Shown here: positions 1 through 64,000 of the stretch, piece after piece
How positions within the stretch are numbered: the first letter of the stretch is position 1
How the letters are laid out: each line of letters opens with the position of its first letter
NCBI GenBank assembly: GCA_020056225.1
Contig: JAGVIE010000020.1
Location: forward strand, 6,331-70,330
Direction of reading: 5' to 3'
DNA length: 64,000 nt
From: Bacteroidota bacterium
GTDB taxonomy: Bacteria > Bacteroidota > Ignavibacteria > UBA10030 > SZUA-254
Notes under the pieces: generated by a model
The model's input: only the letters and a program-made list of their open reading frames with translations
What the model was told of the DNA's origin: nothing
The model's database searches: none
Made by a program: the position numbers and the translations under genes

Positions 1-1307
1 TCGTCTACGCGTGCGCGAAGCTTGCTTAGCAATTCCAGACCGGCTTTCTCGATGCCAACGATAATCGTTCTTCTACCGAATAAACTTCTCATGCGATGTT
101 CCGGTGAGCGAAATATCGCCCGCGCAATCCATCTCCACCCGGGAAGGAGGAATAGATTCATTCCCCCCGATATTGCCACAACCATTCTGCTGAACCCATA
201 TTGCTTGAAGAAAAATGTCATTGCCGAAAGAATAATATATCCTAAAATTACTGAACCGGTCGTATGTGTGATCGAGAGCTTTCGCTTGGTATACACACCG
301 AAGAAATACATCGAGCCGGCGATGATCAGCGCCGGAATCGTTAGAATTACGGGATACCCATACGAAGGGAAATGAAAAATTTTCCCGAACCAGAAGTACT
401 CACTCAATAGAAGCGTGATATCTACTAAGATTAAATCCAGAATAACTGCACGGATCGGTTTTGAAATTTTGCCGATAAACGCTATCCCCTCGCGAAGCGC
501 AATGCCGAGCCGGAGTATAAAATCTGATAGGAAGCCGCGCGAAAAATGTTTTTGCACGAATACCCGCATCGCTTCGTAGAACAATTTTACTTCATCAATG
601 TCGCTCCGCCTGACACTCTCACCCTTGTAATGAATCACCTGCGTATCGTGAACGTAATAAATCTTCCACCCGGCTTGCTTTATCCGGTAGCACCAATCAA
701 GGTCTTCACCGTACATAAAGAACTGCTCATCCAACCCGCCGATGCTATCGATAACAGTTCTACGCACAAACATGAATGATCCGCTGACCGCGTCAACCTC
801 ATAAGATTTATCAGGATCGAGATAAGCAAGATTGTATTTGCCGAAGAGAGATGTTGAAGGGAAAAGCGTGCTCAGTCCGATAATCTTGGTGAAAGCCACC
901 CACGGAGTAGGGAAACTACGCCTGCAGGCGAGCTGAAGCGTGCCATCGGGGTTCAAAATTTTACATCCTGCCAATCCCGCATCCAGATGCTTCTCAAGAA
1001 AATCAATCATAACCTTTATCGTATCTTCCTGTAGAATCGTATCGGGATTAAGAAGGAGCAAATAATTTCCTTTTGATTCCTTTATCGCCCTGTTGTTCGC
1101 CGCCGCAAAACCGATATTGTGTTCATTGATGATAAGTTTCACTGCGGGAAATTTCTGTCTTACCATCTCGACGCTTCCGTCATCGGAGGCATTATCGATA
1201 ACAATAATCTCTCCATGAATTCCCTTAAGAGCTTTCTGAACCGAGAGGAGCGCGTTCTCCAGAAAGACGCGCACGTTGTAATTCACTATAATGACGGAAA
1301 CCATCAT
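1..1307 (-). CDS. Family 2 glycosyltransferase (GT2). 3' end lies beyond the window start and the start codon is inside the window.
   Basis: The reverse-complement frame reads MMVSVIIVNYNVRVFLENALLSVQKA...VIDNASDDGS...NIGFAAANNRAIKESKGNYLLLLNPDT...FMYGEDLDWCYRIKQAGWKIYY. This is the classic GT2 N-terminal motif set. The ORF track omits it because the stop lies left of position 1. Confidence 0.7.
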   Translation of the reverse strand, partial: MMVSVIIVNYNVRVFLENALLSVQKALKGIHGEIIVIDNASDDGSVEMVRQKFPAVKLIINEHNIGFAAANNRAIKESKGNYLLLLNPDTILQEDTIKVMIDFLEKHLDAGLAGCKILNPDGTLQLACRRSFPTPWVAFTKIIGLSTLFPSTSLFGKYNLAYLDPDKSYEVDAVSGSFMFVRRTVIDSIGGLDEQFFMYGEDLDWCYRIKQAGWKIYYVHDTQVIHYKGESVRRSDIDEVKLFYEAMRVFVQKHFSRGFLSDFILRLGIALREGIAFIGKISKPIRAVILDLILVDITLLLSEYFWFGKIFHFPSYGYPVILTIPALIIAGSMYFFGVYTKRKLSITHTTGSVILGYIILSAMTFFFKQYGFSRMVVAISGGMNLFLLPGWRWIARAIFRSPEHRMRSLFGRRTIIVGIEKAGLELLSKLRARVD

Positions 1308-1316
1308 GGTATCTAT

Positions 1317-2033
1317 CTACAGCTTACCAATGATCTTATTGTACCTTAATTTCCAGACCATATACACTGCTTCGTAGACAATCTTTTTCGACATCTTTGA
1401 AACACCGGATTGTCTATCCATGAAGATTATGGGATGTTCACACAATTTAAATCCCTTATTCCATGCTTTAAAATTCATTTCGATCTGGAATGCGTAACCG
1501 TTCGAATGAATTTTATCAAGGTCTATCGCTTCCAGTACCTGTCTGCGAAAACATTTGAATCCGCCGGTTGCATCTTTAAGAGGCATTCCGGTAATAATAC
1601 GTGAATAAACATTCGCACCGTAACTTAAGATCAACCTTCTAATGGGCCAATTGATAACACGAACCCCGTTCGTATAACGCGATCCTATTACTAAATCGTA
1701 CTCTTTTATTTTCTCAAGAAAATTCGGAATCTCATCGGGATTATGAGAGAAATCCGTATCCATCTCAAAGATATAATCGAATTTATTCGCGATAGCGAAC
1801 CGAAATCCTTCAACATACGCAGTCCCCAATCCCATCTTACCCGCGCGGCTGATCAAATGAATGCGGGTGTTTGATTTTTTTAATCTTTCTACGATCTTGC
1901 CTGTTCCATCTGGCGAGTTATCGTCAACAACCAGCACATTGATCTCTGGTCCCTTACTCAACACCTGATCAATAAATTTTTCTATGTTTTCCGCTTCGTT
2001 GTATGTTGGGGTTACTACTAAAGTTTTTGGCAT
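1317..2033 (-). CDS. Polyprenol/dolichol-phosphate mannosyltransferase-like GT2 glycosyltransferase
   Basis: A 238-aa protein reading MPKTLVVTPTYNEAENIEKFI...VLVVDDNSPDGTG...DTDFSHNPDEIP...GSRY. This is the DPM1/ArnC-like GT2 signature. Confidence 0.85.
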   Translation of the reverse strand: MPKTLVVTPTYNEAENIEKFIDQVLSKGPEINVLVVDDNSPDGTGKIVERLKKSNTRIHLISRAGKMGLGTAYVEGFRFAIANKFDYIFEMDTDFSHNPDEIPNFLEKIKEYDLVIGSRYTNGVRVINWPIRRLILSYGANVYSRIITGMPLKDATGGFKCFRRQVLEAIDLDKIHSNGYAFQIEMNFKAWNKGFKLCEHPIIFMDRQSGVSKMSKKIVYEAVYMVWKLRYNKIIGKL

Positions 2034-2063
2034 AAGAATAAATGATAATATGGCTAAACTAAA

Positions 2064-3731
2064 TTAATATTCAATATTAAATTTGATTGAAGCATAGTGA
2101 TCTAAAATCTTTCCACCGGCTATATAATTCCTGGTTTGGCGCATTTCGTAGATGCCGGATATAAAGAAATTCGTAATCGGTTCATAGATGGCGCCGAGTT
2201 GTATTTTATCGCTCCAAACTCTATTTCCATCTAGAAATTTCGCAATCTCCGAATCACCGTCTCTATGACCAGTAAGTACATCGCCGCCAACGTTGACGAT
2301 CTTTCCATCCGTTAAAATATTCTCACCGTGTCTCACACCAATGTAAGTTCCCCACATCCTGAGTTGCGAACAAGGATAATATCTCAGTTGAATAAACCAT
2401 TCATCTGAATTTGGCTCAAGATGGTGTCCGATGCTTATTCCATTTGTGGAATATTCATTTCCGTTTATGCGGTTGCTGTAAACGTACGGTTCAATTCTTG
2501 TGTATTCGATAACAACATCAAGGTTCGATTGACTTGCAATGCCGGAAATATACGTTCCGCACTGCCAGCCGAATTCATTTCCCCACCATCCGGATCCCAT
2601 TTTTTTAAAATCAATATCGTCAATTAACCACGTGCCGTAGAATTTATAATTATGAACGGGGAAAAACTCCAGATCAAAATTAAGGAATGCATTATCCTTG
2701 TCGCGCAGAGAGTGCTCGGATGATTTGTAAAAGTTAATCGGATTTAAGTACGCTAAATCGAGTGCGCTCCGGCGGTAGATAATCATCTCGGACACACCTA
2801 TATTGAGACGGTCGAATAACGAAAACTGGATGCGGTGCAACGCTAAATACTTGTTATCAATCCGTGTGCTGGTAGAATCAACTAACGCGCCGTGAATCGA
2901 TACGAAACGAACCGATTTGTATTGAAAATCTAATTTCAAAAAATCGATAACCGGCGCATGACCGGACATTAATAACCGATCGGAATAACCGGTACCGATC
3001 AGTGAATATTCCCTGCCGAATTGAAGATTGAACCAATCGAGATCGGCGCGCAGATAAGCTTCAGTAAAATCAAAGTATGGTGAATTCAAATCTTTGAATT
3101 TGACGTTACCTCTCAATCGTGGGTCCGACAACGCGAAAGCCCGGTCGCCGAACATCGTCCCGTTTGTCGCCTGAAGATAATATCCCAGTCGATTCTTAAT
3201 TGTGCCGCGGATTCTACCGCCGTGTTCCTCAAACGTGGAGTGCGCAGAACCGTAACTATCACCCGATACCTGCCTTTGTTCGAACGATCCAATAAATTCC
3301 ATATAAAACGAGACCGATGAATCTCTGAAATCGTAGAGATATTTTTCTTTGTCGGATATGAGATCATCTATAGAACTTCCACCGAATAGAACCGCTGGAT
3401 TTTCTTTTGCCGGATCAATTTCATGCATAAATTCCTGTTCGAATTTTTCAAGAAATCCAATTTCTGCTGAATTTAGTTCACCACGCCGCTCATCGGTTTT
3501 CAGCAGGAACTTCGCCACTTCTTTTCTTGAAATTGGAATCATACTATTACTGTAAAGAGGAAGAATTCCTTTCACACCCATCCTGTCAAGAAACTCATAC
3601 ACCTGATTGTTCACCGGAACATTTTCAATCTGGGCTATTGAAACACCACTAACCGTAATAACCATCAACCATAACCATATCGTTGATCTTACAACAAATC
3701 TAAAATCTAAAATCGACAATCGAAAATCCAT
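2064..3731 (-). CDS. Secreted outer-membrane β-barrel protein, possibly a capsule-assembly Wzi-family protein
   Basis: 555 aa with a signal-peptide-like hydrophobic N-terminus and an aromatic-rich alternating pattern. The C-terminus is ...IKFNIEY. It sits inside a polysaccharide locus. The Wzi assignment rests on size and context only. Confidence 0.4.
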
Positions 3732-5119
3732 CAGTGTCCTTTCCCGGTTATAACAACGGTAATCGTACTGAATAGAATTTTCAAATCCATACGCAACGAC
3801 ATGTTCTCGATATACGATAAATCGTACTGCACTTTTTTCCTGACATCTTCAATGCTTTCATCGTATTTGTGTTTAACCTGCGCCCAGCCGGTAATACCCG
3901 GACGAACTTTTAGCCGTCTTTTATACAGCGGGATTTCTTTCGAGAGCTGTTCAACGAAGAACGGGCGTTCGGGGCGGGGTCCGACCAGACTCATCTTTCC
4001 ATCCAAGACATTAATCAATTGCGGAATTTCGTCGATCCGCAGTTTGCGGAGAATATTACCGACCCTCGTTACACGCGGATCTTTCTTATTAGCCCATACC
4101 GGTCCCGATTCACGTTCTGCTTCTTCATCCATCGAACGAAATTTTATGATGTGGAAATGTTTCTCATCTTTCCCGACTCGTTCCTGAGTGTAGAAGATCG
4201 AACCTTTCGAATCGAGCTTAATGGCAAGCGCAACCAGAAGCCATATCGGTAACCCGACGAATAAAACCACAAACGAGAATACGATATCAATCATCCTCTT
4301 AACGGCATATTCCCAGGGCTGCATCAACTCGGGCATGATTTCGATCAGAGGGAAACCGTAAATCTGATTTGTCCGCGCCTGCCCGCTGATGATGTCGTAC
4401 AGATCGGGAATAATTTTCAAACCGACCCGCGTTGAGCCGCAACACGAAACGACATAAAGAAGGCGGTCATGCTCAGAAGAATCAAGCGCGATCAACACAT
4501 CTTCAACATTGTATTTTGTAATGATATCCGACAGTTCGTCTATCGACCCTACTACGGGTACCTCTTTATAGTTTTCTTGATGAGAAGATGCAGACACCGG
4601 CACGAATCCGATTATTTTATACCCAAGCGCCGGAAATGATCTAACGTTATCAAAAAGTTCTCTTGCTTTCGCCGACCACCCGACGATTATTGTTGTATGC
4701 AGTCCGATCCCTGCAAGAAGGAGACGGCGCTGAAATGTATGCAGCATGAATCTACCGGCACCTACGAAGAGAACCATGAGTATCCAATAAAAAACAATCA
4801 ACAACCTTGAATGAATCGGGGAGCCGACACCGTGGTCATCCACGAAAATTGCAAAGGACAAAACTAAAACTCCGAACGTGGCTGCTTTGAAAATAGATGT
4901 AAACTCATCGAACCGGGATTTTGCATACCAACTGCGGTACAAACCGAAAAAGAAAAAAACAACCAGCCAGTAGATGCATATCGCAACCATCGGCGCCCAG
5001 AACTCCGGCTCCATGGTGTACGAGAGCCAGCCGCTGCGGATGCGAAACATATAGTAAATCGACCATCCTAAGCTTATTGTTATTATATCGATAAATATTG
5101 TTCGAACTTTTTCAGTCAT
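3731..5119 (-). CDS. Undecaprenyl-phosphate sugar phosphotransferase (bacterial sugar transferase, WbaP/PglB-like initiating enzyme)
   Basis: 462 aa with N-terminal TM helices and a central NAD/CoA-binding-like segment. The C-terminal motif is ...KFRSM...[21 protein letters not shown]...GITGWAQV. This matches the Bac_transf family. Confidence 0.85.
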
Positions 5120-5272
5120 ATTCTAATCTTAGCGAACCACCGTCCATGTGGATTGCCGTTTACCAAAAAGAGAGTTAAAAAATCCTATAAAAAGGGCTAA
5201 ATTCATTGTTGAATTATCTACAATTATTAAACTAACTATTTCTGTAGCCATTTTAATATTCCTCTGAACATT

Positions 5273-6442
5273 TTATCCTAATATTTTACAATAAAGATCA
5301 CATATATCTTGCACCATTTTTCCATCGTCAAATTCTTGCCTTATCTTCTCACGACCGATCAAGCAGTTTTGCCTAAAATATTCGTATTGTTCAACGATTT
5401 TCCTTATTGCATCTAAAAGTTCATTGTCGTTTGACGGTGCAATTAGCAATCCATTAAATTTATTCTGTATCACCTCTGGAGCACCATCAAGATTGTAACT
5501 AATAACAGGTTTACCCATAACCAATGCCTGAGGAATAACTCGAGGTAATCCTTCATGAAGGGATGTATGTATAACGACATCCATCAAGGACAAATAGGAT
5601 GGAATTTCTGCTGGTCGAACAGCACCGATGAATATCACGACATCCTGCAGATCGTTAAGCAATACATCATTTTCTAACTCATTACGAATTTCGCCATCAC
5701 CGACAAAGAGTAATTTTATGTTGGGAAATTCTTTTTTAACCGACGGCATAACTCTGAGTAATGCAGAATGACCTTTTAGCGAAGAAAGTCTCGATATCTT
5801 TCCTAAAATAAAATCATTATCATCCAAACTAAGCTTCTGTCGTAGTTTCCGATTATTTTGTTCCTCCATGTACAGGTTAGTATGGAATCCACTTCTCACA
5901 ATTTTAAATTGCTCTTTTTTACCAATATGATATTTTAAAGAATCCAAGACTATTTTTTCAGAGACAGCAATTAAATAGGTAGTAAAATGAGCGACGAATT
6001 TTTCTACAGATATAAAAATATGCCGGATGAAGGAACTCTGATAATCATGAAATGGCAGACCGTGGATTGTATGCACAATATTTTTCTCCCCGACGAATAG
6101 AGCGGCTAATCGCCCAAGAATACCGGCTTTCGAACTGTGGGTATGGACGATATCGTAATTACCATCTTTAATAATTTTCATTAACGAAAAAAGGGAGCGA
6201 ATATCATTGATCGGATGAATATCACGTTGCAAATGTGGTACGATGCGGACTTGTATACCTGCATCGTGTGCAATGGGCATCATATCACCCTCAGATTCGA
6301 TATGCGGACCTGACACAACAGTCACTTCATACCCTTTTTCTTTTAAACCCCTTGCCAGGGAGATCACAGTTTCTGTCGCTCCACCAACACTAAATAATGT
6401 AATGATTTGTAAAACGCGAAAATGTTTATCTAATGTCGGCAT
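5273..6442 (-). CDS. Family 4 glycosyltransferase (GT4)
   Basis: 389 aa beginning RVLQIITLFSVGGATETVISLARGLKEKGYEV. The C-terminal half has the GT4 EGLPRV/E-x7-E region. Confidence 0.8.
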   Translation of the reverse strand: MPTLDKHFRVLQIITLFSVGGATETVISLARGLKEKGYEVTVVSGPHIESEGDMMPIAHDAGIQVRIVPHLQRDIHPINDIRSLFSLMKIIKDGNYDIVHTHSSKAGILGRLAALFVGEKNIVHTIHGLPFHDYQSSFIRHIFISVEKFVAHFTTYLIAVSEKIVLDSLKYHIGKKEQFKIVRSGFHTNLYMEEQNNRKLRQKLSLDDNDFILGKISRLSSLKGHSALLRVMPSVKKEFPNIKLLFVGDGEIRNELENDVLLNDLQDVVIFIGAVRPAEIPSYLSLMDVVIHTSLHEGLPRVIPQALVMGKPVISYNLDGAPEVIQNKFNGLLIAPSNDNELLDAIRKIVEQYEYFRQNCLIGREKIRQEFDDGKMVQDICDLYCKILG

Positions 6443-7536
6443 TGGGCATCCTGATACGCTTCAATGTATTTTGTAGTCAGATGAGACCACATAAATCGAG
6501 TAATATGTTTTTCGACAAATTGTGTACGAGCTTGAACATTACTCTCATTCAAAGCTAAAGTAATTGCGTTATAAAAACTTTCGGAATCATTAAGATCAAA
6601 AAATTCAGCCGCGGAGGACGCAACCTCAACACTTGAAGGAATGTTGCTTGCAACAATAGGTTTTCTACAGTACATCGCTTCAATTAAAGGAATCCCAAAT
6701 CCCTCCGTTATTGATGGTAATACGACTATATCAGCTTCTTTGTACAACCGAACTAATTGACTCATATCGGGACTTTTAATCCAATCAACAATATCATGTG
6801 TATTCCGCAGTGCAAGCTCTACTTCCTCAAATCCAAAACCAGGGCTGCCGGCTAGTATCAGCCGGAGTGAACGAATGGCGCCCGACCTTACTCCTTTTAC
6901 AGTATTCTGGACCAACCACGCAGTATTCTTCTTTTTCGACAAACTACCAACATATAACATAATTGGTGGACCCCCAACGCGACTCGGTTGAATTTCATCT
7001 GCAAGCTTCATAAAACTGGTCGATATACCGATACCAACAGCACGTACTCTATCATCTGACAAGGAATACTTTTCCTTGATCGCACAGCCAACAGCTTCAG
7101 AATCAGCTAAAATTAGGTCAGTCCTACTAATCAAATCCCTCACAATCTTGTCAAAATATAACCTATAGATAGCCGGATAAGTATCTGGAAAGTTTATTGC
7201 GTCAAGATCGTGCACAGTAGAAACAAATGCTATTTTGCGATGACGTTTTGGAGTATACACATTAGTAAAATGCACAACGTCTGCACCATTGAAATTATTC
7301 CTTCTAAGATTATATAGTCGAGTCATATATATCATTCTTCGAAAACCTCGATATGTTTTCAATTTTATGCTGATTCCGCTATTAGAAACAATTACTTTTC
7401 CATGGCCATACTTGTTCAATGCTAGAGAAAGGCTATCGCAGTAAATTCCAATACCTGTGTAAGCAGGTGCATTTCCACTATCTAGAAGAATTCGAAGCAT
7501 AAACAATACTATCATGCACTTTAGAAGAATGGACAT
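6430..7536 (-). CDS. Family 4 glycosyltransferase (GT4)
   Basis: 368 aa with ...LPSITEGFGIPLIEAMYCRKPIVASNIPS..., the GT4 EX7E motif. It overlaps the downstream GT4 gene by 13 nt. Confidence 0.8.
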   Translation of the reverse strand: MSILLKCMIVLFMLRILLDSGNAPAYTGIGIYCDSLSLALNKYGHGKVIVSNSGISIKLKTYRGFRRMIYMTRLYNLRRNNFNGADVVHFTNVYTPKRHRKIAFVSTVHDLDAINFPDTYPAIYRLYFDKIVRDLISRTDLILADSEAVGCAIKEKYSLSDDRVRAVGIGISTSFMKLADEIQPSRVGGPPIMLYVGSLSKKKNTAWLVQNTVKGVRSGAIRSLRLILAGSPGFGFEEVELALRNTHDIVDWIKSPDMSQLVRLYKEADIVVLPSITEGFGIPLIEAMYCRKPIVASNIPSSVEVASSAAEFFDLNDSESFYNAITLALNESNVQARTQFVEKHITRFMWSHLTTKYIEAYQDAQCRH

Positions 7537-8773
7537 TTTTTTTCTGAATCAGTTTTTGAGAGAAAAATAATAGTCCAAAATTAAAAACAAAATTTAGTGA
7601 TGTCAGGGCATTTGTGAAGAAAGAAAATATAATCACAAAAAGCATCATCGAATATAATGCAATAGAAACTATTGATGGTTTGAACCGCATATAGAGATGG
7701 AGTATACTACTCATCATTCCCAATAAACATGACAACAACATCAAACCGATTAAGCCAAAGTCATAGTAAAAATCCCAAAAAAACGGGAACGTGTTGTATC
7801 CACTCACTAAGAATACTCTTTCCTGAAGTCCAAAATATCCAGAGAGCCAATGTTTCAAACCCGTTAATGCCATAAAAAAATCAAAACTAAAATAGCCATA
7901 AGTGAAATTCTCTAAACGAACAACGGCACGTGCAAAATTTTCTAAGTTCATTACAATATACATGTACGGACCAGTCAGAGCAGCATATGTTTTCGAATAT
8001 TTCATCCCGGATACAACGTATAAAAAATTTTCAACATATCGCGTTTCCCGAAAATATTGCAGAAAGGCCAACAAGCTAACTAGCAATATAAACGCAAACA
8101 AAACATTTTTAAAACGAATATACCTGCTTGTGTAATAAGCAAATACTAATGTGACAATGAAAAATAAAACATAATAAAATCTATTGAGCAAGAAAAAATA
8201 ACTTAGAAGAACGATGAGAAAAAGCACAGCTAATAATAATTTCTTTTTAATCTGAGATGGAACAATAATGAAATATTCAATAATCAAAAATAATATGATC
8301 GGCATCCCCCCGATGAGAAGATGAATACCAAAAATTGGGATCTCGCTTCTTGCACGATCTGGATAAGAAGCGAACAAGGGTAAAGTACCATATTTATTCC
8401 ATTCAATAAGATAAACTACGCTGTAGAGAATAAAAAATATTAGAATAAATCGAAATAATACTGTCGAGCTAATATCTTTAAAATAGACAATTGTCCGAAT
8501 CTGATTAACTGAATATCGCGGACATCTAAAAATAATGATGTTAACCATCAAAATACCCAATAGAAATGATAACACACCTATCATTAAACAAATCCATGCA
8601 TAATTCTCCCATGGATGTTGTAACCGACTTAATTTCAAATCTGTTAAACCAATCGCAATCGCCCAAACAAATCCAAATACTCTTGCAGGTGAAAAAATGT
8701 CAGCCCCTCGTCGGAAACAACTAAGGACAATAAGGAAAGCAATCGAAAAACAAAACAATGATACAAGACTCAT
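7478..8773 (-). CDS. Polytopic membrane protein, Wzy-like O-antigen/oligosaccharide repeat-unit polymerase candidate
   Basis: 431 aa with about 10-12 predicted TM helices and a large loop. It lies between glycosyltransferases and Wzx. The 5' 58 nt overlap with the GT4 gene suggests the true start is slightly downstream. Confidence 0.5.
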   Translation of the reverse strand: MSLVSLFCFSIAFLIVLSCFRRGADIFSPARVFGFVWAIAIGLTDLKLSRLQHPWENYAWICLMIGVLSFLLGILMVNIIIFRCPRYSVNQIRTIVYFKDISSTVLFRFILIFFILYSVVYLIEWNKYGTLPLFASYPDRARSEIPIFGIHLLIGGMPIILFLIIEYFIIVPSQIKKKLLLAVLFLIVLLSYFFLLNRFYYVLFFIVTLVFAYYTSRYIRFKNVLFAFILLVSLLAFLQYFRETRYVENFLYVVSGMKYSKTYAALTGPYMYIVMNLENFARAVVRLENFTYGYFSFDFFMALTGLKHWLSGYFGLQERVFLVSGYNTFPFFWDFYYDFGLIGLMLLSCLLGMMSSILHLYMRFKPSIVSIALYSMMLFVIIFSFFTNALTSLNFVFNFGLLFFSQKLIQKKNVHSSKVHDSIVYASNSSR

Positions 8774-9732
8774 TGGTAGTCCTGATTTTGTTTCATCACT
8801 TTTTGATTATTCAGAAATTGAAATCCTGAACCCTCATAAAACCTCCCGCCGAAATAATCCTTTATTCCAACAATCACTGCTTTCACTAAATGTGGCGCGG
8901 TTATAGTCCAAAACAATCCTTTTAAAATAAGTACACTGAAGAAATAGAGATTACCAAAGAATTTAGCAAATCGTTTTGTAGAAAGTTTTAAAAAAAGCAG
9001 TCTATTTCTCACGCTAAAATAAAGTTGAAAAGCTTGAGTCTCGTTGTCTATCACCTTGTGGTATAACTTCGCAGACGGTACGTATAATAGTTCAAAATGA
9101 TTCCTTAAATACCGAGAACAAAATTCTGTATCTTCAAGATACATAAAAAATTGCTCGTTAAACAACCCCACCTGTTCGAGCGCAGAAACCCTAACAAGAA
9201 ACCCACAACCCGAGATAAAAGAAACTGTTATGGCATCTATAGTATTACCTCTGCGATATTCCGGAAGAGTATGATGAGTAAATGCTGATGCACGCCAATA
9301 ACGCATGGTTCCACCTGCATACCATATTTTTTCTTTTTCAGGGAAATAATAGATCGTTCCACTTACAGCTGCCGCTCGTTGATGAACGTTCATTACTTCT
9401 ACGAGCTTCTCCATAAAATCTTCTGCAACTATTGTATCACTATTAATGAGTAAAAGATATTCGGGGGAAAACTTCATCGCATATCTGATACCAATATTCA
9501 TCCCACCTGCATAGCCACCATTACTCTGCGATTCGATCACTTCAACATCAGGATGTGAATTTCGTATTAGATTGACTGAATCATCCGGCGAAGCATTATC
9601 TACCACAACTATCCGTAATGAATTGTATGAAGAATCTTTTATAGAATTCAAACATTCTACTGTGTCACGTGGACGCCTATAATTCAGAACAATTGCTACA
9701 ACTATTGGTTCTTGGCTAATACCTGTTTCCAT
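8770..9732 (-). CDS. Family 2 glycosyltransferase (GT2)
   Basis: 320 aa reading IVVAIVLNYRRPRDTVECLNSI...VVVDNASPDDSV...GYAGGMNIGIRYA, followed by DxD-type motifs. Confidence 0.8.
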   Translation of the reverse strand: METGISQEPIVVAIVLNYRRPRDTVECLNSIKDSSYNSLRIVVVDNASPDDSVNLIRNSHPDVEVIESQSNGGYAGGMNIGIRYAMKFSPEYLLLINSDTIVAEDFMEKLVEVMNVHQRAAAVSGTIYYFPEKEKIWYAGGTMRYWRASAFTHHTLPEYRRGNTIDAITVSFISGCGFLVRVSALEQVGLFNEQFFMYLEDTEFCSRYLRNHFELLYVPSAKLYHKVIDNETQAFQLYFSVRNRLLFLKLSTKRFAKFFGNLYFFSVLILKGLFWTITAPHLVKAVIVGIKDYFGGRFYEGSGFQFLNNQKVMKQNQDYQ

Positions 9733-11159
9733 AATCCTCGAAAATCATAAATAGATTTTTTTTCTTCTTCACCATATCCAATAAAATAATAATACAATAT
9801 ATATATCAGAAAAATAAAAATTAATCCAATTGAGAATACTCCCCTTGCATTATACCAGAGGCCTAATGAAACGAGTAACGTTATGATAATTAGTACTACC
9901 GTACGCAAATCTATCAACTGACTTATCACAAAATTTCCTTTTTTCGCTACAAATAGATAAAACGTACCGGCCGTAACATTTGTTATAAGCGATACAACAG
10001 CCGCACCCAAAATCCCAAATTTTGGAATTGCATAGGCGTTTAAAATATAATTTAGCACGGTTGCCCCGATTACAATTGTCATCCGCTTTGTTTGTCGGTG
10101 CGATGTTGTCAGCATTAAAGCAAATGTTTCAACACTATATCTCACCAAAAGAATCAAGGCAAATATCCGCATCACTGGAATCGATTCACTGAATCCATTT
10201 GAACCGTACACAATAGTAATTATCTGATCCGCATACACAAATAATATTATTGCAAATGGTAAACCGATGAATAAAAGTGTTTTTTCTAATAACTTATTCA
10301 TTTGAAGCCAGCGCATTTTATCCTCGGAGTGCAATCTAACCAATACCGGCAGTAATGCATTGATTATTACTTCTGGAACTACAAGAATCAGAACAATTAA
10401 TTTCATAACTGCCTGATATTGCCCAACCGCCTGATCAGTTCGCCAGTATGCCAAGAGGATGGTATCCAATTGGAAAAACAATGTCCCAAACAGAAGATGA
10501 ATTCCGAACGGAAGCCCCCTCTTGAAAGTCGATTGACATCCTGAAAAAGTCATTTTAATTGAATCAAAGACAACTATTTTTCGCATTTTCGGAAAAATGA
10601 GAAAGACACCAAGCAACCTGCTTAACACGAACGCGACAGCAATATAAATTAATTGCACATGAAGCAACCCAAGAATAGCTATAGAGCATAACAAAAATAG
10701 ATTCTGGAAAAATGTTGTGCGAGTTTCTTCATATAATTGCTCATGACCTTTAAAGAGTGCAAAAAAGAAACTTGTTAGTGCATTGCCGATAATACTGATA
10801 CTCAGAAAGAACATCAACGTCTTTGTTGCTTCGCTGAAGTGAGAAGCAATGGCAATTATAGACATCAAAACAATTGAACCGAGGGCGAAGATCATCTTTA
10901 TCGGTAGAAATCGTTGAATAAATTCTATACTGCGATCACGCGAACGAGCTATTTCGGTTGTGAGAAGTAAATCAAAACCAAAATCTGCAACGATATAAAA
11001 TAGTGTAAGATATGTATGAGCAATAGTAAATTGCCCGAAACCTTCAGTACCGTAGAATCTTGCAATCCCGACAAAGAGAAGCATGTTAGAAAACATGCGA
11101 GTCATGGCTGAGAGCAGAGAAAAAATAGAATTGCGATTAATGAGGGTTGCCTCACTCAT
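9702..11159 (-). CDS. Wzx-type oligosaccharide flippase (MOP/polysaccharide biosynthesis protein family)
   Basis: 485 aa with about 12-14 TM helices. The N-terminal MSEATLINRNSIFSLLSAMTRMFSNMLLFVGIARFYG is typical of PST-family flippases. Confidence 0.75.
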   Translation of the reverse strand: MSEATLINRNSIFSLLSAMTRMFSNMLLFVGIARFYGTEGFGQFTIAHTYLTLFYIVADFGFDLLLTTEIARSRDRSIEFIQRFLPIKMIFALGSIVLMSIIAIASHFSEATKTLMFFLSISIIGNALTSFFFALFKGHEQLYEETRTTFFQNLFLLCSIAILGLLHVQLIYIAVAFVLSRLLGVFLIFPKMRKIVVFDSIKMTFSGCQSTFKRGLPFGIHLLFGTLFFQLDTILLAYWRTDQAVGQYQAVMKLIVLILVVPEVIINALLPVLVRLHSEDKMRWLQMNKLLEKTLLFIGLPFAIILFVYADQIITIVYGSNGFSESIPVMRIFALILLVRYSVETFALMLTTSHRQTKRMTIVIGATVLNYILNAYAIPKFGILGAAVVSLITNVTAGTFYLFVAKKGNFVISQLIDLRTVVLIIITLLVSLGLWYNARGVFSIGLIFIFLIYILYYYFIGYGEEEKKSIYDFRGLWKQVLAKNQ

Positions 11160-11163
11160 CTCA

Positions 11164-12441
11164 TTATCTCATCTTTCGTTTCCAGCGAAGTCCGAACCAA
11201 TCCGAGCGAATTGTTATCCAAATATTCTGGTATCTGTCTGGATTTAATGCCTTAAGGCGTTTCAAGCCCTCCCCTGAAAAGACGATGAATAGGGCAAACA
11301 TTGAGGAAATAACAAATGCGAGAAGAAGGTACAAACTTATTTTGGGCTTCGCTTTCCGTTCAGGAACTAACGCTTTATCGAGTACAACAACCGACGGTGT
11401 ACTTCGTTGTTCTTCGACCTTTGCTTGCTCGTAGAGCGGGGTAAGAAATTGAAGAATCTTATATTGAATTTCCACATCACGATACAACCGGATATAATCG
11501 GCAGCTAACTGTGGTGTCTGGCGGAATGGGACAAGTATTTTCATTTCATCGGATGAAGATTTTGACCCGGAATTCATTTCGCTCAATTTATTCTTAATTT
11601 CATCTACTTCGATCTGGGCGGCAGTAATGTTAGGATGCGATTCTGAAAACGTTCGTTTTAAAACATTTAGCTCGATTTCTTTGGCAGCAAGCCGTGCATA
11701 AATCGCCGCGCCTGCTTTAATGGATGCTTCTGTCTGTTCCGGCATCGCGATAACACCAAACTTCAGTTGGAACGATTTAAGCGCCTCTTCCGATTTCCTT
11801 ATATCCTCAAGATTTTTATTGTAGCGTTGTTCTATAAATGCGCGGTTCCCCCTGGCATTTTGTACCTGAAGAGTAGAGTTGATTTCATTTAATATTTGCA
11901 CGAAGTAATTTGTCATATCCGCGGCTCGCTTCGGGTCCTTATCGTAAACGCCAATCTGGAGCGTACCTTCATCGGTAATTTCAAATTGAACGTTCCCAAG
12001 GAGTTCTTTCATTGTGTTCATGCGGGGATAACTTGTAATATTGTATACTTTTGTGAGATCGAACTTATCGATAACTTGTATCAATGCGTTCTCACTCTTC
12101 AAGATTCCCACATATCGTTCCGCTTCAGTCGGTCCGGTCAAAGAAGCAAGCTTCCCGCCCGGAGAGAAATTTTTCATCAAAGAGGAGATCCCCTCAATTC
12201 CAGAAAAGAGATTTGTTTGCTCCGCGGGAAACACTGATGCGCTTGCTCGGTACCATTTAGGGCTAAGGAGAGCTATGAGAGTTACAGTGAGAGTTATCGA
12301 TAATACAAACCAAACAATAAATCTCCGCCATTGCGTAACAATAACGAAAAAGTCCAACAGCGTTGCGCCGAGAGGTTTATTTTCGTCAATGTACTTCATT
12401 GTTTGTTTCGCATCTTCTTTTCGATCAGGACTATCAGTCAT
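11164..12441 (-). CDS. Wzz-like polysaccharide chain-length determinant (PCP family, no kinase domain)
   Basis: 425 aa. The N-terminal ...DFFVIVTQWRRFIVWFVLSITLTVTLIALL TM is followed by a long coiled-coil periplasmic region and a C-terminal TM helix. This is the Wzz/GumC topology. Confidence 0.7.
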   Translation of the reverse strand: MTDSPDRKEDAKQTMKYIDENKPLGATLLDFFVIVTQWRRFIVWFVLSITLTVTLIALLSPKWYRASASVFPAEQTNLFSGIEGISSLMKNFSPGGKLASLTGPTEAERYVGILKSENALIQVIDKFDLTKVYNITSYPRMNTMKELLGNVQFEITDEGTLQIGVYDKDPKRAADMTNYFVQILNEINSTLQVQNARGNRAFIEQRYNKNLEDIRKSEEALKSFQLKFGVIAMPEQTEASIKAGAAIYARLAAKEIELNVLKRTFSESHPNITAAQIEVDEIKNKLSEMNSGSKSSSDEMKILVPFRQTPQLAADYIRLYRDVEIQYKILQFLTPLYEQAKVEEQRSTPSVVVLDKALVPERKAKPKISLYLLLAFVISSMFALFIVFSGEGLKRLKALNPDRYQNIWITIRSDWFGLRWKRKMR

Positions 12442-12460
12442 ACATTATTCCATTAGTAGT

Positions 12461-14065
12461 TTATTTCGTAACCTGCACAACCACCACCGCAATGCCTACA
12501 ATCACGCTCAGCACAGTTGCCGCTTGACTTGCGATTGTCATATAGTACGCGAACGGACGGTCGGGGTCTTTCGGTACCCAAACGTAATCACCATCCTCGA
12601 TGGTTGTCTCATCCGGGGCGAGCCACTGTTTATTTTTTCCTTTAATAATTTTAACATCGCCTTCGCGCGCGCGATCTGTGTATCCTCCGGCTTTCATTAC
12701 ATAGTATTCGGTGGTTCGTCCTTCGATAAACGGTATGTGCCCGGGCGACACTACCTGTCCGAATACATAAATCGTCTTTTTTATGGATGGGACATTAATG
12801 TAGTCCTCGCTCTGCAGGATTACGTTTTGTGTTGAATCGTTTTTTACAAACAATTTTTCAAAATCAACATTGACGATTTCTTTACGAAGCCTGAGTTCGG
12901 TTTCAAGATAATAATCCAAACTGTCTTCTGCCGAAACACCGCCGCGCGAACTGAGCAGGCGTTCAGTTTCAACTTCAGAGGGCTGAACCGAACGGCGGTT
13001 TAATTCTGCCGATTTCAATGAGGCAAACTCCGTGAACCCGCCTGCCTGAGCGATGACCTCGGATAGCCTCGTGTGATTCTTTGTTATCGGATATATTCCC
13101 GGATAAGAAACTTCGCCCGAAATATATACACGGTAATCTTCACGTAATTCTTTTTTTGCTTTTACCACAATGCGATCGCCGGGTTCTAATGTGAAATCGG
13201 GATCAGTGCCGTCCAATATCTGATTAGCATTGATGATCACCGATGTTAATATCGTTCCATCGAGATTCAAGCGGGTGAATTCAATACTATCCTTCAAAGC
13301 CAGGCGGGTAAAGCCCATACCAATTTGGAAAAGATCGTGAAGACTATCGCCATCAACGAACTCATAACGCCCCGGTGAATTGACCTCACCATATATACCG
13401 ATCACATTTTTGTTTTGATTCTTCCTTGGTGCTATGACGATATCACCTTCGCGAAGGTAGGGGTTCCATTTATCATTCTTTGTTGCCAAAAATTTTACCA
13501 GGTCCACCCTGTCTATGGAGCCATCTTTATGTTTGAGAACAATATTCCTCATAGACATTTCCGCAGGCGGCTGGGAAGGTTTATTCGCTTCTTCCAGCGC
13601 CCGGTGAACGCGATCTACAGCGCTCAGTGTAAACAAACCCGGCTTGTAGACTGTTCCGGTAACAGTAATAACAATGGGTCTGGGTTTAATGAGTGTTACG
13701 GTTATATCGGGGGTTAAATATTTTTTCCTTGCCTCCGATAATATTTTTTCTTTCGCTTTCATCAATGTCATATCTGCAACCGGCACTTCGGCAATTGTCG
13801 GTATTACCAGGGTTCCTTCCGGTGAAACTGTCAGTGTAAAACTTATCGGCGGACTCATCCATATATTCACCGTTAAGATATCGGATGGACCGACAAAGTA
13901 TTTTGCCGGATCGATTGTCGACTCGAGCGGAACACCCTGCTGCTGGATTACAGTATATCCCTTTTTCTCCATTGGCGATACATCAGGTTCTTCAGTTCGC
14001 TGTTTCTCTTGCGCCAAGACCAAACCGCATACGAGCGTCATCACCGCAAAGAGTTTGAAGCACAT
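12461..14065 (-). CDS. Polysaccharide export protein (Wza-like, multiple SLBB domains)
   Basis: The ORF track extends it to 14230, which would overlap rfbB by 115 nt. The signal peptide MCFKLFAVMTLVCGLVLAQ begins at 14065. An alternative start is 14131 (MSIVNRS). Repeated SLBB-like segments are GEVNSPGRYEF..., GEVSYPGIYP... and GQVVSPGHIPF... Confidence 0.7.
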   Translation of the reverse strand: MCFKLFAVMTLVCGLVLAQEKQRTEEPDVSPMEKKGYTVIQQQGVPLESTIDPAKYFVGPSDILTVNIWMSPPISFTLTVSPEGTLVIPTIAEVPVADMTLMKAKEKILSEARKKYLTPDITVTLIKPRPIVITVTGTVYKPGLFTLSAVDRVHRALEEANKPSQPPAEMSMRNIVLKHKDGSIDRVDLVKFLATKNDKWNPYLREGDIVIAPRKNQNKNVIGIYGEVNSPGRYEFVDGDSLHDLFQIGMGFTRLALKDSIEFTRLNLDGTILTSVIINANQILDGTDPDFTLEPGDRIVVKAKKELREDYRVYISGEVSYPGIYPITKNHTRLSEVIAQAGGFTEFASLKSAELNRRSVQPSEVETERLLSSRGGVSAEDSLDYYLETELRLRKEIVNVDFEKLFVKNDSTQNVILQSEDYINVPSIKKTIYVFGQVVSPGHIPFIEGRTTEYYVMKAGGYTDRAREGDVKIIKGKNKQWLAPDETTIEDGDYVWVPKDPDRPFAYYMTIASQAATVLSVIVGIAVVVVQVTK

Positions 14066-14114
14066 TCGAACCGGATTGAATCTGGTTTCTCCGATTACTA
14101 ATTTTTTAGATCGA

Positions 14115-15146
14115 TTAACGATGCTCATACATTTTCTGATAATATTGTTGATATTTACCGCTGATGATATGCCGCCACCAGGATTCATGCTTGAGGTACC
14201 ACTCGACTGTCTGTTCCAATCCTTGCTCAAATGTTACGCTCGGTTTCCAGCCAAATTCAATCTCGATTTTTGAAGCATCGATAGCATAACGGCGGTCATG
14301 TCCCGGGCGGTCTTTTACATACTTAATCAAACTATCGGGTTTGTTCAATTTCTTTAGTAGAAGGCGCACGATATCGATGTTCGCCGACTCATTATTGCCT
14401 CCAATATTATAGATATCGCCGATTTTCCCTCTATGCATAACAACATCTATCGCAGTACAATGATCTTTCACGTAAAGCCAATCGCGGACATTTTTTCCAT
14501 CTCCATATACCGGTAAAGGTTTATTATCAAGAGCATTGGCAATCATAAGCGGTATAAGCTTTTCCGGAAATTGATATGGTCCGTAATTATTCGAGCACCG
14601 GGTAATCACAACGGGCAACCCGAACGTATGTTGATACGCCAGCGCAAGCAGATCTGCGGCAGTCTTCGAAGCGGAGTACGGACTATTCGGATGCAGTGGT
14701 GTGGTTTCAGTGAATTTACCATCTGCACCGAGTGAACCATAGACCTCATCGGTAGAAATCTGTACGAAACGTTTAACGCCGATTTCCCTCGCGATATCCA
14801 GCAGAATGTTTGTGCCGGCTACATTTGTCTCGATGAAGATTGCCGGTCCGGTAATACTTCGATCCACATGTGACTCGGCGGCAAAATTTACGATTACATC
14901 TATCTTATATTGTTTCATACACGCTTCAACATCCGCCCGATTGCAAATGTCGCCTTTTACAAACCGATATTGCGGATGGTTACTAACATCCGATAAGTTT
15001 TCTAAATTACCGGCATAAGTGAGCTTGTCGAAATTGACTATTGTATAACCGGGATATGCATTGAGCATATACTTTATGAAATTGCTTCCGATAAATCCGC
15101 AGCCGCCCGTTACAAGTATAGCCGTTTGTTCCTTTTCTATCGTCAT
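14115..15146 (-). CDS. rfbB: dTDP-glucose 4,6-dehydratase
   Basis: 343 aa reading MTIEKEQTAILVTGGCGFIGSNF...YAGNLENL...SPYSASKTAADLL...DYG. This is the SDR extended family RmlB signature. Confidence 0.93.
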   Translation of the reverse strand: MTIEKEQTAILVTGGCGFIGSNFIKYMLNAYPGYTIVNFDKLTYAGNLENLSDVSNHPQYRFVKGDICNRADVEACMKQYKIDVIVNFAAESHVDRSITGPAIFIETNVAGTNILLDIAREIGVKRFVQISTDEVYGSLGADGKFTETTPLHPNSPYSASKTAADLLALAYQHTFGLPVVITRCSNNYGPYQFPEKLIPLMIANALDNKPLPVYGDGKNVRDWLYVKDHCTAIDVVMHRGKIGDIYNIGGNNESANIDIVRLLLKKLNKPDSLIKYVKDRPGHDRRYAIDASKIEIEFGWKPSVTFEQGLEQTVEWYLKHESWWRHIISGKYQQYYQKMYEHR

Positions 15147-15625
15147 CTAGTTTTATCCATTTTATAAATCGTATTCGGATCGTTCTCATGCCGGATTTCA
15201 TCAACTTTATCCTGCCGATTCTTACCCATGAAAAGCCGATTAGGAAAATTTACAACCATCCCTACGACATTACCGATGTTCTTATACGCATGAACAACCC
15301 CCGGCGGAATTAAAATTGCCACCGGATCAGTCTCACCGGCTTTTACGATCAGTTTATTCATGTAAGTCGGAGAATCTTTTCTGTTATCCCAAAGATAAAC
15401 TTCAAAAGTTGAGGGTCCGATAAATCCGAACAAATCCGCTTGATCTTCATGTTCATGCGGTCCGCGTGCAATACCGGGATCTGTCATAGAAATATAACTC
15501 ATCGCCGGATAATAAACCGTTTCCAATTCATCCTTCCGAAATAATTCTATCAACCAACCGCGTTGATCTGAATATCTTTTCAACTGTTTAACTACAACAT
15601 CCCGAATATCGCCGTTTTTAAACAT
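15143..15625 (-). CDS. rfbC: RmlC-like cupin sugar epimerase (dTDP-4-dehydrorhamnose 3,5-epimerase family)
   Basis: 160 aa reading ...RYSDQRGWLIELFRKDE...GIARGPHEHEDQ..., an RmlC-like cupin motif. It is translationally coupled to rfbB. Confidence 0.65.
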   Translation of the reverse strand: MFKNGDIRDVVVKQLKRYSDQRGWLIELFRKDELETVYYPAMSYISMTDPGIARGPHEHEDQADLFGFIGPSTFEVYLWDNRKDSPTYMNKLIVKAGETDPVAILIPPGVVHAYKNIGNVVGMVVNFPNRLFMGKNRQDKVDEIRHENDPNTIYKMDKTR

Positions 15626-15829
15626 TATATCCCTGTTAGTGTATAAATGAACGCTATAAAATTACGAAATTGACCCTCTAAAGTCAATAAAATGAAATAA
15701 ATACAGAGATTATTCTTCAGCTTCAAATGAAGGACATTGAAGACTGTTCGATTGTAGCAAATTGGAGGGTTGGTTCTACCTTTTTTGTCGAGCGAATATT
15801 AGTTAGATAAAAACGATTTAGAAACACTG

Positions 15830-16582
15830 TCATATTGTTTGAATATCCTTGCTTGAAAGCCATCCGACTTTCCCATCGGCAAGACGGATTTTTTTCCACT
15901 CACCTACTGCGTCAAGGAATTCCACTTTCACTCCTTCATGAAGAACGAAGAGATCTGTGCTTTGCGAGTCGGGCGCGCTTTTCACTGAAACAGTCGCTGA
16001 AAAAATTATTCCGGTTGATTCGTTTTGCTCATAATGAATTCTCTGATACATACCGACGAATGCCAGAATACTGATAAGAAACACAAATATACTTATCAGA
16101 AATGCGGTCCGCTGAAGAACCGATCTGCGTAACACGAAAATAGATGCGGCACTTATAGCCGCAAGCCACAGTCCGATGATTCCGGCTATAGCCCATCCTT
16201 CAGACGAAAACAGATTAATGAACGACTGCCACCATGAGATGAAGAATAACCTTGGAATTGGTTCGATCTTGTCGATCACCCTGAGATTCGCAAGTCTTAG
16301 ATTATAATTTATATCATCGTCATTTGGGTCGATGCGTTTGGCTCTTTCAAAGTTCAGAATTGCGGCAGGCACATTTTGAATTTTAAAGTATGAATTACCG
16401 AGGTTATAATACAAAGCCGGGCTCGAATAGCCATTCTTTATTACCTGTTCGAACATTTGAATCGCCGTTTGATAATCGCCGTTTCTGTAAGACTGATTCG
16501 CTTGTTCGAATTGAAGCGTAGACTCCTGGGCAAATCCAAAAGATATCAGGAATAAACTGAAGAATGCTGATATCAATTTCAT
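15830..16582 (-). CDS. batE: BatE-like protein (TPR repeats, TM helices, C-terminal SH3b domain)
   Basis: 250 aa with a signal peptide and TPR motifs (GDYQTAIQMFEQVIKNGYSSPALYYNLGNSYFK). It has two TM helices and ends ...VGEWKKIRLADGKVGWLSSKDIQTI, which is SH3b-like. It is the last gene of the bat operon. Confidence 0.6.
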   Translation of the reverse strand: MKLISAFFSLFLISFGFAQESTLQFEQANQSYRNGDYQTAIQMFEQVIKNGYSSPALYYNLGNSYFKIQNVPAAILNFERAKRIDPNDDDINYNLRLANLRVIDKIEPIPRLFFISWWQSFINLFSSEGWAIAGIIGLWLAAISAASIFVLRRSVLQRTAFLISIFVFLISILAFVGMYQRIHYEQNESTGIIFSATVSVKSAPDSQSTDLFVLHEGVKVEFLDAVGEWKKIRLADGKVGWLSSKDIQTI

Positions 16583-18417
16583 CGGAGTTCCTCCTCGATA
16601 GCCGAAATAAGTTCAACAGTTTCCCGGTAAACACTATCCATCGTAACGGAATCGGACGTGGGTGCGAACCGGGCGTACTCGCACGATTCGATCGTGGAAA
16701 CTAACTTGGCTATCATGCCGACGGATAACTTCTTGCTTTCAAGCGAATTGCGGATTAAATCTATCGAGAGATCTGCCGGCGGTATGCCGAGCTTGTCGCC
16801 GATGTATCCCCAGAGCGCGCGGGAAATCTCTGTGTAAAAATCTTCTTTCTTTTTCGTATCAAGAAATTTTTTCGCATCGGACAAACGTTTCCGGGCAACC
16901 TTCCTTGCTGTGCGATTCCTGACTAGCATTAGATTACCCATGAATTTTTCACGCCGCCTCGCATAAAAAATAAAACCGAAAAATGCAATCACCGGACTAA
17001 CCGATAAGATAAAGAATATCACTGAGCCAGCAAATGCTTCGCCTCTTCTGTTATAGGAAACATTTCCGCTTTTAATAAATCTAATATCTTCGCCAAGAAG
17101 CTTCACATCTTCCTTACTGATACCTGTCGCATAAGTCTGGCTAGTCTCGGAGCCTTTGGCGACTGTTACCGTAAATTCCTGACTGTTCAGCGAGACGTAA
17201 TTTTTCTTTTCCACATCGAAGTATGAAAACTGGAAAGAAGGTATTTTTTGTTCACCGGGATGCCGGGGAATCAGGAGATATTCGAACGTCCTGCTTCCGG
17301 ATATCCGATCGTTTTCTTTAGTAACATTATCCGAGATTTTCGGATCATATTTCTCAATATCCGGCGAAACACTAACAGGCGGCGCCTCAAGTAGTTTGAG
17401 ATTTCCCCTGCCGGAAATTTTAACTTTCAATGTTACGGGTTCATTTGTCTTCGTTTCTTTTTTGTCCAGCCATACTTCCATGGAATATTTTCCAACTGCG
17501 CCGTTGAAAGCTATGGGTATGTCGGTTGATGGCAAAGGCAGAACGGTAATATTAACGGGTTGGCTTCTGACTTTATGATTGACGTTCGTGACATTCCCGA
17601 AGAATGGGTCATTAAAAAATTGATCGAAGACATCATTCGAACGCCGACGGGATTGAACTTGCACCGCACACTCGACTTCCATTGGGTCAAGTGTGAGAGT
17701 TCCGCTGCGCTGCGGGAAAAGTGCTGCCTTTTTGAGAATTCCTACACGATACTGTTTACCGTTAACAACTTCGTTGGATAACTGAATTTGTTTTGGTATC
17801 TCCAGGTCTTCACTCCAGAATCCGGTTATCGAAGGCATTTTGGTCAAATTATAATTAACGACATTTACGCGTGTGAAAATTTTATATGTTGCAGTGATCT
17901 GCTCGCCTTGATATACACGTGCTTTATCGACGACAACTTTCAAGAACAGATTCTCGCCGATTTGTTTTCCGATATCGGCATCTTGCTGCGATTGTTTCGA
18001 TTGCTGTTTCTGCGGCGGCGCACCCTTCGTAACTTCGATAGTGACCGGTTGTGTTTGTAGTTGTTTATTATTGTGAGTGATGAATGCCGGCGCGATGACA
18101 AACTTTCCTTCCGCCCTCGGCTGAAGAATATAGGTGTATGAAACCGACATCGACGTCGCTCCATTGATGAATTGCATGTTCGTCGATTGATTAGGACCCG
18201 AAAGAGTCAGAAACTCGTTGAATGCCGGCGGACGGAAATTACTGCCCCCGCCCGATCCGCTCAGCATAAATGTAATTTCAAATTGTTCACCCATTCCAAT
18301 TTTATTTCTGTCGACTGATGCAGTAAATGTTGCATCCTGCGCAATAGCAGCAAGAACTAATACAAAACAAAGTATAATTACTATTCCAGATTTTTGGATG
18401 TTTCTATAACCGGTCAT
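16579..18417 (-). CDS. batD: BatD (oxygen-tolerance protein)
   Basis: 612 aa with an N-terminal signal and a BatD-type β-rich ectodomain. There is a single TM near residue 470 (VIFFILSVSPVIAFFGFIFYA) and a basic cytoplasmic tail. Its position after batC matches the Bacteroides bat operon order. Confidence 0.75.
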   Translation of the reverse strand: MTGYRNIQKSGIVIILCFVLVLAAIAQDATFTASVDRNKIGMGEQFEITFMLSGSGGGSNFRPPAFNEFLTLSGPNQSTNMQFINGATSMSVSYTYILQPRAEGKFVIAPAFITHNNKQLQTQPVTIEVTKGAPPQKQQSKQSQQDADIGKQIGENLFLKVVVDKARVYQGEQITATYKIFTRVNVVNYNLTKMPSITGFWSEDLEIPKQIQLSNEVVNGKQYRVGILKKAALFPQRSGTLTLDPMEVECAVQVQSRRRSNDVFDQFFNDPFFGNVTNVNHKVRSQPVNITVLPLPSTDIPIAFNGAVGKYSMEVWLDKKETKTNEPVTLKVKISGRGNLKLLEAPPVSVSPDIEKYDPKISDNVTKENDRISGSRTFEYLLIPRHPGEQKIPSFQFSYFDVEKKNYVSLNSQEFTVTVAKGSETSQTYATGISKEDVKLLGEDIRFIKSGNVSYNRRGEAFAGSVIFFILSVSPVIAFFGFIFYARRREKFMGNLMLVRNRTARKVARKRLSDAKKFLDTKKKEDFYTEISRALWGYIGDKLGIPPADLSIDLIRNSLESKKLSVGMIAKLVSTIESCEYARFAPTSDSVTMDSVYRETVELISAIEEELR

Positions 18418-18427
18418 TTGTCAATCG

Positions 18428-18526
18428 TCATTTGTTCTTTGCTCTTTGTTCTTTGTTTTACGCCCATAATTCATAATTTATAATTCATAATTCATAACTC
18501 ATATCTCACATCGCATATCACACATC
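18428..18526. repeat. Intergenic simple-sequence repeat tract (CTTTGTT-like units followed by about 9 tandem CATAATT-derived heptamers) between batC and batD
   Basis: 18431-18460 reads tttgttctttgctctttgttctttgtttta. 18465-18526 reads cataatt cataatt tataatt cataatt cataact catatct cacatcg catatca cacatc. Confidence 0.7.
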
Positions 18527-18533
18527 GGTTTTT

Positions 18534-19232
18534 TTACCAGTCCTTTTCAACTCGTACTCTGGCAGGTGCTTTCTTCTTCAATTTTTTCTGGACATCTTTT
18601 TCTTCATTTTTCAATGCTTCCAAAATTCTCTCGGCATCTTCTTTTGATATTTGCTGTTTTTTCTTCTGGGCTTGCTGTTGCTTTTGCTGTTCCTGCTTAT
18701 CCTTTTGTTGCTGTTGATCTTGTTTTTGCTGATCCTGTTTTTGTTGTTCTTTTTTGTCCTGTTTCTGATCCTTCTTCTGATCCTGCTTTTGTTGCTGCTG
18801 CTGTTGTTTTTGAAGCATTCTTTTTGCGTACTCAAGGTTATACTTTGTATCGGTATCTTTCGGATTAACCTTCAGGGCATCCTTGTATGCCGCTATGCTT
18901 TCTGGAAATTTTTGTTCTTTCAATAAAGCATTGCCCAGATTATGAAGTGCCTGCGCTTTAGTCGCGCCGTCTTTTTGTTTCTCAGCGGCGATGCGATATT
19001 GTTCAGCCGCTTCACCGTAACGCTCCTGCTTATACAAAGCGTCGCCAAGGTTGAAAGGAGCCTGCTTCAGTTCTTTGTTTTTCTCCAGAGCTTTGCGGTA
19101 ACTGACTTCGGCATCGGAGAATTTATCTTTTTTATACAACTGATTTCCATCCCTGATGAAAGACCGATCCGATTGTCCGCTTGCTAATATCCTGCAAAAA
19201 ATTACCATCATTAATGTAAGAAATATTTTCAT
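18534..19232 (-). CDS. batC: BatC (TPR-repeat protein with Q/K/E-rich low-complexity C-terminus)
   Basis: 232 aa with a signal peptide and three TPR repeats. The low-complexity tract is QQQQQQKQDQKKDQKQDKKEQQKQDQQKQDQQQQKDKQEQQKQQQAQKKKQQ. Confidence 0.65.
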   Translation of the reverse strand: MKIFLTLMMVIFCRILASGQSDRSFIRDGNQLYKKDKFSDAEVSYRKALEKNKELKQAPFNLGDALYKQERYGEAAEQYRIAAEKQKDGATKAQALHNLGNALLKEQKFPESIAAYKDALKVNPKDTDTKYNLEYAKRMLQKQQQQQQKQDQKKDQKQDKKEQQKQDQQKQDQQQQKDKQEQQKQQQAQKKKQQISKEDAERILEALKNEEKDVQKKLKKKAPARVRVEKDW

Positions 19233-20266
19233 CTTCGTTCCTTGAAAAAATTTATCTTTGCAAGCCAGCGATTTTTCCGTTCAGAGATGAAATATTCAAA
19301 CACCAATAAAATAAAAGCGGCTCCGAGAAAATATTGAAACCGGTCTTCATACTCGGTAAATATTTTAGCTCCGAACTCTTTCTTCTCCATAGTCTGCACA
19401 GCCTTGAATACTTCATCGAGTTCGTCCTGCTGAGTCGTAGCCCTGATGTACATTCCACCGCCGGCTTCTGCGATCTGACGCATTCCCTGTTCATCAAGTT
19501 TTGTAACAACTGTTTTGCCATCGGAATCTTTTTTGTATCCGGCTTGCACCGATCCATCATATGTAGGAATTGGTACGCCTTCCTGAGAACCCATCCCGAC
19601 AGTATGAACTACAGCGCCTTCGGCGTAAGCTTCCTTCGCTGCGGAAACAGCATCATCTTCATGATTTTCGCCATCTGATATGATGATGATTACTTTATGC
19701 TTCTTCTCGCCTGCCGCGAATGATTTCATTGCAAGATTGATTGCCGTGCCTATTGCGGTTCCGGGAATTGGTACTATATCGACATCAATCGTACTGAGAA
19801 TAAGCCGGGCAGCAGAATAATCCATTGTTAACGGCAGTTGCAAATAACTATCACCGGCAAACACGATCAAACCGAGTCGATCATTCTGAAACTTATCTAT
19901 CATCCGCGAGATCTCCTGCTTAGCGCTCTCTAAACGATTCGGTTTGATGTCTTCGGCTTTCATACTGTTGGAAACATCGAGCGCAATGATGATATCGACT
20001 CCTTCACGTTTTACTTCTTCCATCTTCGAACCGATTTGAGGATTAGCGATACCGAGAATTAAGAAAGCTAACGCGGTAAAAGCTGTAAAAAACTTAACCG
20101 GCTTTTTGTACCTGCTCATAGCCGGCATCAGATTATCCAATAATGATGGATTTCCGAAACGTTCTAAATTTTTCTTTCGCATACTCAGTGACCAGTAGAA
20201 CAGAACAAGAATCGCCGGCAAAAGTACTATTGCGTAAAGATATCCGGTATGTGCAAATCTGATCAA
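19229..20266 (-). CDS. batB: BatB (von Willebrand factor A domain membrane protein)
   Basis: 345 aa with an N-terminal TM helix. The vWA MIDAS motif is DVSNSM...IIISDGENH. Confidence 0.8.
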   Translation of the reverse strand: MIRFAHTGYLYAIVLLPAILVLFYWSLSMRKKNLERFGNPSLLDNLMPAMSRYKKPVKFFTAFTALAFLILGIANPQIGSKMEEVKREGVDIIIALDVSNSMKAEDIKPNRLESAKQEISRMIDKFQNDRLGLIVFAGDSYLQLPLTMDYSAARLILSTIDVDIVPIPGTAIGTAINLAMKSFAAGEKKHKVIIIISDGENHEDDAVSAAKEAYAEGAVVHTVGMGSQEGVPIPTYDGSVQAGYKKDSDGKTVVTKLDEQGMRQIAEAGGGMYIRATTQQDELDEVFKAVQTMEKKEFGAKIFTEYEDRFQYFLGAAFILLVFEYFISERKNRWLAKINFFKERR

Positions 20267-21246
20267 GGTATCTTTCTGAGAATTGTTTGAGAGAAGATTA
20301 ATTCGAGCAATAAAAACAATCCGGCAAATAATGCCGCAGTGTAATATTCTTCTTTATGTCGGCGGAATTGAGTTACTTCGATTTTAGTCTTTTCCAATCG
20401 ATCGATTTCTTCGTAGATGGCTTTTAATTTTTTATTATCTGTCGCTCTATAGTATTTTCCGCCGGTATGATCGGCAATTTGCTGTAGTAATTTTTCATCA
20501 ATCTCCACCGGAACATTCTGATATTGTGTCCCGAAAGGTGTCTGAACAGGATATGGAGCCATGCCGATTGTTCCAACACCGATAGTATATACACGAATGC
20601 CGAACTCTTGAGCAATACCTGCGGCTGTCATCGGGTCAATAAAACCCCGGTTATTAATGCCATCGGTGAGAAGCACAATCACGCGGCTCTTTGCCTTGCT
20701 GTCTTTAAGCCGGCTGACCGCAGTTGCAAGTCCCATTCCGATAGCCGTTCCGTCTTCTATCATACCGCTTTTGATTTCAGAAAGTAAATTCTTAATCACT
20801 CCATGATCCAGGGTTAGCGGACATTGTGTAAAACTTTCGCCCGAAAAAACAACAAGACCGATTCTATCTGTAGGGCGTCCGTCTATAAATTCCATCGCCG
20901 TTTTCTTGGCGGCTTCGATGCGGTTGGGTCGGAAATCTTCCGCAAGCATACTTCCCGAGATATCGTTGACCAATACAATATCTATTCCTTCTGTTGAAAC
21001 ATTTTCACCTTTCGATGTGGATTGAGGCCTCGCAAGAGCGACCGTTAGAAAAACAATGGTTAATATCCTGAATAAAAATAAAACATGGCGAAAACGCTGG
21101 CGCCAGCTTCTCGGAACGGATTGGAATACTTTTACGGTTGATACCTGTAACTCAACTATCTGCTGTTTTTGTTTTTTCCAGTACCAGTAAATCATCAACG
21201 GCAGGAAGAGAAGCAAGAAGAAATATTCCGGGTTGGCAAATGTCAT
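20263..21246 (-). CDS. batA: BatA (vWA domain membrane protein)
   Basis: 327 aa with two N-terminal TM helices. The vWA MIDAS motif is DISGSM...VLLTDGINN. Confidence 0.8.
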   Translation of the reverse strand: MTFANPEYFFLLLFLPLMIYWYWKKQKQQIVELQVSTVKVFQSVPRSWRQRFRHVLFLFRILTIVFLTVALARPQSTSKGENVSTEGIDIVLVNDISGSMLAEDFRPNRIEAAKKTAMEFIDGRPTDRIGLVVFSGESFTQCPLTLDHGVIKNLLSEIKSGMIEDGTAIGMGLATAVSRLKDSKAKSRVIVLLTDGINNRGFIDPMTAAGIAQEFGIRVYTIGVGTIGMAPYPVQTPFGTQYQNVPVEIDEKLLQQIADHTGGKYYRATDNKKLKAIYEEIDRLEKTKIEVTQFRRHKEEYYTAALFAGLFLLLELIFSQTILRKIP

Positions 21247-22325
21247 GCGGCTGCCTTTTGCTCCGGTTTTATCGGAACCGGTTCAGGTTCCTTCCAGGTT
21301 TTTTCCACAAAGTCGTATCCTATAGCCAAACTTCTTTCATTCTCTTCTGCAACAGTTTGAAACTTTGCAAACTTCACCAAATCAGCCAGTAACAGCATCT
21401 CCCTCAAATCACTTTTCGATTCTTTGGAAATAATCTCGTTCCCGAATGCATTTAATATTTCATCCGAAGTCGATTCCATAGCTAAAATATTAAATCGTCG
21501 TTCGATATATAATCGAACTATGTCGGTTAACAGCGAATGATATTCTTTCACTTTTCCACGTTGCCAAAGTTTTTCCGATTCGAGCGAACGGAGTGCTTCG
21601 AGGGCGACTTCGTTTGCGGGTCGCGCCGGAGCTTCTGGAATCAACGGTTCACCGCGTTTGCGTTTCTTAACAATATAACGGACAAGCCATATCACGCCCG
21701 CAATCCCAACAAACACAAGAAGATACGGCAGCACATCTGCAAAGGTGATTGGAACCGAAAGCGGCGGTTTCACATCTTTTATATCTTGCGAAGTATCCAC
21801 AGCAACCGTTCCCACTGTAATTGGAATAGGAGAAGTTTCTACCATGTATTTAGTCGTATCACCTGCATGCTGATACTGAACCGGTATCGATGGAACGATG
21901 TGCATTCCTGAATCGAACGATGTTACAATGAAATCCTGTGTTTGTAGAGTTCGTTGATCGATCTGTTTTGATGAAGGCTGTTCGCGCTTGATGATTTCGA
22001 AACCTTCTAACGAGTCGGGTAAGGTTGGAATGGTTACAGTGATATTATTCGAATGCTCAATCTCAAGATGAAGCCTAAACCAGTCGCCTATCATGATATG
22101 ATTGGAATCAACTTTCGTAGTAGCTCTCACATCTTGAGAGTAAGAGAACTGATTTAATAAACTTATCAAACCAACAATCAATAAAATCCTAAATACGAAT
22201 ATCTGCGCCAGAGGCGCATCAGCCTTCGGCTGAGAAACTCGAAACAATTCCAAATCTCTAAAATTCCAAATTCTAAATGTCGGTAATTTAGAATTTTGAC
22301 TTTTAATATTTGATATTTTTAACAT
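21243..22325 (-). CDS. Hypothetical membrane protein of the bat operon (BatD-like N-terminal ectodomain, single TM). N-terminus uncertain.
   Basis: 360 aa. The first ~30 codons of the track ORF lie in an AT-rich GAATTT repeat array (22244-22376), so the real start is probably an alternative codon just upstream of the signal-like FVFRILLIVGLISLLNQFSYSQ. It is translationally coupled to batA. Confidence 0.45.
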   Translation of the reverse strand: MLKISNIKSQNSKLPTFRIWNFRDLELFRVSQPKADAPLAQIFVFRILLIVGLISLLNQFSYSQDVRATTKVDSNHIMIGDWFRLHLEIEHSNNITVTIPTLPDSLEGFEIIKREQPSSKQIDQRTLQTQDFIVTSFDSGMHIVPSIPVQYQHAGDTTKYMVETSPIPITVGTVAVDTSQDIKDVKPPLSVPITFADVLPYLLVFVGIAGVIWLVRYIVKKRKRGEPLIPEAPARPANEVALEALRSLESEKLWQRGKVKEYHSLLTDIVRLYIERRFNILAMESTSDEILNAFGNEIISKESKSDLREMLLLADLVKFAKFQTVAEENERSLAIGYDFVEKTWKEPEPVPIKPEQKAAA

Positions 22326-22376
22326 TTGAATTTTATATTTCGAATTTGTTTAGGATTTAGCGTTTAGAATTTCGGA
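22244..22376. promoter_or_regulatory. AT-rich array of GAATTT/AAATTC motifs between the DUF58 gene and the next bat-operon gene
   Basis: aattccaaat x2 and aaattctaaa occur on one side. tttagaatttt, tttgaatttta, tttcgaatttg and tttagaatttc occur on the other. The two sets are reverse-complement-related, giving at least 7 copies in about 130 bp. Confidence 0.4.
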
Positions 22377-22382
22377 TATTAA

Positions 22383-23258
22383 CTACCATCTTTTCTCCCT
22401 CGCTCTGAAGAAATTCATCAGCGGGTTGATGTAAGATTGATCGATACGAATATCGATTCCGTCCACACCGCTGCGGCGAAATAGTTTGGTTCGTTCTTCC
22501 TGACGATCACTCCACCATCTTTCATATCTCTGAATAACCCTGCGATCGGATGTATCTACCCAGACCGGCTCACCGGTCTCAGCATCAACAACCCGCATCA
22601 ATCCAACGCGCGGCATATTTGATTCACGAGGATCAAACAGTCTGACGCCGATAAGATCATGTTTGCGCGCGGCAATTTTGAGCGCGTCGTTATATCCTTC
22701 ATCAATAAAATCTGAAATTAAGAAGGCGATGCTTCTTTTCTTGATTGCGCTTGTTAAGTACCGTAATCCCTCGGAGATTTTTGTGCCTCGATGAGCGGGC
22801 TGAAAATCAAGAAGCTCCCGTACAATCCTCAGTATATGCGTTCTGCCTTTTTTAGGCGGAATAAATTTTTCTATTACATCACTGAAGAAAATTACTCCAA
22901 CCTTATCGTTGTTTTGAAGCGCGGAGAATGCAAGCACTGCACAAAGCTCTGCGGCGATATCTTTCTTCATTTGATGAACAGTTCCAAACTCACCCGAGCC
23001 GCTGACATCGACCACAAGCATAACCGTTAGCTCGCGCTCTTCCTCGTATATCTTCACATAAGGATGATTGAAACGAGCCGACACGTTCCAGTCGATAGTG
23101 CGTATATCATCACCGAACTGATACTCGCGAACCTCGCTGAACGACATACCTCTCCCTTTGAATACACTACGGTATTCACCTGAAAAGATTTGGTTCACCA
23201 AACCTTTTGTTCGGATCTCGATCTTTCGGACTTTCTTTATTAATTCAGTTGTATCCAT
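22383..23258 (-). CDS. DUF58 domain protein (MoxR-associated vWA-like)
   Basis: 291 aa reading ...GEYRSVFKGRGMSFSEVREYQFGDDIRTIDWNVSAR...VVDVSGS... This is the DUF58 signature. It lies immediately downstream of moxR. Confidence 0.85.
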   Translation of the reverse strand: MDTTELIKKVRKIEIRTKGLVNQIFSGEYRSVFKGRGMSFSEVREYQFGDDIRTIDWNVSARFNHPYVKIYEEERELTVMLVVDVSGSGEFGTVHQMKKDIAAELCAVLAFSALQNNDKVGVIFFSDVIEKFIPPKKGRTHILRIVRELLDFQPAHRGTKISEGLRYLTSAIKKRSIAFLISDFIDEGYNDALKIAARKHDLIGVRLFDPRESNMPRVGLMRVVDAETGEPVWVDTSDRRVIQRYERWWSDRQEERTKLFRRSGVDGIDIRIDQSYINPLMNFFRAREKRW

Positions 23259-23263
23259 GAAGA

Positions 23264-24250
23264 CTAAGGAACTTCGATAGTGTTTAATATATCATCCACA
23301 ATATTTTCCGATGTTACATTTTCTGCTTCGGCTTCGTATGTAACCGCGATACGATGACGGAGAACATCGTGACAAACCGCGCGGACATCTTCAGGTATAA
23401 CATATCCACGCCGCTTGATGAAGGCAAATGCTTTCGCGCCAAGCGCAAGGTTGATGCTCGCACGCGGCGACGCACCGTAGCTGATAAGATTGGTAAGCTT
23501 TTCTAATTTGAAATCTTTAGGTTTCCTTGTTGCGAAAACGATATCGAGTATGTACCGTTCGATTTTCTCGTCCATATATACTTCCTGAACAACAGAACGT
23601 GCTTTCAGAATGTCGGCAGGATTCACAACTGATTTTACCTGCGGTTGTGTATCTGCAATATTCTGGCGCATGATTAACCGCTCTTCGTCACGATTCGGAT
23701 AATCGATTTTAATTTTCAGCATGAAGCGATCTACCTGCGCTTCGGGGAGCGGGTATGTTCCTTCCTGTTCAATCGGGTTCTGAGTTGCGAGCACGAGGAA
23801 CGGCTCATCAAGCTTGAATGTGTTCTCGCCAATTGTTATCTGCCGTTCTTGCATCGCTTCGAGCAATGCGCTTTGCACTTTTGCAGGCGCGCGGTTTATT
23901 TCATCCGCCAGAATAAAGTTTGCAAAGATAGGACCCTTGCGAACCGTAAACTCGGCATTCTTCTGGTTGAAGATCATCGTTCCAATCACGTCAGCAGGAA
24001 GAAGGTCGGGAGTAAATTGGATGCGCTGGAATTTGGCTTGGATTGATGCCGCAAGTGTTTTGATGGAGAGTGTTTTCGCAAGTCCCGGTACACCTTCCAA
24101 TAGTACGTGACCGTTGGATAGAAGCCCGATTAGCAGCCGCTCGACCATATATTTTTGTCCGATAATTACTTTGCCGACTTCCATTTGCAGTATATCGACG
24201 AAGGCGCTTTCGCGCTGAATTTTTTCGTTGAGTAATTTAATGTCTGTCAT
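23264..24250 (-). CDS. moxR: MoxR-family AAA+ ATPase
   Basis: 328 aa. Walker A is LLEGVPGLAKT and Walker B is FILADEINRAPAKVQSALLEAMQE, the MoxR signature. It is the first gene of the bat operon. Confidence 0.9.
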   Translation of the reverse strand: MTDIKLLNEKIQRESAFVDILQMEVGKVIIGQKYMVERLLIGLLSNGHVLLEGVPGLAKTLSIKTLAASIQAKFQRIQFTPDLLPADVIGTMIFNQKNAEFTVRKGPIFANFILADEINRAPAKVQSALLEAMQERQITIGENTFKLDEPFLVLATQNPIEQEGTYPLPEAQVDRFMLKIKIDYPNRDEERLIMRQNIADTQPQVKSVVNPADILKARSVVQEVYMDEKIERYILDIVFATRKPKDFKLEKLTNLISYGASPRASINLALGAKAFAFIKRRGYVIPEDVRAVCHDVLRHRIAVTYEAEAENVTSENIVDDILNTIEVP

Positions 24251-24563
24251 TTCTCACTCGATAATTGTTTGTAATAATACATCTGGTTGTTAGTATAAAG
24301 ATAGTACAACGGGTTTAAATTTATTAGATGAAAAACTCCGCCGCACGGTTGACGATATAAATACTTATGTTAGCGTTATGCCAAAATAGTATCAATTTTG
24401 TAGGGTATTTACCTCGATTGGGAACATAATTAAGTGTTTGAAATGTAATAAATTCCGGTGAAAATTCCAACTTTTCAGTCTTGATTTTTCAAAATGGATT
24501 GAGTAGATTATAAACGATAGAAGCAAACATAGATCGGTTAACACTTTCGCACACGGAGGATGT

Positions 24564-25451
24564 ATGAAGTTGAAATATTTGAAACGGTTTTTGATGACTT
24601 TAACATTTCTTAGTGGCATAGTATCCGCACAAAACAGTGTAGAATTTTGGATTACTGTAAAGGACGGTGCTAATTCTACAGATTCTGCAAAGTTGTACTT
24701 CGGTAATCACATCGCAGCAACGTACGGTATCGATAGTTTAAATTCTACAATCAAGGAAAAACAAGGACCACCACCGGGACCGGGGTTTGATGCGCGTTGG
24801 GTAAGCATTCCGGGAAGAGTGAATACTTGGGGACTCGGTTTGATAACGTATGACTTCAGATACGTGCAATATCCTTCGATAGACACATTCGCACTTAAAT
24901 TTCAAAATATGGAACATCCTGAGGCGGACTTCACATTCCAGTGGCCCGATAGATGTTATTTATATTATCGATGTGACAGCATGGTCATTGTTGAATCTTC
25001 CGGCAAGATACCAAAAGTAAATATGTTCGACCAATCAAGCTTGGTGATTCCCACCGCAGGGGATTCTGGAATAAATAAAATATTCATCTATAAATATGGA
25101 ATGTATCTCGAAGGCTGGGGGGATTGTGCCGTAAGTGTTCAGAATAATGCATTAGAAATTCCACCAGAATTCTCTCTGCATCAAAATTATCCTAACCCAT
25201 TTAACCCTGCTACAACAATTTCATTTGATTTACAAAGACGCTCGGTTGTATCTTTAACCGTTTATGATGTACTCGGACAGGAAGTCAGTCGAGTAATAGA
25301 GAATCAAACGATCGATGCAGGAGTACACGAGGTTAAGTTTGATTCGAGAATTCCGCCAAGCGGCGTTTACTTCTACCGCCTTACTACTCACGATACTGAA
25401 TCCGGGCAAATGATTTCCCAAGCCGTAAAGAAAATGATTATACTGCAATAA
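24564..25451 (+). CDS. Secreted protein of unknown function with T9SS C-terminal sorting domain (cargo paralog 1)
   Basis: 295 aa with a signal peptide MKLKYLKRFLMTLTFLSGIVSAQ. The C-terminus is LHQNYPNPFNPATTISFDL...LTVYDVLGQEV...SGVYFYRL...KKMIILQ, a type-A Por secretion C-terminal domain. Confidence 0.7.
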   Translation: MKLKYLKRFLMTLTFLSGIVSAQNSVEFWITVKDGANSTDSAKLYFGNHIAATYGIDSLNSTIKEKQGPPPGPGFDARWVSIPGRVNTWGLGLITYDFRYVQYPSIDTFALKFQNMEHPEADFTFQWPDRCYLYYRCDSMVIVESSGKIPKVNMFDQSSLVIPTAGDSGINKIFIYKYGMYLEGWGDCAVSVQNNALEIPPEFSLHQNYPNPFNPATTISFDLQRRSVVSLTVYDVLGQEVSRVIENQTIDAGVHEVKFDSRIPPSGVYFYRLTTHDTESGQMISQAVKKMIILQ

Positions 25452-25466
25452 GGAGGTAAATTAATC

Positions 25467-26342
25467 ATGAATATCCGATTTTATCATCGACTATGGTTGG
25501 TACTCACCACTATTATACTAAGCGTATCTACTGTGCAAGCACAAATGTCATCTGAGTTTTGGATAAACGTGAAGGATGACATCGATGCTTACAATAACTT
25601 TACTATGTTCTTTGGAAATCATATCAACGCCACATATGGAATTGATAGTTTGAATAGTACGATTCAAGAATGTAGATGTGTCCCCCTTTCAGACTTTATG
25701 GTGTTCTGGACAAACATTCCGGGAAGAGTAAACACATGGAATGTTGGTTTGTTTATGTATGATTTTCGAGGAATCCCGACAAACATTTCTAAGCAGGATA
25801 CTTTTGTATTATCATTTTTTAATTATTTTGACACAGCCGATTTCACAATTCGGTGGCCCAAACGTGAATATCTTGCTCAACGCTGTGACAGTATGTTCCT
25901 TGTTGATCCGACGGGCCAGATTCCGAAGATAAATATGTTTGATATTGACAGCCTTTTGATTCAGGATGCCTTAATCAAAAGCATCTACAAACTTCGCATT
26001 TATAAATACGGCTGCAATATCATTGACGCGGTACAATCAGAATTCTCATTTATACCAACCGATTTCTCGCTTCACCAAAACTATCCCAACCCGTTCAACC
26101 CTACAACAACGATTGAATATCAACTATCTTTTACCAGCCGAGTGATAATAAAAGTTTACAACCTGCTGGGACAAAACATATCAACTTTGACTGATGAGAT
26201 TCAACAAGCCGGATTCAAGTCGGTAACTTGGAATGCGAATGATGCAGCAAGCGGAGTATATTTCTACAAGTTAGAAGCGGTGAGTGTATCCGATCCATTC
26301 AAATCCTTTACGCAAATGAAGAAGATGGTGCTGGTGAGATAA
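25467..26342 (+). CDS. Secreted protein of unknown function with T9SS C-terminal sorting domain (cargo paralog 2)
   Basis: 291 aa. It shares EFWI.VKD, FGNHI.ATYGIDSLNSTI.E, IPGRVNTW, RCDSM, IPK.NMFD and IYKYG with the upstream gene. It ends LHQNYPNPFNPTTTIEY...KVYNLLGQNI...SGVYFYKL...KKMVLVR. Confidence 0.7.
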   Translation: MNIRFYHRLWLVLTTIILSVSTVQAQMSSEFWINVKDDIDAYNNFTMFFGNHINATYGIDSLNSTIQECRCVPLSDFMVFWTNIPGRVNTWNVGLFMYDFRGIPTNISKQDTFVLSFFNYFDTADFTIRWPKREYLAQRCDSMFLVDPTGQIPKINMFDIDSLLIQDALIKSIYKLRIYKYGCNIIDAVQSEFSFIPTDFSLHQNYPNPFNPTTTIEYQLSFTSRVIIKVYNLLGQNISTLTDEIQQAGFKSVTWNANDAASGVYFYKLEAVSVSDPFKSFTQMKKMVLVR

Positions 26343-26354
26343 CCTTGGCACTGT

Positions 26355-26480
26355 GAGGGAATCCCACTATCTATGGTTTCCTATGTTCTGGATTCCCATT
26401 AAGAGCATGTGGGAATGACAAAAAGAGAACATGTCATTCCCGAATGTTTCTATCGGGAATCCAAAACCCTGCTTATTCCC
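26355..26480. repeat. Cluster of GGGAAT/ATTCCC-containing palindromic hairpins downstream of the GIY-YIG gene
   Basis: One hairpin is gggaatcc(26357)...ggattccc(26391-26398). A perfect 10-bp stem is gggaatgaca(26411-26420)-11 nt-tgtcattccc(26432-26441). A third is gggaat(26455-26460)...attccc(26475-26480). Confidence 0.7.
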
Positions 26481-26790
26481 TCTGCAATAGTATAATGTCT
26501 CCATCATTATATAGGTCTTGCCACTGTGGATTGTACTTTTCGATCAAATTTATTTTCCATGATCTATTCCACTTTTTCATCTGCTTCTCACGTTGAATCG
26601 CACTAAGAATATTTCCATGCTCTTCATAGTAAACAAGCATAGAAACATTGTACTTTTGAGTGAAACCTTTTACTAATTTTTCTTTATGCTCGTATATCCT
26701 ACATACAAGGTCGTTTGTTACACCGATATATAAGGTTCCATTCCTTTTGCTTGCTAATATGTAAACAAAATATATTTTATCTTCATACAT
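26473..26790 (-). CDS. GIY-YIG nuclease family protein (UPF0213-like)
   Basis: 105 aa reading IYFVYILASKRNGTLYIGVTNDLVCRIYEHK, the GIY-YIG motif with a conserved Arg and Glu. It is flanked by GGGAAT-containing palindromes. Confidence 0.85.
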   Translation of the reverse strand: MYEDKIYFVYILASKRNGTLYIGVTNDLVCRIYEHKEKLVKGFTQKYNVSMLVYYEEHGNILSAIQREKQMKKWNRSWKINLIEKYNPQWQDLYNDGDIILLQRE

Positions 26791-26851
26791 TTAAGTTTCC
26801 AATATCATGTCTGCTTGTTTTTAGCAAGTAATCATTCTATAGCTATATTCT

Positions 26852-26877
26852 GGATTCCCGCTTTCGCGGGAATGACA
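26852..26877. repeat. GGGAAT palindrome (attcccgc-tttc-gcgggaat) plus a second copy of GGGAATGACA, upstream of the GIY-YIG gene and immediately after the argS stop
   Basis: 26854-26861 attcccgc and 26866-26873 gcgggaat form a perfect 8-bp stem with a 4-nt loop. 26868-26877 gggaatgaca is a direct repeat of 26411-26420. Confidence 0.65.
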
Positions 26878-26885
26878 TTAATATC

Positions 26886-28517
26886 CTACATCTTCTCCGG
26901 CGCGTTGATGCCAAGAATTGCAAATCCGTTGGCAAGTACTGTCTTTGTAGCAAGACAAAGTGCAATCCGAGCCGCAGTCATATTTAAATCATCTCCCACA
27001 ACCCGATGCTCGTGGTAAAACTTGTGATAACTACCTGCAACATCGTGCAAATATTCCGCAAGCCGGTGCGGCTCATATGTTGCGGCGCATGATTCAACCA
27101 TATCCGGGAATTGCGACAGGAGTTTCATCAAAGAAATCTCTTCAGGCTGATTCAACAGCGATAAATCGTACGACTTGCTTAAATCAACTCCCTTGCTTTC
27201 TGCAAGCCGGATGATGCTCGCTATACGGGCGTGGGCATATTGAAGGTAATAAACAGGATTTTCTTCCGATTGTTCCTTCGCAAGCTTGAGATCGAAATTC
27301 AAATGACTTCCAATCCCGCGCATCAGAAAAAAGTATCTCACAACATCAGCGCCCACTTCATCAATCAACTCATCGAGAGTGATGAAGTTCGCCTTACGCG
27401 TCGACATCTTAACAACCTCACCCTCCTGCAAGATTGTAACAAACTGATGAATCGGAACTTTTATTTTAGATTCATCGTAACCGAGCGCCTTAATTCCCGC
27501 AAGTACATCAGGATAAGTAGCAACATGATCTGCACCAAGCACGTCTATAATAAGTTCGAATCCGCGTCTGAGTTTATCGCGGTGATATGCAATGTCTGGT
27601 AACCGATAGGTCGGCTCACCGGTTGCTTTTACTATAACTTTATCTTTCTCACCGCCGAAAGCAGTTGCCTTAAACCATACTGCCCCATCTTGGTCATATG
27701 CTAAATCCCTTTTCCGTAATTCTTCAATAACTTCTTTCACCTGTCCGGTTTCGTAAAGTGTGTTCTCATTAAAGAAAACATCGTGCTTCACACCAATCCT
27801 TGCCAAGGTTTTTTTGATATCATCAAATATTTCCGTCTCGGCTTGCTGTTTGAATTTACCTTCGGTTGGCTCGTCTTTCAAATTTTTTCCATGACTATCA
27901 ATAAGATGTTGCGCAATCTCTTTGATATACTCGCCCTGATAATAATCTTCGGGAAAATCAATCTTCTCACCTATCAATTCGAGATAGCGCAATCGAACCG
28001 AGTCGCCCAAAACGCGCATCTGCCTGCCTGCGTTGTTGAAGTAATACTCGCGCGTAACATCGTATCCGGTCCATTCGAGGAGCCGAGCAACCGTATCGCC
28101 GTACACCGCGCCGCGTCCGTGACCGACGGTAAGAGGTCCTGTAGGATTCGCGCTTACGAATTCAACTTGCGTCTTTAAGTGTTTGCCGACATTTGCTTTG
28201 CCGAATTGCTTTCCTTCATTGATAATATCCGCAAGCCGACTGTGATAAAATTTATTCGTAAAATGAAAATTGATAAACCCCGGACCGGCAATTTCTATCT
28301 TGTCGACAAGCGCATTATCCAGAATTAATTTCTCCAAAATCTGCTCTGCAAACCGGCGCGGGTTAAGTTTCAATTGTTTTGCAACGGTCATCGCGATATT
28401 GGTTGTCAGATCGCCATGCGTTTCTATGCGGGGTTTTTCAAATACAGGTGAAATAGTCTCGGGGACTCCCAGTATTTTAAGAATGGGGAGTAATTGTTCT
28501 TTTAGGTAGTGCTTCAC
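26886..28517 (-). CDS. argS: Arginine--tRNA ligase
   Basis: 543 aa. It has the N-terminal Arg_tRNA_synt_N region and class I HIGH-like ANPTGPLTVGHGRG. The catalytic core and DALR anticodon-binding C-terminus (...YLQYAHARIASI...) are present. Confidence 0.93.
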   Translation of the reverse strand: MKHYLKEQLLPILKILGVPETISPVFEKPRIETHGDLTTNIAMTVAKQLKLNPRRFAEQILEKLILDNALVDKIEIAGPGFINFHFTNKFYHSRLADIINEGKQFGKANVGKHLKTQVEFVSANPTGPLTVGHGRGAVYGDTVARLLEWTGYDVTREYYFNNAGRQMRVLGDSVRLRYLELIGEKIDFPEDYYQGEYIKEIAQHLIDSHGKNLKDEPTEGKFKQQAETEIFDDIKKTLARIGVKHDVFFNENTLYETGQVKEVIEELRKRDLAYDQDGAVWFKATAFGGEKDKVIVKATGEPTYRLPDIAYHRDKLRRGFELIIDVLGADHVATYPDVLAGIKALGYDESKIKVPIHQFVTILQEGEVVKMSTRKANFITLDELIDEVGADVVRYFFLMRGIGSHLNFDLKLAKEQSEENPVYYLQYAHARIASIIRLAESKGVDLSKSYDLSLLNQPEEISLMKLLSQFPDMVESCAATYEPHRLAEYLHDVAGSYHKFYHEHRVVGDDLNMTAARIALCLATKTVLANGFAILGINAPEKM

Positions 28518-28903
28518 TTTTTCTTAGCTGGTTTCTTGATAGCTTTTTTCTTTTCAGGTTTTTCCTCTACCTCTTCAATCTTCGCATCGCCCCAGAGTTT
28601 TTCCAGTGCATAATACTTTCTCATCTCTTTGTGGAAAATGTGTACCACAACATCTACGTAATCCAGCAAAATCCACTGTCGTTGTGAAAAGCCCTCCTTA
28701 TGCCATGTTGGTTCATTAAGTTGTTCCGCGCCATCGATAACTGCATCGGCAATCGCTTTCACCTGTACATCTGAGTCGCCAGAACAGACGACAAAAAAAT
28801 CCGTCATATCTGTAAGCTTTCTAAGATCCAAGATGATGACGCTGGATGCTTTTTTTGTAAGTGTTAGTTGTGCAATTTTCTTAGCAAGTGTTTTTGTGGT
28901 CAA
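28514..28903 (-). CDS. rsfS: Ribosome silencing factor RsfS (Iojap) with Lys-rich tail
   Basis: 129 aa reading ...ASSVIILDLRKLTDMTDFFVVCSGDSDVQVKAIADAV...WILLDYVDVVVHIFHKEMRKYYALEKLW. Confidence 0.85.
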   Translation of the reverse strand: MTTKTLAKKIAQLTLTKKASSVIILDLRKLTDMTDFFVVCSGDSDVQVKAIADAVIDGAEQLNEPTWHKEGFSQRQWILLDYVDVVVHIFHKEMRKYYALEKLWGDAKIEEVEEKPEKKKAIKKPAKKK

Positions 28904-28917
28904 TCTGTCTCCTTAAT

Positions 28918-29418
28918 TTATTTTTGTGAGATATTTAGTTCGCTGTAATCTTTTCCGATGACGACAGAAACATCCACAAAGTAATCCGGATTAATTTGTT
29001 GGATTATATTTCTTTCTTTCACGCCGAGCGCGGATGCTACGCGCCGCGCCGCGGCAAGATCGCCGATGCGGTCGATTATCAATGTGCGAGCGACCTGGAA
29101 CGTTTTATAATTCTTGCTTTCAACTACATCAAATCCATGGGCGCGGAGGTAATCTGTAAATTTAGAACCGATACCTTTCACACCGCATCCGTTTAGAACA
29201 TCCATCTGTAAAATACGCGGAGGCTTAGCTTCTGTTTTTTCATCGGTTTTTATTGAGTTCAGGTTCGAAAAATATCCGTAGCCGAAATAGCCGATAACAA
29301 GGACAAGTATGACGATTACCGAGCTTAAAATTGGCTTAGTGATCTTAGAAGATCTGCTTTCCTTGTCTGGCTCAGACAGCCGTTGTTGTTTGATTTGACG
29401 CTTGTCCGATTCAACCAT
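28918..29418 (-). CDS. LytR_C domain-containing membrane-anchored protein
   Basis: 166 aa with an N-terminal TM helix. The C-terminal LytR_C domain reads ILQMDVLNGCGVKGIGSKFTDYLRAHGFDVV...AARRVASALGV.... Confidence 0.7.
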   Translation of the reverse strand: MVESDKRQIKQQRLSEPDKESRSSKITKPILSSVIVILVLVIGYFGYGYFSNLNSIKTDEKTEAKPPRILQMDVLNGCGVKGIGSKFTDYLRAHGFDVVESKNYKTFQVARTLIIDRIGDLAAARRVASALGVKERNIIQQINPDYFVDVSVVIGKDYSELNISQK

Positions 29419-29448
29419 GTAGATATTTATCTTTAAGTGATATGGTAA

Positions 29449-29495
29449 TGGGAAAGAAAAACCGAATTAGTCTTGTTTTTAAGACCGATTCGGTT
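29449..29495 (-). terminator. Rho-independent terminator candidate downstream of the 29540-30013 gene
   Basis: The stem is AACCGAAT-ta-GTCTT / AAGAC-cg-ATTCGGTT (29460-29495), 13 bp with a small internal mismatch and a 6-nt loop. On the minus-strand transcript it is followed by TTTTCTTTCCC. Confidence 0.55.
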
Positions 29496-29539
29496 GCCGT
29501 GAAAAATTCTTTTAAATATCGCGTAATATTCAATGCTCG

Positions 29540-30013
29540 CTATTCACCTTCACGATAAAACGGAGAAGCAGACCAAGGATTGTTCCAGCCGAAGTAATTC
29601 ATCGGCAGACGATTGTATTCGAATTTAACCATGAAATTTTCCCATGGTTTATAATTAAGTTGGGCGCGGCTAAGATAGACACCGCTCAACGCATTCTGAT
29701 AAGCAGATGGTCCATATGGTGAACCCTGTAAGGTTACGTCGAACCGTACATTTAATGGATCTGAAATTTTATAGAACATACTGTTGGTATATGATGCAAC
29801 CGATAGACCGGTTCCGCCTGACGATAAATAGCTCAATGAGAAATTATGCCGCATCATGAAATTATCCGGGTTAAGAAGACCGAGGAAACTATTAATACCA
29901 GTGGGTCTTACAAGCGATTGCGCTACACTTGGCTGCTCGCCCTGCGATTTGAATTGCGCGTAAGTAAAGGCAGATACGAGCAGAACCATCATCAATACTA
30001 AGCTTATTCTATT
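29540..30013 (-). CDS. Hypothetical small secreted/outer-membrane protein
   Basis: The track ORF runs to 30070. The signal peptide MNRISLVLMMVLLVSAFTYAQ begins at 30013. The protein is aromatic-rich and ends ...SPFYREGE. No recognisable family. Confidence 0.4.
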   Translation of the reverse strand, partial: NRISLVLMMVLLVSAFTYAQFKSQGEQPSVAQSLVRPTGINSFLGLLNPDNFMMRHNFSLSYLSSGGTGLSVASYTNSMFYKISDPLNVRFDVTLQGSPYGPSAYQNALSGVYLSRAQLNYKPWENFMVKFEYNRLPMNYFGWNNPWSASPFYREGE

Positions 30014-30074
30014 CATAATATTTTTCCAAACCTTCATAATAATTATACAGAAAAAGAGAGATATAATCAAACAA

Positions 30075-30845
30075 CTACGATGTTGCTTTAATCTCCATCA
30101 TTTTCTGAGCTTCTTCCAACTGCTTCAAATCGTTGATTCCCATAACTTCAACGGCATCAATCGCTTTGACGGCAGAAACACGCCAATTGTTTTTCCAGAA
30201 CAACTCAAAAACATCGGTGAGATAATATTCACCCTGCACATTATTCGGCTTCAATAACGGCAGACATTCAAATAGTTTCTCTTTATTAAACACATATATA
30301 CCGGAATTAATTTCCTTGATCGTTAATTCCTTCTTTGAGGCATCCTTATGCTCGACAATTTTTTTCACGCTGCCATCTTCATTGTGAACTATGCGTCCGT
30401 ATCCTGCCGGATCTTCTAATTCCGCAGTTAAAATCGTGGCAACAGCTTCACTCGTACGGTGGTAGCCGATGAGCGCTTTAGCGGTTTTTTCCGTTAATAG
30501 CGGAACATCGCCGGACAACACAAGAACATCTCCGACAAAATCTTTCAGCGGGTCTATTGTTTGGATAACGGCATGTCCCGTGCCGAGTTGTTCATTCTGC
30601 TCTACGAACTCAACCTTATAGTTTAATTTTGAAAAGTGTTCGATCACTAATTGTTTCTGCCACCCGATAATGAGCAGTGTACGATGCGCTTGAAGCCGGC
30701 TCGCTAATTCAACAACGTATTCTACCATCGGCTTATCGTTGATATCATACATTACTTTTGCCTTCTCGGGATTTTTCATCCGCGTGCCTTTTCCGGCAGC
30801 CATAATAGTAACCGCTAACATAGTTTGTTTTATAGGATCGGGCAT
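30075..30845 (-). CDS. Sugar-phosphate nucleotidyltransferase, a GlmU N-terminal-like domain without the acetyltransferase LβH domain
   Basis: 256 aa reading ...MAAGKGTRMKNPEKAKVMYDINDKPMVEYVV... and ...VEQNEQLGTGHAV.... These are pyrophosphorylase motifs as in the GlmU N-terminus. The protein stops after this domain. Confidence 0.65.
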   Translation of the reverse strand: MPDPIKQTMLAVTIMAAGKGTRMKNPEKAKVMYDINDKPMVEYVVELASRLQAHRTLLIIGWQKQLVIEHFSKLNYKVEFVEQNEQLGTGHAVIQTIDPLKDFVGDVLVLSGDVPLLTEKTAKALIGYHRTSEAVATILTAELEDPAGYGRIVHNEDGSVKKIVEHKDASKKELTIKEINSGIYVFNKEKLFECLPLLKPNNVQGEYYLTDVFELFWKNNWRVSAVKAIDAVEVMGINDLKQLEEAQKMMEIKATS

Positions 30846-30854
30846 GAATATATT

Positions 30855-31706
30855 TTATATTGTGAGAAGAATATTATCAATAAGCCGTGTTGTGCCGAAG
30901 CGAACGGCGAGCAAGATTAGTATGGAGTCATTCGGGCGAAGAACAGCGAGATCCTCAAGTGATGAGGCGTCTGTTATAGAGATGTAATCAATCTTCGCCG
31001 ACGGTTTAGATGTAATAAGTTTTGACATTTCAGAGATAATTATTGAACTATTTCGTTCACCATCATTAATAAGTTGCTGCGCTAACCGGATGGATTGATA
31101 AAGAACGGTACTGTCTTTCCGCTCCGTTGATGAAAGATACACGTTTCTGGAACTCATTGCAAGTCCGTCAGGTTCCCGAACGGTTGGACCGATGAATATC
31201 TTAATATCGAAATCCAAATCTTTCACCAATTTTTGAACGACAATCGCTTGTTGCGCATCTTTTTGACCGAAAACGACAATGTGGGGTTTGGTGATATTGA
31301 ATAATTTTACAACAACCGTGGTAACCCCGCGAAAATGAGTTGGTCTGAAATTCCCTTCAAGAACGTTGGTGATTTTTTCTACATCAACCACAGTGAGATT
31401 ACCGCCCGGATACATTTCCTCTTTCGACGGCACAAAAAGAATATCTGTTCCCACCGTCTCGGTAAGCTTTTTATCGCGTTCGAAATCACGCGGATATTTT
31501 TTATAGTCCTCTGTAGGACCGAATTGCATAGGATTTACAAATAGCGTAACAATAACAGCATCTGAATGTTCTCTGGCAATCCGAATCAGGCTGATGTGTC
31601 CCTCGTGCAAATATCCCATCGTAGGAACAACGCCTATGCTCTTACCGCTTTGCCGCAAATCATCGGCAACCTTCTGCATCTCAAGAATTGTCGTTATAAT
31701 TCTCAT
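30855..31706 (-). CDS. panC: Pantoate--beta-alanine ligase
   Basis: 283 aa reading ...IGVVPTMGYLHEGHISLIRIAREHSDAVIVTLFVNPMQFGP...VFGQKDAQQ.... Confidence 0.9.
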   Translation of the reverse strand: MRIITTILEMQKVADDLRQSGKSIGVVPTMGYLHEGHISLIRIAREHSDAVIVTLFVNPMQFGPTEDYKKYPRDFERDKKLTETVGTDILFVPSKEEMYPGGNLTVVDVEKITNVLEGNFRPTHFRGVTTVVVKLFNITKPHIVVFGQKDAQQAIVVQKLVKDLDFDIKIFIGPTVREPDGLAMSSRNVYLSSTERKDSTVLYQSIRLAQQLINDGERNSSIIISEMSKLITSKPSAKIDYISITDASSLEDLAVLRPNDSILILLAVRFGTTRLIDNILLTI

Positions 31707-33334
31707 TGGAAATTTATTTTCGCCTCAAACTTTATTGTTCTTCCCGGCGCAATATACCCGCTCCACCATTCATACTTATGATTGAGAAAATTATCAACTT
31801 CTAACGAAAGTACGGTTCGTGGAATAATATTTGATGCCGCGCCGGCATTTAATTGAAGAAGTTCGTCAAGAGTTTTACTCCCGGTCATTTCCACATTCTG
31901 TCTGCTCCAGAATTCAAGCGAAGACCATACTGCAAGCGGCAGATTAAGAGTCAGCTCGGCGCGTGCGGCGAGCTGAACGAGAGGAATCATCGGAAGCTGC
32001 CGGCTCTTACCATCTTCAAACGATGGTTGGATGACGCCGGTAAAAGTAAATCGGGTGTTATCTAACACATTCAGAGTGCCGGTTCCGCGCACGATAAACT
32101 GATCGGCATCAATAAAGGCAAGATAAAGCCTACCGCTGTCGGCAAGGGTTAAGCACTTGTCTGTGCTCTTTGCGAATGCACCATTGATCTCGAGAGAAAA
32201 TAACCCGCTGTTGAACCAGAATGTTCCACCTACGTTGAACCATTTTCTTTCCGGATGCAGAACGATCTCGCGAATGAGATACGGATTTTTTTGGGTATAA
32301 TCGCCATAGGATGCGAGATGCATCTCCGGCTTGAACCAAAGACTCATCGCACGGTCTTGCTCGAATTCCCACTTGAGAACTGCGAATGGAATGATCAGTG
32401 AATGACTGCTGCCGTCGCTGCCTGCGCCGCCCTGATATTCACCACCGATCAGCATATTCCAATTATCTCTAAGCCACCAGTTAGCTGCGGCAGAAATTCC
32501 AAACAAAGAAGGTGTTTGAGCCGGATGATCGTAATTGAGCGATGTGCTTAAATATGATATTTGTGTTTGAAGCTGGACATTGCTCACTTTTGTAGAATAA
32601 GAAGCTGTAAGCTCGGGAGATACTGCTGAGATTGATGAAGACAGCGCGGGCTGTTGATCTGAGAGAGACCAGATATTTGCCCGGAGATTAAAATCTAAAG
32701 CGCTTTCTTCGCGTTCCAATGAACCCAGCCGGCTGTCGAGCACAAGGTTTGTGCGTGAGCGGTCAATTAAACTGTTCTGAATTCCGAAAATTCCATATGT
32801 ATCGTGCATTAATTGTAATCCGCCGGATACTCGAAATGATTTCAGAATTTCATTGTCGGTTGAAACCAGTGAATGAGCATTCGCATCCATATAGAAAGAA
32901 TTTCCGGAAGCATGAGCAGTGTGTCCGTTCGTTGTCCGAAATCCTCCATTTCCGTAGATGCCCCACTTCTTTCCTTTATAATCTGCAAAAGCACGCATGT
33001 GACCCGTTGAAAAACTACCGAACGAGCCTTCCGCAGAGACATGCCACGGGATGAGCGGCTCCTCGTATCGCGGCAGGGAACCAACAGGAAAAGACATTTC
33101 TGGACGACTTTCTATTAAAGATGTATCGGGCGGTGATACCTCGTAAATGTCGATATCATAAATTTCACCTTTACGCGCGAACGGAAGTGTGATCGCTTTC
33201 TTCCCGACTATGGTGATCTCAGGAATTTCGAGCCTGGGCATCGTTGTAGTATCTACCCGAACCGGGTTATCCTGCGCTTCAGCCGCTGTCGTGATTATCA
33301 AAAAAAAGATTAATGAAATAAATATTATCCTCAT
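31703..33334 (-). CDS. Hypothetical outer-membrane β-barrel protein
   Basis: 543 aa with a signal peptide MRIIFISLIFFLIITTAAEAQ and amphipathic β-strand periodicity. The C-terminus ...KFEAKINFQ ends with an aromatic residue, which is typical of outer-membrane proteins. Confidence 0.45.
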   Translation of the reverse strand: MRIIFISLIFFLIITTAAEAQDNPVRVDTTTMPRLEIPEITIVGKKAITLPFARKGEIYDIDIYEVSPPDTSLIESRPEMSFPVGSLPRYEEPLIPWHVSAEGSFGSFSTGHMRAFADYKGKKWGIYGNGGFRTTNGHTAHASGNSFYMDANAHSLVSTDNEILKSFRVSGGLQLMHDTYGIFGIQNSLIDRSRTNLVLDSRLGSLEREESALDFNLRANIWSLSDQQPALSSSISAVSPELTASYSTKVSNVQLQTQISYLSTSLNYDHPAQTPSLFGISAAANWWLRDNWNMLIGGEYQGGAGSDGSSHSLIIPFAVLKWEFEQDRAMSLWFKPEMHLASYGDYTQKNPYLIREIVLHPERKWFNVGGTFWFNSGLFSLEINGAFAKSTDKCLTLADSGRLYLAFIDADQFIVRGTGTLNVLDNTRFTFTGVIQPSFEDGKSRQLPMIPLVQLAARAELTLNLPLAVWSSLEFWSRQNVEMTGSKTLDELLQLNAGAASNIIPRTVLSLEVDNFLNHKYEWWSGYIAPGRTIKFEAKINFQ

Positions 33335-36300
33335 CGGCGCAGCCTTTTCAATCGTACCTGAGCTTCTTTTTTTACAGCCGGATCAATCCCGGAATTCACC
33401 ACTTTTTCATATTCAGTGCGGGCTAATTTCATATTCTTCAGAAGTTCGTAACATTTACCGGAACCAAAGTGAGCACGTTCGGTTAGAAGTTTGAATTCCG
33501 TGTATTGTTCATATACATCCTTGAATGCCTGTAACGCATCTTGAAGTTTCCTGAGCGATAGATAATTTTCGCCGACCATAAGCAGCGCTTCGGCGGCGAG
33601 ATCGTCATTCCGTCGACCGATAAGATTGTTCAACGTATCGAGAGAAGCTTTGAATTCCCTCTTGCTAAAGTGCAAACGCGCAATCTGCAAACGGCTTCTA
33701 TCGGCAAAAATATCTTCAGGATATTTTTGAATTACGTTTTGAAATTTGATAAATGCCGGTTTTTTATCTTTCTGATCAAGAAGCGCGATACTGAGATTAA
33801 ATTCTGCCTCGGATAACAATGGTGAGTTGGGAAATCTCGCCTCGAAATTCTGCAATACACGTACAGCGTCAGTGAACTTGCCCGATTTAATATGAGACAG
33901 TCCCAGAGCAAGTGCTGCATTCTCGGCAAAATCAACTTCAGGGTAATCCGATAATATTTTTTCATAATAGACAGATGCTTGACTAGTATTGTTTTCCATC
34001 TCGAATGCACGCGCAAGCTGGTAATATGTTTTCGCCCGATCTGTCGGGTTCTGCTTCATTGATAAAAGTTTCCGGTATTCTATTACGGCTCCGCCGAAAT
34101 CTCCCTGACCGAAAAGGATGTCGCCTTTTTTCATCAGTAAATCTTCCTGACGAACTCCGGAGGCAGCTGAGCTGAGAAGAGTATCAATCTGCGCAATCGC
34201 GGCGGTAGGTTTACCTTCTGCTTCGTATGTGTATTGCAAACCCTGCAATGCATCGGCAACTAAAGGACTTGCCGGAAATTCTTTCGGGACCAGTTGATAA
34301 TATGCGCGCGCGCTGTCGTATTGGCGGAGATTATAGAAGGCATCACCCATATTAAATAGAACACGGGGCATCAACTGACTTTCCCGGTATCGATCAATTA
34401 ATGTTCGAAATTCAGTTATTGCTTGCTGATACTGGCTTTTCGAAAAGTACGTCCATCCGATATTGAATTGCACAACCTCATTGTAGAGCGAGGCAGGAAA
34501 CTGCGAGAGAAAATCACGAAGCCGCTCGATGCCGCGTTCTGTCTCCCCGCGCTGGATGTACGACATAGCGATTTGAAAAGCCGCATACTCGGCATATCGG
34601 CTGTTTTTCTGCAGATCGTTGATAGAATTATATAGAGCACTCGATTTTTCGTATTCACCCATAAAATAAAAGCAATCAGCCTGCCGCAGTGTCGCGTCCA
34701 CAACACGCTCGTTGTTCGGATATTGTTCTATGAAACGGTCGAATGACGCGGCTGCCTGCGAAAATTTCTTCTGCTCAAAAAGTGTCCACGCAACTCCATA
34801 CATCGCTTCAATCCGCTTTGGATTATTGGGAACTCGCCGCAATGCATCCGAGTATGAGCGTTCCGCTTCGGCATATTTTCCATCCTGATAAAGCGCTTCA
34901 CCTCTCCAGACGTACGCTTCCTGTGTGTGCTCATCCTTGGAAAATCGTTTGAGGAACTCTGCGAATAAATCTGCGCTGCTTTTAAATCTCCCCAAGTGAT
35001 AAAGACAAATACTTTCCTTAAACATGGAGGGGGCGAGCAAATCGGGTGAAGCATTTAGCTGGCGGACACGGCTAAACGCATATTGAGCATTCGAAAAATC
35101 GCCTAAAGCCACTTGCGTCTCGCCTAATATTCGATATGATCGTGCACGATTTTTCGATTCCGGGAAAAGTCTCGATGCCAGTTGGAATGATCGTCTCGCT
35201 TCAGTATAATGTTTCAACCGGTATTGTGCCATACCCATTTGATAGTATGCGTTTTCCGCGATGTCATCGTAAGGTGAGCGTTCAGTTAATGTATCGAAAC
35301 GCGCAATTGCATCAACAGGTTTATTCTGAAGAAGCGCTAAAACACCGCTCTTGAATAGAGCCGTAAACCCGAGCGAATCATTTCTAACGCCGAGAGAATC
35401 GAATTCCCTCTGTGCGGCGGCATAATCTCCATTCTTCATATATGACCATGCTAAACCGTATTGTGCTTTTCGGGAATATCGACTGTCAGGATGTTCTTTG
35501 AGAAAATTTTTATACTCAATCCCCGCGCTTTCAAACTGATTCATTCGCAGATCGGCTTCAGCATGAAGGAGTGAATATTCCTGTTTTTGATAATTCTGCG
35601 GTCTGATCTCATCAAGTAATTGCGCTGTACGATTCGGATCTCCTACACGAAGTGAAAGTGAAGCTAGCCGTATATTCACATCGCCAACCAGCTTACTCTT
35701 TGGAAAATCATTCAGCAGTTTCTCAAGCAGATTGATTGCCCTCAGATATTCGCCTCTTCGTTCCAGAGAGAGCGCCCAACCCATCAGGGCGATGTCGTGA
35801 TACTCCACCGAAGAAGAATCTTCAAAACAATTACTAACATCAGTTTCAGCCGTCTGCCAGTCACCCTTTTCCAATTTTGCCATTGCCCGCCAAAAAAAGC
35901 CCGCACCACGCATCGGGTGATCGATTCCATCTGAGATGAATTTATCAAGCGTCATGAGAGCGGCATCGGTTCTCTCCGTTTGAAAAGCGCTTACGCCATG
36001 AATAAACCGGGCTGTATTTACATTTCCGTCATTTGGGTATTCGGTCAAGAAATCACGCGACCACTGGAATGCGTTTTCATATTCTTGATCTTCAAACGCG
36101 CTTTGGAGAAGAACGAATAAAGCGTTGCGCTTGTCTTCCCGCGTGGTGAGAAACGGATAAAGCTGCTCCAATTCCTGCCGTGCAGAATGGTATCCCCTTG
36201 CCGACACCCATTCTTCCGCTTTCAATATTTTATTCGGTTGAATCGTTTGTTCGACTGCCGGAATCTGCGCACGCATTGATGCAGAGAGCAGAATAAATAT

Positions 36301-36378
36301 TCCAATCCCAAACGGGAGAATTTTTGATTTTGTTTTAGAGATCACTGACAAGTCGCTTTTACTCCGGTACAATATCAA
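33331..36378 (-). CDS. Large secreted tetratricopeptide-repeat protein
   Basis: 1015 aa with a signal-like N-terminus and more than 15 TPR/TPR-like units (W-LG-Y-A-F-P consensus positions repeated). It is translationally coupled to the OmpA-family gene upstream. Confidence 0.75.
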   Translation of the reverse strand: MILYRSKSDLSVISKTKSKILPFGIGIFILLSASMRAQIPAVEQTIQPNKILKAEEWVSARGYHSARQELEQLYPFLTTREDKRNALFVLLQSAFEDQEYENAFQWSRDFLTEYPNDGNVNTARFIHGVSAFQTERTDAALMTLDKFISDGIDHPMRGAGFFWRAMAKLEKGDWQTAETDVSNCFEDSSSVEYHDIALMGWALSLERRGEYLRAINLLEKLLNDFPKSKLVGDVNIRLASLSLRVGDPNRTAQLLDEIRPQNYQKQEYSLLHAEADLRMNQFESAGIEYKNFLKEHPDSRYSRKAQYGLAWSYMKNGDYAAAQREFDSLGVRNDSLGFTALFKSGVLALLQNKPVDAIARFDTLTERSPYDDIAENAYYQMGMAQYRLKHYTEARRSFQLASRLFPESKNRARSYRILGETQVALGDFSNAQYAFSRVRQLNASPDLLAPSMFKESICLYHLGRFKSSADLFAEFLKRFSKDEHTQEAYVWRGEALYQDGKYAEAERSYSDALRRVPNNPKRIEAMYGVAWTLFEQKKFSQAAASFDRFIEQYPNNERVVDATLRQADCFYFMGEYEKSSALYNSINDLQKNSRYAEYAAFQIAMSYIQRGETERGIERLRDFLSQFPASLYNEVVQFNIGWTYFSKSQYQQAITEFRTLIDRYRESQLMPRVLFNMGDAFYNLRQYDSARAYYQLVPKEFPASPLVADALQGLQYTYEAEGKPTAAIAQIDTLLSSAASGVRQEDLLMKKGDILFGQGDFGGAVIEYRKLLSMKQNPTDRAKTYYQLARAFEMENNTSQASVYYEKILSDYPEVDFAENAALALGLSHIKSGKFTDAVRVLQNFEARFPNSPLLSEAEFNLSIALLDQKDKKPAFIKFQNVIQKYPEDIFADRSRLQIARLHFSKREFKASLDTLNNLIGRRNDDLAAEALLMVGENYLSLRKLQDALQAFKDVYEQYTEFKLLTERAHFGSGKCYELLKNMKLARTEYEKVVNSGIDPAVKKEAQVRLKRLRR

Positions 36379-38251
36379 TTATTACGGTACGATTATAGAA
36401 CCGTTCTTCAGGCAAACGATTATCGAAGGGCGCTCGTCGAACATCTTCACCGAAACCGTAGGCATCGAATTTCACCTTGCGTTTTCCTGCTTTTACAAGG
36501 CTTTGCTCCAAAATATTCATTGTTTCATGTGCGCGATCTTGTGAAAGCTTTAAGTTGTGGCTTTCCTCTCCGATAATGTCGGTGTGTCCGTGGATGATCA
36601 CGCTGCTGCCGTCCGCTACAAGCGGCACGACCGTTCTTGCGAGAAATTTCTCATACGTTGCGACTGTCTTCGATTGATCGAACTCAAATAGTATGCTGAA
36701 GCGATAACCGGGGGCATCTTCCGGTTCATCTGAACGAACAAGTTTCATCGTTTCTTCTTTCTTTACAATCTGACCATCGCTGGTTTGCCCTTCAAGCTCA
36801 ACCTTGTACTGTCCTTTCATCTTGTCGCCAAGAATGGTCTTGCCGGAAATTCTTTCTTGTTTCGATGTAAAAGGACCAAAGCGATTTTCCTTCCCATTAT
36901 CGCCGGTAATAATAACTGACCATGATGCAAAGTAATCTTCGGCATTCTGTACATTGAAAAGTACATCGCTATCAAGCGGATCTTCCTGTAATGAAATAAT
37001 CTGAACAGGTTCGAGAAGTTCAGAAGATGTGCTTGAGATATCGACACGTCTGTCTTCGGGAACAACCAGCTCAAGTTCACGGGTGGCGCCCGGCAGTACC
37101 GATGGATTTGCCGGCTTTGAGGCTCCCGTGCAAATTACGCGCTCTGAATTAATGCCGAATATTTCGACGAGATATTTTTTCACTGCTGTTGCAAGCTCCT
37201 GTCCATCCGACTGTCCTTTTTCAGATGAACCGAAAAGGGTTACGCGTGCATCCTGAATTCTCCGCAACCGATCGCCAAGGATGTTCAGAGCGTTGTAATA
37301 AACTTTCATCTGTCGGCGTGAGCGGCCCGTCAAATCTTTCGGTTCCGGTTGTAATAATTGCTCCTCATTAAATCGGTCAGCTTGAACATTTGTAAGCTTG
37401 ATGTACCGGTCGGGGATCGTCGTTGAACCCTGATCGAAGAAAATGTAATTCCGCACAGGAAATGTTTCTTGTACTTTTCTTTCCTTAGGGATGATTTTCG
37501 GCGCGCGTATGGAAAATTGAACTTCGCGTTCCACCCGCGATTTAATTTCCTTTGTGTTGCCGAATTTTACTGCAACTCCGGCACGCAATGTAGTAAGCGA
37601 CCAGCTTTCAACTGAGCGCGGACCTTGCCCGAAGTGAAGCGCAAGAAACGGAGATGCTATAATTTGCCATTCTTTTTCCGGATCGCTCAAGGGGAATTCA
37701 TACCCCGCGCCCAACTGTGCGCCGATTGAAGTACCCCGTACATTATCAAAATCGGCGTCAGCATTCAAACCCGGTGATCGCTTGTGCGAAAACGATTTTG
37801 CTACATTGAATCCTAAACGGGGTCCCGCAAATAAATACAGCGGAAACTTGAACGGTGAATATCTGACACTCGGTTCAAGACTTAAGTAATTCATTGATGT
37901 GGAAAGGGAATACAGAGTATCGGGCACGGCACGGTCGGTGAACGTTCCTCCTCTTCCATCGAAACCAAAATATAACATTCCGCCCCATACCGGATCGGGA
38001 CGATATTCAATCATCGGCGAGAAGAATAAACCCACACCGGAACCCTTCGTGAACGATACCGGGAGAGAATTACCTGCGTTCAAATTTCTAAAATCACTGC
38101 TGTAAAAATTGAAGTTCATTCCTACTGCGCCGCCGAACCACCATTCAGGCTGGATGCGTTTAATCTCCTGAGCATGGATAGAAGCCGTAAAAATAAACAA
38201 AACTGTTAGAATCGAGAAGATTGAATTCAATCGCTTTCTTGGATATGACAT
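36359..38251 (-). CDS. OmpA-family outer-membrane protein (N-terminal β-barrel and C-terminal OmpA/MotB peptidoglycan-binding domain)
   Basis: 630 aa with a signal peptide. The C-terminus ...VIIHGHTDIIGEESHNLKLSQDRAHETMNIL... is an OmpA_C-like domain. Confidence 0.8.
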   Translation of the reverse strand: MSYPRKRLNSIFSILTVLFIFTASIHAQEIKRIQPEWWFGGAVGMNFNFYSSDFRNLNAGNSLPVSFTKGSGVGLFFSPMIEYRPDPVWGGMLYFGFDGRGGTFTDRAVPDTLYSLSTSMNYLSLEPSVRYSPFKFPLYLFAGPRLGFNVAKSFSHKRSPGLNADADFDNVRGTSIGAQLGAGYEFPLSDPEKEWQIIASPFLALHFGQGPRSVESWSLTTLRAGVAVKFGNTKEIKSRVEREVQFSIRAPKIIPKERKVQETFPVRNYIFFDQGSTTIPDRYIKLTNVQADRFNEEQLLQPEPKDLTGRSRRQMKVYYNALNILGDRLRRIQDARVTLFGSSEKGQSDGQELATAVKKYLVEIFGINSERVICTGASKPANPSVLPGATRELELVVPEDRRVDISSTSSELLEPVQIISLQEDPLDSDVLFNVQNAEDYFASWSVIITGDNGKENRFGPFTSKQERISGKTILGDKMKGQYKVELEGQTSDGQIVKKEETMKLVRSDEPEDAPGYRFSILFEFDQSKTVATYEKFLARTVVPLVADGSSVIIHGHTDIIGEESHNLKLSQDRAHETMNILEQSLVKAGKRKVKFDAYGFGEDVRRAPFDNRLPEERFYNRTVIIDIVPE

Positions 38252-38259
38252 ATTAGATA

Positions 38260-39027
38260 TTACTCCTTCTTTAAAACAAATTTAAATGTAATTTTACCCA
38301 TCTGTGATATTTGTTCCAACTGAAATGGAAGTGGTTCGAACCGCCAGGTATCAAGAGCTGACATTGCCGCTCGCTCTAAAAGTTCATCGGTTTTTCGAAT
38401 CGGCGTAATACCGCCGACCGAGCCATCGGGTAAAACGCTGAACTGCAGAGCGACCGACATTTGTTTATCGGTGCCATCCGGATATTTCGGTAAACGGCCG
38501 CTAAGTAGTCTTCGCGATCCCTTTCCTCCCCAATCGATGGAATAACCTTGTCCGGCTCCAATGCCGCCGCCGGATCCACCACCAGCGCCCCCGCCTGAAC
38601 CGGGTCCGGTTCCGCGTCGTATCCAGCGTGTCGGTAAATCTGCGGCAACAATTTGTTTCTGTTTTCGTTTCTTCAAAGATTTCGGTTTTGGCTCGTTTTT
38701 CTTTGGGATCGGGTTAACCGGCGCCAGATCGTCATACACATGTATTTGGATCAAATTAAATTCTGCTCCATAAAGATCGGTTCCCTGATCTTTTTTGCTC
38801 GCCAGTCCTTGAGGTCCAAATTGAATATCATCATCCTCTGCTCCTTCGCCGCCACCGCCTCCACTGCCGCCGAATTGGCTTTCATTGGCGGACAAATTTT
38901 GATTTCTGTCTTCGTGAATATACCACATCAATCCCGAAAGAACTATAAGATGGATTAAAAGACTTACCAACAATCCAATTATCTGATTTCGCCGAAGGTC
39001 TTTATATGAAAAGAACGACCTTCTCAT
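38260..39027 (-). CDS. TonB-family energy transducer candidate
   Basis: 255 aa with an N-terminal TM (IIGLLVSLLIHLIVLSGLMWYI) and Gly/Pro-rich linkers. The C-terminal domain ends ...MSALDTWRFEPLP...GKITFKFVLKKE (TonB_C-like). Confidence 0.6.
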   Translation of the reverse strand: MRRSFFSYKDLRRNQIIGLLVSLLIHLIVLSGLMWYIHEDRNQNLSANESQFGGSGGGGGEGAEDDDIQFGPQGLASKKDQGTDLYGAEFNLIQIHVYDDLAPVNPIPKKNEPKPKSLKKRKQKQIVAADLPTRWIRRGTGPGSGGGAGGGSGGGIGAGQGYSIDWGGKGSRRLLSGRLPKYPDGTDKQMSVALQFSVLPDGSVGGITPIRKTDELLERAAMSALDTWRFEPLPFQLEQISQMGKITFKFVLKKE

Positions 39028-39289
39028 GCTTTCAATTCCACATCTCCCCGTAGTTTTTTTGTGTCAGAATGAATTACTTGATGATGGATATTTCCGACCG
39101 AAGCAATTTCAGTATACAATGAGTTAAAATATTCCATGGGTAAAATAATTTCCGTTAATATAACATTATAGATAACTTACAGAGATTCTAATTACATAAG
39201 TTTGTATACGATGAAAATACAATTCTGTTAAGAGACGGTTAATCGAAATATCATCAGGCAGACTCCGAGGATAACCGGTTCTTTGTTGA

Positions 39290-40132
39290 TTACCGCGACA
39301 TCCATTTTAACAACTTCGCAACGGTTTCTTTCATTTCTTTGCGGTGCACTACGGCATCCACAAAGCCATGTTCAAGCTGGAATTCGGCGCGCTGGAATCC
39401 CGGCGGTAAATCTTTTCCGATTGTTTGCCGTATGACCCTTGGACCGGCAAACCCGATCAACGACCCGGGTTCTGCGAGATTTATATCTCCAAGCATCGCA
39501 TAACTTGCAGTTACCCCGCCGGTTGTAGGGTCGGTCATTACCGAAATATAGGGCATCCCTTCATCGGAAAGCTGCGCAAGCTTTGCGCTCGTCTTTGCCA
39601 ATTGCATCAGTGAAAAGGCGGCTTCCATCATTCGCGCACCGCCGCTGGAGGAAACGATCACTATCGGCATTTTTCCTTTTCTGGCTCGGTCGATTGCCCG
39701 CGCGATTTTTTCACCGACAACAGAACCCATCGATCCCCCGATAAAACTGAAATCCATCACCCCGACCACAACATCGACACCGCCAAGCGTTCCTGTCCCG
39801 GTCCGGATTGCATCGTTCAATCCTGTTTTCCTGATTGAGTCTTTTATTCGTTCTTTATAACTTTTTGAATCTTTAAACTCGAGCGGGTCTTTCGATCTCA
39901 TCTTACGGTCCATCTCCTTGAACGTCCCATCGTCCAAAAGCAGTTGAATATATTCTTTACTGCCGATGCGGAAATGGAAATTACATTTATTGCATGTATA
40001 AAATTGCTGTTCAAGCTGTTTGCGATGTATTATTTCTCCACAACCATCGCACTTAGCCCACATTCCGTCAGGGACGTCCTTTCTCTGGGGACCGCTCGTA
40101 ATGCTTGCTTTCGATCTGCGAAACCATGCCAT
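39290..40132 (-). CDS. accD: Acetyl-CoA carboxylase carboxyltransferase subunit beta
   Basis: 280 aa. The Zn-ribbon is [26 protein letters not shown], followed by the crotonase-fold carboxyltransferase domain. Confidence 0.9.
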
Positions 40133-40860
40133 TATGTTGATTCCTTTTGATGTTGAGTTCGTACCAGCGTATAAAATTCTTTCACATATAACGGCTCCAT
40201 GGAGGCTATATCTTCACCTCCATGTTCGGAAATAATATTTTCACCGAGCATCGCAATAGCCGCCGCACTGCACCGATTAACGGCATCCGGTAAAATAATA
40301 TAAGAAGAGTTATCGTAATTGTCAGCTTTTTTTAAATACTGTAGGAATTTTTCCGCGCCATCGCCAAGTATAAGAATCTTACCGTTTTCCGGAAGATGTG
40401 CCGTCAAATGTTTAACCGCCATTGCCGTTGATGGAACAAGCTCCTCGATGATGCTTCCCTTCGGGCTATATAATGCGATATAAACCTCATCACGCCGTGC
40501 GTCGAGCAGGGAAAGAATATAATTCGGCCGCTCGGCAAAATTCATACTCATACCATACCGGGCAAGACCTTTCAGGGTTGGAACTGCGACAAGCGATTTA
40601 CCCGTTGCATACGATAGACCCTTCGCCACACTTAATCCTATCCGCAAACCTGTAAAAGATCCAGGACCGATTGAAACTGCTATACCGTCGAGCGAGTCAA
40701 GATTACACTTCGCGGTTTGGAAACAATTATCGATTATGGAAACTAATTTTTCAGAATGGACGTGAGGCGAATCCGCACTGTGTTCACAAAGCACTTTGCC
40801 GTCGGCAACAATCGCCGCAGCGCATAGATTGGTCGCTGTTTCAATTCCAAGAATTCTCAC
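40132..40860 (-). CDS. tsaB: tRNA threonylcarbamoyladenosine biosynthesis protein TsaB (YeaZ)
   Basis: 242 aa reading [18 protein letters not shown]...[18 protein letters not shown].... Confidence 0.85.
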
Positions 40861-41297
40861 GATTCAACCTCAGCAATTTCATGCACAGAGATTTCGCGCG
40901 TATTTTCGTCCTCCCCGAGCTTAAGAAATACATCAATCCGATTAGATGGAAGAAGCGCCTTAACTCTATCTGCCCATTCTATCAAACATACGCCGTCACC
41001 ATAGAGATACTCATCAAAACCAATTTCATCAAGCTCGGAAATTGTTTTTATCCTGTAGAAATCGAAATGGAAAACATTCATCTCCTTGCCGGTATATTCA
41101 TTAAGGAGAGTGAACGTCGGGCTTGCAACATGTTCCTGAACGCCCAATCCTTTACATACACCTTTGATGAAACGCGTTTTACCGGTTCCCAGATCGCCAA
41201 AGAGCGTGACTACACTTTTGATGGTCAATCTCTTAGCGAATTCAACGCCTAAAGTTATCGTCTCGTCTTCAGAATGTGTTTTGTAGAATTGCATCAT
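40857..41297 (-). CDS. tsaE: tRNA threonylcarbamoyladenosine biosynthesis ATPase TsaE (YjeE)
   Basis: 146 aa. The P-loop is LFGDLGTGKTRFIKG and it has ...SPTFTLLNEY.... Confidence 0.85.
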   Translation of the reverse strand: MMQFYKTHSEDETITLGVEFAKRLTIKSVVTLFGDLGTGKTRFIKGVCKGLGVQEHVASPTFTLLNEYTGKEMNVFHFDFYRIKTISELDEIGFDEYLYGDGVCLIEWADRVKALLPSNRIDVFLKLGEDENTREISVHEIAEVES

Positions 41298-42871
41298 CCT
41301 TTAGGCTTAAGTTTCACAATCGGCAAAATCATTTCTTCCATTGAAATCCCGCCATGCTGGAAACTATCACGGTACTGATTGAGATATTTATGATAATCAG
41401 TCGGATAAACAAAATAATAATCTTCTTTTGCAATCAGATAATTAATTGTAACGCTTCGTTTGGGGAGGCGATATTCTAATGGATTTTTGATGAAGATAGC
41501 ATGACGTTCATCGGCTTTCAGGTTGCGACCGTATTTATATCTTAGGTTAGTCGAAGCCTCGCGATCACCGATCACTTTCGTGCCGCGCAAACTTCGAATG
41601 CTTCCATGATCGGTAGTGAGAACGATTGATACATTCTTATTCCGGGAAAGCGTTCGCAGCATCGAAAGAAGTGTAGAGTGCATAAACCACGAAGATGTCA
41701 GCGAACGATATGCTGATTCATCCGGCGCAATTTCTTTCAAAATTTGTGAATCCGATCTGCCGTGAGCTAACATATCAACAAAATTGACGACGATGGCAGT
41801 AAGCCTGTTCTTCGTATACGAAGTTATATTCTGTTCGATACTGCGCCCGAATTCCGCATCTAATATTTTGACATACTTTGATTCCGGCTTGAGCTGAATT
41901 TTCCTACGTTCCAGCAAGTTATCTAAAAATTGATGCTCGTATCTGTTACGGCTGTTGTCGTCGTCTTCCCATTGTTCCCATATCTCGGGAAATCTTACTT
42001 CAAGTTCCGAGGGCCAGGCTCCGCTGAAAATAGCATTGCGGGAATAGGGGGTTGCGGTCGGGAGAATGGAATAATAATATTCACGTGAAATATCGAAGTA
42101 CTCACGCAGGACAGGTTCCATTATCATCCACTGGTCGAGGCGGAGGCAATCTATTACGAAAAAGAATACTGACTTATTTGTATCGCGAAGTTCCGGGATA
42201 AGATACCGCTCGACAATATCGGTAGAAAGCGTCGGTCTGTTTTTTTGTTCTACCCAATTCAAATAATTTCTTTCGATAAATTTCGAGAATTCCACATTGC
42301 ATTCCCTGAATTGATCGTTCAAGGTTTGCCTTAAGCCCAAACCCTGATGCTGATCCATCTCGATCGACCAATCGACAAGCTTCGAATAAATTGCGGTCCA
42401 ATCGATGAATGTAGGATTAGATTGCAGTGCGAGCGTGATCTCATTAAACTCTTTGATGTAATCGCGGGAAGCCTGCGCGCTTGCAATTTTTTTGCCTTCC
42501 AAAAATTTTTTGCATGCAAGCAATACCTGGCTCGGGTTCACAGGCTTCGTCAGATAATCGCTGATCTTAACCCCAATCGCTTCTTCCATTAATCCCTCGT
42601 CTTCGTTTTTTGTTATCATGACGATAGGCAGTTCAGGATGAATATCTTTTATTTTTGAAAGCGTTGCCAAGCCGCCCATACCTGGCATCATCTCATCTAA
42701 AAAAACAAGATCGAATGATTTTGCTTTCACCAAATCGAGAGCGTCTTCGCCGTTCGTTGCAGTTTCAACGGAATATCCTTTTTCAGAGAGCAATAAAATA
42801 TGCGAGCGAAGCAATTCAATTTCATCATCTACCCAAAGAATCCTATTTTTTGTTCCAATCATATTGTTCAC
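41294..42871 (-). CDS. porX: PorX-like response regulator (N-terminal REC domain fused to PglZ/alkaline-phosphatase-superfamily domain)
   Basis: 525 aa. The REC domain reads ILWVDDEIELLRSHILLLSEKGYSVETATNGEDALDLV...DLVFLDEMMPGMGGL, with a conserved Asp and Lys. The C-terminal ~380 aa is PglZ-like. It is adjacent to the SprA-like gene. Confidence 0.7.
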   Translation of the reverse strand: MNNMIGTKNRILWVDDEIELLRSHILLLSEKGYSVETATNGEDALDLVKAKSFDLVFLDEMMPGMGGLATLSKIKDIHPELPIVMITKNEDEGLMEEAIGVKISDYLTKPVNPSQVLLACKKFLEGKKIASAQASRDYIKEFNEITLALQSNPTFIDWTAIYSKLVDWSIEMDQHQGLGLRQTLNDQFRECNVEFSKFIERNYLNWVEQKNRPTLSTDIVERYLIPELRDTNKSVFFFVIDCLRLDQWMIMEPVLREYFDISREYYYSILPTATPYSRNAIFSGAWPSELEVRFPEIWEQWEDDDNSRNRYEHQFLDNLLERRKIQLKPESKYVKILDAEFGRSIEQNITSYTKNRLTAIVVNFVDMLAHGRSDSQILKEIAPDESAYRSLTSSWFMHSTLLSMLRTLSRNKNVSIVLTTDHGSIRSLRGTKVIGDREASTNLRYKYGRNLKADERHAIFIKNPLEYRLPKRSVTINYLIAKEDYYFVYPTDYHKYLNQYRDSFQHGGISMEEMILPIVKLKPKG

Positions 42872-42953
42872 AACTCACCTTATATATAAAAATAAACATT
42901 TCATTTTATAGAATCAAAGAAAGCGAAAATGCCGGGAAAAAACGGCACGATTA

Positions 42954-45900
42954 TCAAATTGAGATATGAATATCCACGCCGGCTTCGTTAGTTGTAACTC
43001 CATAAATTGTCGATCCGGCGGCATCGGGAGCTGTTTTTGTATAACGATAATAGAGCGCGGCAGTCACGCGGGTGCTTAAGACATAACGAATGCGCGGTTC
43101 CAACACTGTACGTATATTCCCTTCGAGAGGAATGCCTTCCTGATCGGACGACAGAAGTGTAGGATCGTACCGCCGGCGTGAACTCTTAGTGCGTGAATAA
43201 GTAAAACTGACTTCTATGTCGTTGGAAAGATTCAATCCAAAGAGCGGGAATGAAAAACCACGCCGCGCGTAATTCAACGTGAACGAGATTTCCTGAGCGA
43301 GCGCCGAGACTATATTCGGCTGTTGCGCAGTTAGATTTAGATCGTAATTAGTCGTTGTGTTATAACGAAAATTTCCCGAGAGATTTCCTTTTAACACCTG
43401 TTTAAAAGTCATATTCACTCCGGCAAGAGGAGAAAAACCATAGCTCATTTTTTCAGCATTCGTTCGCTGTCCTTTTCCCAGGTTGCTTTGAAAATCGCGC
43501 CGGAAATTTGATGAGTAATTATGTTCCAATGATAACCGCTCCATCACTGAACCCAGACCGACAAGTTTTTCTATACCATCCCAGCGAATAGTCCAGTTCG
43601 GTCTTGGCACATAGGGACCCAAAACCTTGCTTAGAAAAGGCAGAGCTTCAAAACCCTGCTCGAATGCTTTCGTTAGAGCGACATCGGGAGCATCTGTTTT
43701 TTGGAATTGCTCATATTTTTTCCCGACTGTTTCAAGATTACTCTTGAATACCTTCATAAAAAGAACCGGTGGAAGCGTTAAAAACGATCTGTCTATGCTT
43801 CCGGATGTAATCGGTTCGCCGCGTACGAAGTGACCTGCTGAATCTCTGATTGTTGTTGTCCGGCTATAGTTCCATCCAACTTTCCAGTTTATATCGATTG
43901 TAGCTCCGGTCCAAAGCGGGCGGTTCGTTCGCAGTGTAATATTATTTGACTGAGAAAATTGATCTGTAGGTTGCGCACCTGCCGGACGAGGACCATAAAT
44001 AGTTTTCCATCCGAGAAATGGAAACTTCGACTTGGGCGCAAATTGCAGTGTACCGTGAGGATCCGTTATGATGCCTAATTGATACAGTCGGGATGGACCG
44101 TACTCGTCGAGAGAACCTTGAAAAGGCAATCGACCCCAGAAATTCTTGAAACCTGTACTCCCAATAACAGAGGGATTTGAAGACCGGTTCGATTGGGAAT
44201 ATGAAATATTGATTGTCTCATAATCGAGTAATGGAATTTTGATCAATATCTTAGCTATCGACCGCAATTGTTGAAGCATTTTTTTCGTGTTGCTCTCAGA
44301 AGGCTGTGCGGTTTGGGAAGAATCTTTTCTGGATGTTGAGTCATTCAATAAAGCTGTCCTAGCCGGGTCGGGTTTATTCATTGCCATCGGAGCCGGTTGT
44401 AACTGAGCAGTTTCCTCTTTTGTATCGAACCACGGATCGGTTAACGATTTCAAACGGAACCCGAGAGACATAGAGATATTATTATCGAAAGCCGCGCTCT
44501 TGCCTATGTCCCCCTTCGTAAAAGTATTCTGCCAACTGTAATTAACGGAATACCCTGTAGAGAAATCAAAATATTTCGGAAGGTCAAGTATGTTTGGAAT
44601 TTTTGGTTTAAGATTAAGGCTAACTTTTTGCCCATAGCGGCTGTCCTGACCACCGAAGAATAAACTTTTCATTATAGATAGAAAATCTCTGCCGACAGAA
44701 TCATTATCGAGCGGAGTAAGATTGCGATCGAGAGAGAGCCCATAATCGCCGCCTAAATTTAACAAACCGCCTTCCGTGAATTTCCATCCGAATCCGAAAG
44801 ACTTGGTGGCACCAAAATTTCTCGAGTCTCTGGTCAAGCTGTTTTTTGCGCGCGGTATCTCATACGACCGGGATCTTGACCCACCAACCCCCGCAGATAA
44901 GCTTGTTATCGGAATATAATAAATCTTCCAGTCCTTATAATCCTCAAGAAAAAATATTCCCTTAAAGAGTGTAGAGAATGGTTGTATAAAATAATCGTTG
45001 GGTAGCGTGACGCCGTAATTCACCCTTAAATTCCATCCCCAGGTCTTTCGTAGTTCGAACGAAGGGTCACGGTCCCGTGTAGTATTATAATTAAATATGA
45101 ATGAGAGCTTGCTGAATGTATCCCGAATGTACCATGCCTGAGACGGCAGTACAATACGAAAGTTTGAAATCGAATACGAATCTTTGATGTTCAACGTCTG
45201 CGATTGTGTTATCATACTCTTCGAGACATCGGGTGAGGCACGCCGTGCCGCTTCTTCTACAACGATATCGGTATTCGGAAGATATTTGGGCTTAACAATA
45301 TTCTCTGAATGAGAATATGCAAAAGGAATCGATGTTCCCTGCCAATCCTGAGGCAGAAACCGATCTATAGAAATACTCGCATTCACTGCCCAGCTTGCCG
45401 CGGCAGTTTGATTTCCAAACCGCTGGTCTAATGAATGGAATGTAGGATCTGTCCGTGAATAATTGAACGCTACCTGCCCGATGTCGGCTAATTTTATCTG
45501 TGTATCAAATCTATATGCAGCCCCGGGCGAATTGTCTACATCAACCAGACGTAATTCATTCACCCACACATCTCCGCTGAGATACGGTACATTCACACAT
45601 CTAATTCCAATTGATATTTCGCGAACCTGTCTTAATGACGGGCTGCCCCGCACTCCGTAGGTTGCGCCCGCAATTCCATTAAGAGCATCAGCGACATAAT
45701 ATTTATTCGCCATTGAATCGGGACGCGCAGACTTGACTGCCGTTATACGAGAAAAGATTACGTTGATTTCATTTTTAGATAATTCCCAGCCGGGATATAT
45801 CGGTTGCCGGTATTCGTAGAAGTTTAAAGCATCGGTACCGAAGCGTAAATATATTTCCGCGTCACCCGGTGTGAATGATTGATCTCCGTGCACAAACATC

Positions 45901-48900
45901 TTCATCGATTTATAATTGAAGATATCGAGCGGTCGAGTAATAAAACGTTTTACAACCTCACGTGAGGTATCCTTCGGCAGACCGTTGAGAATAAGCGCCA
46001 ATGATTGCTCATTCGCTTCGATAATTTGATTCGGATCGGAACGGTCTTTTTCACGCGCGATTCCCAACGCATCCCAATCCTCAGAGTATTGTGGATTATC
46101 TTCAATATTAACTACCGAGACTTTCATAACTGAATCGCTTTTTATCCGTTCCTCCCATTGATTGCCAACGAGATTAAGCTCGGCAACGCGAATACTTACC
46201 GGTTGAGAAAATCCTGAAAGCCATAATCTTATATACTGGACATCCTCCAACACAGTCGATGCATCGATACCACCGAATACTCTGGTCGCCTCGAGCAGGG
46301 GAATCCGATATTGATACCATCCATTCTCACCACCGCCTACGATATAAGTTGAATCGATCAGCGGTATTTCATATTCGAGATACAGCTCACTGCGGTCTAT
46401 ATTGCCGTTGCCGTTTAAATCCTCCGTATTCGGGAAAAGACCGGCTGGGTCTTGTCTGTTCTGATCGGTCCCATTGAACTTTGTAAGATGTATTCCGTCG
46501 CCGTATGCTGTCCAGTTATCTCCACCGGGATCATTTGGATCTACGTCCGGGTCACTGCTGTTAGATGCGAGAAAGGCGGCATGGATAATCTTTTCCTGAT
46601 TATCATCGAACATATCTACGCCTGCATCTTCACCTTCATTCAGGACGCCATTCGGTATCCCACCCGGATTGATTTCAGTGTGAATGATATCCTCTGAATT
46701 CAAATTTCCGTCGGGTATTACGTCTTCGCTTATCCTGCCGAGGTCGATGTGCATTCTCCCTTTATTTAAATCATTGAGGTCATCGCTCGACGCTTTCATC
46801 CATATTTCAATGTACGCGATATTCTGACTGAGGACATTTCCTGCCATCGACCCGATGTAGCGCATGATACCACCCCAGTTTTCTCTGCGAGCGTCCGGGT
46901 TATTATATTTACCGGTTCCGCCGCCTATCTCCTGCCGATTTAATGTTGAATCGAGATCGGGGGAAAAATTATAGGTGCCGCGATGATTCGGATCGAAATC
47001 AAGATTCAATACGGTAACCTGATTTTGTCCCGCACGCGTTCTTCGGTTGGGCCATATATCAGAGGTTGTAACATCGGTTGGTAAGCGATTGTACCATGAC
47101 AATCTGGATCTTTTATAACTTATCACCGAATCAGGAACCAGTTGGTTCGCTATCGAATCCATTGGCGTACTTGACATCGACCATGCTGCATATGTGATTG
47201 GAAATGGAATCGTGCGGCGGATTCCCTCAAAATCGTCGACATAGGCGATGCTCGCTCCATGATCGCTCAACACTGCGCTTTTCTTCGTGTTAGGGTCGGG
47301 AATCATGTAAGCGCCTTCCCCGTTGATTCGCCATGTAGACATTTCTTTTGTTCTAATCAGGGGCAGTGCGTCAATTGCATCGGTGAGAAACGGAAGATTT
47401 GCGCTCGTTGAAAAATCCATCCCGAGCATCATGTTGTTCGTAGGTTCCTCTCCTATCCTGACTTTATCACTCAGTGTTTGCTGGTTTAAATTCATGATTG
47501 TAAACCCGAGTTTAGTATTCGGGAAAGCGTCTAACTCTCCGCGAGCGCCGATCAATGTTTTCGAGGCAAGCTGAAACAGATCGTTCTGCTCGTATTTGAT
47601 CTGAAGATTCGCTCCCGGAACAAGTGCTTCGGGCCTGCGGATAACAACCTGACCGATAATATAGTCAATAGTATAATCGACATTAGGTGTCAACGGACTG
47701 CCGTTCAATAACACATGCACGCTTCCTTCTACAAGATTCATTGAACCCAAAGTAAAAGTGCTCGTTGTGCCTCCTGCGGCTACGACTTTGATAATATATT
47801 TATTACGATCTGAGTTCTGGGCGGCTGACATAGTTGTATCATAAATATCTCCAAACAACAAAGAATCGCCCGCAGTTTTATTGTTACTCCTGAAATACTG
47901 TGTGATCGTCGAGTCAAAGGGCCTTAGTGTGGGGAAAATAACCTCGCCACGCTCAACATCAATAGTCAACCCGGGAATGAAATCGAAAAAATTATCCGGT
48001 GTAGGTGAATTAAACTGGTTAAACCGATCAAGCCCGAGGACCGATAATAAATTTAGTCCTTCGATATTATCCTCGTCTGCTCCCACTGTTGCACGTCTCC
48101 ATATATTAAGTATAAAACCATCTTTCTTGAGATTCTGTATCCCGAGGGAATAAAAATTCTTCAATAATAAATTCCAGGCATGCGTGTAACCCGGTCTTAG
48201 AGATAGCGGCTTGATTAATTTTAAATATGTCAGTGTATCATTTCCCGCAATGGTGCCACCAAATACTTTATTTACATTGTTCTCTCCTGCAATAGTATAA
48301 GAGACAGCAATTACCTGATTATCGGAAGGAGCCGAATTAAGTGTTATATAACCGCCATATGTATCGAATTTATAATCTTTATTCGGGATAAGGCGGACAA
48401 AAATCCCTGCCTCGTATCTGCCAGATTGCTTGCTGAGCGTCTCAATCTGTTCGGAAGAGTAGTTCTCATTAACATTGATAGAAGGCAGATCGATATATGC
48501 TCTGCCTGTTTTATAATTACCCTGAGTATATGTTTGACTGCTTGTAGATACATTCGTCGCATAAACATCTAACTGTAATATCTGATTCGCCTCAATATCA
48601 GGAGTTAGAATCCGCACCTGTGATTCTTGCAGTTTAGCAAAATACTTCGCGTAAACCGTATCAAGGAAGAAATGGTTCTTGGTGTAATCATGTGCTTGAA
48701 TTGTTCTTTCGATGGTCGTTGAGCCGCCCGATATTGTCAGTTCTTTTGTCTGTCCCTTCTTCTGCGATAACAAAGTTGTCAGCGTCAGCGGACCGGCTTG
48801 CAGTTTCGCTTTAATGCCGAATAATGCCTGCCCGCCTCCAACCAGCGAAGGTGTTTGAAGTGAAACGTTTCCGGCTTCGATACTCTGAATTATTTCGTCA

Positions 48901-49868
48901 TCGAATCCGGTATATTTGATCTTCAATTGATTTTCATATTCGAATGTACGCTGTGTGTTCCAATCGGCGAGGATATTCAATTTTTTGCCTATCGTACCGC
49001 TCACATTTACCTGAACATTTTGGTTAAAGTCAGGCTCGTTCCGCGAACGATCGAGTTGTGAGATCGTCGATTGATCTGATTTGGTATTGCGGAATGCGCC
49101 TCGGATATCCACTCCGCCCGATATGCGGAGGTTATTTTCTGTTCCTCCAAAAATGTTAGAGATCGGATTCGAAGGAACGGTGATCGATATATTAGTTATT
49201 GATCCGAGAAGGTTGGACAGATCGTCTTTGGTTTGTGCTTTTGTATACTGGGTTGCAATCGACCGCCAGCTTCGTTGTTTTTCGTATTCATAACGAAGAT
49301 GAATGTAATCCTCCAATTTCATCGTGGTCGGAATTTTCACATCCACGCCGTTAACCATCTCGCGCACCGTGATTGTTTCGCCTAATGTATCGAGCTGGAT
49401 ATCCCGTTTGTAAACCTGCAGGCTCGGATCGAGATAGAGTGAATAATTATCGCGTGGAAACATCTCAACCATAGGTTCGTCATACCTTTGATGAACGAAT
49501 TGCTCAACGCGCGCCGTTGAATCTTTAAAGTCCTGCCACTTTTCACCTTCTTCTTCTTTATACAGAGTGTCGGTTGAAGCGGCAATCGAATCGATCAAAG
49601 CACCTATGGAATCGCTGACGGAAGGTGCCCTACCCATACGATGCTGAATTAGAGTATCGATATTTTCTTCTTCGTCGGGAAGAGGAGTTAGCAATTGCCG
49701 GGTTGAGTCAAAAGCTGTTGTATCGGGGCGATTGATGTAGAGTGAATCAACTTGCGCAAATAAAGAGGTGTAACAAATTAAAGCCAGTGTGGTAATATAA
49801 AAGAACCGAAGAATTCTTTGGTTAGCGAAGGATGTATTAATATAATGATGCGTACTAAAACGAGTCAC
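42954..49868 (-). CDS. sprA: SprA/Sov-like T9SS outer-membrane translocon candidate
   Basis: 2304 aa with a signal-like N-terminus. Its size matches SprA/Sov (about 2400-2500 aa) and its composition is β-strand-rich and aromatic/Gly/Asn-rich. Its neighbours are porX on one side and lptFG, porV and porU on the other. Confidence 0.6.
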   Translation of the reverse strand: MTRFSTHHYINTSFANQRILRFFYITTLALICYTSLFAQVDSLYINRPDTTAFDSTRQLLTPLPDEEENIDTLIQHRMGRAPSVSDSIGALIDSIAASTDTLYKEEEGEKWQDFKDSTARVEQFVHQRYDEPMVEMFPRDNYSLYLDPSLQVYKRDIQLDTLGETITVREMVNGVDVKIPTTMKLEDYIHLRYEYEKQRSWRSIATQYTKAQTKDDLSNLLGSITNISITVPSNPISNIFGGTENNLRISGGVDIRGAFRNTKSDQSTISQLDRSRNEPDFNQNVQVNVSGTIGKKLNILADWNTQRTFEYENQLKIKYTGFDDEIIQSIEAGNVSLQTPSLVGGGQALFGIKAKLQAGPLTLTTLLSQKKGQTKELTISGGSTTIERTIQAHDYTKNHFFLDTVYAKYFAKLQESQVRILTPDIEANQILQLDVYATNVSTSSQTYTQGNYKTGRAYIDLPSINVNENYSSEQIETLSKQSGRYEAGIFVRLIPNKDYKFDTYGGYITLNSAPSDNQVIAVSYTIAGENNVNKVFGGTIAGNDTLTYLKLIKPLSLRPGYTHAWNLLLKNFYSLGIQNLKKDGFILNIWRRATVGADEDNIEGLNLLSVLGLDRFNQFNSPTPDNFFDFIPGLTIDVERGEVIFPTLRPFDSTITQYFRSNNKTAGDSLLFGDIYDTTMSAAQNSDRNKYIIKVVAAGGTTSTFTLGSMNLVEGSVHVLLNGSPLTPNVDYTIDYIIGQVVIRRPEALVPGANLQIKYEQNDLFQLASKTLIGARGELDAFPNTKLGFTIMNLNQQTLSDKVRIGEEPTNNMMLGMDFSTSANLPFLTDAIDALPLIRTKEMSTWRINGEGAYMIPDPNTKKSAVLSDHGASIAYVDDFEGIRRTIPFPITYAAWSMSSTPMDSIANQLVPDSVISYKRSRLSWYNRLPTDVTTSDIWPNRRTRAGQNQVTVLNLDFDPNHRGTYNFSPDLDSTLNRQEIGGGTGKYNNPDARRENWGGIMRYIGSMAGNVLSQNIAYIEIWMKASSDDLNDLNKGRMHIDLGRISEDVIPDGNLNSEDIIHTEINPGGIPNGVLNEGEDAGVDMFDDNQEKIIHAAFLASNSSDPDVDPNDPGGDNWTAYGDGIHLTKFNGTDQNRQDPAGLFPNTEDLNGNGNIDRSELYLEYEIPLIDSTYIVGGGENGWYQYRIPLLEATRVFGGIDASTVLEDVQYIRLWLSGFSQPVSIRVAELNLVGNQWEERIKSDSVMKVSVVNIEDNPQYSEDWDALGIAREKDRSDPNQIIEANEQSLALILNGLPKDTSREVVKRFITRPLDIFNYKSMKMFVHGDQSFTPGDAEIYLRFGTDALNFYEYRQPIYPGWELSKNEINVIFSRITAVKSARPDSMANKYYVADALNGIAGATYGVRGSPSLRQVREISIGIRCVNVPYLSGDVWVNELRLVDVDNSPGAAYRFDTQIKLADIGQVAFNYSRTDPTFHSLDQRFGNQTAAASWAVNASISIDRFLPQDWQGTSIPFAYSHSENIVKPKYLPNTDIVVEEAARRASPDVSKSMITQSQTLNIKDSYSISNFRIVLPSQAWYIRDTFSKLSFIFNYNTTRDRDPSFELRKTWGWNLRVNYGVTLPNDYFIQPFSTLFKGIFFLEDYKDWKIYYIPITSLSAGVGGSRSRSYEIPRAKNSLTRDSRNFGATKSFGFGWKFTEGGLLNLGGDYGLSLDRNLTPLDNDSVGRDFLSIMKSLFFGGQDSRYGQKVSLNLKPKIPNILDLPKYFDFSTGYSVNYSWQNTFTKGDIGKSAAFDNNISMSLGFRLKSLTDPWFDTKEETAQLQPAPMAMNKPDPARTALLNDSTSRKDSSQTAQPSESNTKKMLQQLRSIAKILIKIPLLDYETINISYSQSNRSSNPSVIGSTGFKNFWGRLPFQGSLDEYGPSRLYQLGIITDPHGTLQFAPKSKFPFLGWKTIYGPRPAGAQPTDQFSQSNNITLRTNRPLWTGATIDINWKVGWNYSRTTTIRDSAGHFVRGEPITSGSIDRSFLTLPPVLFMKVFKSNLETVGKKYEQFQKTDAPDVALTKAFEQGFEALPFLSKVLGPYVPRPNWTIRWDGIEKLVGLGSVMERLSLEHNYSSNFRRDFQSNLGKGQRTNAEKMSYGFSPLAGVNMTFKQVLKGNLSGNFRYNTTTNYDLNLTAQQPNIVSALAQEISFTLNYARRGFSFPLFGLNLSNDIEVSFTYSRTKSSRRRYDPTLLSSDQEGIPLEGNIRTVLEPRIRYVLSTRVTAALYYRYTKTAPDAAGSTIYGVTTNEAGVDIHISI

Positions 49869-50222
49869 TTTGCGTATATCGATTTTGTATGATTAATAAG
49901 TGCAGTGCCGTCGAATTATAAAATTCGATGGAATCTCGAACATTATGTGCGTTACTGCTGAACTGATACCAAAAAACCGATACCGATGACTCCTTTCAGT
50001 TAAAAAGCAAGATCAATGCTGTTTTTTTAAGTAGTACTTGCTTAAAAAATGTAGGAAAAAGCTAAGTGAATTGCAAGGGAATTTTGATTTTGCTCAAATT
50101 CAGGAAATTGTTAATATTCCCGCACAAACGAATGTCTCTACGATTACCTAATCATCTCCAGATAACATGTTGAGATTGTTTGTAAAATCGATGGATAGCG
50201 ACTATATTAAGACAAGAATATC

Positions 50223-51605
50223 ATGAAACTTTCTTTTCACATACTGAAAGCACACCTGGGACCGTTTCTGTTTGCTTTCATCACCCTCATGTTTGTTTTC
50301 CTGTTACAATTTCTGATGAGGGCAGTGAACCAGCTTGTTGGAAAAGGATTAAGCGCCTGGGTTATCGGCGAATTAATCGTGGTGAGTCTTGCGTCTATGG
50401 TCGTGCTTGCGGTACCGATGGCAGTTCTCGTCGCAACACTTATGGCGTTTGGGAAACTCTCGTCTCAAAATGAAATTACGGCAATGAAGGCGAGCGGAAT
50501 AAGTCTTTACCGTATGATGTCAACGGTTGTTTTCGCATCGCTAATTCTTACATTCCTCCTGATTGAATTTGATAATAAAATACTACCCGAAGCGAACCAT
50601 CGGTTTAAAGTTTTAATGATAGATATCCGCCGGACAAAGCCGACCTTATCGATAGTTGCCGGAATGTTTTCACAGGATCTGCCGGGGTATTCCATACTTG
50701 CCCACAAAACATTCGAACAATCGAATGACCTCGAGGGTGTTACCATCTACGATTACACAGATCCAAACACAAATGTAGTCGTGACAGGCGAACGTGGAAA
50801 AGTTTCTTTCACGCCGGATTACCGGAGGCTGATTATGGATCTCTACAACGGCGAAATTCATCGCGTAGATGTACGTGACAGAAGTACATACCGAAAGATG
50901 AAATACGTACGTCACCGTATTGTGATGAACGCAGAGGGATTCGACTTCGAGCGATCGAGCCTGAATGCTTTCGACCGTAGTGACCGTGAGCTCAGCGCAC
51001 AGGATATGCAGATAATCGTCGACAGTTTGAGAAAAGTCAACGCCGCTATGTTCAATGAAATGTTTGACGATGCAGCAGTGCCAATGGCGATGATACCGGA
51101 TCCGAGAACATCTATCAGGATGAGGGATACAACCCTTTCATCTCGACAACGCATAGTCGCCATCGCTCTTAATAAAGCCCGTATGATGCTCGGCAACATA
51201 AATCGGCAAATTCAATTCAGCGAATATAACAACCGCCGCATCGACGAATACCTGGTTGAAATCAATAAAAAATATTCTATACCGGCGGCTTGTTTTGTCT
51301 TTCTTTTCATCGGTGCACCGCTCGGTATTATTGCCCGGCGTGGAACATTCGGGGTGGCAGCGACATTCAGCCTAGGATTTTTTATTTTATATTGGGCTGC
51401 CCTCATCGGCGGGGAAAAGCTTGCCGACCGCGGGTTCCTCAGTCCATGGCTGGGCATGTGGATGGCGAATATTTTTCTTTTCATCCTGGGCGTTTATCTT
51501 ACCTTCAGGATTGGTCGTGAAGCTCCGGCAATCAATTGGTCGGCACTACGGCGGTTTATACCGAAATCTTTCCGAACACCCGAATCACAATCGGTCGACG
51601 AATAA
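50223..51605 (+). CDS. LptF/LptG-family LPS export permease (with extended periplasmic domain)
   Basis: 460 aa reading MKLSFHILKAHLGPFLFAFITLMFVFLLQFLM..., the YjgP/YjgQ topology. It has a large periplasmic β-jellyroll region and C-terminal TM helices. Confidence 0.8.
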   Translation: MKLSFHILKAHLGPFLFAFITLMFVFLLQFLMRAVNQLVGKGLSAWVIGELIVVSLASMVVLAVPMAVLVATLMAFGKLSSQNEITAMKASGISLYRMMSTVVFASLILTFLLIEFDNKILPEANHRFKVLMIDIRRTKPTLSIVAGMFSQDLPGYSILAHKTFEQSNDLEGVTIYDYTDPNTNVVVTGERGKVSFTPDYRRLIMDLYNGEIHRVDVRDRSTYRKMKYVRHRIVMNAEGFDFERSSLNAFDRSDRELSAQDMQIIVDSLRKVNAAMFNEMFDDAAVPMAMIPDPRTSIRMRDTTLSSRQRIVAIALNKARMMLGNINRQIQFSEYNNRRIDEYLVEINKKYSIPAACFVFLFIGAPLGIIARRGTFGVAATFSLGFFILYWAALIGGEKLADRGFLSPWLGMWMANIFLFILGVYLTFRIGREAPAINWSALRRFIPKSFRTPESQSVDE

Positions 51606-52694
51606 ATGATGACAAGATTAGATCGATACATAATTCGGCAATTTATTTTAACTGCTTTCTTCTCGCTTTTTGCCATCACCATTATCTTTGTCGCTGTTAA
51701 CTTAATGGACAACCTTGATGATTTCCTAGATCTCAACGCATCAGTAGGCAAGATCGCGGCATACTATTTATACTTCATACCTGAAATAATTAAACTCATG
51801 ACACCGGTGGCTATGCTTCTTTCTGCTTTATTCACAACCGGACGTCTATCCACATACAATGAGCTGACTGCGTTAAAATCCGGCGGTGTAAGTTTATACC
51901 GTTTCATGTTGCCAATGATTGTGTTTGCAGTTTTCGTAAGCGGCGTGTCAATCTATTTTAACGGATGGGTAGTGCCTTTTGCAAACAAGAAGAAAATTGA
52001 AATCGGGCGGGTTTATTTTCAAAAAGATATAGAGTATGTATCGAAGAACAACATTTTTATCCAGGACTCACGCACGCGGATTATTTCTATTAGTATCTTC
52101 GACGACACACGGAACGTTGCGATTCACGTCAGCATACAGGATTTTGATCCGGGAAATTTATCGGTTATTGCCGCGCGATACGATGCAAATGAAATGCGCT
52201 GGGATCCTGCGGCGAAACAGTGGACTTTATTTCAAGGCTTCGAACGACGATTCAATAATGACACAGAAACCCTCAGATCATTCGATTCATTATTCATCGG
52301 GGTACTTAATTTTTCACCGGATGATATCCGCAAGAAACAGGAAAAGCCGGAGGAAATGAACTACAACGATTTGAAAAAATTCATCGCCAATCAACAGCGT
52401 GCCGGACAGGATGTATCAAGATGGCTGGTCGATTATTACGGTAAGATCGCATTCCCATTCGCGAGCGTCATCGTTATTTTGTTTGGAATTCCATTCTCAT
52501 CGATCAAGAGACGCAGCGGGCTCGGAGTTGAAGCCGGCATTGCAATCGGCATATCATTTCTTTATATGATATTTTTGCAAATTAGTCAGGCTTTCGGTTA
52601 CAACGGAGATATGCACCCGCTTTTGACTGCCTGGCTTGCAAATATTATTTTCTTCATGGCAGGAATATACGTTCTTTGGCGCGTCCCAAAGTAG
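51606..52694 (+). CDS. LptF/LptG-family LPS export permease (second paralog)
   Basis: 362 aa reading MMTRLDRYIIRQFILTAFFSLFAITIIFVAVNLMDNLDDF.... Its start overlaps the upstream stop (TAAATG). Confidence 0.8.
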   Translation: MMTRLDRYIIRQFILTAFFSLFAITIIFVAVNLMDNLDDFLDLNASVGKIAAYYLYFIPEIIKLMTPVAMLLSALFTTGRLSTYNELTALKSGGVSLYRFMLPMIVFAVFVSGVSIYFNGWVVPFANKKKIEIGRVYFQKDIEYVSKNNIFIQDSRTRIISISIFDDTRNVAIHVSIQDFDPGNLSVIAARYDANEMRWDPAAKQWTLFQGFERRFNNDTETLRSFDSLFIGVLNFSPDDIRKKQEKPEEMNYNDLKKFIANQQRAGQDVSRWLVDYYGKIAFPFASVIVILFGIPFSSIKRRSGLGVEAGIAIGISFLYMIFLQISQAFGYNGDMHPLLTAWLANIIFFMAGIYVLWRVPK

Positions 52695-52772
52695 AGATTA
52701 TTTTTTCTTGAGATTGCAATCACCGGTGCAGTAATTTTATTACTTCGAGATAATCCCGATGTGAATCTCGGA

Positions 52773-53687
52773 TTAGAATGAATATTGAAAATCTGCCCGC
52801 GCCCCGGGGAGATAACCGTACGGAGTTTTATACATTTCCATCCTTACCGATGCGTGAAGTGCTTTATTATATCGCGTCGCCGTCCATGCGGCATCAAGTG
52901 CGCTGAGAATATGATTCACGATGATAACCGATACGAATGCGTCGGCAACCTTGTAATATTTATCTGCCTGGTTAAACATTGCAAAATAATCATAATATTG
53001 CTGGTTGGGTGTCATATAATCCGCTTCGTTCGGATCTTCAGAATCCCACCCCTTGCTGAATTGCCGGTATTTTCCTATCAGTTCGTAGTATTGCTGTTCA
53101 CCAAAATATTCCAGCTTATGTGTAAAGCCTTCTGTATTCATATCGTTTTCCAATTTATTTAATTCAGCCCAGTTCAGACATGGATAAGGCGGCTTGCAAT
53201 TATCATCCGGCGGATCAGGATTGAAAAGCTTATAGTTGTCCATATTCAAAGTATTATTATAATATTTTGCATTATTGCGAAGCCACTCGGCATAACGAAC
53301 CGGGCTGTAATGTTCGTTAGCATAATTTTTGAAGAGAGTCGTCTGATCGTTTCCTTTTTTATCGTAAACCAATGCGGTGATCCATGACCCGACCTCAACA
53401 CCGAAAAATATTCCCGCTTTCACATAACTTTTAGAGTAAAACTCACCGGCGCCGGGAACCGCCAGCGAAAGTAAGCCCGCTATCCATGGAGATTTTTCTC
53501 CGTCGGGATTCGGTTCGAACTCCTGCAAGTTGAGATTCGGCTGTTGTGATATTAACTCGTTGGGTACAGACTTCGGGCTGCCGAAGAAATCAACTTTCGG
53601 GTTACCCGTGAGATATAGCTGCTGCTTTTCACCAGCCGTTACCAGAGTTGTGAAAATTAATATCATAATAAATATTTTATATCTCAT
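52773..53687 (-). CDS. Hypothetical secreted protein (last gene of a four-gene coupled operon)
   Basis: 304 aa with a signal peptide MRYKIFIMILIFTTLVTAG. A hydrophobic segment IAGLLSLAVPGAGEFY follows. The protein is Tyr/Asn/Asp-rich with no recognisable family. Confidence 0.4.
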   Translation of the reverse strand: MRYKIFIMILIFTTLVTAGEKQQLYLTGNPKVDFFGSPKSVPNELISQQPNLNLQEFEPNPDGEKSPWIAGLLSLAVPGAGEFYSKSYVKAGIFFGVEVGSWITALVYDKKGNDQTTLFKNYANEHYSPVRYAEWLRNNAKYYNNTLNMDNYKLFNPDPPDDNCKPPYPCLNWAELNKLENDMNTEGFTHKLEYFGEQQYYELIGKYRQFSKGWDSEDPNEADYMTPNQQYYDYFAMFNQADKYYKVADAFVSVIIVNHILSALDAAWTATRYNKALHASVRMEMYKTPYGYLPGARADFQYSF

Positions 53688-53704
53688 TGAGCATTCCTTC
53701 TTTA

Positions 53705-56700
53705 TTAGTCTAGGTCAAAGCCGAATAAAACACCGAAGTGAAAATTCCACTCCCTGCCGTAGGTAACCACTTTGTTAGAGTTTTCAATTGTATAATCAAA
53801 CTTATCGAAGCCGTATGTTGCATTTAAAAAGATTCTTGTAGGGAAAGCATAGTAGGAAAAAGCTTCGATTCGTAGTTCAACGCCCGCATCTTTTTTCCAT
53901 TTACGATTTTTCAATCCGCCCCCCGTCCACGCGCTTCCGGCATCGCCATAGACCGAAGCATAGAGACTGTTGAATTGCATCTGCAAAAAACGGAGATCGA
54001 TATTTTCAAGCAGCGGGAACCTGTAAGTTAGATTTGCCATCGCAAATTCATTCCCTCCGAGCGAATAGAACGAATACCCCTTCATGCCGGCGAGTCCGCC
54101 AATATAAAAATTAAAGAAATTATCCACCGGCGGACCGAAGATAGTACCACCGCGTAGATGCGCAGACAATGTATGTTTCCATGCAGGAAGTTTAATAGAT
54201 TCCCGCCATCCAATCTCCAAACGATTGAAATTTATGTGTTCATATTTTGCGACTAAAACACCGTTCTTCACATCATACTCGCCGCTTGGATTGAATTTAT
54301 TGAATTCATGTTCATATCGTAAACGGATTTTCCTTCCTACCGGATTGATTTCCGATGTCTTAGACGGCAATATCCCGTCGTATCTCAATGTGAGCGAAAG
54401 ATTATTCCCGACCAAATAAAGCTCGCTGAATGCAGGGAATAGACCTCCGGGTAAATCGAATTCTCCTATCGTTGCCGTATATCTACTATGAGCATACCGT
54501 AATTCTGCATCAAGTCGCTCATTTAGAATTTTTTGTTTGAGCGCTACATCAAACTCGATTAAATTATAAGAAATACCAAGCTTGATAGTATCGATAGGCA
54601 AAGCAATATACGAATCTGTTTTACGTGTAATGTTGTACGCTTCCAATGATAGCGCAGGCTCCAATCCGAGCTGATAAAGTCCCGGTATCTTCCCGCGATA
54701 ATCGAATGTGAAAAAGACATCACGTTCACCTTTTAAATTCATCGCGCCGCCCGCGAAGAAACCGTACCGGTCCAAGACATCGTACGAGTACGCATATAAT
54801 CCTAACTTGATAACATCGATTCCTTTATTCTTCGGATTATAATTATCTACACGTAATAACGGGACGAAAGCTAAACCCGTGGAAATGTTTTTATACGTCG
54901 TGTCCTTGAATGCCGGAATCTGAATGTCGTCATATGATCGCAGTTTTTTCCAATCCATCTGCAAATTTTCATTCTCAACCGATGCTAACGCTCCTGCATT
55001 CGCCTGAATATAATTACCGGGATTCTGGAGCGACTGCACACTGTCAAGCAGCGCTATTATAAAACCGCCGGATGCGTACGAGGCAAAAGCGATACTACCT
55101 TCATTACTAACGGTGGGCATAAATGTTCCGCCAAATACATTAGTGAGCTGAACGGAGGTTTTAGCCAATAGATCGTATTCATATATATTGAAGATGCCGG
55201 TTTTGTCGGATGAATATATTATACGATTCCCATCCGATGTAAACACGGCATTACGTTCATCCGATGAAGTATTCAAAATAAATTTTACCTCACCGCCATC
55301 AGCAGGAATAATTGTGATGTCTCGTCCGTCGCGTACCGAGTAATCAAAAATTATCGATCTGCCGTCGGGTGACCATTTAGGATTATAAACCTGCTCGCCG
55401 TTTTGGTAAGCGGTAAGCTTCTTAACATTTTTGCCGTCGATATCCGAAGTGAAAAGATTGATGGTTCCGTCACTCGCGATTACAAATGCAATTGTTTTCC
55501 CATCGGGTGATACTGCCGGAGACCCTGCACGCAAACCGTTGGTCAGGCGTGTCTCCTCATCCTGCTCGATATCGTAGACATAGAGATCGAAAACATTAGC
55601 CCAATGCGGGTTATCTTTGCTGATTTTTGAGTAATAGATTTTCTTTCCGTCCGGTGACCATGAGAGATTCGACCGTACTCCATGCATGAGGAGTTTCTCT
55701 GTCTTCGATAAAATATCATACAAATATAGAGAGGATGAACCGAAGTAATCTCCATTTTTATTGCTTATAAAAATTATTTTCTTCCCATCCGGTGAGAAAG
55801 TCGGATAGAAATTTGCAAATCCCTCACTCGCGATCATTTCACCATCGATGATATTAGTTTTTATCGGAGCAACTCTGTCTGCATAATCTTTTCGAAGAAA
55901 TTCTTTCCACTCGGCATATAATTCTTTTCCGCTCTTGCCGATAGCTTTTTCTATCGCACCATCGATTGAAACTGCCGTCAGCGATGATAGATGCTCGGAA
56001 ATTTCGCGCAGTTTGTCTTCACCGTAATGTTTCGCCAAATAGCTGACGAGTGAATATCCGGAATTGTACGATGATTCATTGCCAAGGCTTGTCTTCCCGA
56101 AAACCGACATCTCATTCCATGTGAGTAATTTATCTTCAAGCGCGTACATCCGGAGAATCATATCTCTATGAGAATCCCACGATTCATATCCGAATTCTTT
56201 CCGGTTATATTGAGCAACGCCTTCGGCAAACCATACAGGAACGACGAATCCCGAAATCGGATATGAAACGATTCCGTTGGGATAGCCATAAAGTACATCC
56301 GTACGTCTTTCAGACTCATATTGCAGCCATTGTAAATAAATGGCAGGGACCTTTCGTCCGAATTTCAATGCTGTTTGAATTTGAATGAGGTGTGTGTATT
56401 CGTGCGAGATAACGTTGCGCAGCCAATTGTGTGTTCCTCGTAAATCATAATCGAGCGCTGATGACCAAATTTCAATTTTGTTATCGAAGAAATATGTAGC
56501 TCCGTTGGAAAAATCATCATAATCTTTAATGATGAAGCTAACTCTACCTTCCGGTTTGTAGTGATAGAGTGATGTTATCGGCTCATATATTTCTTCCGCG
56601 ATCTTTGCCGTTATTCGGGCGGTGCGTTCGGTACCTGTATGGTAATGTACATAAAAATGATCGGTCTGTATTGTACGCCATTCCAATTCCAGATGATAAA

Positions 56701-56779
56701 ATTCTTCCTGTGCGGTAATTTTCCCGATGATGAGAAGAAGAAGAATTGCGGATAACCAGTGTCTCATAATATTTTTCAT
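53705..56779 (-). CDS. Large secreted/outer-membrane multidomain protein with an HEXXH-motif N-domain, PD40/TolB-like β-propeller repeats and a C-terminal Omp85-like β-barrel-type region
   Basis: 1024 aa with a signal peptide. It has an intact VISHEYTHLIQ (HExxH). There are at least five PD40-type repeats (SPDGKKIIFISNKNGD, SWSPDGKKIYYSK, SPAVSPDGKTIAFV, KWSPDGRSIIFDYS, FTSDGNRIIYSSDKTG). The C-terminal 400 aa has alternating β pattern and ends ...EWNFHFGVLFGFDLD. Confidence 0.5.
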   Translation of the reverse strand: MKNIMRHWLSAILLLLIIGKITAQEEFYHLELEWRTIQTDHFYVHYHTGTERTARITAKIAEEIYEPITSLYHYKPEGRVSFIIKDYDDFSNGATYFFDNKIEIWSSALDYDLRGTHNWLRNVISHEYTHLIQIQTALKFGRKVPAIYLQWLQYESERRTDVLYGYPNGIVSYPISGFVVPVWFAEGVAQYNRKEFGYESWDSHRDMILRMYALEDKLLTWNEMSVFGKTSLGNESSYNSGYSLVSYLAKHYGEDKLREISEHLSSLTAVSIDGAIEKAIGKSGKELYAEWKEFLRKDYADRVAPIKTNIIDGEMIASEGFANFYPTFSPDGKKIIFISNKNGDYFGSSSLYLYDILSKTEKLLMHGVRSNLSWSPDGKKIYYSKISKDNPHWANVFDLYVYDIEQDEETRLTNGLRAGSPAVSPDGKTIAFVIASDGTINLFTSDIDGKNVKKLTAYQNGEQVYNPKWSPDGRSIIFDYSVRDGRDITIIPADGGEVKFILNTSSDERNAVFTSDGNRIIYSSDKTGIFNIYEYDLLAKTSVQLTNVFGGTFMPTVSNEGSIAFASYASGGFIIALLDSVQSLQNPGNYIQANAGALASVENENLQMDWKKLRSYDDIQIPAFKDTTYKNISTGLAFVPLLRVDNYNPKNKGIDVIKLGLYAYSYDVLDRYGFFAGGAMNLKGERDVFFTFDYRGKIPGLYQLGLEPALSLEAYNITRKTDSYIALPIDTIKLGISYNLIEFDVALKQKILNERLDAELRYAHSRYTATIGEFDLPGGLFPAFSELYLVGNNLSLTLRYDGILPSKTSEINPVGRKIRLRYEHEFNKFNPSGEYDVKNGVLVAKYEHINFNRLEIGWRESIKLPAWKHTLSAHLRGGTIFGPPVDNFFNFYIGGLAGMKGYSFYSLGGNEFAMANLTYRFPLLENIDLRFLQMQFNSLYASVYGDAGSAWTGGGLKNRKWKKDAGVELRIEAFSYYAFPTRIFLNATYGFDKFDYTIENSNKVVTYGREWNFHFGVLFGFDLD

Positions 56780-57444
56780 AGGATAAACGTACCGTTCGTA
56801 ACTCTATCGTTAAATAACTTGATTGAGTCGTATATAACGCTGCGATCTGGAAGTTGTAATTTAAGTTTTATCATCGGTAATATTTTATAAACAGCTTTGA
56901 AAGTATCTGGCGAATCATAATAATCGAACTCTTTGCCGATGGGCAAATTATTGCGCTCGATTGTAAACTTTCCTCTTCTGTCCGTTGTATCAGTTCGTCT
57001 GCCATCGAGAACAACCGGCGAATATTTTACAACGGCTGTATCGATATAATACCGGATTAAATACATTCCGCTTCCAACCGGACGATACATCCAATCTAAA
57101 CCGTCCCACCAAATGCGCCGGATCGGTCCGGTACGGTGCCAGAATCCGAGAAAGATCGTACTGATGAAATCGTGCTCTAAAGTAAATACGGTTATATCCA
57201 CAACTTTCATAGAATCGGTAACGATCACTTGCTGTGTGTCGGTCGGCAGTGCGGCAACAGAATCATAATAATAATAAAGTGAAACCGCCAAATCTTGTAT
57301 CGCTATTCCGCTGGAATCTATAACAATTCCATTAAATTGATACTTAGTTGCAGAAGATGATTCAGTGTATGGCTCGATCTCCCGACATGAAAGCGTAATC
57401 ACACACAATAAACCGGCAACAACATACCGCACAAAACACCTCAC
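56776..57444 (-). CDS. Hypothetical lipoprotein
   Basis: 222 aa. The lipobox-like LLCVITLSC lies in the signal peptide. It is 4-nt coupled to both flanking genes. Confidence 0.4.
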   Translation of the reverse strand: MRCFVRYVVAGLLCVITLSCREIEPYTESSSATKYQFNGIVIDSSGIAIQDLAVSLYYYYDSVAALPTDTQQVIVTDSMKVVDITVFTLEHDFISTIFLGFWHRTGPIRRIWWDGLDWMYRPVGSGMYLIRYYIDTAVVKYSPVVLDGRRTDTTDRRGKFTIERNNLPIGKEFDYYDSPDTFKAVYKILPMIKLKLQLPDRSVIYDSIKLFNDRVTNGTFIL

Positions 57445-60400
57445 TTCACGACAGCTATCTTAATGATCGCATACCCGCTCTTGTTCGATCCGCTCGCATC
57501 GATGTGGACGAAATAAATTCCGCTTTGTATCTTCGAAACGTTCCAAGATATTTCGTTATCGAATCCGCCGTACCCCGGTCCATCGAACTCGGTTACTAAA
57601 TCGCCGGCAGGATCGAAAATCCGAATATGTACTTTAGCATCGTCACTAAGAAAATATCGTATGTAAGTCTTGAAATCGTCCGATGCGCCGACAGGGTTGG
57701 GCCAGTTGTATGCAAGTGCAGTCGGCATAAATTCGTTGCTCTTTGGGACGAGAGGGGATGTTGATTCATCTAAGCCTGTGTTTTGAGCATCGTGCATATA
57801 TTGGGACCACGGCATCATTCGCGCGGTGTCGGAAATTGTTTGTACCGTTCCAGTTCTCCACGCATAAACATACCCGTCATCCGATGCAACTGCTAAACCG
57901 ATTCCGATTCCTGTTGAATCGGCTGGTAAATAAAACGCGGCTGGTGAACCGATGCCACCAAGAACCGGGAACCCGGTTGCCATCTTTCCCGATTTATCGT
58001 ACGCAACAATTAAACCTTCCTGTGTGACAGCCACAATATCGAGCGTGCCATTACCGTCAATATCTGCAACAATTGGAGGTGACCAAATCGATTTATCTGT
58101 AGCAACTTTTATCGGAAAATTATCTAATAAATTTCCGACAGCGTTAATAGTATAAATCTTATTGCCGCTGAATACTATAATATCTTTCTGTCCATCATCA
58201 TCGATATCTGCGAGAGCTGGAGAGAGATAGATTTTACCATTTGTTGATGATGGAAATCCCGGCATGGCGTTCAAATTCTCATCGAGAAGATAAACGAGAC
58301 CATCGTCAGATGCTGTAACAATCATTTTACCGATAGTTGGTGAAATTACGCCTGCTATTACTCCGGGCCATAAATGCTTTGAAAGATTTCGGGATCTAAT
58401 CATTCCTGCTGATGTAAAAATTCCGATTTCACCATAAACACCTGTAATAACAAATTCATCCGGTTGTCTCCAAACGCAGATACCACGGATATAAGAAGAA
58501 TCGGGGAAAGCTACCGAGCTGTGTGTTTCTTGATTTCCGGAACGTTTCATCACCAGAACCAAATTCCCATTTGGAACGCAATAAAAAGAGTCTGACATAA
58601 CTATAGATGAGAAGCCACTGCTTGCGATTTCCCCCTTTGTTAAGTCATCAGCAAGACTATCGTTATTTTGATCCCTCAGCATATAAAAATTAAACCAAGT
58701 CTTTGGTGGGGAAAAGAAAAATGATTCCATACCAACAATACCAAAATCCTGAACTTGATCGGCATTGATATCGCCAACAGCAGGTTTTCCAAAAAACAAT
58801 TTTAGGGTTTGATTTGTTGTTTGAACCAAAATTCCGGATGAATTATAATATGGTTGAATAGCCATACCATTCGTTTGCCATCCTGCAATTATTCCAGGCA
58901 ACGCTGCAATTGTTCCATATGTATTTGCCGCAACCAGTATATCTTTTTGACCATCACCATTCAAGTCGGCAACACTTATAGAATTACCCGCAAATATTCT
59001 TTGAAGATTTTTCGGAAATCCCGCCAACGGTCTAATCACATCATCTCCAACCTTAATTCGCGCCTTCATTATTGAACCGCGGTATGATAATCCGGTGGTA
59101 TCCGAGCTTGTAGTATTACCAATATAAATATGGCTGTTTGCGCCGTAATTACTCCCGCTGCCGGGATATGAAGTCGGCGTAAATGCGTTAAGTTCCTTGC
59201 GAAGCAATGCGCTGTGGCCGCGAAACCAGAAATCCAAAGCCCAGCCATTCTCCGTGCCCGAACCTGATTGAAGAAGATCGTACGACTGCCCTATATCCTG
59301 CGAGCCGTCCGCCTCCATCAGATTTACACCGCGATGTTTGGCATCCGCATTCACCGAATTTGTTCCGAGGTTGGCATCAATCACCACCTCATCGATATGC
59401 CAGATAAGTAAACCACCGTCGTATAATACTTTTGTTTTACTATCAACGCCGCCCGGCAGACTCCAGTCAAATTCATCGACATCGGTGATAACACCGTACA
59501 GCGAATCAGGACGATCGGCGTTGAAACCCGTTGTATCGCGTTCCCAGCTTTTTTCGATCGATTCACCGTTGTAAATCATTTTAATTTTCACACTGTCGCG
59601 GTTTGCATCACGGTTGCGATTTTCAACGAGGAAATATTCCTTCGCGCTTATCAATACCTGGTAGATTGTGTCAACGCTATCTGTCAGCGTGACGGCGGGG
59701 AAATTATATACAGTGTCGCCGGATGAAACAATATTCGGTTGAACCCATCCCAAAAATTTCTTTTCCCATGCGGATGGTTCGGGAGGAAACGCGCCATTCC
59801 AACTGAAAATCGATTGTCCGTCCATCAATCCGAAACGACCGATCCCTGAACGCCCTGTCTTTGTATTGAATAGATCTGGCAAACCAAGATAACTTCCAAC
59901 ACTCGCGGCAAGCAAGCCATTGATGCTTAGGGGAAAAGGAACCTGCTCACGCGTTTCAGTCTCCGGTAAGATCATCGAGTTAGTAATGTTGAATGTCGTG
60001 TTCCCCATAGTTACCGGAAAACCGTTCGACCAATCTGGATTCATTTTTTGCAAACTCTTCCCGTTTAAATAAATCGATGGGATATCGAACGGCGTCGGAT
60101 CGTATCCATAAACATTCACGAGGTCGATGTCTCTGCCGGCTCCGGCATGAAATATCAGAAAAGCATTATACTGACTGTAGGAAATATCGAGCAGATGCAG
60201 TTGAACAAGCGAATCAACCGCGTGCCAGGTATCTCTCATCAAATATCCCAGTTCGATATTATTGGTGCTGGATTTTTGCGGACTGTAAAAACGCATCGGA
60301 TTGGGAACGCGTATAACGCTATCGATCAGAGTTGTATGTACCGCAAGTTTCCCGTCGGATGCTTTTCTAAAATAATTTTCTAAAAAAGTCAGGTGGCTCT

Positions 60401-60695
60401 CAAAATAAGATCTATTATGCGGCGGCGCATCGAGAGTTTTTTTTGCCGGAAGTGAAAGATCGAACTTTCCATCACCTGTTGTCCTGTCATCGGAATCTGC
60501 CGGGAACTCGACCATAACGGCAAGTACGTTGATAGAGGATTCTGGATTTGCAACCCGAAGAAGTTGCGGTATGTCCGATGGATTGTCATTTCTCTCAAGC
60601 GTCAGCGAATGATTAAAAACGGGAATCTCTTTTGTTTGTCCTTGAAGCGATACGGCAAGCAGTAACAGTAACGAAAGAGTTTTTATGGTTTTCAT
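57441..60695 (-). CDS. T9SS cargo protein with a degenerate M6 (InhA-like) metallopeptidase-like N-domain, FG-GAP/VCBS-type repeats and a C-terminal T9SS sorting domain
   Basis: 1084 aa with a signal peptide. The N-terminal VLAVMVEFPADSD is M6-like. ...LAASVGSYLGLPDLF... occupies the place of the M6 HEXXHxLGLPDEY zinc motif. Asp-rich repeats are DLNGDGQKDILV, DIDDDGQKDIIVFSG and DIDGNGTLDIVAV. The C-terminus is ...HIRIFDPAGDLV...SGIYFVHIDASG...IIKIAVVK (type-A CTD). Confidence 0.6.
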   Translation of the reverse strand: MKTIKTLSLLLLLAVSLQGQTKEIPVFNHSLTLERNDNPSDIPQLLRVANPESSINVLAVMVEFPADSDDRTTGDGKFDLSLPAKKTLDAPPHNRSYFESHLTFLENYFRKASDGKLAVHTTLIDSVIRVPNPMRFYSPQKSSTNNIELGYLMRDTWHAVDSLVQLHLLDISYSQYNAFLIFHAGAGRDIDLVNVYGYDPTPFDIPSIYLNGKSLQKMNPDWSNGFPVTMGNTTFNITNSMILPETETREQVPFPLSINGLLAASVGSYLGLPDLFNTKTGRSGIGRFGLMDGQSIFSWNGAFPPEPSAWEKKFLGWVQPNIVSSGDTVYNFPAVTLTDSVDTIYQVLISAKEYFLVENRNRDANRDSVKIKMIYNGESIEKSWERDTTGFNADRPDSLYGVITDVDEFDWSLPGGVDSKTKVLYDGGLLIWHIDEVVIDANLGTNSVNADAKHRGVNLMEADGSQDIGQSYDLLQSGSGTENGWALDFWFRGHSALLRKELNAFTPTSYPGSGSNYGANSHIYIGNTTSSDTTGLSYRGSIMKARIKVGDDVIRPLAGFPKNLQRIFAGNSISVADLNGDGQKDILVAANTYGTIAALPGIIAGWQTNGMAIQPYYNSSGILVQTTNQTLKLFFGKPAVGDINADQVQDFGIVGMESFFFSPPKTWFNFYMLRDQNNDSLADDLTKGEIASSGFSSIVMSDSFYCVPNGNLVLVMKRSGNQETHSSVAFPDSSYIRGICVWRQPDEFVITGVYGEIGIFTSAGMIRSRNLSKHLWPGVIAGVISPTIGKMIVTASDDGLVYLLDENLNAMPGFPSSTNGKIYLSPALADIDDDGQKDIIVFSGNKIYTINAVGNLLDNFPIKVATDKSIWSPPIVADIDGNGTLDIVAVTQEGLIVAYDKSGKMATGFPVLGGIGSPAAFYLPADSTGIGIGLAVASDDGYVYAWRTGTVQTISDTARMMPWSQYMHDAQNTGLDESTSPLVPKSNEFMPTALAYNWPNPVGASDDFKTYIRYFLSDDAKVHIRIFDPAGDLVTEFDGPGYGGFDNEISWNVSKIQSGIYFVHIDASGSNKSGYAIIKIAVVK

Positions 60696-60743
60696 ACGAA
60701 CAGATTAAATTTCATAATAGTACGTGAAGAGTCAATACAACAG

Positions 60744-60777
60744 CTATGGAGAAGGTTGCTTTATTCCTTCTCCATAG
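60744..60777. terminator. Perfect 12-bp stem hairpin downstream of porV (terminator-like, weak U-tract)
   Basis: ctatggagaagg(60744-60755)-ttgctttatt-ccttctccatag(60766-60777). On the minus transcript it is followed by CUGUUGUAUUGAC. Confidence 0.35.
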
Positions 60778-60818
60778 TAATTATAATTATTTATGTAATG
60801 ATATAATTATCTTTTTGA

Positions 60819-61985
60819 TTATTCTTCTTGTTCTTCACCGCCCCAACTGATCAGTAAAGTAAAGCGGAGAGTTTCGCTAAGCGGGTGATTCTCTTCGAGA
60901 GTGGAGAGATAGCTAAAATCGAATCCATATATATCGTAGCGGATGCCGGCGCCGAAAGTCATAAACTTTCTGTTTCCATAATCAGGATGTTCGTAGAAAT
61001 ATCCCCATCTCAGGGCAAAGAGCTTCGGCTTACCGTACCAGTATTCCAATCCGCCGGCTACAGTAACCTTCTTCAATCCTCCGGATCCCCACGAACTGAA
61101 TAGTGATTTAGGAAGATTATCCACATACGATTCCTGAACAACTCTGCCGCTGTCATCTTTCACCTGCGGATAGCGTCGTACAAGCATACGGCTGAAGTCA
61201 ACTACCGCTTCCAGATTGTTGAATTCACTTTTCACGATTTTGAATCCCAATCCCAATCTCAAATTAGTCGGTAATGGATCTGCCTGTGATTTTTGGATGT
61301 AGGTTATTTTCGGACCAAGATTCGAGAGGTTCATACCGGCGCTGAAACGATCTTCGATATCACCAACAAGCGGCAGTACTATCGAGGAGGGTTTCCATAG
61401 AGTTCCGATATCGAAGCTTACAGTCGAACCGACACCTTTGATTCCTTGTCCTTGTGACGGATTAGGATCGAGAGCGCTGTAGATGAATCTGATATTCAAC
61501 CCTAAACCCAAATCGGTCGCAACCTTCGTTGAATAGCCGCCGGTTATTGCAAACTCGTATGCTTTGAATGTTCCTAAGTTATTATTCTGGTCATCGCGCC
61601 GTTCAAATGAGCCGAGGTTCAGATAGATGATGCTTCCGGAAACAGTTCCGCCCCAATCCTCGATATTCTGAGTATATGAAAAATATTCATAGAACAAATC
61701 CGAGAGATGAAATTGCGGCAACCAGTTGGAGTGAGTAATGCTTATTTCCTGACCCTTTGCAAAGGCTAGCCCACCCGGATTCCAGTACGAGGCAGATCCA
61801 TCATCACTTAAAGCAGCACCTGCTTCACCCATACCGTCGGCACGAGCGTTTGGCGCAATTAGTAAAAATGGAACTGCAGATTCGCCGCCGCCGCCCGACT
61901 GACCGAATGCCGGTTGTGCGGTAAACACAGCGAGAATCGCGAATATTATAAGAGCAGAGAGTTTCGCATATTTCTTTTGTATCAT
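60819..61985 (-). CDS. porV: PorV (LptO)-like T9SS outer-membrane shuttle β-barrel
   Basis: 388 aa with a signal peptide. The N-terminal AVPFLLIAPNARADGMGEAGAALSDDGSASYWNPGGLAF matches the PorV/FadL-like family start. It is the right size and lies immediately downstream of the porU-like gene. Confidence 0.75.
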   Translation of the reverse strand: MIQKKYAKLSALIIFAILAVFTAQPAFGQSGGGGESAVPFLLIAPNARADGMGEAGAALSDDGSASYWNPGGLAFAKGQEISITHSNWLPQFHLSDLFYEYFSYTQNIEDWGGTVSGSIIYLNLGSFERRDDQNNNLGTFKAYEFAITGGYSTKVATDLGLGLNIRFIYSALDPNPSQGQGIKGVGSTVSFDIGTLWKPSSIVLPLVGDIEDRFSAGMNLSNLGPKITYIQKSQADPLPTNLRLGLGFKIVKSEFNNLEAVVDFSRMLVRRYPQVKDDSGRVVQESYVDNLPKSLFSSWGSGGLKKVTVAGGLEYWYGKPKLFALRWGYFYEHPDYGNRKFMTFGAGIRYDIYGFDFSYLSTLEENHPLSETLRFTLLISWGGEEQEE

Positions 61986-62103
61986 GATGAGAATCCTTTA
62001 AAAAAGGTTATTAAATGATGAAAATACTTCGATTTCTGTTTTGCCTGAGAATTAATTTACCACCTTCGACTTTGAGAAGCAACTTGCCTCAGGATATTTT
62101 AAT

Positions 62104-64000
62104 TTATTTTAAAACGCTAAGCTTGCCGAGCGCTTCGCTTGAAAATCTTCCATCTTGTGTTTTTGCAATAATTTTGTAGAGATAAACACCGTTTGCGGGA
62201 ACATCCCCGTCACGGTCACGGCCATCCCAGGGAATACGCGCAAATTGATTTGCAATATTATTCTGTTTTATCGTTTGAATCAATCTACCGGCTACGGTGT
62301 AAATCTTAACCTGCACATCAATATTAACAACCTGATTGTGGTCGAAGGTGAAAACGGTTGCTGATGAAAATGGGTTCGGATAGTTGAATACATTGAATAT
62401 CTTTAAGCCGTCGCCCGATACAACATTAAACATCGTCTCTTCGGTGGAAGAATTATTATAAGTATCCCACGCGCGCAAACGAAGTTTGTGAGTTCCCTTT
62501 GAAAGAGTCCCCAGAGGATATTCTATGATACCTTCGGCGTACGTATCGAGTTTACTCTTATAATAATCAGAGAGATCGAAACTTTCCGGTTTTTCATCGA
62601 GCCAGGCTTCGAGCCGATGTCCGATGCCTGCCCCGGATGTATTTAGCCCGTTTGAATCGGATAGTTCGGCAATTAGTGTTGGAGATGAACCGACTACGTC
62701 GCCAGGGCGAAAACTTTTACGGTCGAGGTAGAGTTTTATTTGCGGTCCTATGGAATCAAGCGAGGCATCCGGATTTGTACCATTCACTGTAATATTTGTA
62801 AATCCTGCGCCATCAGTTGAATCATTCGAGAAATAAATCGTTATGCGGCCCGGCGAATCACTGTACGCTATATCTTTAGGCACAATAAAATCCGAACGGA
62901 GCAATCCATTCTGAATGCTGTTCTGCCCACGAAAGATAATACTGCCGGACGCCGTGTATGTCATCGTACGATTTATTTCCGGAGCGATAATTTCCGGAGC
63001 GATAAGCTTAATCGATTTGTTCGCATCATACACTACAACCTGCGCCTGCCCCGTGAAATTTATCGGGTTATCTGTTGCGGTATCCCTAACCGTTGCTTTG
63101 AAGGATGCTCGCTCAAGGGCTTTCATTCTGATACTGTCACTGCTTGGGTGATTATTGATACTATCAATCGATGCGACAAGTTTGGGAAACGATAGAACCA
63201 GCGCGGGGTCACCGAGTAAAAAATACTTCCGATCATTATCATCGTTCCGGTCTTGTTTTGTTCTGTACACGATATCTCCTATACGCTGTGACCGTAGCTT
63301 GCCGTATCGAATCGTATCGAGAAGATAATGATAAAATGTTCTATTCAAATCGAAGTTCTGATGTGCATAGACCGGTCGTGTGGCAGAGAAAACGCCGATA
63401 GCGCCTGCATTCGATAAATTTACGAGGATCTCTCCACTGCTTCTATCGCTTAACTGATCGAAGTTGGCATAATTACAGGTTGCCGCAACAAGGAAAAAAT
63501 ATTTTCCTTTGTTATGAAGCAATGGAAAATCGGTTTCCCGGACAAACACGGCCTCGTGGGTCCATAGACGAGGGTTACCGTGACCGGTAAAATTCAGAAT
63601 AAGCGTGCCCTGGTTAATCGCATTTTGAATGGCAGTGTTCACATCGGGTTTTCTTCTTCCGCTTGCCGTGAATACAGTGGGGTAATCGTATAAATAAATT
63701 TTCTTTTTCTCAAAAACCGGAGGAACCATTTTGGAGATATCATCTGCCTGCTGAGTGTGTATTAATCCGTCTGTGATATCACCTGCCTGGGGACCATCGT
63801 CGGCAACGAACGTAAAATTCAATTTCCAAGAATCTGCGATCGATTTTGTTTCGTAATCGATGATCTTATCGACCATGACATTTGCCTCTTCAGAAGTTCT
63901 TGCCGTGAGCCGCCCGATTCCCAAGTTAACCCGGCTACCGCTGAAAAATATTCCATAATCATCGTCGGTTGTATACGTGTATAATTCACGGAACGATTCT
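62104..64000 (-). CDS. porU: PorU-like T9SS C-terminal signal peptidase (C25 gingipain-like fold). The C-terminal ~630 aa is present and the 5' end is beyond the window.
   Basis: The ORF continues upstream past 64000. It has ...LILNFTGHGNPRLW...FFLVAATCNYANFD..., a caspase/C25-like His...Cys arrangement. Its own T9SS CTD is at the end (NVFNYPNPFSSATVF...KIYTVAGRLI...NGVYLYKIIAK...LSVLK). The porU-porV adjacency is conserved in T9SS organisms. Confidence 0.7.
   Translation of the reverse strand, partial: ESFRELYTYTTDDDYGIFFSGSRVNLGIGRLTARTSEEANVMVDKIIDYETKSIADSWKLNFTFVADDGPQAGDITDGLIHTQQADDISKMVPPVFEKKKIYLYDYPTVFTASGRRKPDVNTAIQNAINQGTLILNFTGHGNPRLWTHEAVFVRETDFPLLHNKGKYFFLVAATCNYANFDQLSDRSSGEILVNLSNAGAIGVFSATRPVYAHQNFDLNRTFYHYLLDTIRYGKLRSQRIGDIVYRTKQDRNDDNDRKYFLLGDPALVLSFPKLVASIDSINNHPSSDSIRMKALERASFKATVRDTATDNPINFTGQAQVVVYDANKSIKLIAPEIIAPEINRTMTYTASGSIIFRGQNSIQNGLLRSDFIVPKDIAYSDSPGRITIYFSNDSTDGAGFTNITVNGTNPDASLDSIGPQIKLYLDRKSFRPGDVVGSSPTLIAELSDSNGLNTSGAGIGHRLEAWLDEKPESFDLSDYYKSKLDTYAEGIIEYPLGTLSKGTHKLRLRAWDTYNNSSTEETMFNVVSGDGLKIFNVFNYPNPFSSATVFTFDHNQVVNIDVQVKIYTVAGRLIQTIKQNNIANQFARIPWDGRDRDGDVPANGVYLYKIIAKTQDGRFSSEALGKLSVLK

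Follow-up and report, generated by a model that had tools for sequence, protein, structure and literature searches.

The closest described relatives of the locus analysed here are the Ssn nucleases, which were reported together with their repeats by Chenal et al. (2025, Nat Commun 16:2388; PMC11893778). In Neisseria meningitidis (Nm), SsnA is a protein of 94 aa assigned to cd10448 (GIY-YIG_unchar_3), and its target is the 28-nt NTS (CGTCATTCCCGCGMAVGCGGGAATCYRG). The nuclease binds the NTS only when it is single-stranded DNA (ssDNA), recognising just one of the two strands, and its cut falls a few nucleotides 5' of the repeat. It shows no activity on double-stranded DNA (dsDNA) or RNA and leaves the RNA form of the NTS unbound; each of the substitutions Y6A, Y17A and E64A abolishes cutting (PMC11893778). 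Within the repeat, the GTC 5' flank and the C located 3' of the palindrome are critical for both cleavage and binding, and the identity of the loop, even its presence, is dispensable (PMC11893778). Three further homologues were found to cut at their own repeats, so that four have been assayed in total, and in Neisseria, where SsnA lowers transformation by NTS-containing DNA, the cellular role is the restriction of transforming ssDNA carrying the NTS (PMC11893778). For the family as a whole, a degenerate Ssn-related motif (SRM) was defined, HGTCWYN(0-2)YYVSBRHN(0-5)WNVSBRGN(0-2)RNCYNB, which is present near 71% of the ssnA homologues and on both sides of 42% of them (PMC11893778). SRMs are in general described as dispersed copies, multi-copy status is not required for membership, and the authors themselves remark on the IS-like NTS-ssnA-NTS layout and on the analogy with REP/RAYT systems (PMC11893778). 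The Neisseria copies of the hairpin are the classical dRS3 repeat (ATTCCC-N8-GGGAAT).

A gene and a set of hairpins with these properties were identified in a 64-kb stretch of DNA (hereafter, the window) from an uncultured Ignavibacteriales bacterium, and judging from its sequence, the locus very probably represents an NTS-ssnA-NTS unit of the Ssn family. It comprises the following features, of which the repeat units are given with the strand in SRM sense:

24564..25451, plus strand: second T9SS sorting-domain gene, tandem paralogue of 25467..26342 (Pfam)
25467..26342, plus strand: gene of a T9SS C-terminal sorting-domain protein, convergent downstream neighbour (Pfam Por_Secre_tail)
26357..26366, plus strand: isolated half-site GGGAATCCCA, conserved in the related locus L001 (sequence comparison)
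26389..26420, minus strand (SRM strand): SRM-like unit A, long-loop class; the plus strand reads TGGATTCCCA-ttaagagcatg-TGGGAATGACA
26421..26431, no strand: 11-nt spacer between units A and B, apex of an alternative 88-nt long hairpin (folding)
26432..26463, plus strand (SRM strand): SRM-like unit B, long-loop class, canonical downstream orientation; the plus strand reads TGTCATTCCCG-aatgtttctat-CGGGAATCCA
26473..26790, minus strand: ssnA homologue, single-domain GIY-YIG nuclease of 105 aa (ORF list and Pfam)
about 26803..26838, minus strand: decayed fourth unit, relic of TGGATGCCTGC-taaaaac-GTGCGGGCATGACA, which is intact in L001 (window/L001 alignment)
26850..26877, minus strand (SRM strand): SRM/NTS unit C, canonical upstream orientation; the gene strand reads TGTCATTCCCGCGAAAGCGGGAATCCAG
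26886..28517, minus strand: argS (arginine-tRNA ligase), upstream neighbour on the ssnA strand and synteny anchor (Pfam DALR_1, tRNA-synt_1d, Arg_tRNA_synt_N)

The position of the cassette between argS and the T9SS gene pair is as given in the original prediction, and so is the 105-aa GIY-YIG reading frame, which matches PF01541 on the minus strand (E=4.8e-17, residues 7-81) and is the only ssnA-like gene in the window. Besides GIY-YIG, Pfam identified no domain in the protein, including no extra DNA-binding domain, and its AlphaFold model consists of one compact GIY-YIG domain (pLDDT 92.4). As a proxy for Nm SsnA in the protein comparison, we used the 94-aa N. gonorrhoeae orthologue (L065:1989-2273), with which the window protein shares 66% identity over 88 aa by BLASTP; the E value of 2e-44 against this proxy lies well below the 1e-10 to N. 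meningitidis SsnA that served as the homology criterion in PMC11893778. Residues Y10, Y21 and E68 of the window protein correspond to the catalytic Y6, Y17 and E64 of Nm SsnA and are invariant in an alignment of 31 sequences. At its C-terminus, the window protein carries an extension of 11 residues (..GDIILLQRE) that is common to a subclade. Homologues are counted in the thousands, and are 60-75% identical across very distant phyla.

At the level of fold, the closest PDB structures found by Foldseek were the UPF0213 protein BH0048 (1zg2), 1ywl and the Slx1 domain (7cq2, 6seh, 4xlg), with probabilities of 0.98-1.00 and 20-27% identity; a structure of Ssn was not found in the PDB, either by sequence or by fold. 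WD40 proteins also appeared as PDB sequence matches, but these were spurious, being sums of sub-threshold repeats. The searches with PADLOC and NCBIfam assigned the window protein to no family. The best fold match being BH0048, and the Pfam domain being GIY-YIG, the gene could be taken as a UPF0213/YhbQ-type housekeeping nuclease, as the original prediction had labelled it, or as a free-standing GIY-YIG homing endonuclease, for which the NCBIfam model of group I intron endonucleases gives a weak, sub-threshold match (19.4 bits vs a cut-off of 56); the palindromes would then be unrelated local sequence. We consider this extremely improbable, as the identity to BH0048 is 22% (E=1.4e-3, TM about 0.5, thus a fold-level similarity) against 66% to SsnA, the protein has neither a DNA-binding domain nor an intron or intein context, and the palindromes are far above chance and recur with the nuclease gene in 67 of 80 loci (see below). 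The UPF0213 label thus appears to be imprecise, the protein being far closer to SsnA.

The repeats of the window were defined from two patterns. GGGAATGACA has three matches, at 26411 (plus), 26432 (minus) and 26868 (plus), where 0.10 would be expected, and no shuffle out of 100 attains this number; the 10-mer direct repeat at 26411 and 26868, with its spacing of 457 bp, had been correctly noted before. The pattern GGATTCCC-N(4-20)-GGGAATG is present in three copies vs 0.01 expected and defines an oriented hairpin, so that the repeat unit can be written as TGG-[ATTCCCn / loop / nGGGAAT]-GACA. Its three intact copies (A, B and C) are all located at ssnA and flank it on both sides, with C upstream (NTS strand on the gene strand) and B downstream in the inverse orientation. 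In the TGGAT..ATGACA sense, A and C are on the plus strand and B on the minus strand, the SRM/NTS sense being the opposite strand in each case. Unit C starts 8 nt past the argS stop and ends 59 nt ahead of the ssnA start, and unit B, which reads TGGAT..ATGACA on the gene strand, begins 9 nt past the ssnA stop. Unit A repeats unit C in direct orientation and is placed tail-to-tail with unit B; A and C have in common a 17-nt 5' extension, CTATrTTCTGGATTCCC. All three have retained GTC as the 5' flank and the C that follows the palindrome on its 3' side.

Unit C fits the published degenerate SRM motif, for which shuffled windows give 0.1 matches, and 27 of the 28 positions of the NTS consensus, while its core, ATTCCCGCGAAAGCGGGAAT, is an exact dRS3 fit. 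As single-stranded DNA it folds into a hairpin at -10.3 kcal/mol (z=-5.0), and its sequence is identical in the relatives L001, L090 and L092. Given this motif match, together with the 66% identity to SsnA and the conserved catalytic residues, the locus was filed with high confidence as a member of the Ssn/SRM family. Units A and B fail the published regular expression because their loops, of 9-11 nt, are longer than the motif allows; the downstream unit B thus counts as an SRM by the structural definition and not by the regular expression. Both palindromes of the original prediction exist where it had placed them (attcccgc-tttc-gcgggaat at 26854-26873 and gggaatgaca-N11-tgtcattccc at 26411-26441), but the latter, read at the time as a 10-bp stem around N11, is the junction between units A and B and not a functional stem. 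A long hairpin can form across this junction (-19.5 to -20.7 kcal/mol, z from -5.5 to -6.3), in competition with the separate hairpins of A and B. No stable fold is predicted for the decayed fourth unit (-1.9 kcal/mol, z=0). Beyond the ssnA locus, no further intact copy was found within the window: a relaxed structural scan of the 64 kb gave three extra weak matches vs 4-11 in shuffles, hence no further unit above chance, and two further GGATTCCC octamers, located at 46299 and 47219, are not embedded in the motif. The REP/MITE-like character that had been expected does not extend to copy number, with all three intact units at the gene, and a genome-wide role with hundreds of copies, as for the Neisseria NTS, is not evident from the 64 kb.

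The association between gene and hairpin was followed across bacteria by a genome scan with the alignment of 31 homologues, which gave 80 loci from Omnitrophota, Patescibacteria, Alpha-, Beta-, Gamma- and Deltaproteobacteria, Planctomycetota, Cyanobacteria, Chloroflexota, Spirochaetia, Neisseria and others. One locus (L004) was left out, being on the same contig as L001, and the remaining 79 were searched for units, requiring only GGAT/ATGAC as flanks and seven or more pairs in the stem, with dinucleotide shuffles as null. This search returned 181 hairpin units vs 1.25 in the shuffles, their density being 4.4 per kb up to 200 nt from the gene and 0.18 per kb elsewhere (about 25-fold). In the usual layout, one unit precedes the start codon by 10-30 nt and reads TGTCAT..ATCCA on the gene strand, an inverted unit follows 13-50 nt past the stop, and the canonical inverted pair is present on both sides of the gene in 38 of the 79 loci, which bears out the original view of hairpins and GIY-YIG gene as one unit. 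The stems vary widely (ATTCCCGC, ATGCCCGC, ATCCCCGC, ATCGTCCGC, ATTGCGGC and others) and the flanks are constant. In a covariation set of 54 distinct units, chosen by their flanks alone, 98% of the stem cells are paired and 54 cells carry double changes vs 7.9 in shuffles, with none of 500 shuffles reaching the observed value; if the register is slid, pairing falls to 25-50% in every register. Chance as the source of the palindromes is excluded. Moreover, the non-pairing TGG/GAC flanks do not vary between phyla, and their orientation to the nuclease gene is kept independently of which genes are adjacent.

This constancy of the flanks also bears on whether the hairpins act mainly on argS, ssnA and the convergent T9SS genes at the level of RNA or transcription, as terminators (one of the functions initially suggested for them), attenuators or stem-loops that stabilise the mRNA, in which case the link to the nuclease would be incidental. 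Unit C does lie immediately past the argS stop and units A and B between convergent gene ends, and the empty site of the relative L084 (see below) has a palindromic, terminator-like hairpin in the same place. In addition, an NTS-like hairpin is part of the Francisella sRNA FtrB, hence such units are transcribed. For the same reason FtrB gave a weak match in a permissive Rfam scan of the window, where it was the only bacterial near-match (23.9 bits vs a gathering score of 66); no Rfam family was found in the window at gathering score. However, there is no terminator-like site with a T-run in 26250-27000, and termination leaves unexplained why the flanks should recur, oriented to the nuclease gene, around homologues in unrelated gene contexts. 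Nm SsnA, furthermore, ignores the RNA form and needs TGG/GAC-type flanks on ssDNA (PMC11893778). An action primarily on RNA or transcription is therefore very unlikely in our view, and the reading of the hairpins as terminators finds no support, although a secondary transcriptional effect is possible.

The hairpins would rather be sites of the nuclease. The reading frame 26473-26790 is predicted to encode a single-domain GIY-YIG endonuclease orthologous to Neisseria SsnA, and the flanking hairpins would be its cognate SRM/NTS sites. In single-stranded DNA, the strand reading GTC-ATTCCCn...nGGGAAT-CC would fold into a hairpin, to which the nuclease would bind with specificity for sequence and orientation, and the same strand would then be cut a few nucleotides 5' of the motif in a Mg2+-dependent manner; on dsDNA, RNA and the complementary strand, the enzyme would be inactive. 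This mechanism is established for homologues and is extended here to the protein and sites of the window, and the recognition of the hairpins by the nuclease, which the original prediction had raised, may likewise be considered as supported by the biochemistry of the four homologues (PMC11893778). If the enzyme cuts a few nucleotides 5' of its site, as Nm SsnA does with the NTS, the 5'-side cuts at A and B are predicted to fall within the 11-nt spacer between the two units, on opposite strands.

The long-loop architecture of units A and B is not restricted to the window. Long-loop units adjoin ssnA homologues in several phyla, with 16 units having a 9-nt loop of the type TARAARCAT, and at least 120 loci were obtained when metagenomes were scanned for this class (8-bp stem with a TARAARCAT loop). 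Among the matches listed, all eight positions of the stem are paired in 114 of 125, compensatory variants included, and just 4 matches share a contig piece with an ssnA homologue; among the listed ones with at least 700 nt on both sides, none of 65 has ssnA within 1 kb. The matches listed have no recurrent neighbour gene either, the largest cluster comprising 7 of 120 loci and being unrelated. As ssnA is rarely nearby and no neighbour gene recurs, the long-loop copies behave as dispersed, REP-like repeats. The published SRM search motif misses this class, which is common in metagenomes.

The history of the argS site was analysed in close Ignavibacteriales relatives, with ArgRS 82-89% identical. 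The synteny between argS and ssnA is found in L001, L086, L087, L090 and L092, and the identities of SsnA and ArgRS in the same pairs are 88.6/88.0, 89.5/88.0, 86.7/85.6 and 94.3/95.4%. Since the identity of SsnA tracks that of ArgRS, the common ancestor probably had the cassette already, some lineages having lost or replaced it afterwards, and because the cassette co-diverges with argS, it seems to have long resided in the chromosome downstream of this gene and not to have been inserted recently. A relative lacking the insertion, a case that the original prediction had proposed to look for, is represented by L084/L085, whose ArgRS is 91% identical to that of the sister L086. In their empty site, 43 nt separate argS from the T9SS gene, and this gap holds a 33-nt near-perfect palindrome that contains no SRM and is unrelated to the cassette. 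L088 and L089 have neither ssnA nor the T9SS gene.

Within the occupied sites, comparison among the relatives shows that the outer repeat units decay, delete, duplicate and invert. In L086 and L090-L092 they have decayed or been deleted in part, and L086 also has duplicated ones, its units forming a mosaic array with short spacers. In the window, the 77-bp module formed by A and B is inverted in situ relative to four related lineages, both flanks being collinear: its alignment with L001 has 69 of 79 positions identical when reverse-complemented vs 50 of 79 in direct orientation, and the orientation of the L001 module is common to L086, L087 and L090-L092. The inversion breakpoints are in the outer inverted arms (TGGATTCCC/GGGAATCCA).

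Several of these observations might suggest an active IS-like mobile element, in which the encoded nuclease would cut the hairpin-bearing inverted ends and the cassette would move between sites or genomes. The gene lies between inverted hairpin ends in the 38 loci mentioned above, an IS-like layout already remarked in PMC11893778, and its distribution is patchy in close relatives, with the argS-T9SS site being empty in L084/L085 and occupied by ssnA in the sister L086. Also, the conservation of the protein across very distant phyla and the dispersed long-loop hairpin copies in metagenomes could be explained by movement. On the other hand, the cassette occupies one insertion site with homologous flanks in at least five lineages and the divergence of SsnA equals that of ArgRS, which points to vertical inheritance, and the unrelated palindrome at the empty site indicates replacement and not clean excision. 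The hallmarks of an insertion sequence or MITE are absent as well: there is one copy of the gene in the 64 kb, no clean empty site, and no recognisable target-site duplication when the empty L084 site is compared with the occupied ones. No match was obtained in 50,697 phage records, and 32 of the 33 matching plasmid records are non-mobilizable. Finally, the canonical layout would put the predicted cuts on opposite strands, and GIY-YIG nucleases are not known to have strand-transfer activity. Altogether, these points argue against a currently active mobile element, which we regard as quite unlikely for this cassette; a mobile origin is compatible with the facts.

A further suggestion, which goes beyond the assignment to Ssn and to which we give a rather low probability, is that the SRM units may be substrates of local DNA rearrangement and may include a second, long-loop SRM class that has gone unrecognised. 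The in-situ inversion, the converging predicted cuts, the deletions and duplications of units, the replacement of the cassette and the long-loop class itself are the observations behind it. If cleavage by Ssn were to drive inversions and indels, or the copying of long-loop units, the NTS-ssnA-NTS arrangement would be a GIY-YIG-based analogue of REP/RAYT, either recombinogenic or mobile. The relatives, whose alleles at this one site are variously occupied, decayed, inverted or empty, constitute a compact data set, and this allelic series can address both the evolution of the cassette and whether the nuclease promotes rearrangements. For builders of ssDNA-cutting tools, a further, modest value of the locus is that it provides a natural enzyme together with sites of two architectures, having loops of 4 nt or of 9-11 nt.

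Among other known systems, the UPF0213/YhbQ proteins and the Slx1 domain are the nearest solved folds, and Slx1 is likewise specific for DNA structure. However, their identity to the window protein is only 20-27%, UPF0213 has no known association with SRMs, and Slx1 requires the Slx4 partner and a RING domain and acts on branched dsDNA. The REP/BIME repeats with their RAYT (TnpA-REP, an IS200/IS605-like HUH Y1 protein) resemble the cassette in having a small nuclease gene between extragenic palindromes that are recognised as ssDNA hairpins, in the dispersed copies that can occur elsewhere in genomes and in their mosaic clusters. In contrast, the HUH/Y1 fold and chemistry are unrelated to the GIY-YIG of the window gene, and Ssn is known for endonucleolytic cutting only, with no covalent intermediate or strand transfer known. 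The cassette thus works like REP/RAYT in outline but is not a member, its gene being GIY-YIG.

With the neisserial dRS3/NIME arrays (ATTCCC-N8-GGGAAT), the locus shares the core of unit C and, in the relatives, the mosaic arrays with short spacers (L086). The dRS3 repeat, however, is defined as an unoriented 20-mer and serves in Neisseria also as a phage integration site, whereas the units of the window have oriented flanks (TGTC/CCAG) and their array is confined to the nuclease locus. The closest counterpart is Ssn itself, N. meningitidis SsnA with its NTS/SRM (PMC11893778). Differences are found in the host, as the Ignavibacteriales bacterium has no known link to natural transformation, in the number of repeats (3 intact ones in 64 kb vs hundreds per Neisseria genome), in the 11-residue C-terminal extension and in the loops of 9-11 nt that place two of the three units outside the published regular expression. 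Common to both are the single-domain GIY-YIG protein of about 100 aa with the catalytic Y/Y/E, the oriented hairpin, which in unit C agrees with the NTS at all positions but one, and the inverted NTS-gene-NTS layout. The link between gene and hairpin was already published in 2025, and what the window contains is one more Ssn/SRM pair and not a new system.

A 77-bp module of two long-loop hairpins (window 26389-26463), units A and B, lies near ssnA, the 105-aa GIY-YIG nuclease gene between argS and genes for proteins with a T9SS sorting domain, and in the window lineage this module has been inverted in situ, with its flanks remaining collinear. It was compared with modules at argS loci of close Ignavibacteriales relatives:

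L001 4329-4405, module compared with window 26389-26463
L086 5528-5590, module compared with the same interval
L090 1494-1560, module compared with the same interval

Against the L001 module, identity was 69/79 when the window module was inverted versus 50/79 in direct orientation, and the opposite module orientation is common to four related lineages.

These units belong to a hairpin class with an 8-bp stem and a TARAARCAT loop, found in the window module and at metagenome loci (L093-L212), which is missed by the published regex for the SRM, the oriented hairpin repeats of the Ssn family. The class is plentiful in metagenomes, with at least 120 loci. Among the matches listed, stems were completely paired in 114 of the 125 hairpins, with compensatory stem variants, and the hairpins were mainly intergenic and seldom adjoined ssnA; no recurrent neighbour gene was found among these matches (L093-L212).

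An empty allele of the argS site occurs in a sister lineage (L084 5133-5175, also L085), in which neither ssnA nor SRM is present. There, only 43 nt separate argS from the T9SS gene, and in L084 a near-perfect palindrome of 33 nt, AAATGGACACCATCTT-T-AAGATGGCGTCCATTT, makes up this gap; no target-site duplication was recognisable at the empty allele of L084 and L085.

The T9SS-sorting-domain gene adjoining the cassette (window 24564-26342) differs in copy number between close relatives, with two copies in the window, one each in L084 and L086, three in L090, and none in L088 or L089. In L001 it is reduced to ~50 nt of its 3' end, and the genes that follow this remnant, a 133-aa HSDR_N-like ORF and a 351-aa ORF, are unrelated. 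In L088, a 23S_rRNA_IVP-family gene (6714-7106) is inserted between the MoxR-like gene and the DUF58 gene, which lie side by side in the window (at 23264-24250 and 22383-23258).

On the minus strand, window 26827-26894 matches the model of FtrB, an sRNA of Francisella (Rfam RF02748), below threshold, with 23.9 bits for a gathering score of 66. Since an NTS-like hairpin lies inside the published FtrB Northern probe, GAGATTCCCGCCTACGCGGGAATGACTACCGACG, an SRM unit appears to be part of this catalogued sRNA.

A phmmer search of PDB sequences returned WD40 proteins with E down to 2e-11, a false positive in which the E-value arises only from summing a dozen sub-threshold repeats (e.g., KTVKLWNRNGQ resembling KQMKKWNRSWK), and a pitfall to know for the SsnA-type GIY-YIG family. 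In the alignment of 31 SsnA homologues, the N-terminal extensions of three database proteins (P0048, P0077, P0115) are translated upstream hairpin (e.g., MSFPRKRES.., ..VIPANEGIQ..), and the start codons of homologues with such extensions are probably mis-called. At the other end, residues 95-105 of the window protein (window 26473-26505) form a C-terminal extension, NDGDIILLQRE, predicted to fold as a small beta-hairpin; it recurs in a subclade of homologues as ..GEILPLPxE, whereas the 94-aa Neisseria protein lacks it.

Follow-up and report, generated by a model that had tools for sequence, protein, structure and literature searches.

The locus described here, from an Ignavibacteria-class bacterium, carries a gene order beginning with porV that recurs in six or more FCB lineages of class or phylum rank, and synteny strongly supports its association with the T9SS. 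We regard it as about an even call that the locus is a conserved envelope module working with the T9SS at the PorV step, as opposed to a group of ordinary cargo genes; the gene set is probably an unstudied T9SS accessory. The four minus-strand ORFs claimed by an earlier, sequence-only reading of the window (the whole stretch of 64,000 nucleotides analysed) are in the ORF list with the same coordinates and lengths, and its flanking genes porV, porU, lptFG, sprA and porX were all as claimed, porV and porU by their NCBIfam scores.

62104..64000, minus strand: porU (T9SS sortase), C-terminal ~606 aa; NF033707, 623.9 bits (cut-off 420)
60819..61985, minus strand: porV (T9SS outer-membrane carrier of type-A C-terminal-domain cargo); NF033710, 279.6 bits (cut-off 250)
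60736..60785, minus strand: RNA hairpin in the porV–M6i spacer; core a 12-bp stem, CUAUGGAGAAGG/CCUUCUCCAUAG, without a U-tract
57441-60695, minus strand: M6i gene (gene 1), 1084 aa, ATG start
59868..59909, minus strand: degenerate zinc-site motif of M6i, AASVGSYLGLPDLF (aa 263-276), where M6 peptidases have HExxHxxGxxD
57444..57704, minus strand: type-A T9SS C-terminal sorting domain of M6i (aa 998-1084, ends ...IIKIAVVK), borderline with PF18962 and TIGR04183
56776-57444, minus strand: lipoprotein gene (gene 2), 222 aa, GTG start
53705-56779, minus strand: Omp85-peptidase gene (gene 3), 1024 aa, ATG start
55859..56692, minus strand: peptidase domain of gene 3 (aa 30-307), with HEYTH and WFAEG
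56390-56404, minus strand: HEYTH (aa 126-130), HExxH-type zinc site
55046..55840, minus strand: PD40/TolB-like beta-propeller, six blades (aa 314-578)
53723..54871, minus strand: Omp85-type barrel (aa 637-1019), ~16 long strands (DSSP strand list of the AlphaFold2 model)
52773-53687, minus strand: DUF5683-like gene (gene 4), 304 aa, ATG start
50223-52694, plus strand: LptF and LptG genes, flank of the four-gene block
42954-49868: SprA gene, neighbourhood of the block
41294-42871: PorX gene, neighbourhood of the block

The porU match covers positions 496-1094 of its model, and the gene extends past the window end. The four ORFs are tightly coupled: when the junctions were read directly, M6i and the lipoprotein gene were joined by a GTGA overlap (57441-57444, GTG start over TGA stop), the lipoprotein and Omp85-peptidase genes by an ATGA overlap (56776-56779), and a 17-nt gap (53705 to 53687) preceded the DUF5683-like gene, so that the ATGA-type overlaps or 17-nt gap described previously hold for the second overlap and the gap and not for the first overlap. 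Since the homology search returned hundreds to thousands of homologues for each product, the four ORFs are genuine genes rather than products of chance.

Gene order around porV

Practically all of the 80 Ignavibacteria genomes share the order porV–M6i–Omp85-peptidase–DUF5683-like. At 63/63 testable loci of this class, M6i has a PorV-family gene immediately upstream; M6i itself is immediately upstream of the Omp85-peptidase gene at 74/74, and the DUF5683-like gene is downstream at 69 of 70; porU is upstream of porV at 59 of 60 and likewise in Rhodothermales and Calditrichota. The lptG and sprA neighbours vary (40/59 and 25/48 loci, respectively), and adjacency to lptFG and sprA is thus not a conserved feature of the block. 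The lipoprotein gene is present at 35 of 74 Ignavibacteria loci, where M6i and Omp85-peptidase are ~660-740 nt apart, and absent from 39, where the gap is <300 nt, as well as from all sampled loci outside Ignavibacteria; it is lineage-specific and outside the conserved core. Hence, the four-gene unit of the sequence-only reading had to be redrawn, since synteny across loci, with porV always and porU usually in the block, indicates that the real unit includes porV, its first constant member, and excludes the lipoprotein.

With unrelated flanks, the core order was also found in KSB1 (L081, L082), Fidelibacter-type Marinimicrobia (L083), marine Marinimicrobia (L087 and the P0183 locus, the latter known from its gene table alone), one unplaced lineage (L085), Rhodothermales (L089) and Calditrichota (L090), with reading frames that usually overlap or nearly abut. 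A PorV-family gene is directly upstream of the M6i gene at 7/7 non-Ignavibacteria module loci by gene tables (NCBIfam run on 6), in each of the lineages tested the middle gene encodes a homologue of M6i (323-692 bits on NF052323, NCBIfam cut-off 600), and the M6i and Omp85-peptidase frames overlap by 1-8 nt or sit 4 nt apart at 6/7 of these loci, in 5/6 lineages. The order survives to 34-36% identity in Omp85-peptidase and ~25% in M6i amid reshuffled surroundings. Four paralogues of Omp85-peptidase (32-37% identity), all keeping HExxH and three of them xAEG, have no PorV or M6i nearby, indicating that the porV linkage is specific to one orthologue group. One paralogue, from Gemmatimonadota, lies directly after an Opp-type oligopeptide ABC transporter (among the matches listed, with 13 similar places beyond them), pointing to general peptide catabolism. 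The T9SS link first suggested from the window is thus strongly backed by synteny with porV across several phyla, far more strongly than the sequence of the window alone could show, and this synteny is apparently a new result.

The module is not universal among T9SS organisms, since small genes, and not the module, follow porU-porV in Cytophaga hutchinsonii (PMC8564354). Moreover, the porV–M6i spacer of the window, 123 nt long, folds as a whole at -24.8 kcal/mol (ViennaRNA), and its hairpin makes co-transcription of porV and M6i only putative, which counts against the main reading. Strong hairpins occur at many, not all, related loci, in which the spacer ranges from apparent overlap to ~216 nt (median 66 nt), as estimated with gene starts inferred from tblastn.

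Domains of the four products

With 808.2 bits against a cut-off of 600, M6i is by profile a member of the NCBI family NF052323, named "T9SS-dependent M6-like inactivated metalloprotease", a curated equivalog that is a naming model only and for which the literature search found no paper. Its signal peptide is followed by an M6-like metalloprotease domain that is inactivated, by propeller repeats of the FG-GAP/VCBS type (FG-GAP_3 and FG-GAP in Pfam) and by a type-A C-terminal domain. HExxH was found nowhere in the whole protein, and the His/Glu/His positions of the zinc site are replaced in 8/8 aligned orthologues from four lineages. The sorting domain is borderline with both PF18962 (26.9 bits, cut-off 27) and TIGR04183 (22.2 bits, cut-off 23), and clearly above cut-off in 4/6 orthologues (39.9, 40.5, 35.8 and 28.3 bits). 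The pseudo-M6 domain, the FG-GAP repeats and the status as T9SS cargo had been called correctly, as had the lipoprotein nature of the 222-aa product, whose signal ends in a TLSC lipobox and which had no family match above threshold in Pfam/NCBIfam-type profile searches.

The Omp85-peptidase is composed of a signal peptide, a gluzincin-type peptidase domain, a six-bladed TolB-like propeller and a POTRA-less Omp85 barrel, in agreement with the HExxH, PD40 and Omp85-like barrel recognised earlier. Across the four-gene block, the families matched are uncharacterised ones, rather than well-characterised peptidase, TolB or BamA paralogs; for the Omp85-peptidase the Pfam matches are Peptidase_MA_2 and PD40. 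The peptidase domain looks intact, its HExxH…E being complete: H126, E127, H130 and E186 (in WFAEG, the putative third zinc ligand) are invariant in 32 homologues, and HExxH and xAEG are kept in 6/6 module orthologues from other lineages. Further matches of the propeller are to DPPIV_N, Peptidase_S9_N and tricorn domains. TolB identity was rejected on the equivalog model (123.8 bits, cut-off 343), the missing TolB N-terminal domain and the fusion to peptidase and barrel, and "Tol biopolymer transport system component", as used in database labels, is a misnomer.

Omp85 (PF01103) matched 6/32 homologues (best E = 1e-8), and a barrel-only profile matched solely BamA (4k3b, E = 0.023) and TamA, aligned exactly over the L6 and YGDAG motifs. 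In the AlphaFold2 model (mean pLDDT 73), the ~16 predicted long strands are consistent with the 16-strand C-terminal barrel that the sequence-only reading had suggested looking for. Both AlphaFold2 models computed reach medium confidence only (pLDDT 73), which counts against the main reading. Between strands 11 and 12 is the L6 motif FYIGGLAGMKGY (aa 889-902), which every module orthologue has retained, and YGDAG (aa 944-948) is on strand 13; G894, G895, L896, G898, G901, Y902, D946 and G948 are invariant in homologues. Neither Pfam nor the model gave a POTRA domain, a ~55-residue low-confidence linker being found instead.

The 304-aa product, previously taken for a secreted protein of unknown function, does have a signal peptide, but is not simply secreted, as it also has a helical hairpin of the DUF5683 type, hydrophobic, at aa ~66-108 and one more hydrophobic helix, the third, at aa 246-270. 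It is mostly helical and probably membrane-anchored, the helical domain being followed by a C-terminal beta-hairpin with Phe as last residue (Trp or Leu in other phyla). A search for structural relatives found none.

Proposed role and competing explanations

In our model, M6i would pass the inner membrane by Sec and then exit through SprA via its PorV-bound type-A C-terminal domain. As the zinc site is lost in every lineage and the gene always lies beside that of the carrier, M6i probably remains at the cell surface, PorV-held, as a non-catalytic binding or scaffold protein. It would then resemble PorU and PorZ, held by PorV and PorQ, as well as type-B cargo, kept on a PorP-like protein encoded beside it, an adjacency of cargo and carrier genes for which PMC9143113 offers the precedent. 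The Omp85-peptidase would be anchored in the outer membrane by its barrel with the N-terminal domains on the periplasmic side, an orientation shared by other Omp85 proteins, PlpD among them. The propeller probably controls access to the peptidase, as it does in tricorn or prolyl-oligopeptidase enzymes, so that peptides or unfolded chains would be cut and not folded proteins. The DUF5683-like protein would be a membrane-anchored helical partner whose C-terminal beta-hairpin, ending in a hydrophobic or aromatic residue, could dock on the barrel; we infer this docking, the N-domain topology and the M6i–PorV contact. Most likely, the module would work from the periplasmic side, clearing or processing substrates by proteolysis in step with the PorV-dependent handling of cargo. 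Candidate substrates are cargo that has stalled or is unfolded, and spent C-terminal-domain peptides; M6i would be the surface-side partner.

The genes might instead form a system for scavenging peptides in which the T9SS would be required solely for the export of M6i, although we consider this unlikely. In its favour, a propeller joined to a peptidase is typical of oligopeptidases, and the propeller has the DPPIV_N, Peptidase_S9_N and tricorn matches given above. In this reading, M6i would be a surface peptide/protein receptor, the Omp85 barrel a passage and the gated periplasmic peptidase a trimmer of peptides for inner-membrane importers, with the porV linkage reflecting merely the export need of M6i. 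Pseudo-proteases can retain a peptide-binding cleft, and the published list of the WD40-like Omp85 subfamily, which gene 3 matches in architecture, includes, besides accessions that we take to be Ignavibacterium and Melioribacter, others presumably from many phyla without a T9SS; the basic activity would therefore not be T9SS-specific, which counts against the main reading, as does the Opp-type importer beside the Gemmatimonadota paralogue. However, we know of no Omp85 protein that imports nutrients, no Opp or other peptide importer adjoins the module at the loci seen, and only M6i, of many T9SS cargo genes per genome, stays beside porV across six lineages, suggesting more than an export requirement.

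Somewhat less probable still is an outer-membrane biogenesis or quality-control factor for T9SS barrels, in which barrel and propeller would act like a BamA-BamB fusion and the zinc peptidase like BepA, assisting in the insertion or degradation of stalled PorV/SprA, with M6i and the DUF5683-like protein as clients or cofactors. In its favour, both the L6 lid-lock motif and the barrel topology of Omp85 are conserved, bamD (YfiO) lies directly after the module at three Marinimicrobia loci and lptFG after it in many Ignavibacteria, and Heinz & Lithgow compare the subfamily to a BamA-BamB fusion (PMC4104836). The beta-hairpin with terminal Phe also resembles an OMP beta-signal, but this residue is replaced in other phyla; moreover, the linker stands in place of POTRA, bamD and lptFG are lineage-specific neighbours whereas porV and M6i are constant, and the obligatory pairing with a surface pseudo-protease is left unexplained. 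Finally, a merely inherited gene order, with M6i as ordinary T9SS cargo and Omp85-peptidase as an unrelated housekeeping envelope protease, is very unlikely: common descent could contribute, all block-carrying lineages being in one superphylum (FCB), and the region tolerates change, as seen from the lipoprotein gene and from the neighbours lptFG and sprA, but the order outlasts strong sequence divergence amid reshuffled surroundings, reading frames overlap in most lineages and same-family paralogues are not linked to porV.

Comparison with known systems

The claim of an undescribed module stands for the cluster linkage, as the literature search found no paper describing the cluster, and fails for two of the parts, M6i being named as NF052323 and the architecture of gene 3 catalogued in 2014. 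The "WD40-like" Omp85 subfamily (Heinz & Lithgow 2014, Front Microbiol 5:370, PMC4104836) is a purely bioinformatic class given no function; as in gene 3, a TolB-like propeller stands between an aminopeptidase-like N-domain and a POTRA-less barrel of the BamA/TamA kind. Gene 3 represents one orthologue group within this class, tied to porV, and we found no mention of a T9SS linkage, an intact zinc site or M6i/DUF5683-like partners in the passages and tables consulted. The NF052323 family shares with M6i the lost HExxH and the type-A C-terminal domain, whereas its name does not convey the constant pairing with porV and Omp85-peptidase.

The patatin-Omp85 protein PlpD of Pseudomonas aeruginosa likewise joins an Omp85 barrel to an N-terminal enzyme domain, periplasmic in PlpD (PMC11116518). 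However, PlpD has a lipase, one POTRA and no secretion-system partner, whereas the Omp85-peptidase has a zinc peptidase, a propeller and no POTRA. Escherichia coli BepA is a periplasmic HExxH zinc peptidase that acts beside the Omp85 barrel of BAM in outer-membrane protein quality control. BepA, however, belongs to the M48 peptidases, has a TPR domain and is a separate polypeptide. The likeness is a functional analogy only, and the NCBIfam model of BepA did not match the Omp85-peptidase. In the PorU-PorV-PorZ-PorQ complex of Porphyromonas gingivalis, surface proteins are T9SS cargo held on PorV-family barrels, as we predict for M6i. PorZ, like M6i, combines a propeller with a C-terminal domain, and in the module porU and porV lie directly upstream, but M6i matches the PorZ model in the C-terminal domain only (18.6 bits vs 260). 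Whereas the attachment complex has the FadL-like PorQ, the module has an Omp85 partner barrel, bearing a putatively periplasmic peptidase without counterpart in that complex.

Conservation of the gene block beside porV

Within a widespread family of Omp85-peptidases, a single orthologue group is genomically locked to porV, to a T9SS cargo that is a dead protease, and to a DUF5683-like protein. In the window it belongs to a block of four minus-strand genes, and the ORF list returned precisely the four reading frames proposed by a sequence-only reading:

57441-60695, minus strand: gene 1, ORF of 1084 aa (M6i)
56776-57444, minus strand: gene 2, ORF of 222 aa with a GTG start (lipoprotein)
53705-56779, minus strand: gene 3, ORF of 1024 aa (Omp85-peptidase)
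52773-53687, minus strand: gene 4, ORF of 304 aa (DUF5683-like partner)

The junctions had been described as ATGA-type overlaps or a 17-nt gap, which holds for the ATGA at 56776-56779 and for the 17-nt gap ahead of gene 4, but the overlap at 57441-57444 reads GTGA (GTG start/TGA stop). The flanks named by the same reading (porU-porV, lptFG, sprA and porX) were all recovered by family models: PorV with 279.6 bits against a cut-off of 250, the C-terminal 606 aa of PorU, whose gene continues past the window end, with 623.9 bits against 420, and SprA and PorX with 1039 and 719 bits, respectively; LptF and LptG adjoin the block on the opposite strand.

The spacer between porV and gene 1 measures 123 nt and contains a 12-bp hairpin without a U-tract (60736-60785, minus strand), the entire spacer folding at -24.8 kcal/mol. 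In related genomes this spacer, estimated from starts inferred by tblastn, runs from an apparent overlap to some 216 nt (median 66 nt); a strong hairpin occurs in many of the Ignavibacteria loci (L001-L080; folds of -40 to -70 kcal/mol) and in none where the spacer is 20-50 nt long. Scanning 52.5-64 kb for consensus promoters and terminators gave counts equal to the shuffled expectation, and was thus uninformative, and Rfam and tRNA scans of the whole window returned no match. On the simplest reading, porU to the DUF5683-like gene would be transcribed as a single unit in which the internal hairpin is optional. Through this hairpin, the genes behind it might be expressed at a lower level than porV, and it could serve as an attenuator or stabiliser setting the stoichiometry of PorV against them.

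A genome scan with the gene 3 alignment identified a relative in at least 596 species genomes. The best 80 loci were taken, all from the class Ignavibacteria, and neighbours were counted by tblastn of the window proteins, with the testable loci as denominators; close homologues carry labels of Ignavibacteria, Ignavibacteriales or Bacteroidota MAGs, which places the window in an organism of that class. M6i lay directly upstream of the Omp85-peptidase in 74/74 loci and the DUF5683-like gene directly downstream in 69/70, while PorV was found near it, beside the module, in 63/63 and PorU near it in 59/60. LptG (40/59), SprA (25/48) and the lipoprotein (35/74) were also recorded near the Omp85-peptidase. 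The four genes are therefore not the conserved unit: the dispensable lipoprotein falls outside it and the constant porV inside. Distant relatives were chosen from an exhaustive representative search and their contigs inspected, with taxa taken from cluster-member names.

Table. Loci of more distant relatives of the Omp85-peptidase: taxon (locus); identity to gene 3; gene arrangement; score of M6i on NF052323.
KSB1 (L081, L082); 43%; PorV-M6i-Omp85-DUF5683, porU absent; 629 bits
Fidelibacter-type Marinimicrobia (L083); 36%; PorV-M6i-like-Omp85-DUF5683-BamD; 323 bits
Marine Marinimicrobia (L087, P0183 locus); 34-35%; MlaEFD-PorV-M6i-like-Omp85-~300-aa protein-BamD; 336 bits (L087)
Unplaced lineage (L085); 35%; PorV-M6i-like-Omp85-weak DUF5683; 348 bits
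Rhodothermales (L089); 39%; PorU-PorV-M6i-Omp85-AhpC-DUF5683; 692 bits
Calditrichota (L090); 44%; PorU-PorV-M6i-Omp85-325-aa protein; 573 bits
Paralogues, two further lineages; 32%; stand alone
Paralogue, Chitinivibrionales; 37%; stands alone
Paralogue P0246, Gemmatimonadota (L092:1-7934, DEAC01000023.1); 34%; directly follows an Opp-type oligopeptide ABC transporter

The order porV-M6i-Omp85-peptidase is thus kept in Ignavibacteria and six other lineages, and the M6i and Omp85 genes overlap or nearly abut in 6/7 of the non-Ignavibacteria loci (5/6 lineages). The T9SS association, previously considered plausible, is real and stronger than proposed. In Rhodothermales, an AhpC/TSA-type thiol peroxidase gene (L089:11454-12101) lies between the Omp85-peptidase and DUF5683 genes.

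Three further minus-strand regions of the window were annotated. At 1317-15625, a polysaccharide synthesis and export cluster encodes a Wza-like Poly_export/SLBB protein, a GNVR chain-length protein, a Wzx-type flippase, GT2 and GT4 glycosyltransferases, an initiating sugar transferase, a Wzi-like protein and a GDP-mannose dehydratase-family (NAD-dependent epimerase/dehydratase) enzyme. Window G+C is about 42%, and because it dips to 34-38% at 6-10 kb, horizontal exchange of this glycan-specific segment is suggested. A Bat/MoxR operon of the aerotolerance type at 15830-24250 encodes a MoxR AAA ATPase, DUF58, weak BatD-like, BatA, VWA, TPR, BatD and TPR-SH3 proteins. At 33331-39027, a 1015-aa TPR protein with strong YbgF/BamD-type repeats and a sub-threshold PorW/SprE match (136 bits against 250) is found beside a 630-aa OmpA-C-terminal protein, a TonB-C protein and a 543-aa ORF without a family; because T9SS genes are nearby, this region could hold a divergent PorW/SprE-PorE-like pair.

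Families and predicted structures of the encoded proteins

Gene 1 scored 808.2 bits on the NCBIfam equivalog NF052323 ("T9SS-dependent M6-like inactivated metalloprotease"), the cut-off of which (600) is also passed by the Rhodothermales (692 bits) and KSB1 (629 bits) orthologues, with the M6i of Calditrichota (573 bits) and Marinimicrobia (323-336 bits) falling below it. HExxH occurs nowhere in the protein and the position of the M6 motif HExxHxxGxxD reads AASVGSYLGLPDLF; in an alignment, the zinc ligands are likewise gone from M6i of KSB1, Marinimicrobia and the unplaced lineage. The loss of this motif makes the earlier designation as pseudo-M6 correct, but not new, as the family had already been named. 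The FG-GAP-like repeats noted before were found as Pfam FG-GAP matches, and the proposed T9SS C-terminal sorting domain is marginally below threshold in gene 1 (TIGR04183, 22.2 against 23; PF18962, 26.9 against 27), with a type-A domain clearly above cut-off in 4/6 M6i orthologues (28-40 bits). An active M6 (InhA-like) metallopeptidase was ruled out since the zinc site is gone (TIGR03296, 68.7 against 110.8), and so was PorZ (NF052228, 18.6 against 260, the match being confined to the C-terminal domain). Literature searches found no paper on M6i. Models NF052323-NF052325 are consecutive and named for M6i, "putative sortase PorU2" and "putative type IX sorting system protein PorV2"; hence NCBIfam curators may have encountered, in other lineages, a second PorU/PorV pair accompanied by M6i-like genes, which we treat as a weak lead and not as evidence. 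The PorU and PorV encoded in the window are a far better match to their canonical namesakes than to PorU2 and PorV2.

The HEXXH, PD40 and Omp85-like barrel domains attributed to gene 3 were all supported, by Pfam matches to Peptidase_MA_2 (36.5 bits against 32.4) and PD40 repeats (99.8 bits), and by a barrel-only profile that matched solely BamA (4k3b) and TamA in the PDB; the full-length profile matched propeller proteins only. In an alignment of 32 homologues, HEYTH (aa 126-130; H126, E127 and H130) and E186 (WFAEG) are invariant, giving the HExxH and downstream Glu, as putative third zinc ligand, of MA-clan gluzincins, and on the strength of these invariant residues the zinc site looks functional. 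HExxH, xAEG and the L6 motif are kept in module orthologues of the six other lineages.

The AlphaFold2 model of gene 3 (mean pLDDT 73, peaking in the propeller; barrel about 55-90) consists of a helical domain (aa 30-307), 24 strands (aa 314-578) and, after a low-confidence linker of about 55 residues, some 16 long strands (aa 637-1019), counted from the DSSP list; the model is thus consistent with the 16-strand C-terminal barrel previously envisaged. No POTRA match was obtained in gene 3, the propeller-barrel junction consisting of this linker only. Omp85 proteins are marked by (V/I)RG(F/Y) in loop L6, between strands 11 and 12, and by (F/G)xDxG on strand 13, definitions that draw only in part on PMC4490367. 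Gene 3 has GGLAGMKGY (aa 894-902) between strands 11 and 12, with Lys/Arg at the Arg position across orthologues, and YGDAG (aa 944-948) on strand 13, a motif that varies in other lineages; both sit where Omp85 L6 and inner-wall motifs belong. In the barrel-only profile alignment, FYIGGLAGMKGY is paired with FYGGGLGSVRGY of BamA 4k3b, and GDAGSAW with ADAGSVW. PF01103 was unreported for gene 3 of the window and matched 6/32 close homologues (best E = 1e-8) as well as a paralogue, P0229. TolB of the Tol-Pal system was rejected (TIGR02800, 123.8 against 343, propeller positions only), as was a TolB or BamA paralogue in general, gene 3 being far under the TolB cut-off and without POTRA. Public annotations name gene 3 homologues 'Tol biopolymer transport system component', 'tolB protein precursor', 'WD40 repeat protein' or 'sugar lactone lactonase YvrE'; these names cover the propeller only and are misleading.

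Gene 4 matches Pfam DUF5683 with 29.2 bits against 26.7 over profile positions 3-69 of 151 only, which correspond to a hydrophobic hairpin, and is family-specific outside it. Three segments are moderately hydrophobic, the model is largely helical with a C-terminal beta-hairpin, and the last residue is Phe in 32/32 Ignavibacteria homologues; the motifs PGxGE, QQYYExIGKYxxFxxGW and NHxxSAxDA are kept in the four non-Ignavibacteria orthologues aligned. No structural neighbour was found in the PDB and no paper on DUF5683 in the literature. Gene 2 carries the lipoprotein signal expected from its earlier assignment, and no credible family emerged from NCBIfam or from Pfam, also at a low threshold. 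Ignavibacteria loci with the lipoprotein have an M6i-Omp85 gap of about 660-740 nt, those without it a gap below 300 nt.

Possible functions of the module

Most economically, the module would serve in proteolytic clearance or processing, coupled to the handling of PorV-dependent cargo. M6i would be exported through SprA and PorV and remain on the surface bound to PorV, acting as a non-catalytic binder, while an active, propeller-gated zinc peptidase would be held on the periplasmic face by the Omp85 barrel, by analogy with PlpD, a precedent for the periplasm-facing topology of an Omp85-linked enzyme (PMC11116518). The small DUF5683-like protein would then be a membrane partner.

Paralogue P0246 lies behind an Opp-type transporter of two permeases and two ATPases with oligo_HPY, with 13 similar places besides, which hints that the wider Omp85-peptidase family acts in peptide handling. 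This neighbour and the oligopeptidase-like design would suit a peptide-scavenging unit, a possible but unlikely role for the module; if it proves to be no more than this, the module would still define what a widespread Omp85 subfamily does. In Marinimicrobia, a YfiO/BamD gene always follows the module (L083:13812-14564, L087:11863-12657 and the P0183 locus), and mlaEFD precedes it in both marine loci (L087 and P0183), so that outer-membrane biogenesis genes flank the module there. The bamD and lptFG neighbours, the L6 motif and a partner tail resembling a beta-signal point to a BAM/BepA-like biogenesis or quality-control factor serving T9SS barrels, which we consider quite unlikely. Flanking genes differ in each non-Ignavibacteria lineage and four more distant paralogues stand alone, unlinked to the module, and these reshuffled flanks and unlinked paralogues make a merely inherited gene order very improbable and disfavoured.

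Beyond clearance or processing of cargo, we speculate, with considerable doubt, that the trio is an unrecognised T9SS sub-complex in deep-branching FCB, replacing the PorZ-PorQ side or recycling spent C-terminal-domain signals. The lineages concerned are Ignavibacteria, Rhodothermia, Calditrichota, KSB1 and Marinimicrobia, the surface half may be M6i on PorV, and the trans-outer-membrane and periplasmic half may be the Omp85-peptidase with the DUF5683-like protein. Conceivably, the sub-complex takes the place of PorZ-PorQ in the attachment complex; it is also conceivable that the dead protease captures C-terminal-domain signals, which the Omp85 barrel passes and the propeller-gated peptidase degrades. 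Either job, if true, would make this the first Omp85 protein assigned to a non-type V secretion system and give the WD40-like Omp85 class its first defined role.

Comparison with known T9SS loci and Omp85 proteins

The mechanism of the T9SS is known almost entirely from Porphyromonas and Flavobacterium. A gene set that accompanies porV in six or more lineages of class or phylum rank is a strong candidate for an accessory function missing from that picture, and we rate the locus as a T9SS gene cluster with new accessory parts. In Cytophaga hutchinsonii, a classical Bacteroidetes member, three small genes lie within 2.2 kb after porU-porV (PMC8564354), and the module is therefore absent from porV there. 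Among cultivated bacteria, Fidelibacter multiformis is a carrier by cluster-member name, and Rhodothermus marinus, Melioribacter roseus, Ignavibacterium album and Caldithrix abyssi are likely carriers by lineage. Member accessions of the WD40-like Omp85 cluster include those of Ignavibacterium album and Melioribacter roseus, and also of Rhodothermus, Salinibacter, Caldithrix, Cytophaga, myxobacteria, Geobacter and Vibrio.

This "WD40-like" cluster was defined by Heinz and Lithgow (2014; PMC4104836); their domain table gives PF01103 with PF07676, POTRA (PF07244) not being shown for this subfamily, and their Phyre table assigns, protein by protein, the barrel to BamA/TamA, the propeller to TolB and the N-terminus to M1- or M9-type peptidases. 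The authors liken the cluster to a BamA-BamB fusion and assign no function, and a mention of the T9SS was not found in the text and tables consulted. Our searches found no later literature on the class, no publication on a need for these proteins in secretion or on their contact with the T9SS machinery, and no description of the gene cluster under M6i, WD40-Omp85, PorU2/PorV2, DUF5683 or T9SS with Omp85 in these phyla; the cluster as such thus seems undescribed in the literature searched, as the sequence-only reading had supposed, but two of its families were already catalogued. Gene 3 shares the layout of the WD40-like class, with an aminopeptidase-like N-domain, a TolB-like propeller and an Omp85 barrel in one chain, and the module provides a first functional handle on this class, on the M6i pseudo-proteases and on a DUF5683-like protein.

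Follow-up and report, generated by a model that had tools for sequence, protein, structure and literature searches.

Gene content of the locus

[quoted passage not shown] The order is porU, porV, M6i, target and a DUF5683-like gene, with sprA and porX nearby:

62104..64000, minus strand: PorU, T9SS C-terminal signal peptidase/sortase, with its N terminus beyond the window edge (Peptidase_C25, 194 bits; NF033707, 623.9 bits over profile positions 496-1094)
60819..61985, minus strand: PorV, T9SS outer-membrane shuttle barrel (PF19572, 121.9 bits; NF033710, 279.6 bits against a cut-off of 250)
57441..60695, minus strand: M6i, T9SS-dependent M6-like inactivated metalloprotease (NF052323, 808 bits against a cut-off of 600)
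56776..57444, minus strand: lipoprotein-like gene, 222 aa, with start/stop overlaps of 4 nt with each neighbor
53705..56779, minus strand: target gene, an intact ORF of 1024 aa encoding a signal peptide, a gluzincin domain, a PD40 propeller and an Omp85 barrel
52773..53687, minus strand: DUF5683-like membrane protein, 304 aa, 17 nt downstream of the target (PF18935, 29.2 bits)
42954..49868, minus strand: SprA/Sov T9SS translocon (TIGR04189, 1039 bits)
41294..42871, minus strand: PorX T9SS response regulator (NF052313, 719 bits)

M6i combines an M6-like domain and an FG-GAP propeller with a C-terminal sorting domain of the Por_Secre_tail type A, and the HExxH motif is absent from all 127 homologs examined. 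Judged by its sequence, M6i is a catalytically dead M6-like T9SS cargo. Some of the loci have the lipoprotein-like gene inserted between M6i and target (22/84 by tblastn, plus others). The envelope-biogenesis genes around the target also include those for LptF and LptG. A scan of positions 52400-64000 for sigma-70 promoters and terminators stayed at background level and is uninformative on operon structure; promoters of the FCB group differ from the sigma-70 consensus.

Domain layout of the target protein

The target protein is 100% identical to database entry P0001, which carries the name "Tol biopolymer transport system component." The first-pass annotation had divided it into an HExxH domain, a PD40 propeller of the TolB-like kind and an Omp85-like C-terminal barrel. 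This parse proved correct in profile searches and in an AF2 model (pLDDT 78.9, pTM 0.74), with the HExxH domain being that of a metalloprotease. The features of the protein, all encoded on the minus strand, are as follows:

56711..56779, minus strand: Sec/SPI signal peptide, aa 1-23 (MKNIMRHWLSAILLLLIIGKITA, then Q), recognized from sequence; lipobox Cys absent
55850..56710, minus strand: clan MA gluzincin catalytic domain, aa 24-310
56390..56404, minus strand: HEYTH, the predicted zinc-binding and catalytic motif, with H126, E127 and H130 (aa 126-130, in VISHEYTHLIQ)
56222..56224, minus strand: Glu186 in WFAEGVAQY, candidate for the third zinc ligand, on an M1-like "xEGxA" helix
55046..55849, minus strand: six-bladed TolB-like PD40 beta-propeller, aa 311-578
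54872..55045, minus strand: linker, aa 579-636, largely disordered and poorly conserved, with no POTRA fold
53708..54871, minus strand: Omp85-type beta-barrel of 16 strands, aa 637-1024
54074..54100, minus strand: GGLAGMKGY, loop-6 motif of the "(V)RG(F/Y)" type, between strands 11 and 12

The signal peptide forms a helix (aa 2-23) in the AF2 model and is presumably cleaved before Q24, a residue that is invariant in the orthologs. At the other end, formed by the last barrel strand, the protein closes with NFHFGVLFGFDLD, and a profile search for a T9SS sorting domain (Por_Secre_tail type A or B) gave no match; the target itself is therefore not T9SS cargo. The linker has low pLDDT and low conservation, and its modeled secondary structure is limited to a short helix and a short strand. 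The best-conserved part of the protein is the peptidase domain, with a mean column identity of 75% versus 57% for the barrel.

The catalytic domain carries an invariant predicted zinc site

The intact VISHEYTHLIQ that had been noted near the N terminus places HEYTH at aa 126-130. A protein of this composition is expected to contain approximately 0.023 HExxH motifs by chance, and the motif recurs without exception in close homologs (120/120) and in distant full-length relatives (101/101). A chance occurrence is thus ruled out, and the motif, whose conservation the first-pass annotation had asked to be checked, looks catalytic. H126, E127, H130 and E186 are all kept in the 101/101 diverse full-length relatives (27-54% identity). 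In the AF2 model, Glu186 lies at the start of helix 182-191, beyond the HExxH helix (119-140) and a conserved beta-hairpin insert, and its position on this next helix suggests that it is the third zinc ligand.

An HExxH motif with a downstream glutamate (H126, E127, H130 and E186) is the hallmark of gluzincins, and the catalytic domain has the thermolysin-like or M1-like fold of clan MA(E), with Peptidase_MA_2 scoring 36.5 bits against a Pfam cut-off of 32.4. The closest gluzincins of this clan are M30 lugdulysin/hyicolysin, the M1 aminopeptidases (ERAP1, APN, F3) and the M9 collagenases. The target differs from these enzymes in a conserved insert of about 40 residues, the beta-hairpin between its HExxH and Glu helices, and it lacks all of the flanking domains of the M1 and M9 enzymes. 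Sequence-profile searches against PDB sequences matched nothing meaningful for the N-terminal domain and were nearly empty for the barrel, with TamA at E=0.53, so that structure comparison was needed.

A TolB-like propeller and an Omp85-type barrel

The propeller had been described as having at least five canonical SPDG-type PD40 repeats. It is indeed a PD40 propeller, with six blades in the AF2 model and a Pfam PD40 score of 99.8 bits over four stretches; the exact SPDG motifs number four (aa 329, 375, 424 and 470) and are joined by two variants, TSDG (~514) and SNEG (558). The TolB equivalog TIGR02800 reaches 123.8 bits, far short of its cut-off of 343, and covers only the propeller (profile positions 197-390). 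We therefore rejected the identity of the protein as TolB or as a Tol transport component. The target shares the propeller with TolB of the Tol-Pal system, whose N-terminal domain is unmatched in the target; conversely, TolB has neither the protease nor the barrel that anchors the target in the membrane.

The C-terminal region, suspected earlier to be an outer-membrane beta-barrel, is modeled as a 16-stranded barrel of the Omp85 fold that is structurally similar to BamA, TamA and FhaC, the best structure matches being BamA, Sam50 and TamA. The loop-6 motif reads GMKGY (aa 898-902, within loop 882-910) and aligns with VRGY of TamA. Of the 101 relatives, 77 have R or K at position 900, 84 retain G901 and 93 retain Y902; an aromatic C-terminal strand is likewise conserved. 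Pfam Omp85 (PF01103) gives 21.5-21.9 bits on the target, below the cut-off of 24. Orthologous barrels match the same profile at E≤0.01 in 17/33 cases (best 1.5e-10), and several target homologs have a precomputed PF01103 match; the sub-threshold score is a shortfall of sensitivity and leaves the structural evidence uncontradicted.

In comparison with the insertases BamA, TamA and Sam50, the similarity of the target is marginal at the level of sequence (the Omp85 and TamA scores above), and its N-terminal part consists of the enzyme and the propeller instead of POTRA domains. No POTRA domain was matched by Pfam, and the segment before the barrel is the disordered linker of the AF2 model. POTRA-less proteins of this kind were placed in separate non-POTRA subfamilies by Heinz and Lithgow (PMC4104836).

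The target belongs to the WD40-like Omp85 subfamily

The first-pass annotation had regarded the three-domain protein as an unusual fusion, a view that does not hold. The architecture has been known since 2014, when Heinz and Lithgow (Front Microbiol 5:370, PMC4104836) defined a "WD40-like" Omp85 subfamily with the same tripartite organization. Their Table S2 lists PF01103 + PF07676 combinations, and Table S3 gives about 100 members with Phyre2 matches to BamA/TamA barrels, TolB and an aminopeptidase or collagenase-type domain; the main text discusses the propeller alone, which is likened to a BamA-BamB fusion. The paper covers neither the conservation of the catalytic site nor T9SS gene linkage, both of which are addressed here, and contains no experiments.

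The target has the PD40/TolB-like propeller and the Omp85 barrel of this subfamily, preceded by the aminopeptidase-like domain that most members possess, in the same order. Full-length relatives are numerous: 101 full-length-like cluster representatives were found among the best 150 matches of a whole-library profile search, and one genome scan gave at least 600 stretches matching the target, with relatives numbering in the thousands. From their UniProt accession prefixes, we take the entries of Table S3 to include Ignavibacterium album and Melioribacter roseus, and further entries presumably include Vibrio, Geobacter, Anaeromyxobacter and Sorangium. Given that the zinc site does not vary within the family, its members are very probably real enzymes, beyond mere scaffolds. 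The family also contains stand-alone paralogs with unrelated neighbors (L117, L137, L160 and L167) and extends to phyla without a T9SS; a general restriction of the protease to the T9SS is therefore excluded. The subfamily is thus large and widespread, and our search of the literature on Omp85/PD40 proteins and T9SS found no experimental study of any member.

A conserved porV-M6i-target cassette

The main new result is the gene context, on which the first-pass annotation was silent: the target homologs lie in a conserved T9SS cassette of porV, M6i and target, usually followed by a DUF5683-like gene. In three sets of loci with enough flanking sequence, the first of them from Ignavibacteria, M6i was found upstream of the target homolog in 71/71, 3/3 and 45/48 loci and PorV in 70/70, 3/3 and 43/45. 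The DUF5683-like gene lay downstream in 63/67, 3/3 and 56/66 loci of the three sets. The porV-M6i-target triad is also present in Marinimicrobia-type loci (L085-L087), in another FCB-type locus (L171) and in Fibrobacterota (L168-L170), which links the target with core T9SS genes across lineages.

The outer flanks of the triad are unrelated between the Ignavibacteria, Marinimicrobia-type, FCB-type and Fibrobacterota loci. In the Marinimicrobia-type loci, BamD adjoins the target homolog. The triad itself is kept at 28-40% identity in three phylum-level lineages amid completely reshuffled outer flanks, and such a linkage would be difficult to account for without selection. We found no description of the cassette in the literature on T9SS in Ignavibacteria, Marinimicrobia and Fibrobacteres or on T9SS with Omp85 or TolB, and a recent paper on the structure of the Bacteroidota BAM makes no mention of a propeller, metalloprotease or peptidase.

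Discussion

In our preferred reading, to which we give a probability of roughly one half, the target would be a zinc peptidase tethered to the outer membrane that probably faces the periplasm and acts for the PorV module of the T9SS; its topology, zinc binding, activity and substrate are all inferred. The barrel would act as a membrane anchor and possibly as a docking site. N termini of Omp85 barrels are periplasmic, and the N-terminal domains of the target would hang into the periplasm as in other Omp85 proteins. By analogy with prolyl-oligopeptidase-type enzymes, the propeller might capture or filter unfolded peptide segments and feed them to the gluzincin site. Candidate tasks are the clearing of cleaved C-terminal sorting domains, the clearing of stalled cargo, and the processing or partnering of M6i. 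A point against this reading is that mature M6i and PorU should reside at the cell surface, so that a protease facing the periplasm would encounter them only during their passage.

The order PorU, PorV, M6i, target looks like two successive pairs of a surface protein with a sorting domain followed by an outer-membrane barrel, a pairing known from PorU-PorV and PorZ-PorQ of the T9SS attachment complex. M6i, like PorZ, has propeller repeats and a sorting domain, and the match between the two is weak and confined to the sorting domain. The barrel of the target differs from PorV and PorQ in being of the Omp85 type, outside their family, and in having a protease attached. A precedent for a TolB-like propeller as a periplasmic part of the T9SS is PorE, a periplasmic component that carries such a propeller (PMC5053529).

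More tentatively, the cassette-type members may be an unrecognized conserved T9SS subunit of FCB phyla beyond the well-studied Bacteroidia. In one version of this idea, the target and the dead M6i would give the attachment complex another arm made of a surface protein and a barrel, comparable to PorZ-PorQ; in another, the target would supply the peptidase still missing for the removal of cleaved C-terminal sorting domains and would thereby recycle PorV. Under either version, if true, an Omp85 barrel would anchor a secretion-system protease instead of working as an insertase or translocase.

The first-pass annotation had suggested a surface-anchored protease or sensor; the analysis gave no indication of a sensor role. 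As a surface protease, the target would be a self-exporting protein similar to those of type Vd, in which the Omp85 barrel would translocate its own protease and propeller in the manner of PlpD, with M6i, PorU-PorV complexes or cleaved sorting domains at the cell surface as targets. PlpD (patatin-POTRA-Omp85) likewise has a hydrolase N-terminal to an Omp85-family barrel in a single polypeptide, and this option was raised by Heinz and Lithgow for enzyme-Omp85 fusions (PMC4104836). It also agrees with neighbors, M6i and PorU, that are T9SS cargo expected on the surface, and with the long flexible linker (aa 579-636), which could thread through a pore. However, a search for the type Vd layout in the target found neither a patatin nor a POTRA domain, the gluzincin and propeller standing in place of the patatin lipase. 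A surface location of the N-terminal domains is the less likely topology, because Omp85 N termini are periplasmic and the target shows no POTRA or other sign of passenger export. Export of the enzyme part is judged unlikely, and so is this explanation.

The barrel could alternatively belong to a specialized BAM/TAM-like insertase, a "BamA-BamB fusion" that inserts or assembles, for example, PorV, SprA or the M6i anchor. In this case the propeller would serve as the scaffold in place of POTRA or BamB, and quality control would fall to the protease, as it does to BepA for BAM. The best barrel matches (BamA, Sam50 and TamA), the conserved loop-6 motif and aromatic C-terminal strand, the envelope-biogenesis neighbors (LptF, LptG, SprA and PorV, with BamD adjoining in Marinimicrobia-type loci) and the discussion of a BamA-BamB fusion by Heinz and Lithgow (PMC4104836) all speak for such a role, which we nevertheless regard as rather improbable.

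A general housekeeping peptidase of the envelope or a component of the Tol-Pal type, as database names such as "TolB" imply, with its T9SS adjacency a historical accident, would suit the TolB-like propeller, the stand-alone paralogs and the spread into phyla without a T9SS (PMC4104836, Table S3), but it is a doubtful account of a protein whose sub-cut-off TolB match is confined to the propeller, whose protease and barrel are absent from TolB, and whose triad is kept despite reshuffled flanks.

For the proposed zinc peptidase of the PorV module, a large orthologous group locked in a porV-M6i-X cassette in at least three FCB lineages points to an unstudied T9SS accessory outside the Bacteroidia, and the findings likewise suggest that the Omp85 barrel is used here for something other than insertion. 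The invariant zinc site and the conserved cassette make the family testable, and a cultured carrier is Chitinispirillum alkaliphilum (CHISP_2778).

Architecture and family of the 1024-aa protein

The first-pass annotation had read the minus-strand gene at 53705–56779 as an unusual fusion of an HEXXH domain, a PD40 propeller and an Omp85-like barrel, and its parse into these segments is borne out. The ORF is intact, HEYTH occupies aa 126–130 within VISHEYTHLIQ (the chance expectation is ~0.023 HExxH per protein of this composition), exact SPDG motifs lie at aa 329, 375, 424, and 470, followed by two degenerate copies, and the protein ends in NFHFGVLFGFDLD. The N terminus, MKNIMRHWLSAILLLLIIGKITA followed by Q, is a Sec-type signal peptide lacking a lipobox cysteine, with cleavage inferred before the Q. 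This residue, Gln24 (window positions 56708–56710), is invariant in an alignment of 57 orthologs and recalls the "Bacteroidetes Q-rule" of pyroglutamate N termini in signal peptidase I substrates (PMC5837995). A full-length structure model (mean pLDDT 78.9, pTM 0.74) shows the poorly conserved linker at aa 579–636 as disordered for the most part, and no POTRA-like fold was found in this linker. We are highly confident of the structural and family identity read here.

The fusion is not unusual: in 2014, Heinz and Lithgow sorted the Omp85/TpsB superfamily into ten subfamilies, one of them "WD40-like" (PMC4104836). The tripartite layout is already on record there, because PF01103 appears together with PF07676 in Table S2, and the approximately 100 UniProt entries of Table S3 have Phyre2 matches to BamA or TamA barrels (4k3b, 4c00) and to TolB (2w8b), plus a "best aminopeptidase hit" (1z5h, 4kxd, 3qnf, or 4ar1, ~99% confidence); of these parts, the main text takes up the propeller alone, which it likens to a BamA-BamB fusion (PMC4104836). 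The protein is thus a member of a known but uncharacterized kind: our literature search found no experimental work on the family, NCBIfam holds no model for it, and databases name its members "PD40 domain-containing protein," "biopolymer transporter Tol," or "tolB precursor." Judging by accession prefix, the Table S3 entries presumably include proteins of Ignavibacterium album and Melioribacter roseus, and also of Vibrio, Geobacter, Anaeromyxobacter, and Sorangium.

The zinc site is invariant

Whether homologs conserve the HExxH had been left as a check, and they do: it is kept in 120/120 close homologs (55–100% identity). For distant relatives, 1.84 billion cluster representatives were searched with a profile; of the best 150 matches, 101 were full-length-like (900–1300 aa; 27–54% identity to the query). 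His126, Glu127, His130, and Glu186 (in WFAEG) are present in all 101, while the loop-6 motif GGLAGMKGY, between barrel strands 11 and 12, keeps R/K in 77, G in 84, and Y in 93 of them. In comparable ortholog sets, mean column identity is 75% in the protease domain, the best-conserved part of the protein, versus 57% in the barrel. This invariance and the degree of conservation of the protease domain suggest that catalysis is under strong selection. One close homolog (P0066, 1348 aa, 66% identical to the query across 57% of its length) bears a precomputed caspase-like Peptidase_C14 match (PF00656), which reflects an additional fusion or else an artifact of gene calling or assembly.

The gene lies in a type IX secretion system (T9SS) neighborhood

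The main new result concerns the surroundings of the gene, which in the window are as follows.

Genes around the 1024-aa protein
62104 to window end, minus: PorU, N terminus cut off (NF033707, 624 bits)
60819–61985, minus: PorV (NF033710, 279.6 bits versus a 250 cut-off)
57441–60695, minus: M6i, "T9SS-dependent M6-like inactivated metalloprotease" (NF052323, 808 bits)
56776–57444, minus: lipoprotein-like gene, 222 aa, without family assignment
53705–56779, minus: the 1024-aa protein
52773–53687, minus: DUF5683-like membrane protein
50223–52694, plus: divergent LptF/LptG pair
42954–49868, minus: SprA/Sov (TIGR04189, 1039 bits)
41294–42871, minus: PorX (NF052313, 719 bits)

The minus-strand order is thus PorU, PorV, M6i, the 222-aa gene, the 1024-aa protein, and the DUF5683-like gene, with SprA and PorX past LptF/LptG. 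Both junctions joining M6i, the 222-aa gene, and the fusion gene are 4-nt overlaps, and 17 nt separate the fusion stop from the DUF5683-like start. Only some related loci have the 222-aa gene (22/84 in the first set), which makes it an optional member. The DUF5683-like protein has a signal peptide, hydrophobic helices, and an end (…ADFQYSF) like an outer-membrane-protein C terminus. T9SS genes are dense throughout the last third of the window (41294–64000), with LptF and LptG lying between them. Of three adjoining minus-strand genes at 33331–39027, one encodes a 1015-aa TPR protein that shows YbgF/CpoB-like and BamD-like matches repeatedly, along with a subthreshold one to PorW/SprE. The other two encode a 630-aa protein combining a beta-barrel with an OmpA/Pal-like part, and a protein with a TonB_C domain; the trio possibly forms a module of Tol-Pal-like or T9SS-periplasmic type.

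The cassette survives reshuffling of its flanks

Scanning GTDB with a single genome for each species returned at least 600 matching stretches; the best 80, which all come from Ignavibacteria-type genomes (one of them Kryptonia-type), were combined with four loci found by exact look-up, and the window's neighbors were sought by tblastn and jackhmmer. Among loci with sufficient flank, M6i lay directly upstream (71/71), PorV lay upstream (70/70), and the DUF5683-like gene lay downstream (63/67). Marinimicrobia-type and unassigned FCB-group relatives (~38–41% identity) keep all four genes, in outer flanks unrelated to those of the window: SHMT, NrdR, and Trm112 upstream with BamD downstream in one variant, type IV pilus or glycine-cleavage genes in others. 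PorU is nonadjacent in these loci. Among loci from a metagenome scan that used a different subgroup as its seed (36–41% identity), 45/48 have M6i upstream, 43/45 have PorV, and 56/66 have DUF5683 downstream. The DUF5683-like gene, conserved downstream of the fusion gene in L086, L088, L091, L093, and others, has a second, shorter DUF5683-like paralog after it in many metagenome loci.

At 28–29% identity, Fibrobacterota genomes, including that of the cultured Chitinispirillum alkaliphilum (CHISP_2778), retain PorV, M6i, and the fusion protein, with the DUF5683-like gene absent after it. Their PorV homolog carries an insertion of ~430 residues, reaching ~800 aa (L168:3819-6224, L169:3630-6011, L170:3802-6186); the insertion has faint Reg_prop (propeller) matches and splits the barrel after the first ~60 matched positions. 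In the distant lineages, the upstream genes are PorV-family by NCBIfam (189–298 bits versus a 90 cut-off), and the M6i matches are full-length at 334–552 bits, below the 600 equivalog cut-off.

M6i homologs retain FG-GAP repeats and a T9SS sorting domain (type A and C-terminal in the window), a layout of propeller repeats plus sorting domain loosely similar to that of PorZ. HExxH is absent from all 127 full-length M6i homologs among the 171 loci, so a dead protease is consistently paired with a live one. The accessions adjacent to NF052323, namely NF052324 ("putative T9SS sortase PorU2") and NF052325 ("putative type IX sorting system protein PorV2"), match only weakly here; their numbering hints that NCBIfam curators saw M6i near a second PorU/PorV-like sorting pair.

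A few stand-alone paralogs (L117, L137, L160, L167) have unrelated neighbors: Metallophos, SMC-like ATPase, HNH endonuclease, short-chain dehydrogenase, RmuC, and Zn_peptidase genes. L160 adjoins a divergently oriented SprA and lacks M6i and PorV. Because of such paralogs, and because the family as a whole extends into phyla without T9SS, the linkage marks one large orthologous group and not the whole family. This breadth agrees with a rival reading, a generic Tol-like housekeeping role with accidental synteny, which nevertheless leaves unexplained why the porV–M6i–fusion triad survives complete flank reshuffling across three phylum-level lineages. We put the probability of a real functional tie to T9SS at roughly 60%. 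Our literature search found no description of the family-wide invariant catalytic site and conserved cassette, which together lead to the concrete, testable hypothesis that FCB bacteria outside the Bacteroidia have an additional T9SS accessory.

Proposed role

To our knowledge, all structurally characterized Omp85 proteins have periplasmic N termini, and by this analogy the protease and propeller probably face the periplasm, tethered via the flexible 58-residue linker. Surface anchoring as a PlpD-like (type Vd) self-exporting protease would place the enzyme at the site occupied by mature M6i and PorU, but is less likely given the lack of POTRA, the intact loop-6 motif, and the big folded domain pair that would have to cross the membrane. 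Propellers bind or filter extended peptides in prolyl-oligopeptidase, DPP-IV, and tricorn-type enzymes, and TolB binds disordered peptides. In the periplasmic arrangement, the propeller could likewise bind or filter extended segments and hand them to the gluzincin site, and the enzyme would serve the PorV module of T9SS. It might remove cleaved C-terminal sorting domains or stalled cargo, or mature or partner M6i, any particular substrate being doubtful. A precedent is PorE, a periplasmic T9SS component that carries a propeller like that of TolB (PMC5053529).

Follow-up and report, generated by a model that had tools for sequence, protein, structure and literature searches.

The question raised by this locus is what role is left for a protein on an M6 peptidase scaffold when its zinc site is dead and its gene lies among those for the T9SS. 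The window (the whole stretch of DNA analysed, 64,000 nucleotides of contig JAGVIE010000020.1 from a member of the Ignavibacteria) bears a super-cluster of T9SS genes on its minus strand, and all features given with coordinates below lie on that strand. The gene under study, here called M6i, occupies 57441..60695 (stop codon at 57441-57443), as defined by its ORF and by a match to the NCBIfam model NF052323, and encodes a 1084-aa T9SS-dependent M6-like inactivated metalloprotease. Its product is probably a surface binding protein of M6 descent, catalytically dead and equipped with an FG-GAP propeller and a type-A sorting domain, whose function is coupled to PorV/PorU.

Zinc site of the M6-type domain

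The stretch 59868-59912 translates to LAASVGSYLGLPDLF, residues 262-276 of the ORF. A sequence-only reading had assigned the N-terminal part to the M6 peptidases, quoting the blocks VLAVMVEFPADSD, GLPD, LMDGQSIFSWNG and SAWEKKFLGW, all of which were found in the 57441-60695 ORF. It had further stated that the two His residues of the zinc site are replaced along with the catalytic Glu, and had called for an alignment with M6 proteins to identify the residues at the HEXXH positions.

M6 reference proteins were obtained by a tblastn search of M6i residues 51-380 against plasmids, which matched Bacillus genes annotated as M6 family metalloproteases and an unannotated Phyllobacterium ORF. On TIGR03296, the generic M6 domain model, the Bacillus and Phyllobacterium proteins score 210.1 and 216.6 bits, respectively, and both pass the cutoff of 110.8. 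Both carry the extended M6 motif HEXXHXXGXXD, which is known from structural work on InhA; a paper on PrtV gives no M6 motif. M6i itself scores 68.7 bits (E=7.7e-19) on TIGR03296, under the cutoff, and has no Pfam Peptidase_M6 match.

In BLASTP alignments, the N-domain of M6i matched the Phyllobacterium protein with E=2e-16, placing GLLAASVGSYLGLPDLFNT opposite GVFSHEFGHFLGLPDLYDT, and the Bacillus protein with E=2e-10. The M6i segment GLLAASVGSYLGLPDLF lies opposite GIPAHELGHSFGLPDLY in the Bacillus protein and opposite GVFSHEFGHFLGLPDLY in the Phyllobacterium protein. When an 18-sequence alignment of the N-domain was compared, profile to profile, with the Phyllobacterium protein, the probability was 98.8% over 342 columns, and the match spans the entire domain from the strand VLAVMVEF to past WHIDE. 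These alignments to real M6 proteins bear out the assignment of the N-domain and show the homology and fold of an M6 catalytic domain.

In this register, HEXXHXXGXXD is replaced by ASVGSYLGLPD (residues 264-274, 59874..59906), as judged by the pairwise alignments, column statistics and the predicted helix. A264, S265 and S268 occupy the positions of H1, E2 and H5 and lie opposite H, E and H of the two true M6 proteins, and the Gly at position 8 and the third-ligand Asp at position 11 are kept as G271 and D274. The claim that both zinc-ligand His and the catalytic Glu are gone was thus correct, Ala/Ser/Ser being found in the M6 alignments and across the orthologues. A helix predicted at residues 258-269 in the AF2 model corresponds to the active-site helix, and the LM that follows the site and the ENR and WHIDE blocks of M6 proteins are also kept.

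As the site reads ASVGS, M6i does not count as an M6 peptidase in enzymatic terms. Zinc-dependent catalysis after the loss of H, E and H is, to judge from these residues, very unlikely; another activity is formally possible. No intact HEXXH is present elsewhere in the M6i protein. A relocated HEXXH was considered and rejected, as the window protein has none and a lone HEMRH (residue 127) in one orthologue is unrelated. A regular-expression search for HExxHxxGxxD in the window and in all fetched loci found no active M6 paralogue nearby.

InhA of B. thuringiensis/anthracis (PDB 4YU5) and the TIGR03296 proteins have HEXXH, whereas M6i has Ala, Ser and Ser for His, Glu and His. Sequence searches of the PDB with the whole protein, a 55-sequence profile and a 141-residue core did not reach InhA and returned FG-GAP lectins or noise only. 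The model of the N-domain alone was poor (pLDDT 56) and gave no significant Foldseek match.

The orthologue set comprised the 120 best of 3265 database matches, which share 42-87% identity and are nearly all full length. HEXXH at the site is absent from these 120 best orthologues (0/120) and from the 81 species-level genomic loci (0/81), which answers the question, also raised in the sequence-only reading, of whether orthologues retain or have lost it. The consensus of the site over the 120 best orthologues is NGLL[AC]A[SN]xG[SN][HYF]LGLPDLF[DN]T. Across the 81 loci, Ala occupies position 1 in 60, and Ser occupies position 2 in 54 and position 5 in 61; the Gly is kept in 79 and the Asp at position 11 in 75. 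The nearest approach to HEXXH among them is HQxxH in a single KSB1 locus (L039). Since the motif is absent from the 120 best orthologues, its loss reflects neither chance nor sequencing error, and the Ala/Ser/Ser replacement is fixed across Ignavibacteria-type orthologues.

In a 55-sequence alignment, conservation per 20 residues peaks over residues 261-320 (0.85-0.91, compared with 0.40 in part A of the propeller). The most conserved stretch by this measure is residues 278-320 (TKTGRSGIGRFGLMDGQSIFSWNGAFPPEPSAWEKKFLGWVQP, 59736..59864); its LM, presumed to be the Met-turn, lies opposite the LM of true M6 proteins. Residues 278-297 have an AF2 pLDDT below 50 despite their high conservation. 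A pseudogene or a sequencing error is ruled out by conservation of this strength. The dead site has lost catalysis yet is strongly selected, as is characteristic of a pseudoenzyme with a remaining binding function.

That the domain is still an enzyme, having gained a different catalytic or metal site, is highly improbable. Asp274 is invariant, as are many other His, Asp and Glu residues (H183, D189, E245, H433 and D435), and position 6 is His (GSHLGLPD) in 17 of the 81 loci. However, most orthologues have Tyr or Phe at position 6, and the other invariant residues are matched in active M6 proteins (HAG, WHIDE), so that these His, Asp and Glu residues are ancestral and do not constitute a new site. 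Relatives from other phyla, moreover, have lost the site in several ways, Asp11 included (see below), which speaks against a conserved replacement metal site.

Domain organisation and family

A signal peptide covers about residues 1-20 (MKTIKTLSLLLLLAVSLQGQ, 60636..60695); it was read off the sequence, with a presumed cleavage site, and the AF2 model has a helix at residues 2-17. The M6 (InhA-like, metzincin-type) peptidase-fold domain follows at residues ~47-538 (59082..60557) and contains, relative to a minimal M6 domain, an insertion of ~55 residues (about residues 366-427). M6i thus differs from InhA not only in the zinc site but also in this extra insertion and in its accessory domains, an FG-GAP propeller and a T9SS C-terminal domain (CTD) taking the place of those of InhA.

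The FG-GAP/VCBS-type β-propeller region comprises residues ~549-955 (57831..59051) and was delimited using Pfam, profile and Foldseek matches and the strand list. From the predicted strand pattern, it would have about seven blades. Matches above the Pfam cutoffs to FG-GAP_3 (49.7 bits) and FG-GAP (30.8 bits) confirm the FG-GAP/VCBS-like repeats proposed earlier, and the M6i profile matched the fungal FG-GAP lectins PVL with E=6e-8.

Residues ~991-1084 (57444..57725) form the C-terminal T9SS type-A sorting domain. The M6i tail falls marginally under the generic cutoffs (26.9 versus 27 bits for Pfam Por_Secre_tail and 22.2 versus 23 for TIGR04183), and the homologous tails of relatives exceed the CTD cutoffs with 41.8 and 34.8 bits. 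It lies within the full-length NF052323 model, has a conservation of 0.72 and is predicted to form a β-sandwich with high-pLDDT strands. The tails of the relatives, the model and the T9SS genes in the window together identify the type-A domain.

The AF2 model of full-length M6i has a pLDDT of 81.3 and a pTM of 0.82. Propellers dominate its Foldseek matches, among which the best bacterial one is PorZ (PDB 5M11; rank 7, E=2.7e-12, TM 0.14/0.19). Homology of M6i to PorZ was rejected, as the PorZ model NF052228 scores 18.6 bits on M6i against a cutoff of 260, on the tail only, and the likeness in Foldseek is that of a generic propeller and sandwich.

M6i matches NF052323 (T9SSA_dep_M6i, an equivalog model) with 808.2 bits (cutoff 600, E=1.1e-242), and its zinc site shows the inactivated motif. 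As this entry is named 'T9SS-dependent M6-like inactivated metalloprotease', exactly what the sequence-only reading had arrived at, the finding is already known; M6i as an inactivated M6-like T9SS protein has been catalogued by NCBIfam, and the NCBI name is already attached to an Ignavibacterium protein (P0195). M6i and NF052323 are the same family, and nothing differs at the protein level. The finding as posed thus re-discovers a curated family and adds little, and the remaining interest lies in the gene context. The NF052323 entry as consulted here carries a name only, without function or genomic context, and a literature search found no publication on the family. As far as we found, the linkage to porV across phyla and the co-located HEXXH-intact relatives have not been reported.

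Relatives of M6i were found in at least 531 species-representative genomes or loci, mostly with labels of Ignavibacteria or 'Bacteroidota' MAGs and some of KSB1, Chlorobiota and Melioribacter. The closest are Ignavibacteria-type MAGs, and MAGs labelled Ignavibacterium and Melioribacter encode a relative. The opinion that a dead protease scaffold exported by the T9SS would be unusual was overstated, because the family had already been curated as NF052323 and is present in at least this number of genomes.

Position of the gene next to porV

Immediately upstream of M6i, across a gap of 123 nt, is porV (60819..61985; NF033710 T9SS_OM_PorV, 279.6 bits, cutoff 250). It is preceded by porU, the T9SS sortase gene (62104..64000; NF033707, 623.9 bits, cutoff 420), which is cut by the window end and represented by its C-terminal ~630 residues; these match profile positions 496-1094, and their frame stays open as far as the end of the window. 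Downstream of M6i are an ORF for a 222-aa putative lipoprotein (56776-57444) and a gene for a 1024-aa protein (53705-56779) with an intact HEYTH, a Pfam Peptidase_MA_2 match and PD40 propeller repeats. The start and stop codons of M6i and these two genes, which together span 53705..57444, overlap. The super-cluster further includes genes for PorX (41294-42871, 718.9 bits) and Sov/SprA (42954-49868, 1039 bits), a divergent lptF/lptG pair and a gene for a DUF5683 protein. A scan for promoters and terminators gave chance expectation and is silent on an operon either way.

Linkage was counted by tblastn of the window proteins against the 81 loci, the denominators being loci with enough flank. A PorV homologue lies directly upstream of M6i in 65 of 66 loci, separated from it by a median of about 60 nt, with PorU upstream of PorV in 57 of 61, and the order of M6i after porV is held down to about 31% identity. 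The M6i gene is thus linked to both porV and porU. In one locus with predicted genes, this row recurs and continues with DUF5683, lptFG and sprA. A homologue of the MA_2/PD40 protein lies downstream of M6i in 44 of 57 loci.

The last arrangement bears on the suggestion that M6i is a partner or regulator of a live protease, its dead M6 domain binding substrates or the 1024-aa MA_2/PD40 protein and modulating activity, like other pseudoproteases. The overlapping start and stop codons of the three genes, the HEYTH and Peptidase_MA_2 of the downstream protein and its recurrence after M6i, also in two of the more distant loci described below, are in accord with such a link. However, the downstream gene is missing from this place in 13 of 57 loci, as against 1 of 66 for porV, and we regard the link as improbable and as a weaker alternative than a plain passenger adhesin.

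Relatives in other phyla extend the comparison. The KSB1 homologue at L039 lies after porV, passes NF052323 with 654.6 bits and reads HQFAHQLGLPS. A search with its N-domain found proteins labelled KSB1, Calditrichota, Marinimicrobia/Fidelibacterota, Zixibacteria, Latescibacteria, Balneolaceae, Rhodothermales, Eisenbacteria and WOR-3. When 240 relatives were aligned to the N-domain HMM, nine had an intact HExxHxxGxxD, with labels that include Zixibacteria, Eisenbacteria and WOR-3. The rest are dead in lineage-specific ways, reading ASxxS..D, ANxxS..D, HQxxH..S, [ILV]MxxH..N, LMxxF..P and others. The intact relatives score 172-261 bits on NF052323, which is under its cutoff but exceeds their score of about 80 bits on the generic TIGR03296, and hence belong to the same subfamily as M6i.

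The readable contigs with an intact HEFGHQLGLxD, which are Zixibacteria-labelled or Zixibacteria-type, have the gene directly after porU and a long porV in three of three cases. Two more relatives, both dead and from Fidelibacterota and another lineage, respectively, also lie directly after a PorV-family gene, and overall a PorV-family gene is immediately upstream in all five distant contexts examined. The MA_2/PD40 homologue follows the M6i-like gene in L085 and L089. HEXXH-intact relatives (e.g. P0209, P0215 and P0240) resemble M6i in having M6, FG-GAP and CTD parts where complete and in occupying the slot after porU and porV; in L084, the M6 part is followed by FG-GAP and CTD parts in shifted frames. 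Unlike M6i, they keep HEFGHQLGLxD and, by this motif, may be active proteases. As intact relatives share the porV slot, the pairing of PorV with an M6-like protein predates the catalytic loss.

Possible function

A non-catalytic pseudo-protease or binding module delivered by the T9SS, as proposed by the sequence-only reading, is supported by the dead site, the signal peptide, the type-A tail and the T9SS genes. The same features uphold the export implied by its description of M6i as T9SS cargo. That M6i is simply cargo probably undersells it, given its position after porV in 65 of 66 loci.

M6i would be exported by Sec and then pass through SprA by means of its CTD to the cell surface, where it would act as a non-catalytic binding module. 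The supposed former substrate cleft, which is under strong purifying selection, may have a peptide or a glycan as its ligand, and a second binding surface would come from the propeller. The protein may be held on PorV via its CTD, as PorU is held on PorV and PorZ on PorQ in Porphyromonas. In that organism, neither PorU nor PorZ loses its CTD, and the barrels that hold them, PorV and PorQ, respectively, are of the PorV family. Because M6i nearly always lies directly after porV in several phyla, its function would be coupled to sorting or attachment by PorV/PorU.

The main rival is that M6i is plain T9SS cargo, i.e. a surface adhesin or binding protein without a role in secretion or attachment, and that its place in the porV slot comes from co-expression, M6i being an abundant or essential passenger. 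Adjacency alone is no proof of physical or functional coupling, as genes for abundant cargo also ride in secretion operons. The NCBIfam name is styled like those of passenger enzymes ('T9SS-dependent ...'), the type-A CTD is ordinary, FG-GAP repeats are typical of adhesins and lectins, and outside the tail M6i is homologous to no known T9SS component, as seen with the PorZ model. On the other hand, the near-constant position after porV, held to such low identity, is much tighter than expected of an ordinary passenger, and the slot is also kept in other phyla across the divide between active and dead forms. Plain cargo is therefore considered possible at low confidence, and we think coupling to PorV/PorU likelier than an unrelated passenger adhesin.

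PorZ of the T9SS attachment complex in P. gingivalis offers a comparison for a protein coupled to PorV/PorU. Both PorZ and M6i are non-enzymatic surface proteins with a β-propeller or propellers and a CTD that act beside PorU/PorV-family proteins, the role of M6i being a predicted one. They differ in that PorZ carries two propellers and lacks a peptidase-like domain, whereas M6i has a dead M6 domain. By analogy, an adaptor role like that of PorZ is possible for M6i. PorZ is described as delivering A-LPS to PorU (PMC8545088).

A broader version of the coupling to PorV/PorU can be put forward only tentatively, and we hold it doubtful as a whole. M6i-like proteins would form a lineage-wide accessory of T9SS sorting and attachment in non-Bacteroidia FCB phyla, namely Ignavibacteria, KSB1, Fidelibacterota, Zixibacteria and possibly others. 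Held on PorV via the CTD, they would present cargo or an anchor to PorU and so take the role of PorZ/PorQ. The ancestor would have been an active M6 protease in the same slot, still intact in Zixibacteria-type genomes, and catalysis would apparently have been lost more than once (ASxxS, HQxxH, [ILV]MxxH, LMxxF) with the cleft kept.

Nearly all that is known of the T9SS comes from Porphyromonas and Flavobacterium, and a literature search found no studies of cargo sorting or anchoring in Ignavibacteria, KSB1, Fidelibacterota or Zixibacteria. A protein whose gene follows porV in virtually all genomes examined, M6i is a concrete candidate for a lineage-specific accessory of the T9SS. Possible test organisms, if the gene is present in them, are the cultivated Ignavibacterium album and Melioribacter roseus. 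The occurrence of intact and dead forms in one slot also provides a clean natural example of the passage from a protease to a pseudoenzyme with its genomic partner kept.

The conserved loop of M6i and the downstream metalloprotease

The most conserved loop of M6i, the 1084-aa T9SS-dependent M6-like protein of the window with an inactivated HEXXH motif, comprises residues 278–297 (nt ~59805–59864; TKTGRSGIGRFGLMDGQSIF). The same residues are the worst-modelled part of the protein, with pLDDT values below 50 in both the full-length and the N-domain-only predictions. Folding of this loop may depend on a ligand, on a metal or on a partner.

Downstream, on the minus strand, lies the gene for a 1024-aa protein (53705–56779), which combines a Peptidase_MA_2 domain with PD40/TolB-like propeller repeats; its long C-terminal part is uncharacterised. 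No family cutoff was reached by this protein in the comparison with NCBIfam. Its HEXXH motif is intact (HEYTH), and thus a putative live metalloprotease is encoded two genes from the dead M6i. M6i is followed by a homologue of the 1024-aa protein in 44 of 57 loci, and translation of the gene is probably coupled to that of the M6i operon.

PorV next to M6i relatives

Among the 66 loci informative for the position of porV, the gene is absent before the M6i homologue in only one, L071 from a Chloroherpetonaceae MAG, which could reflect a rearrangement or a misassembly. An unusually long porV gene precedes the M6 relative with an intact HEXXH motif in three Zixibacteria-type contigs (L084, 7128–9707; L086, 7665–9983; L087, 3767–6347). 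The products are 772–859 aa, about twice the normal length, and their Pfam matches are split: each end matches PorV, and a faint match to Reg_prop lies in between. The split matches together with the doubled length suggest a barrel protein with an inserted domain.

Other genes in and near the T9SS cluster

The exopolysaccharide cluster at the window's left end (2064–15146, minus strand), which includes genes for a polyprenyl glycosylphosphotransferase and an EpsE-like export protein, is without relation to the M6i finding. A 1015-aa TPR protein (33331–36378, minus strand) matches the T9SS lipoprotein PorW/SprE with 136 bits, below the cutoff of 250, and contains strong YbgF/BamD-like repeats. 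The protein may represent a divergent PorW.

The last gene of the M6i operon encodes a DUF5683 protein (52773–53687, minus strand) and is kept downstream in most loci, and likewise in L084 and in L085, another of the loci analysed. Between sprA and the M6i operon, within the T9SS cluster, lies the divergent lptF/lptG (50223–52694, plus strand) for the LPS export permease, an arrangement shared with L001, a further locus encoding an M6i relative. This placement is of interest because in Porphyromonas LPS serves as the anchor of T9SS cargo.
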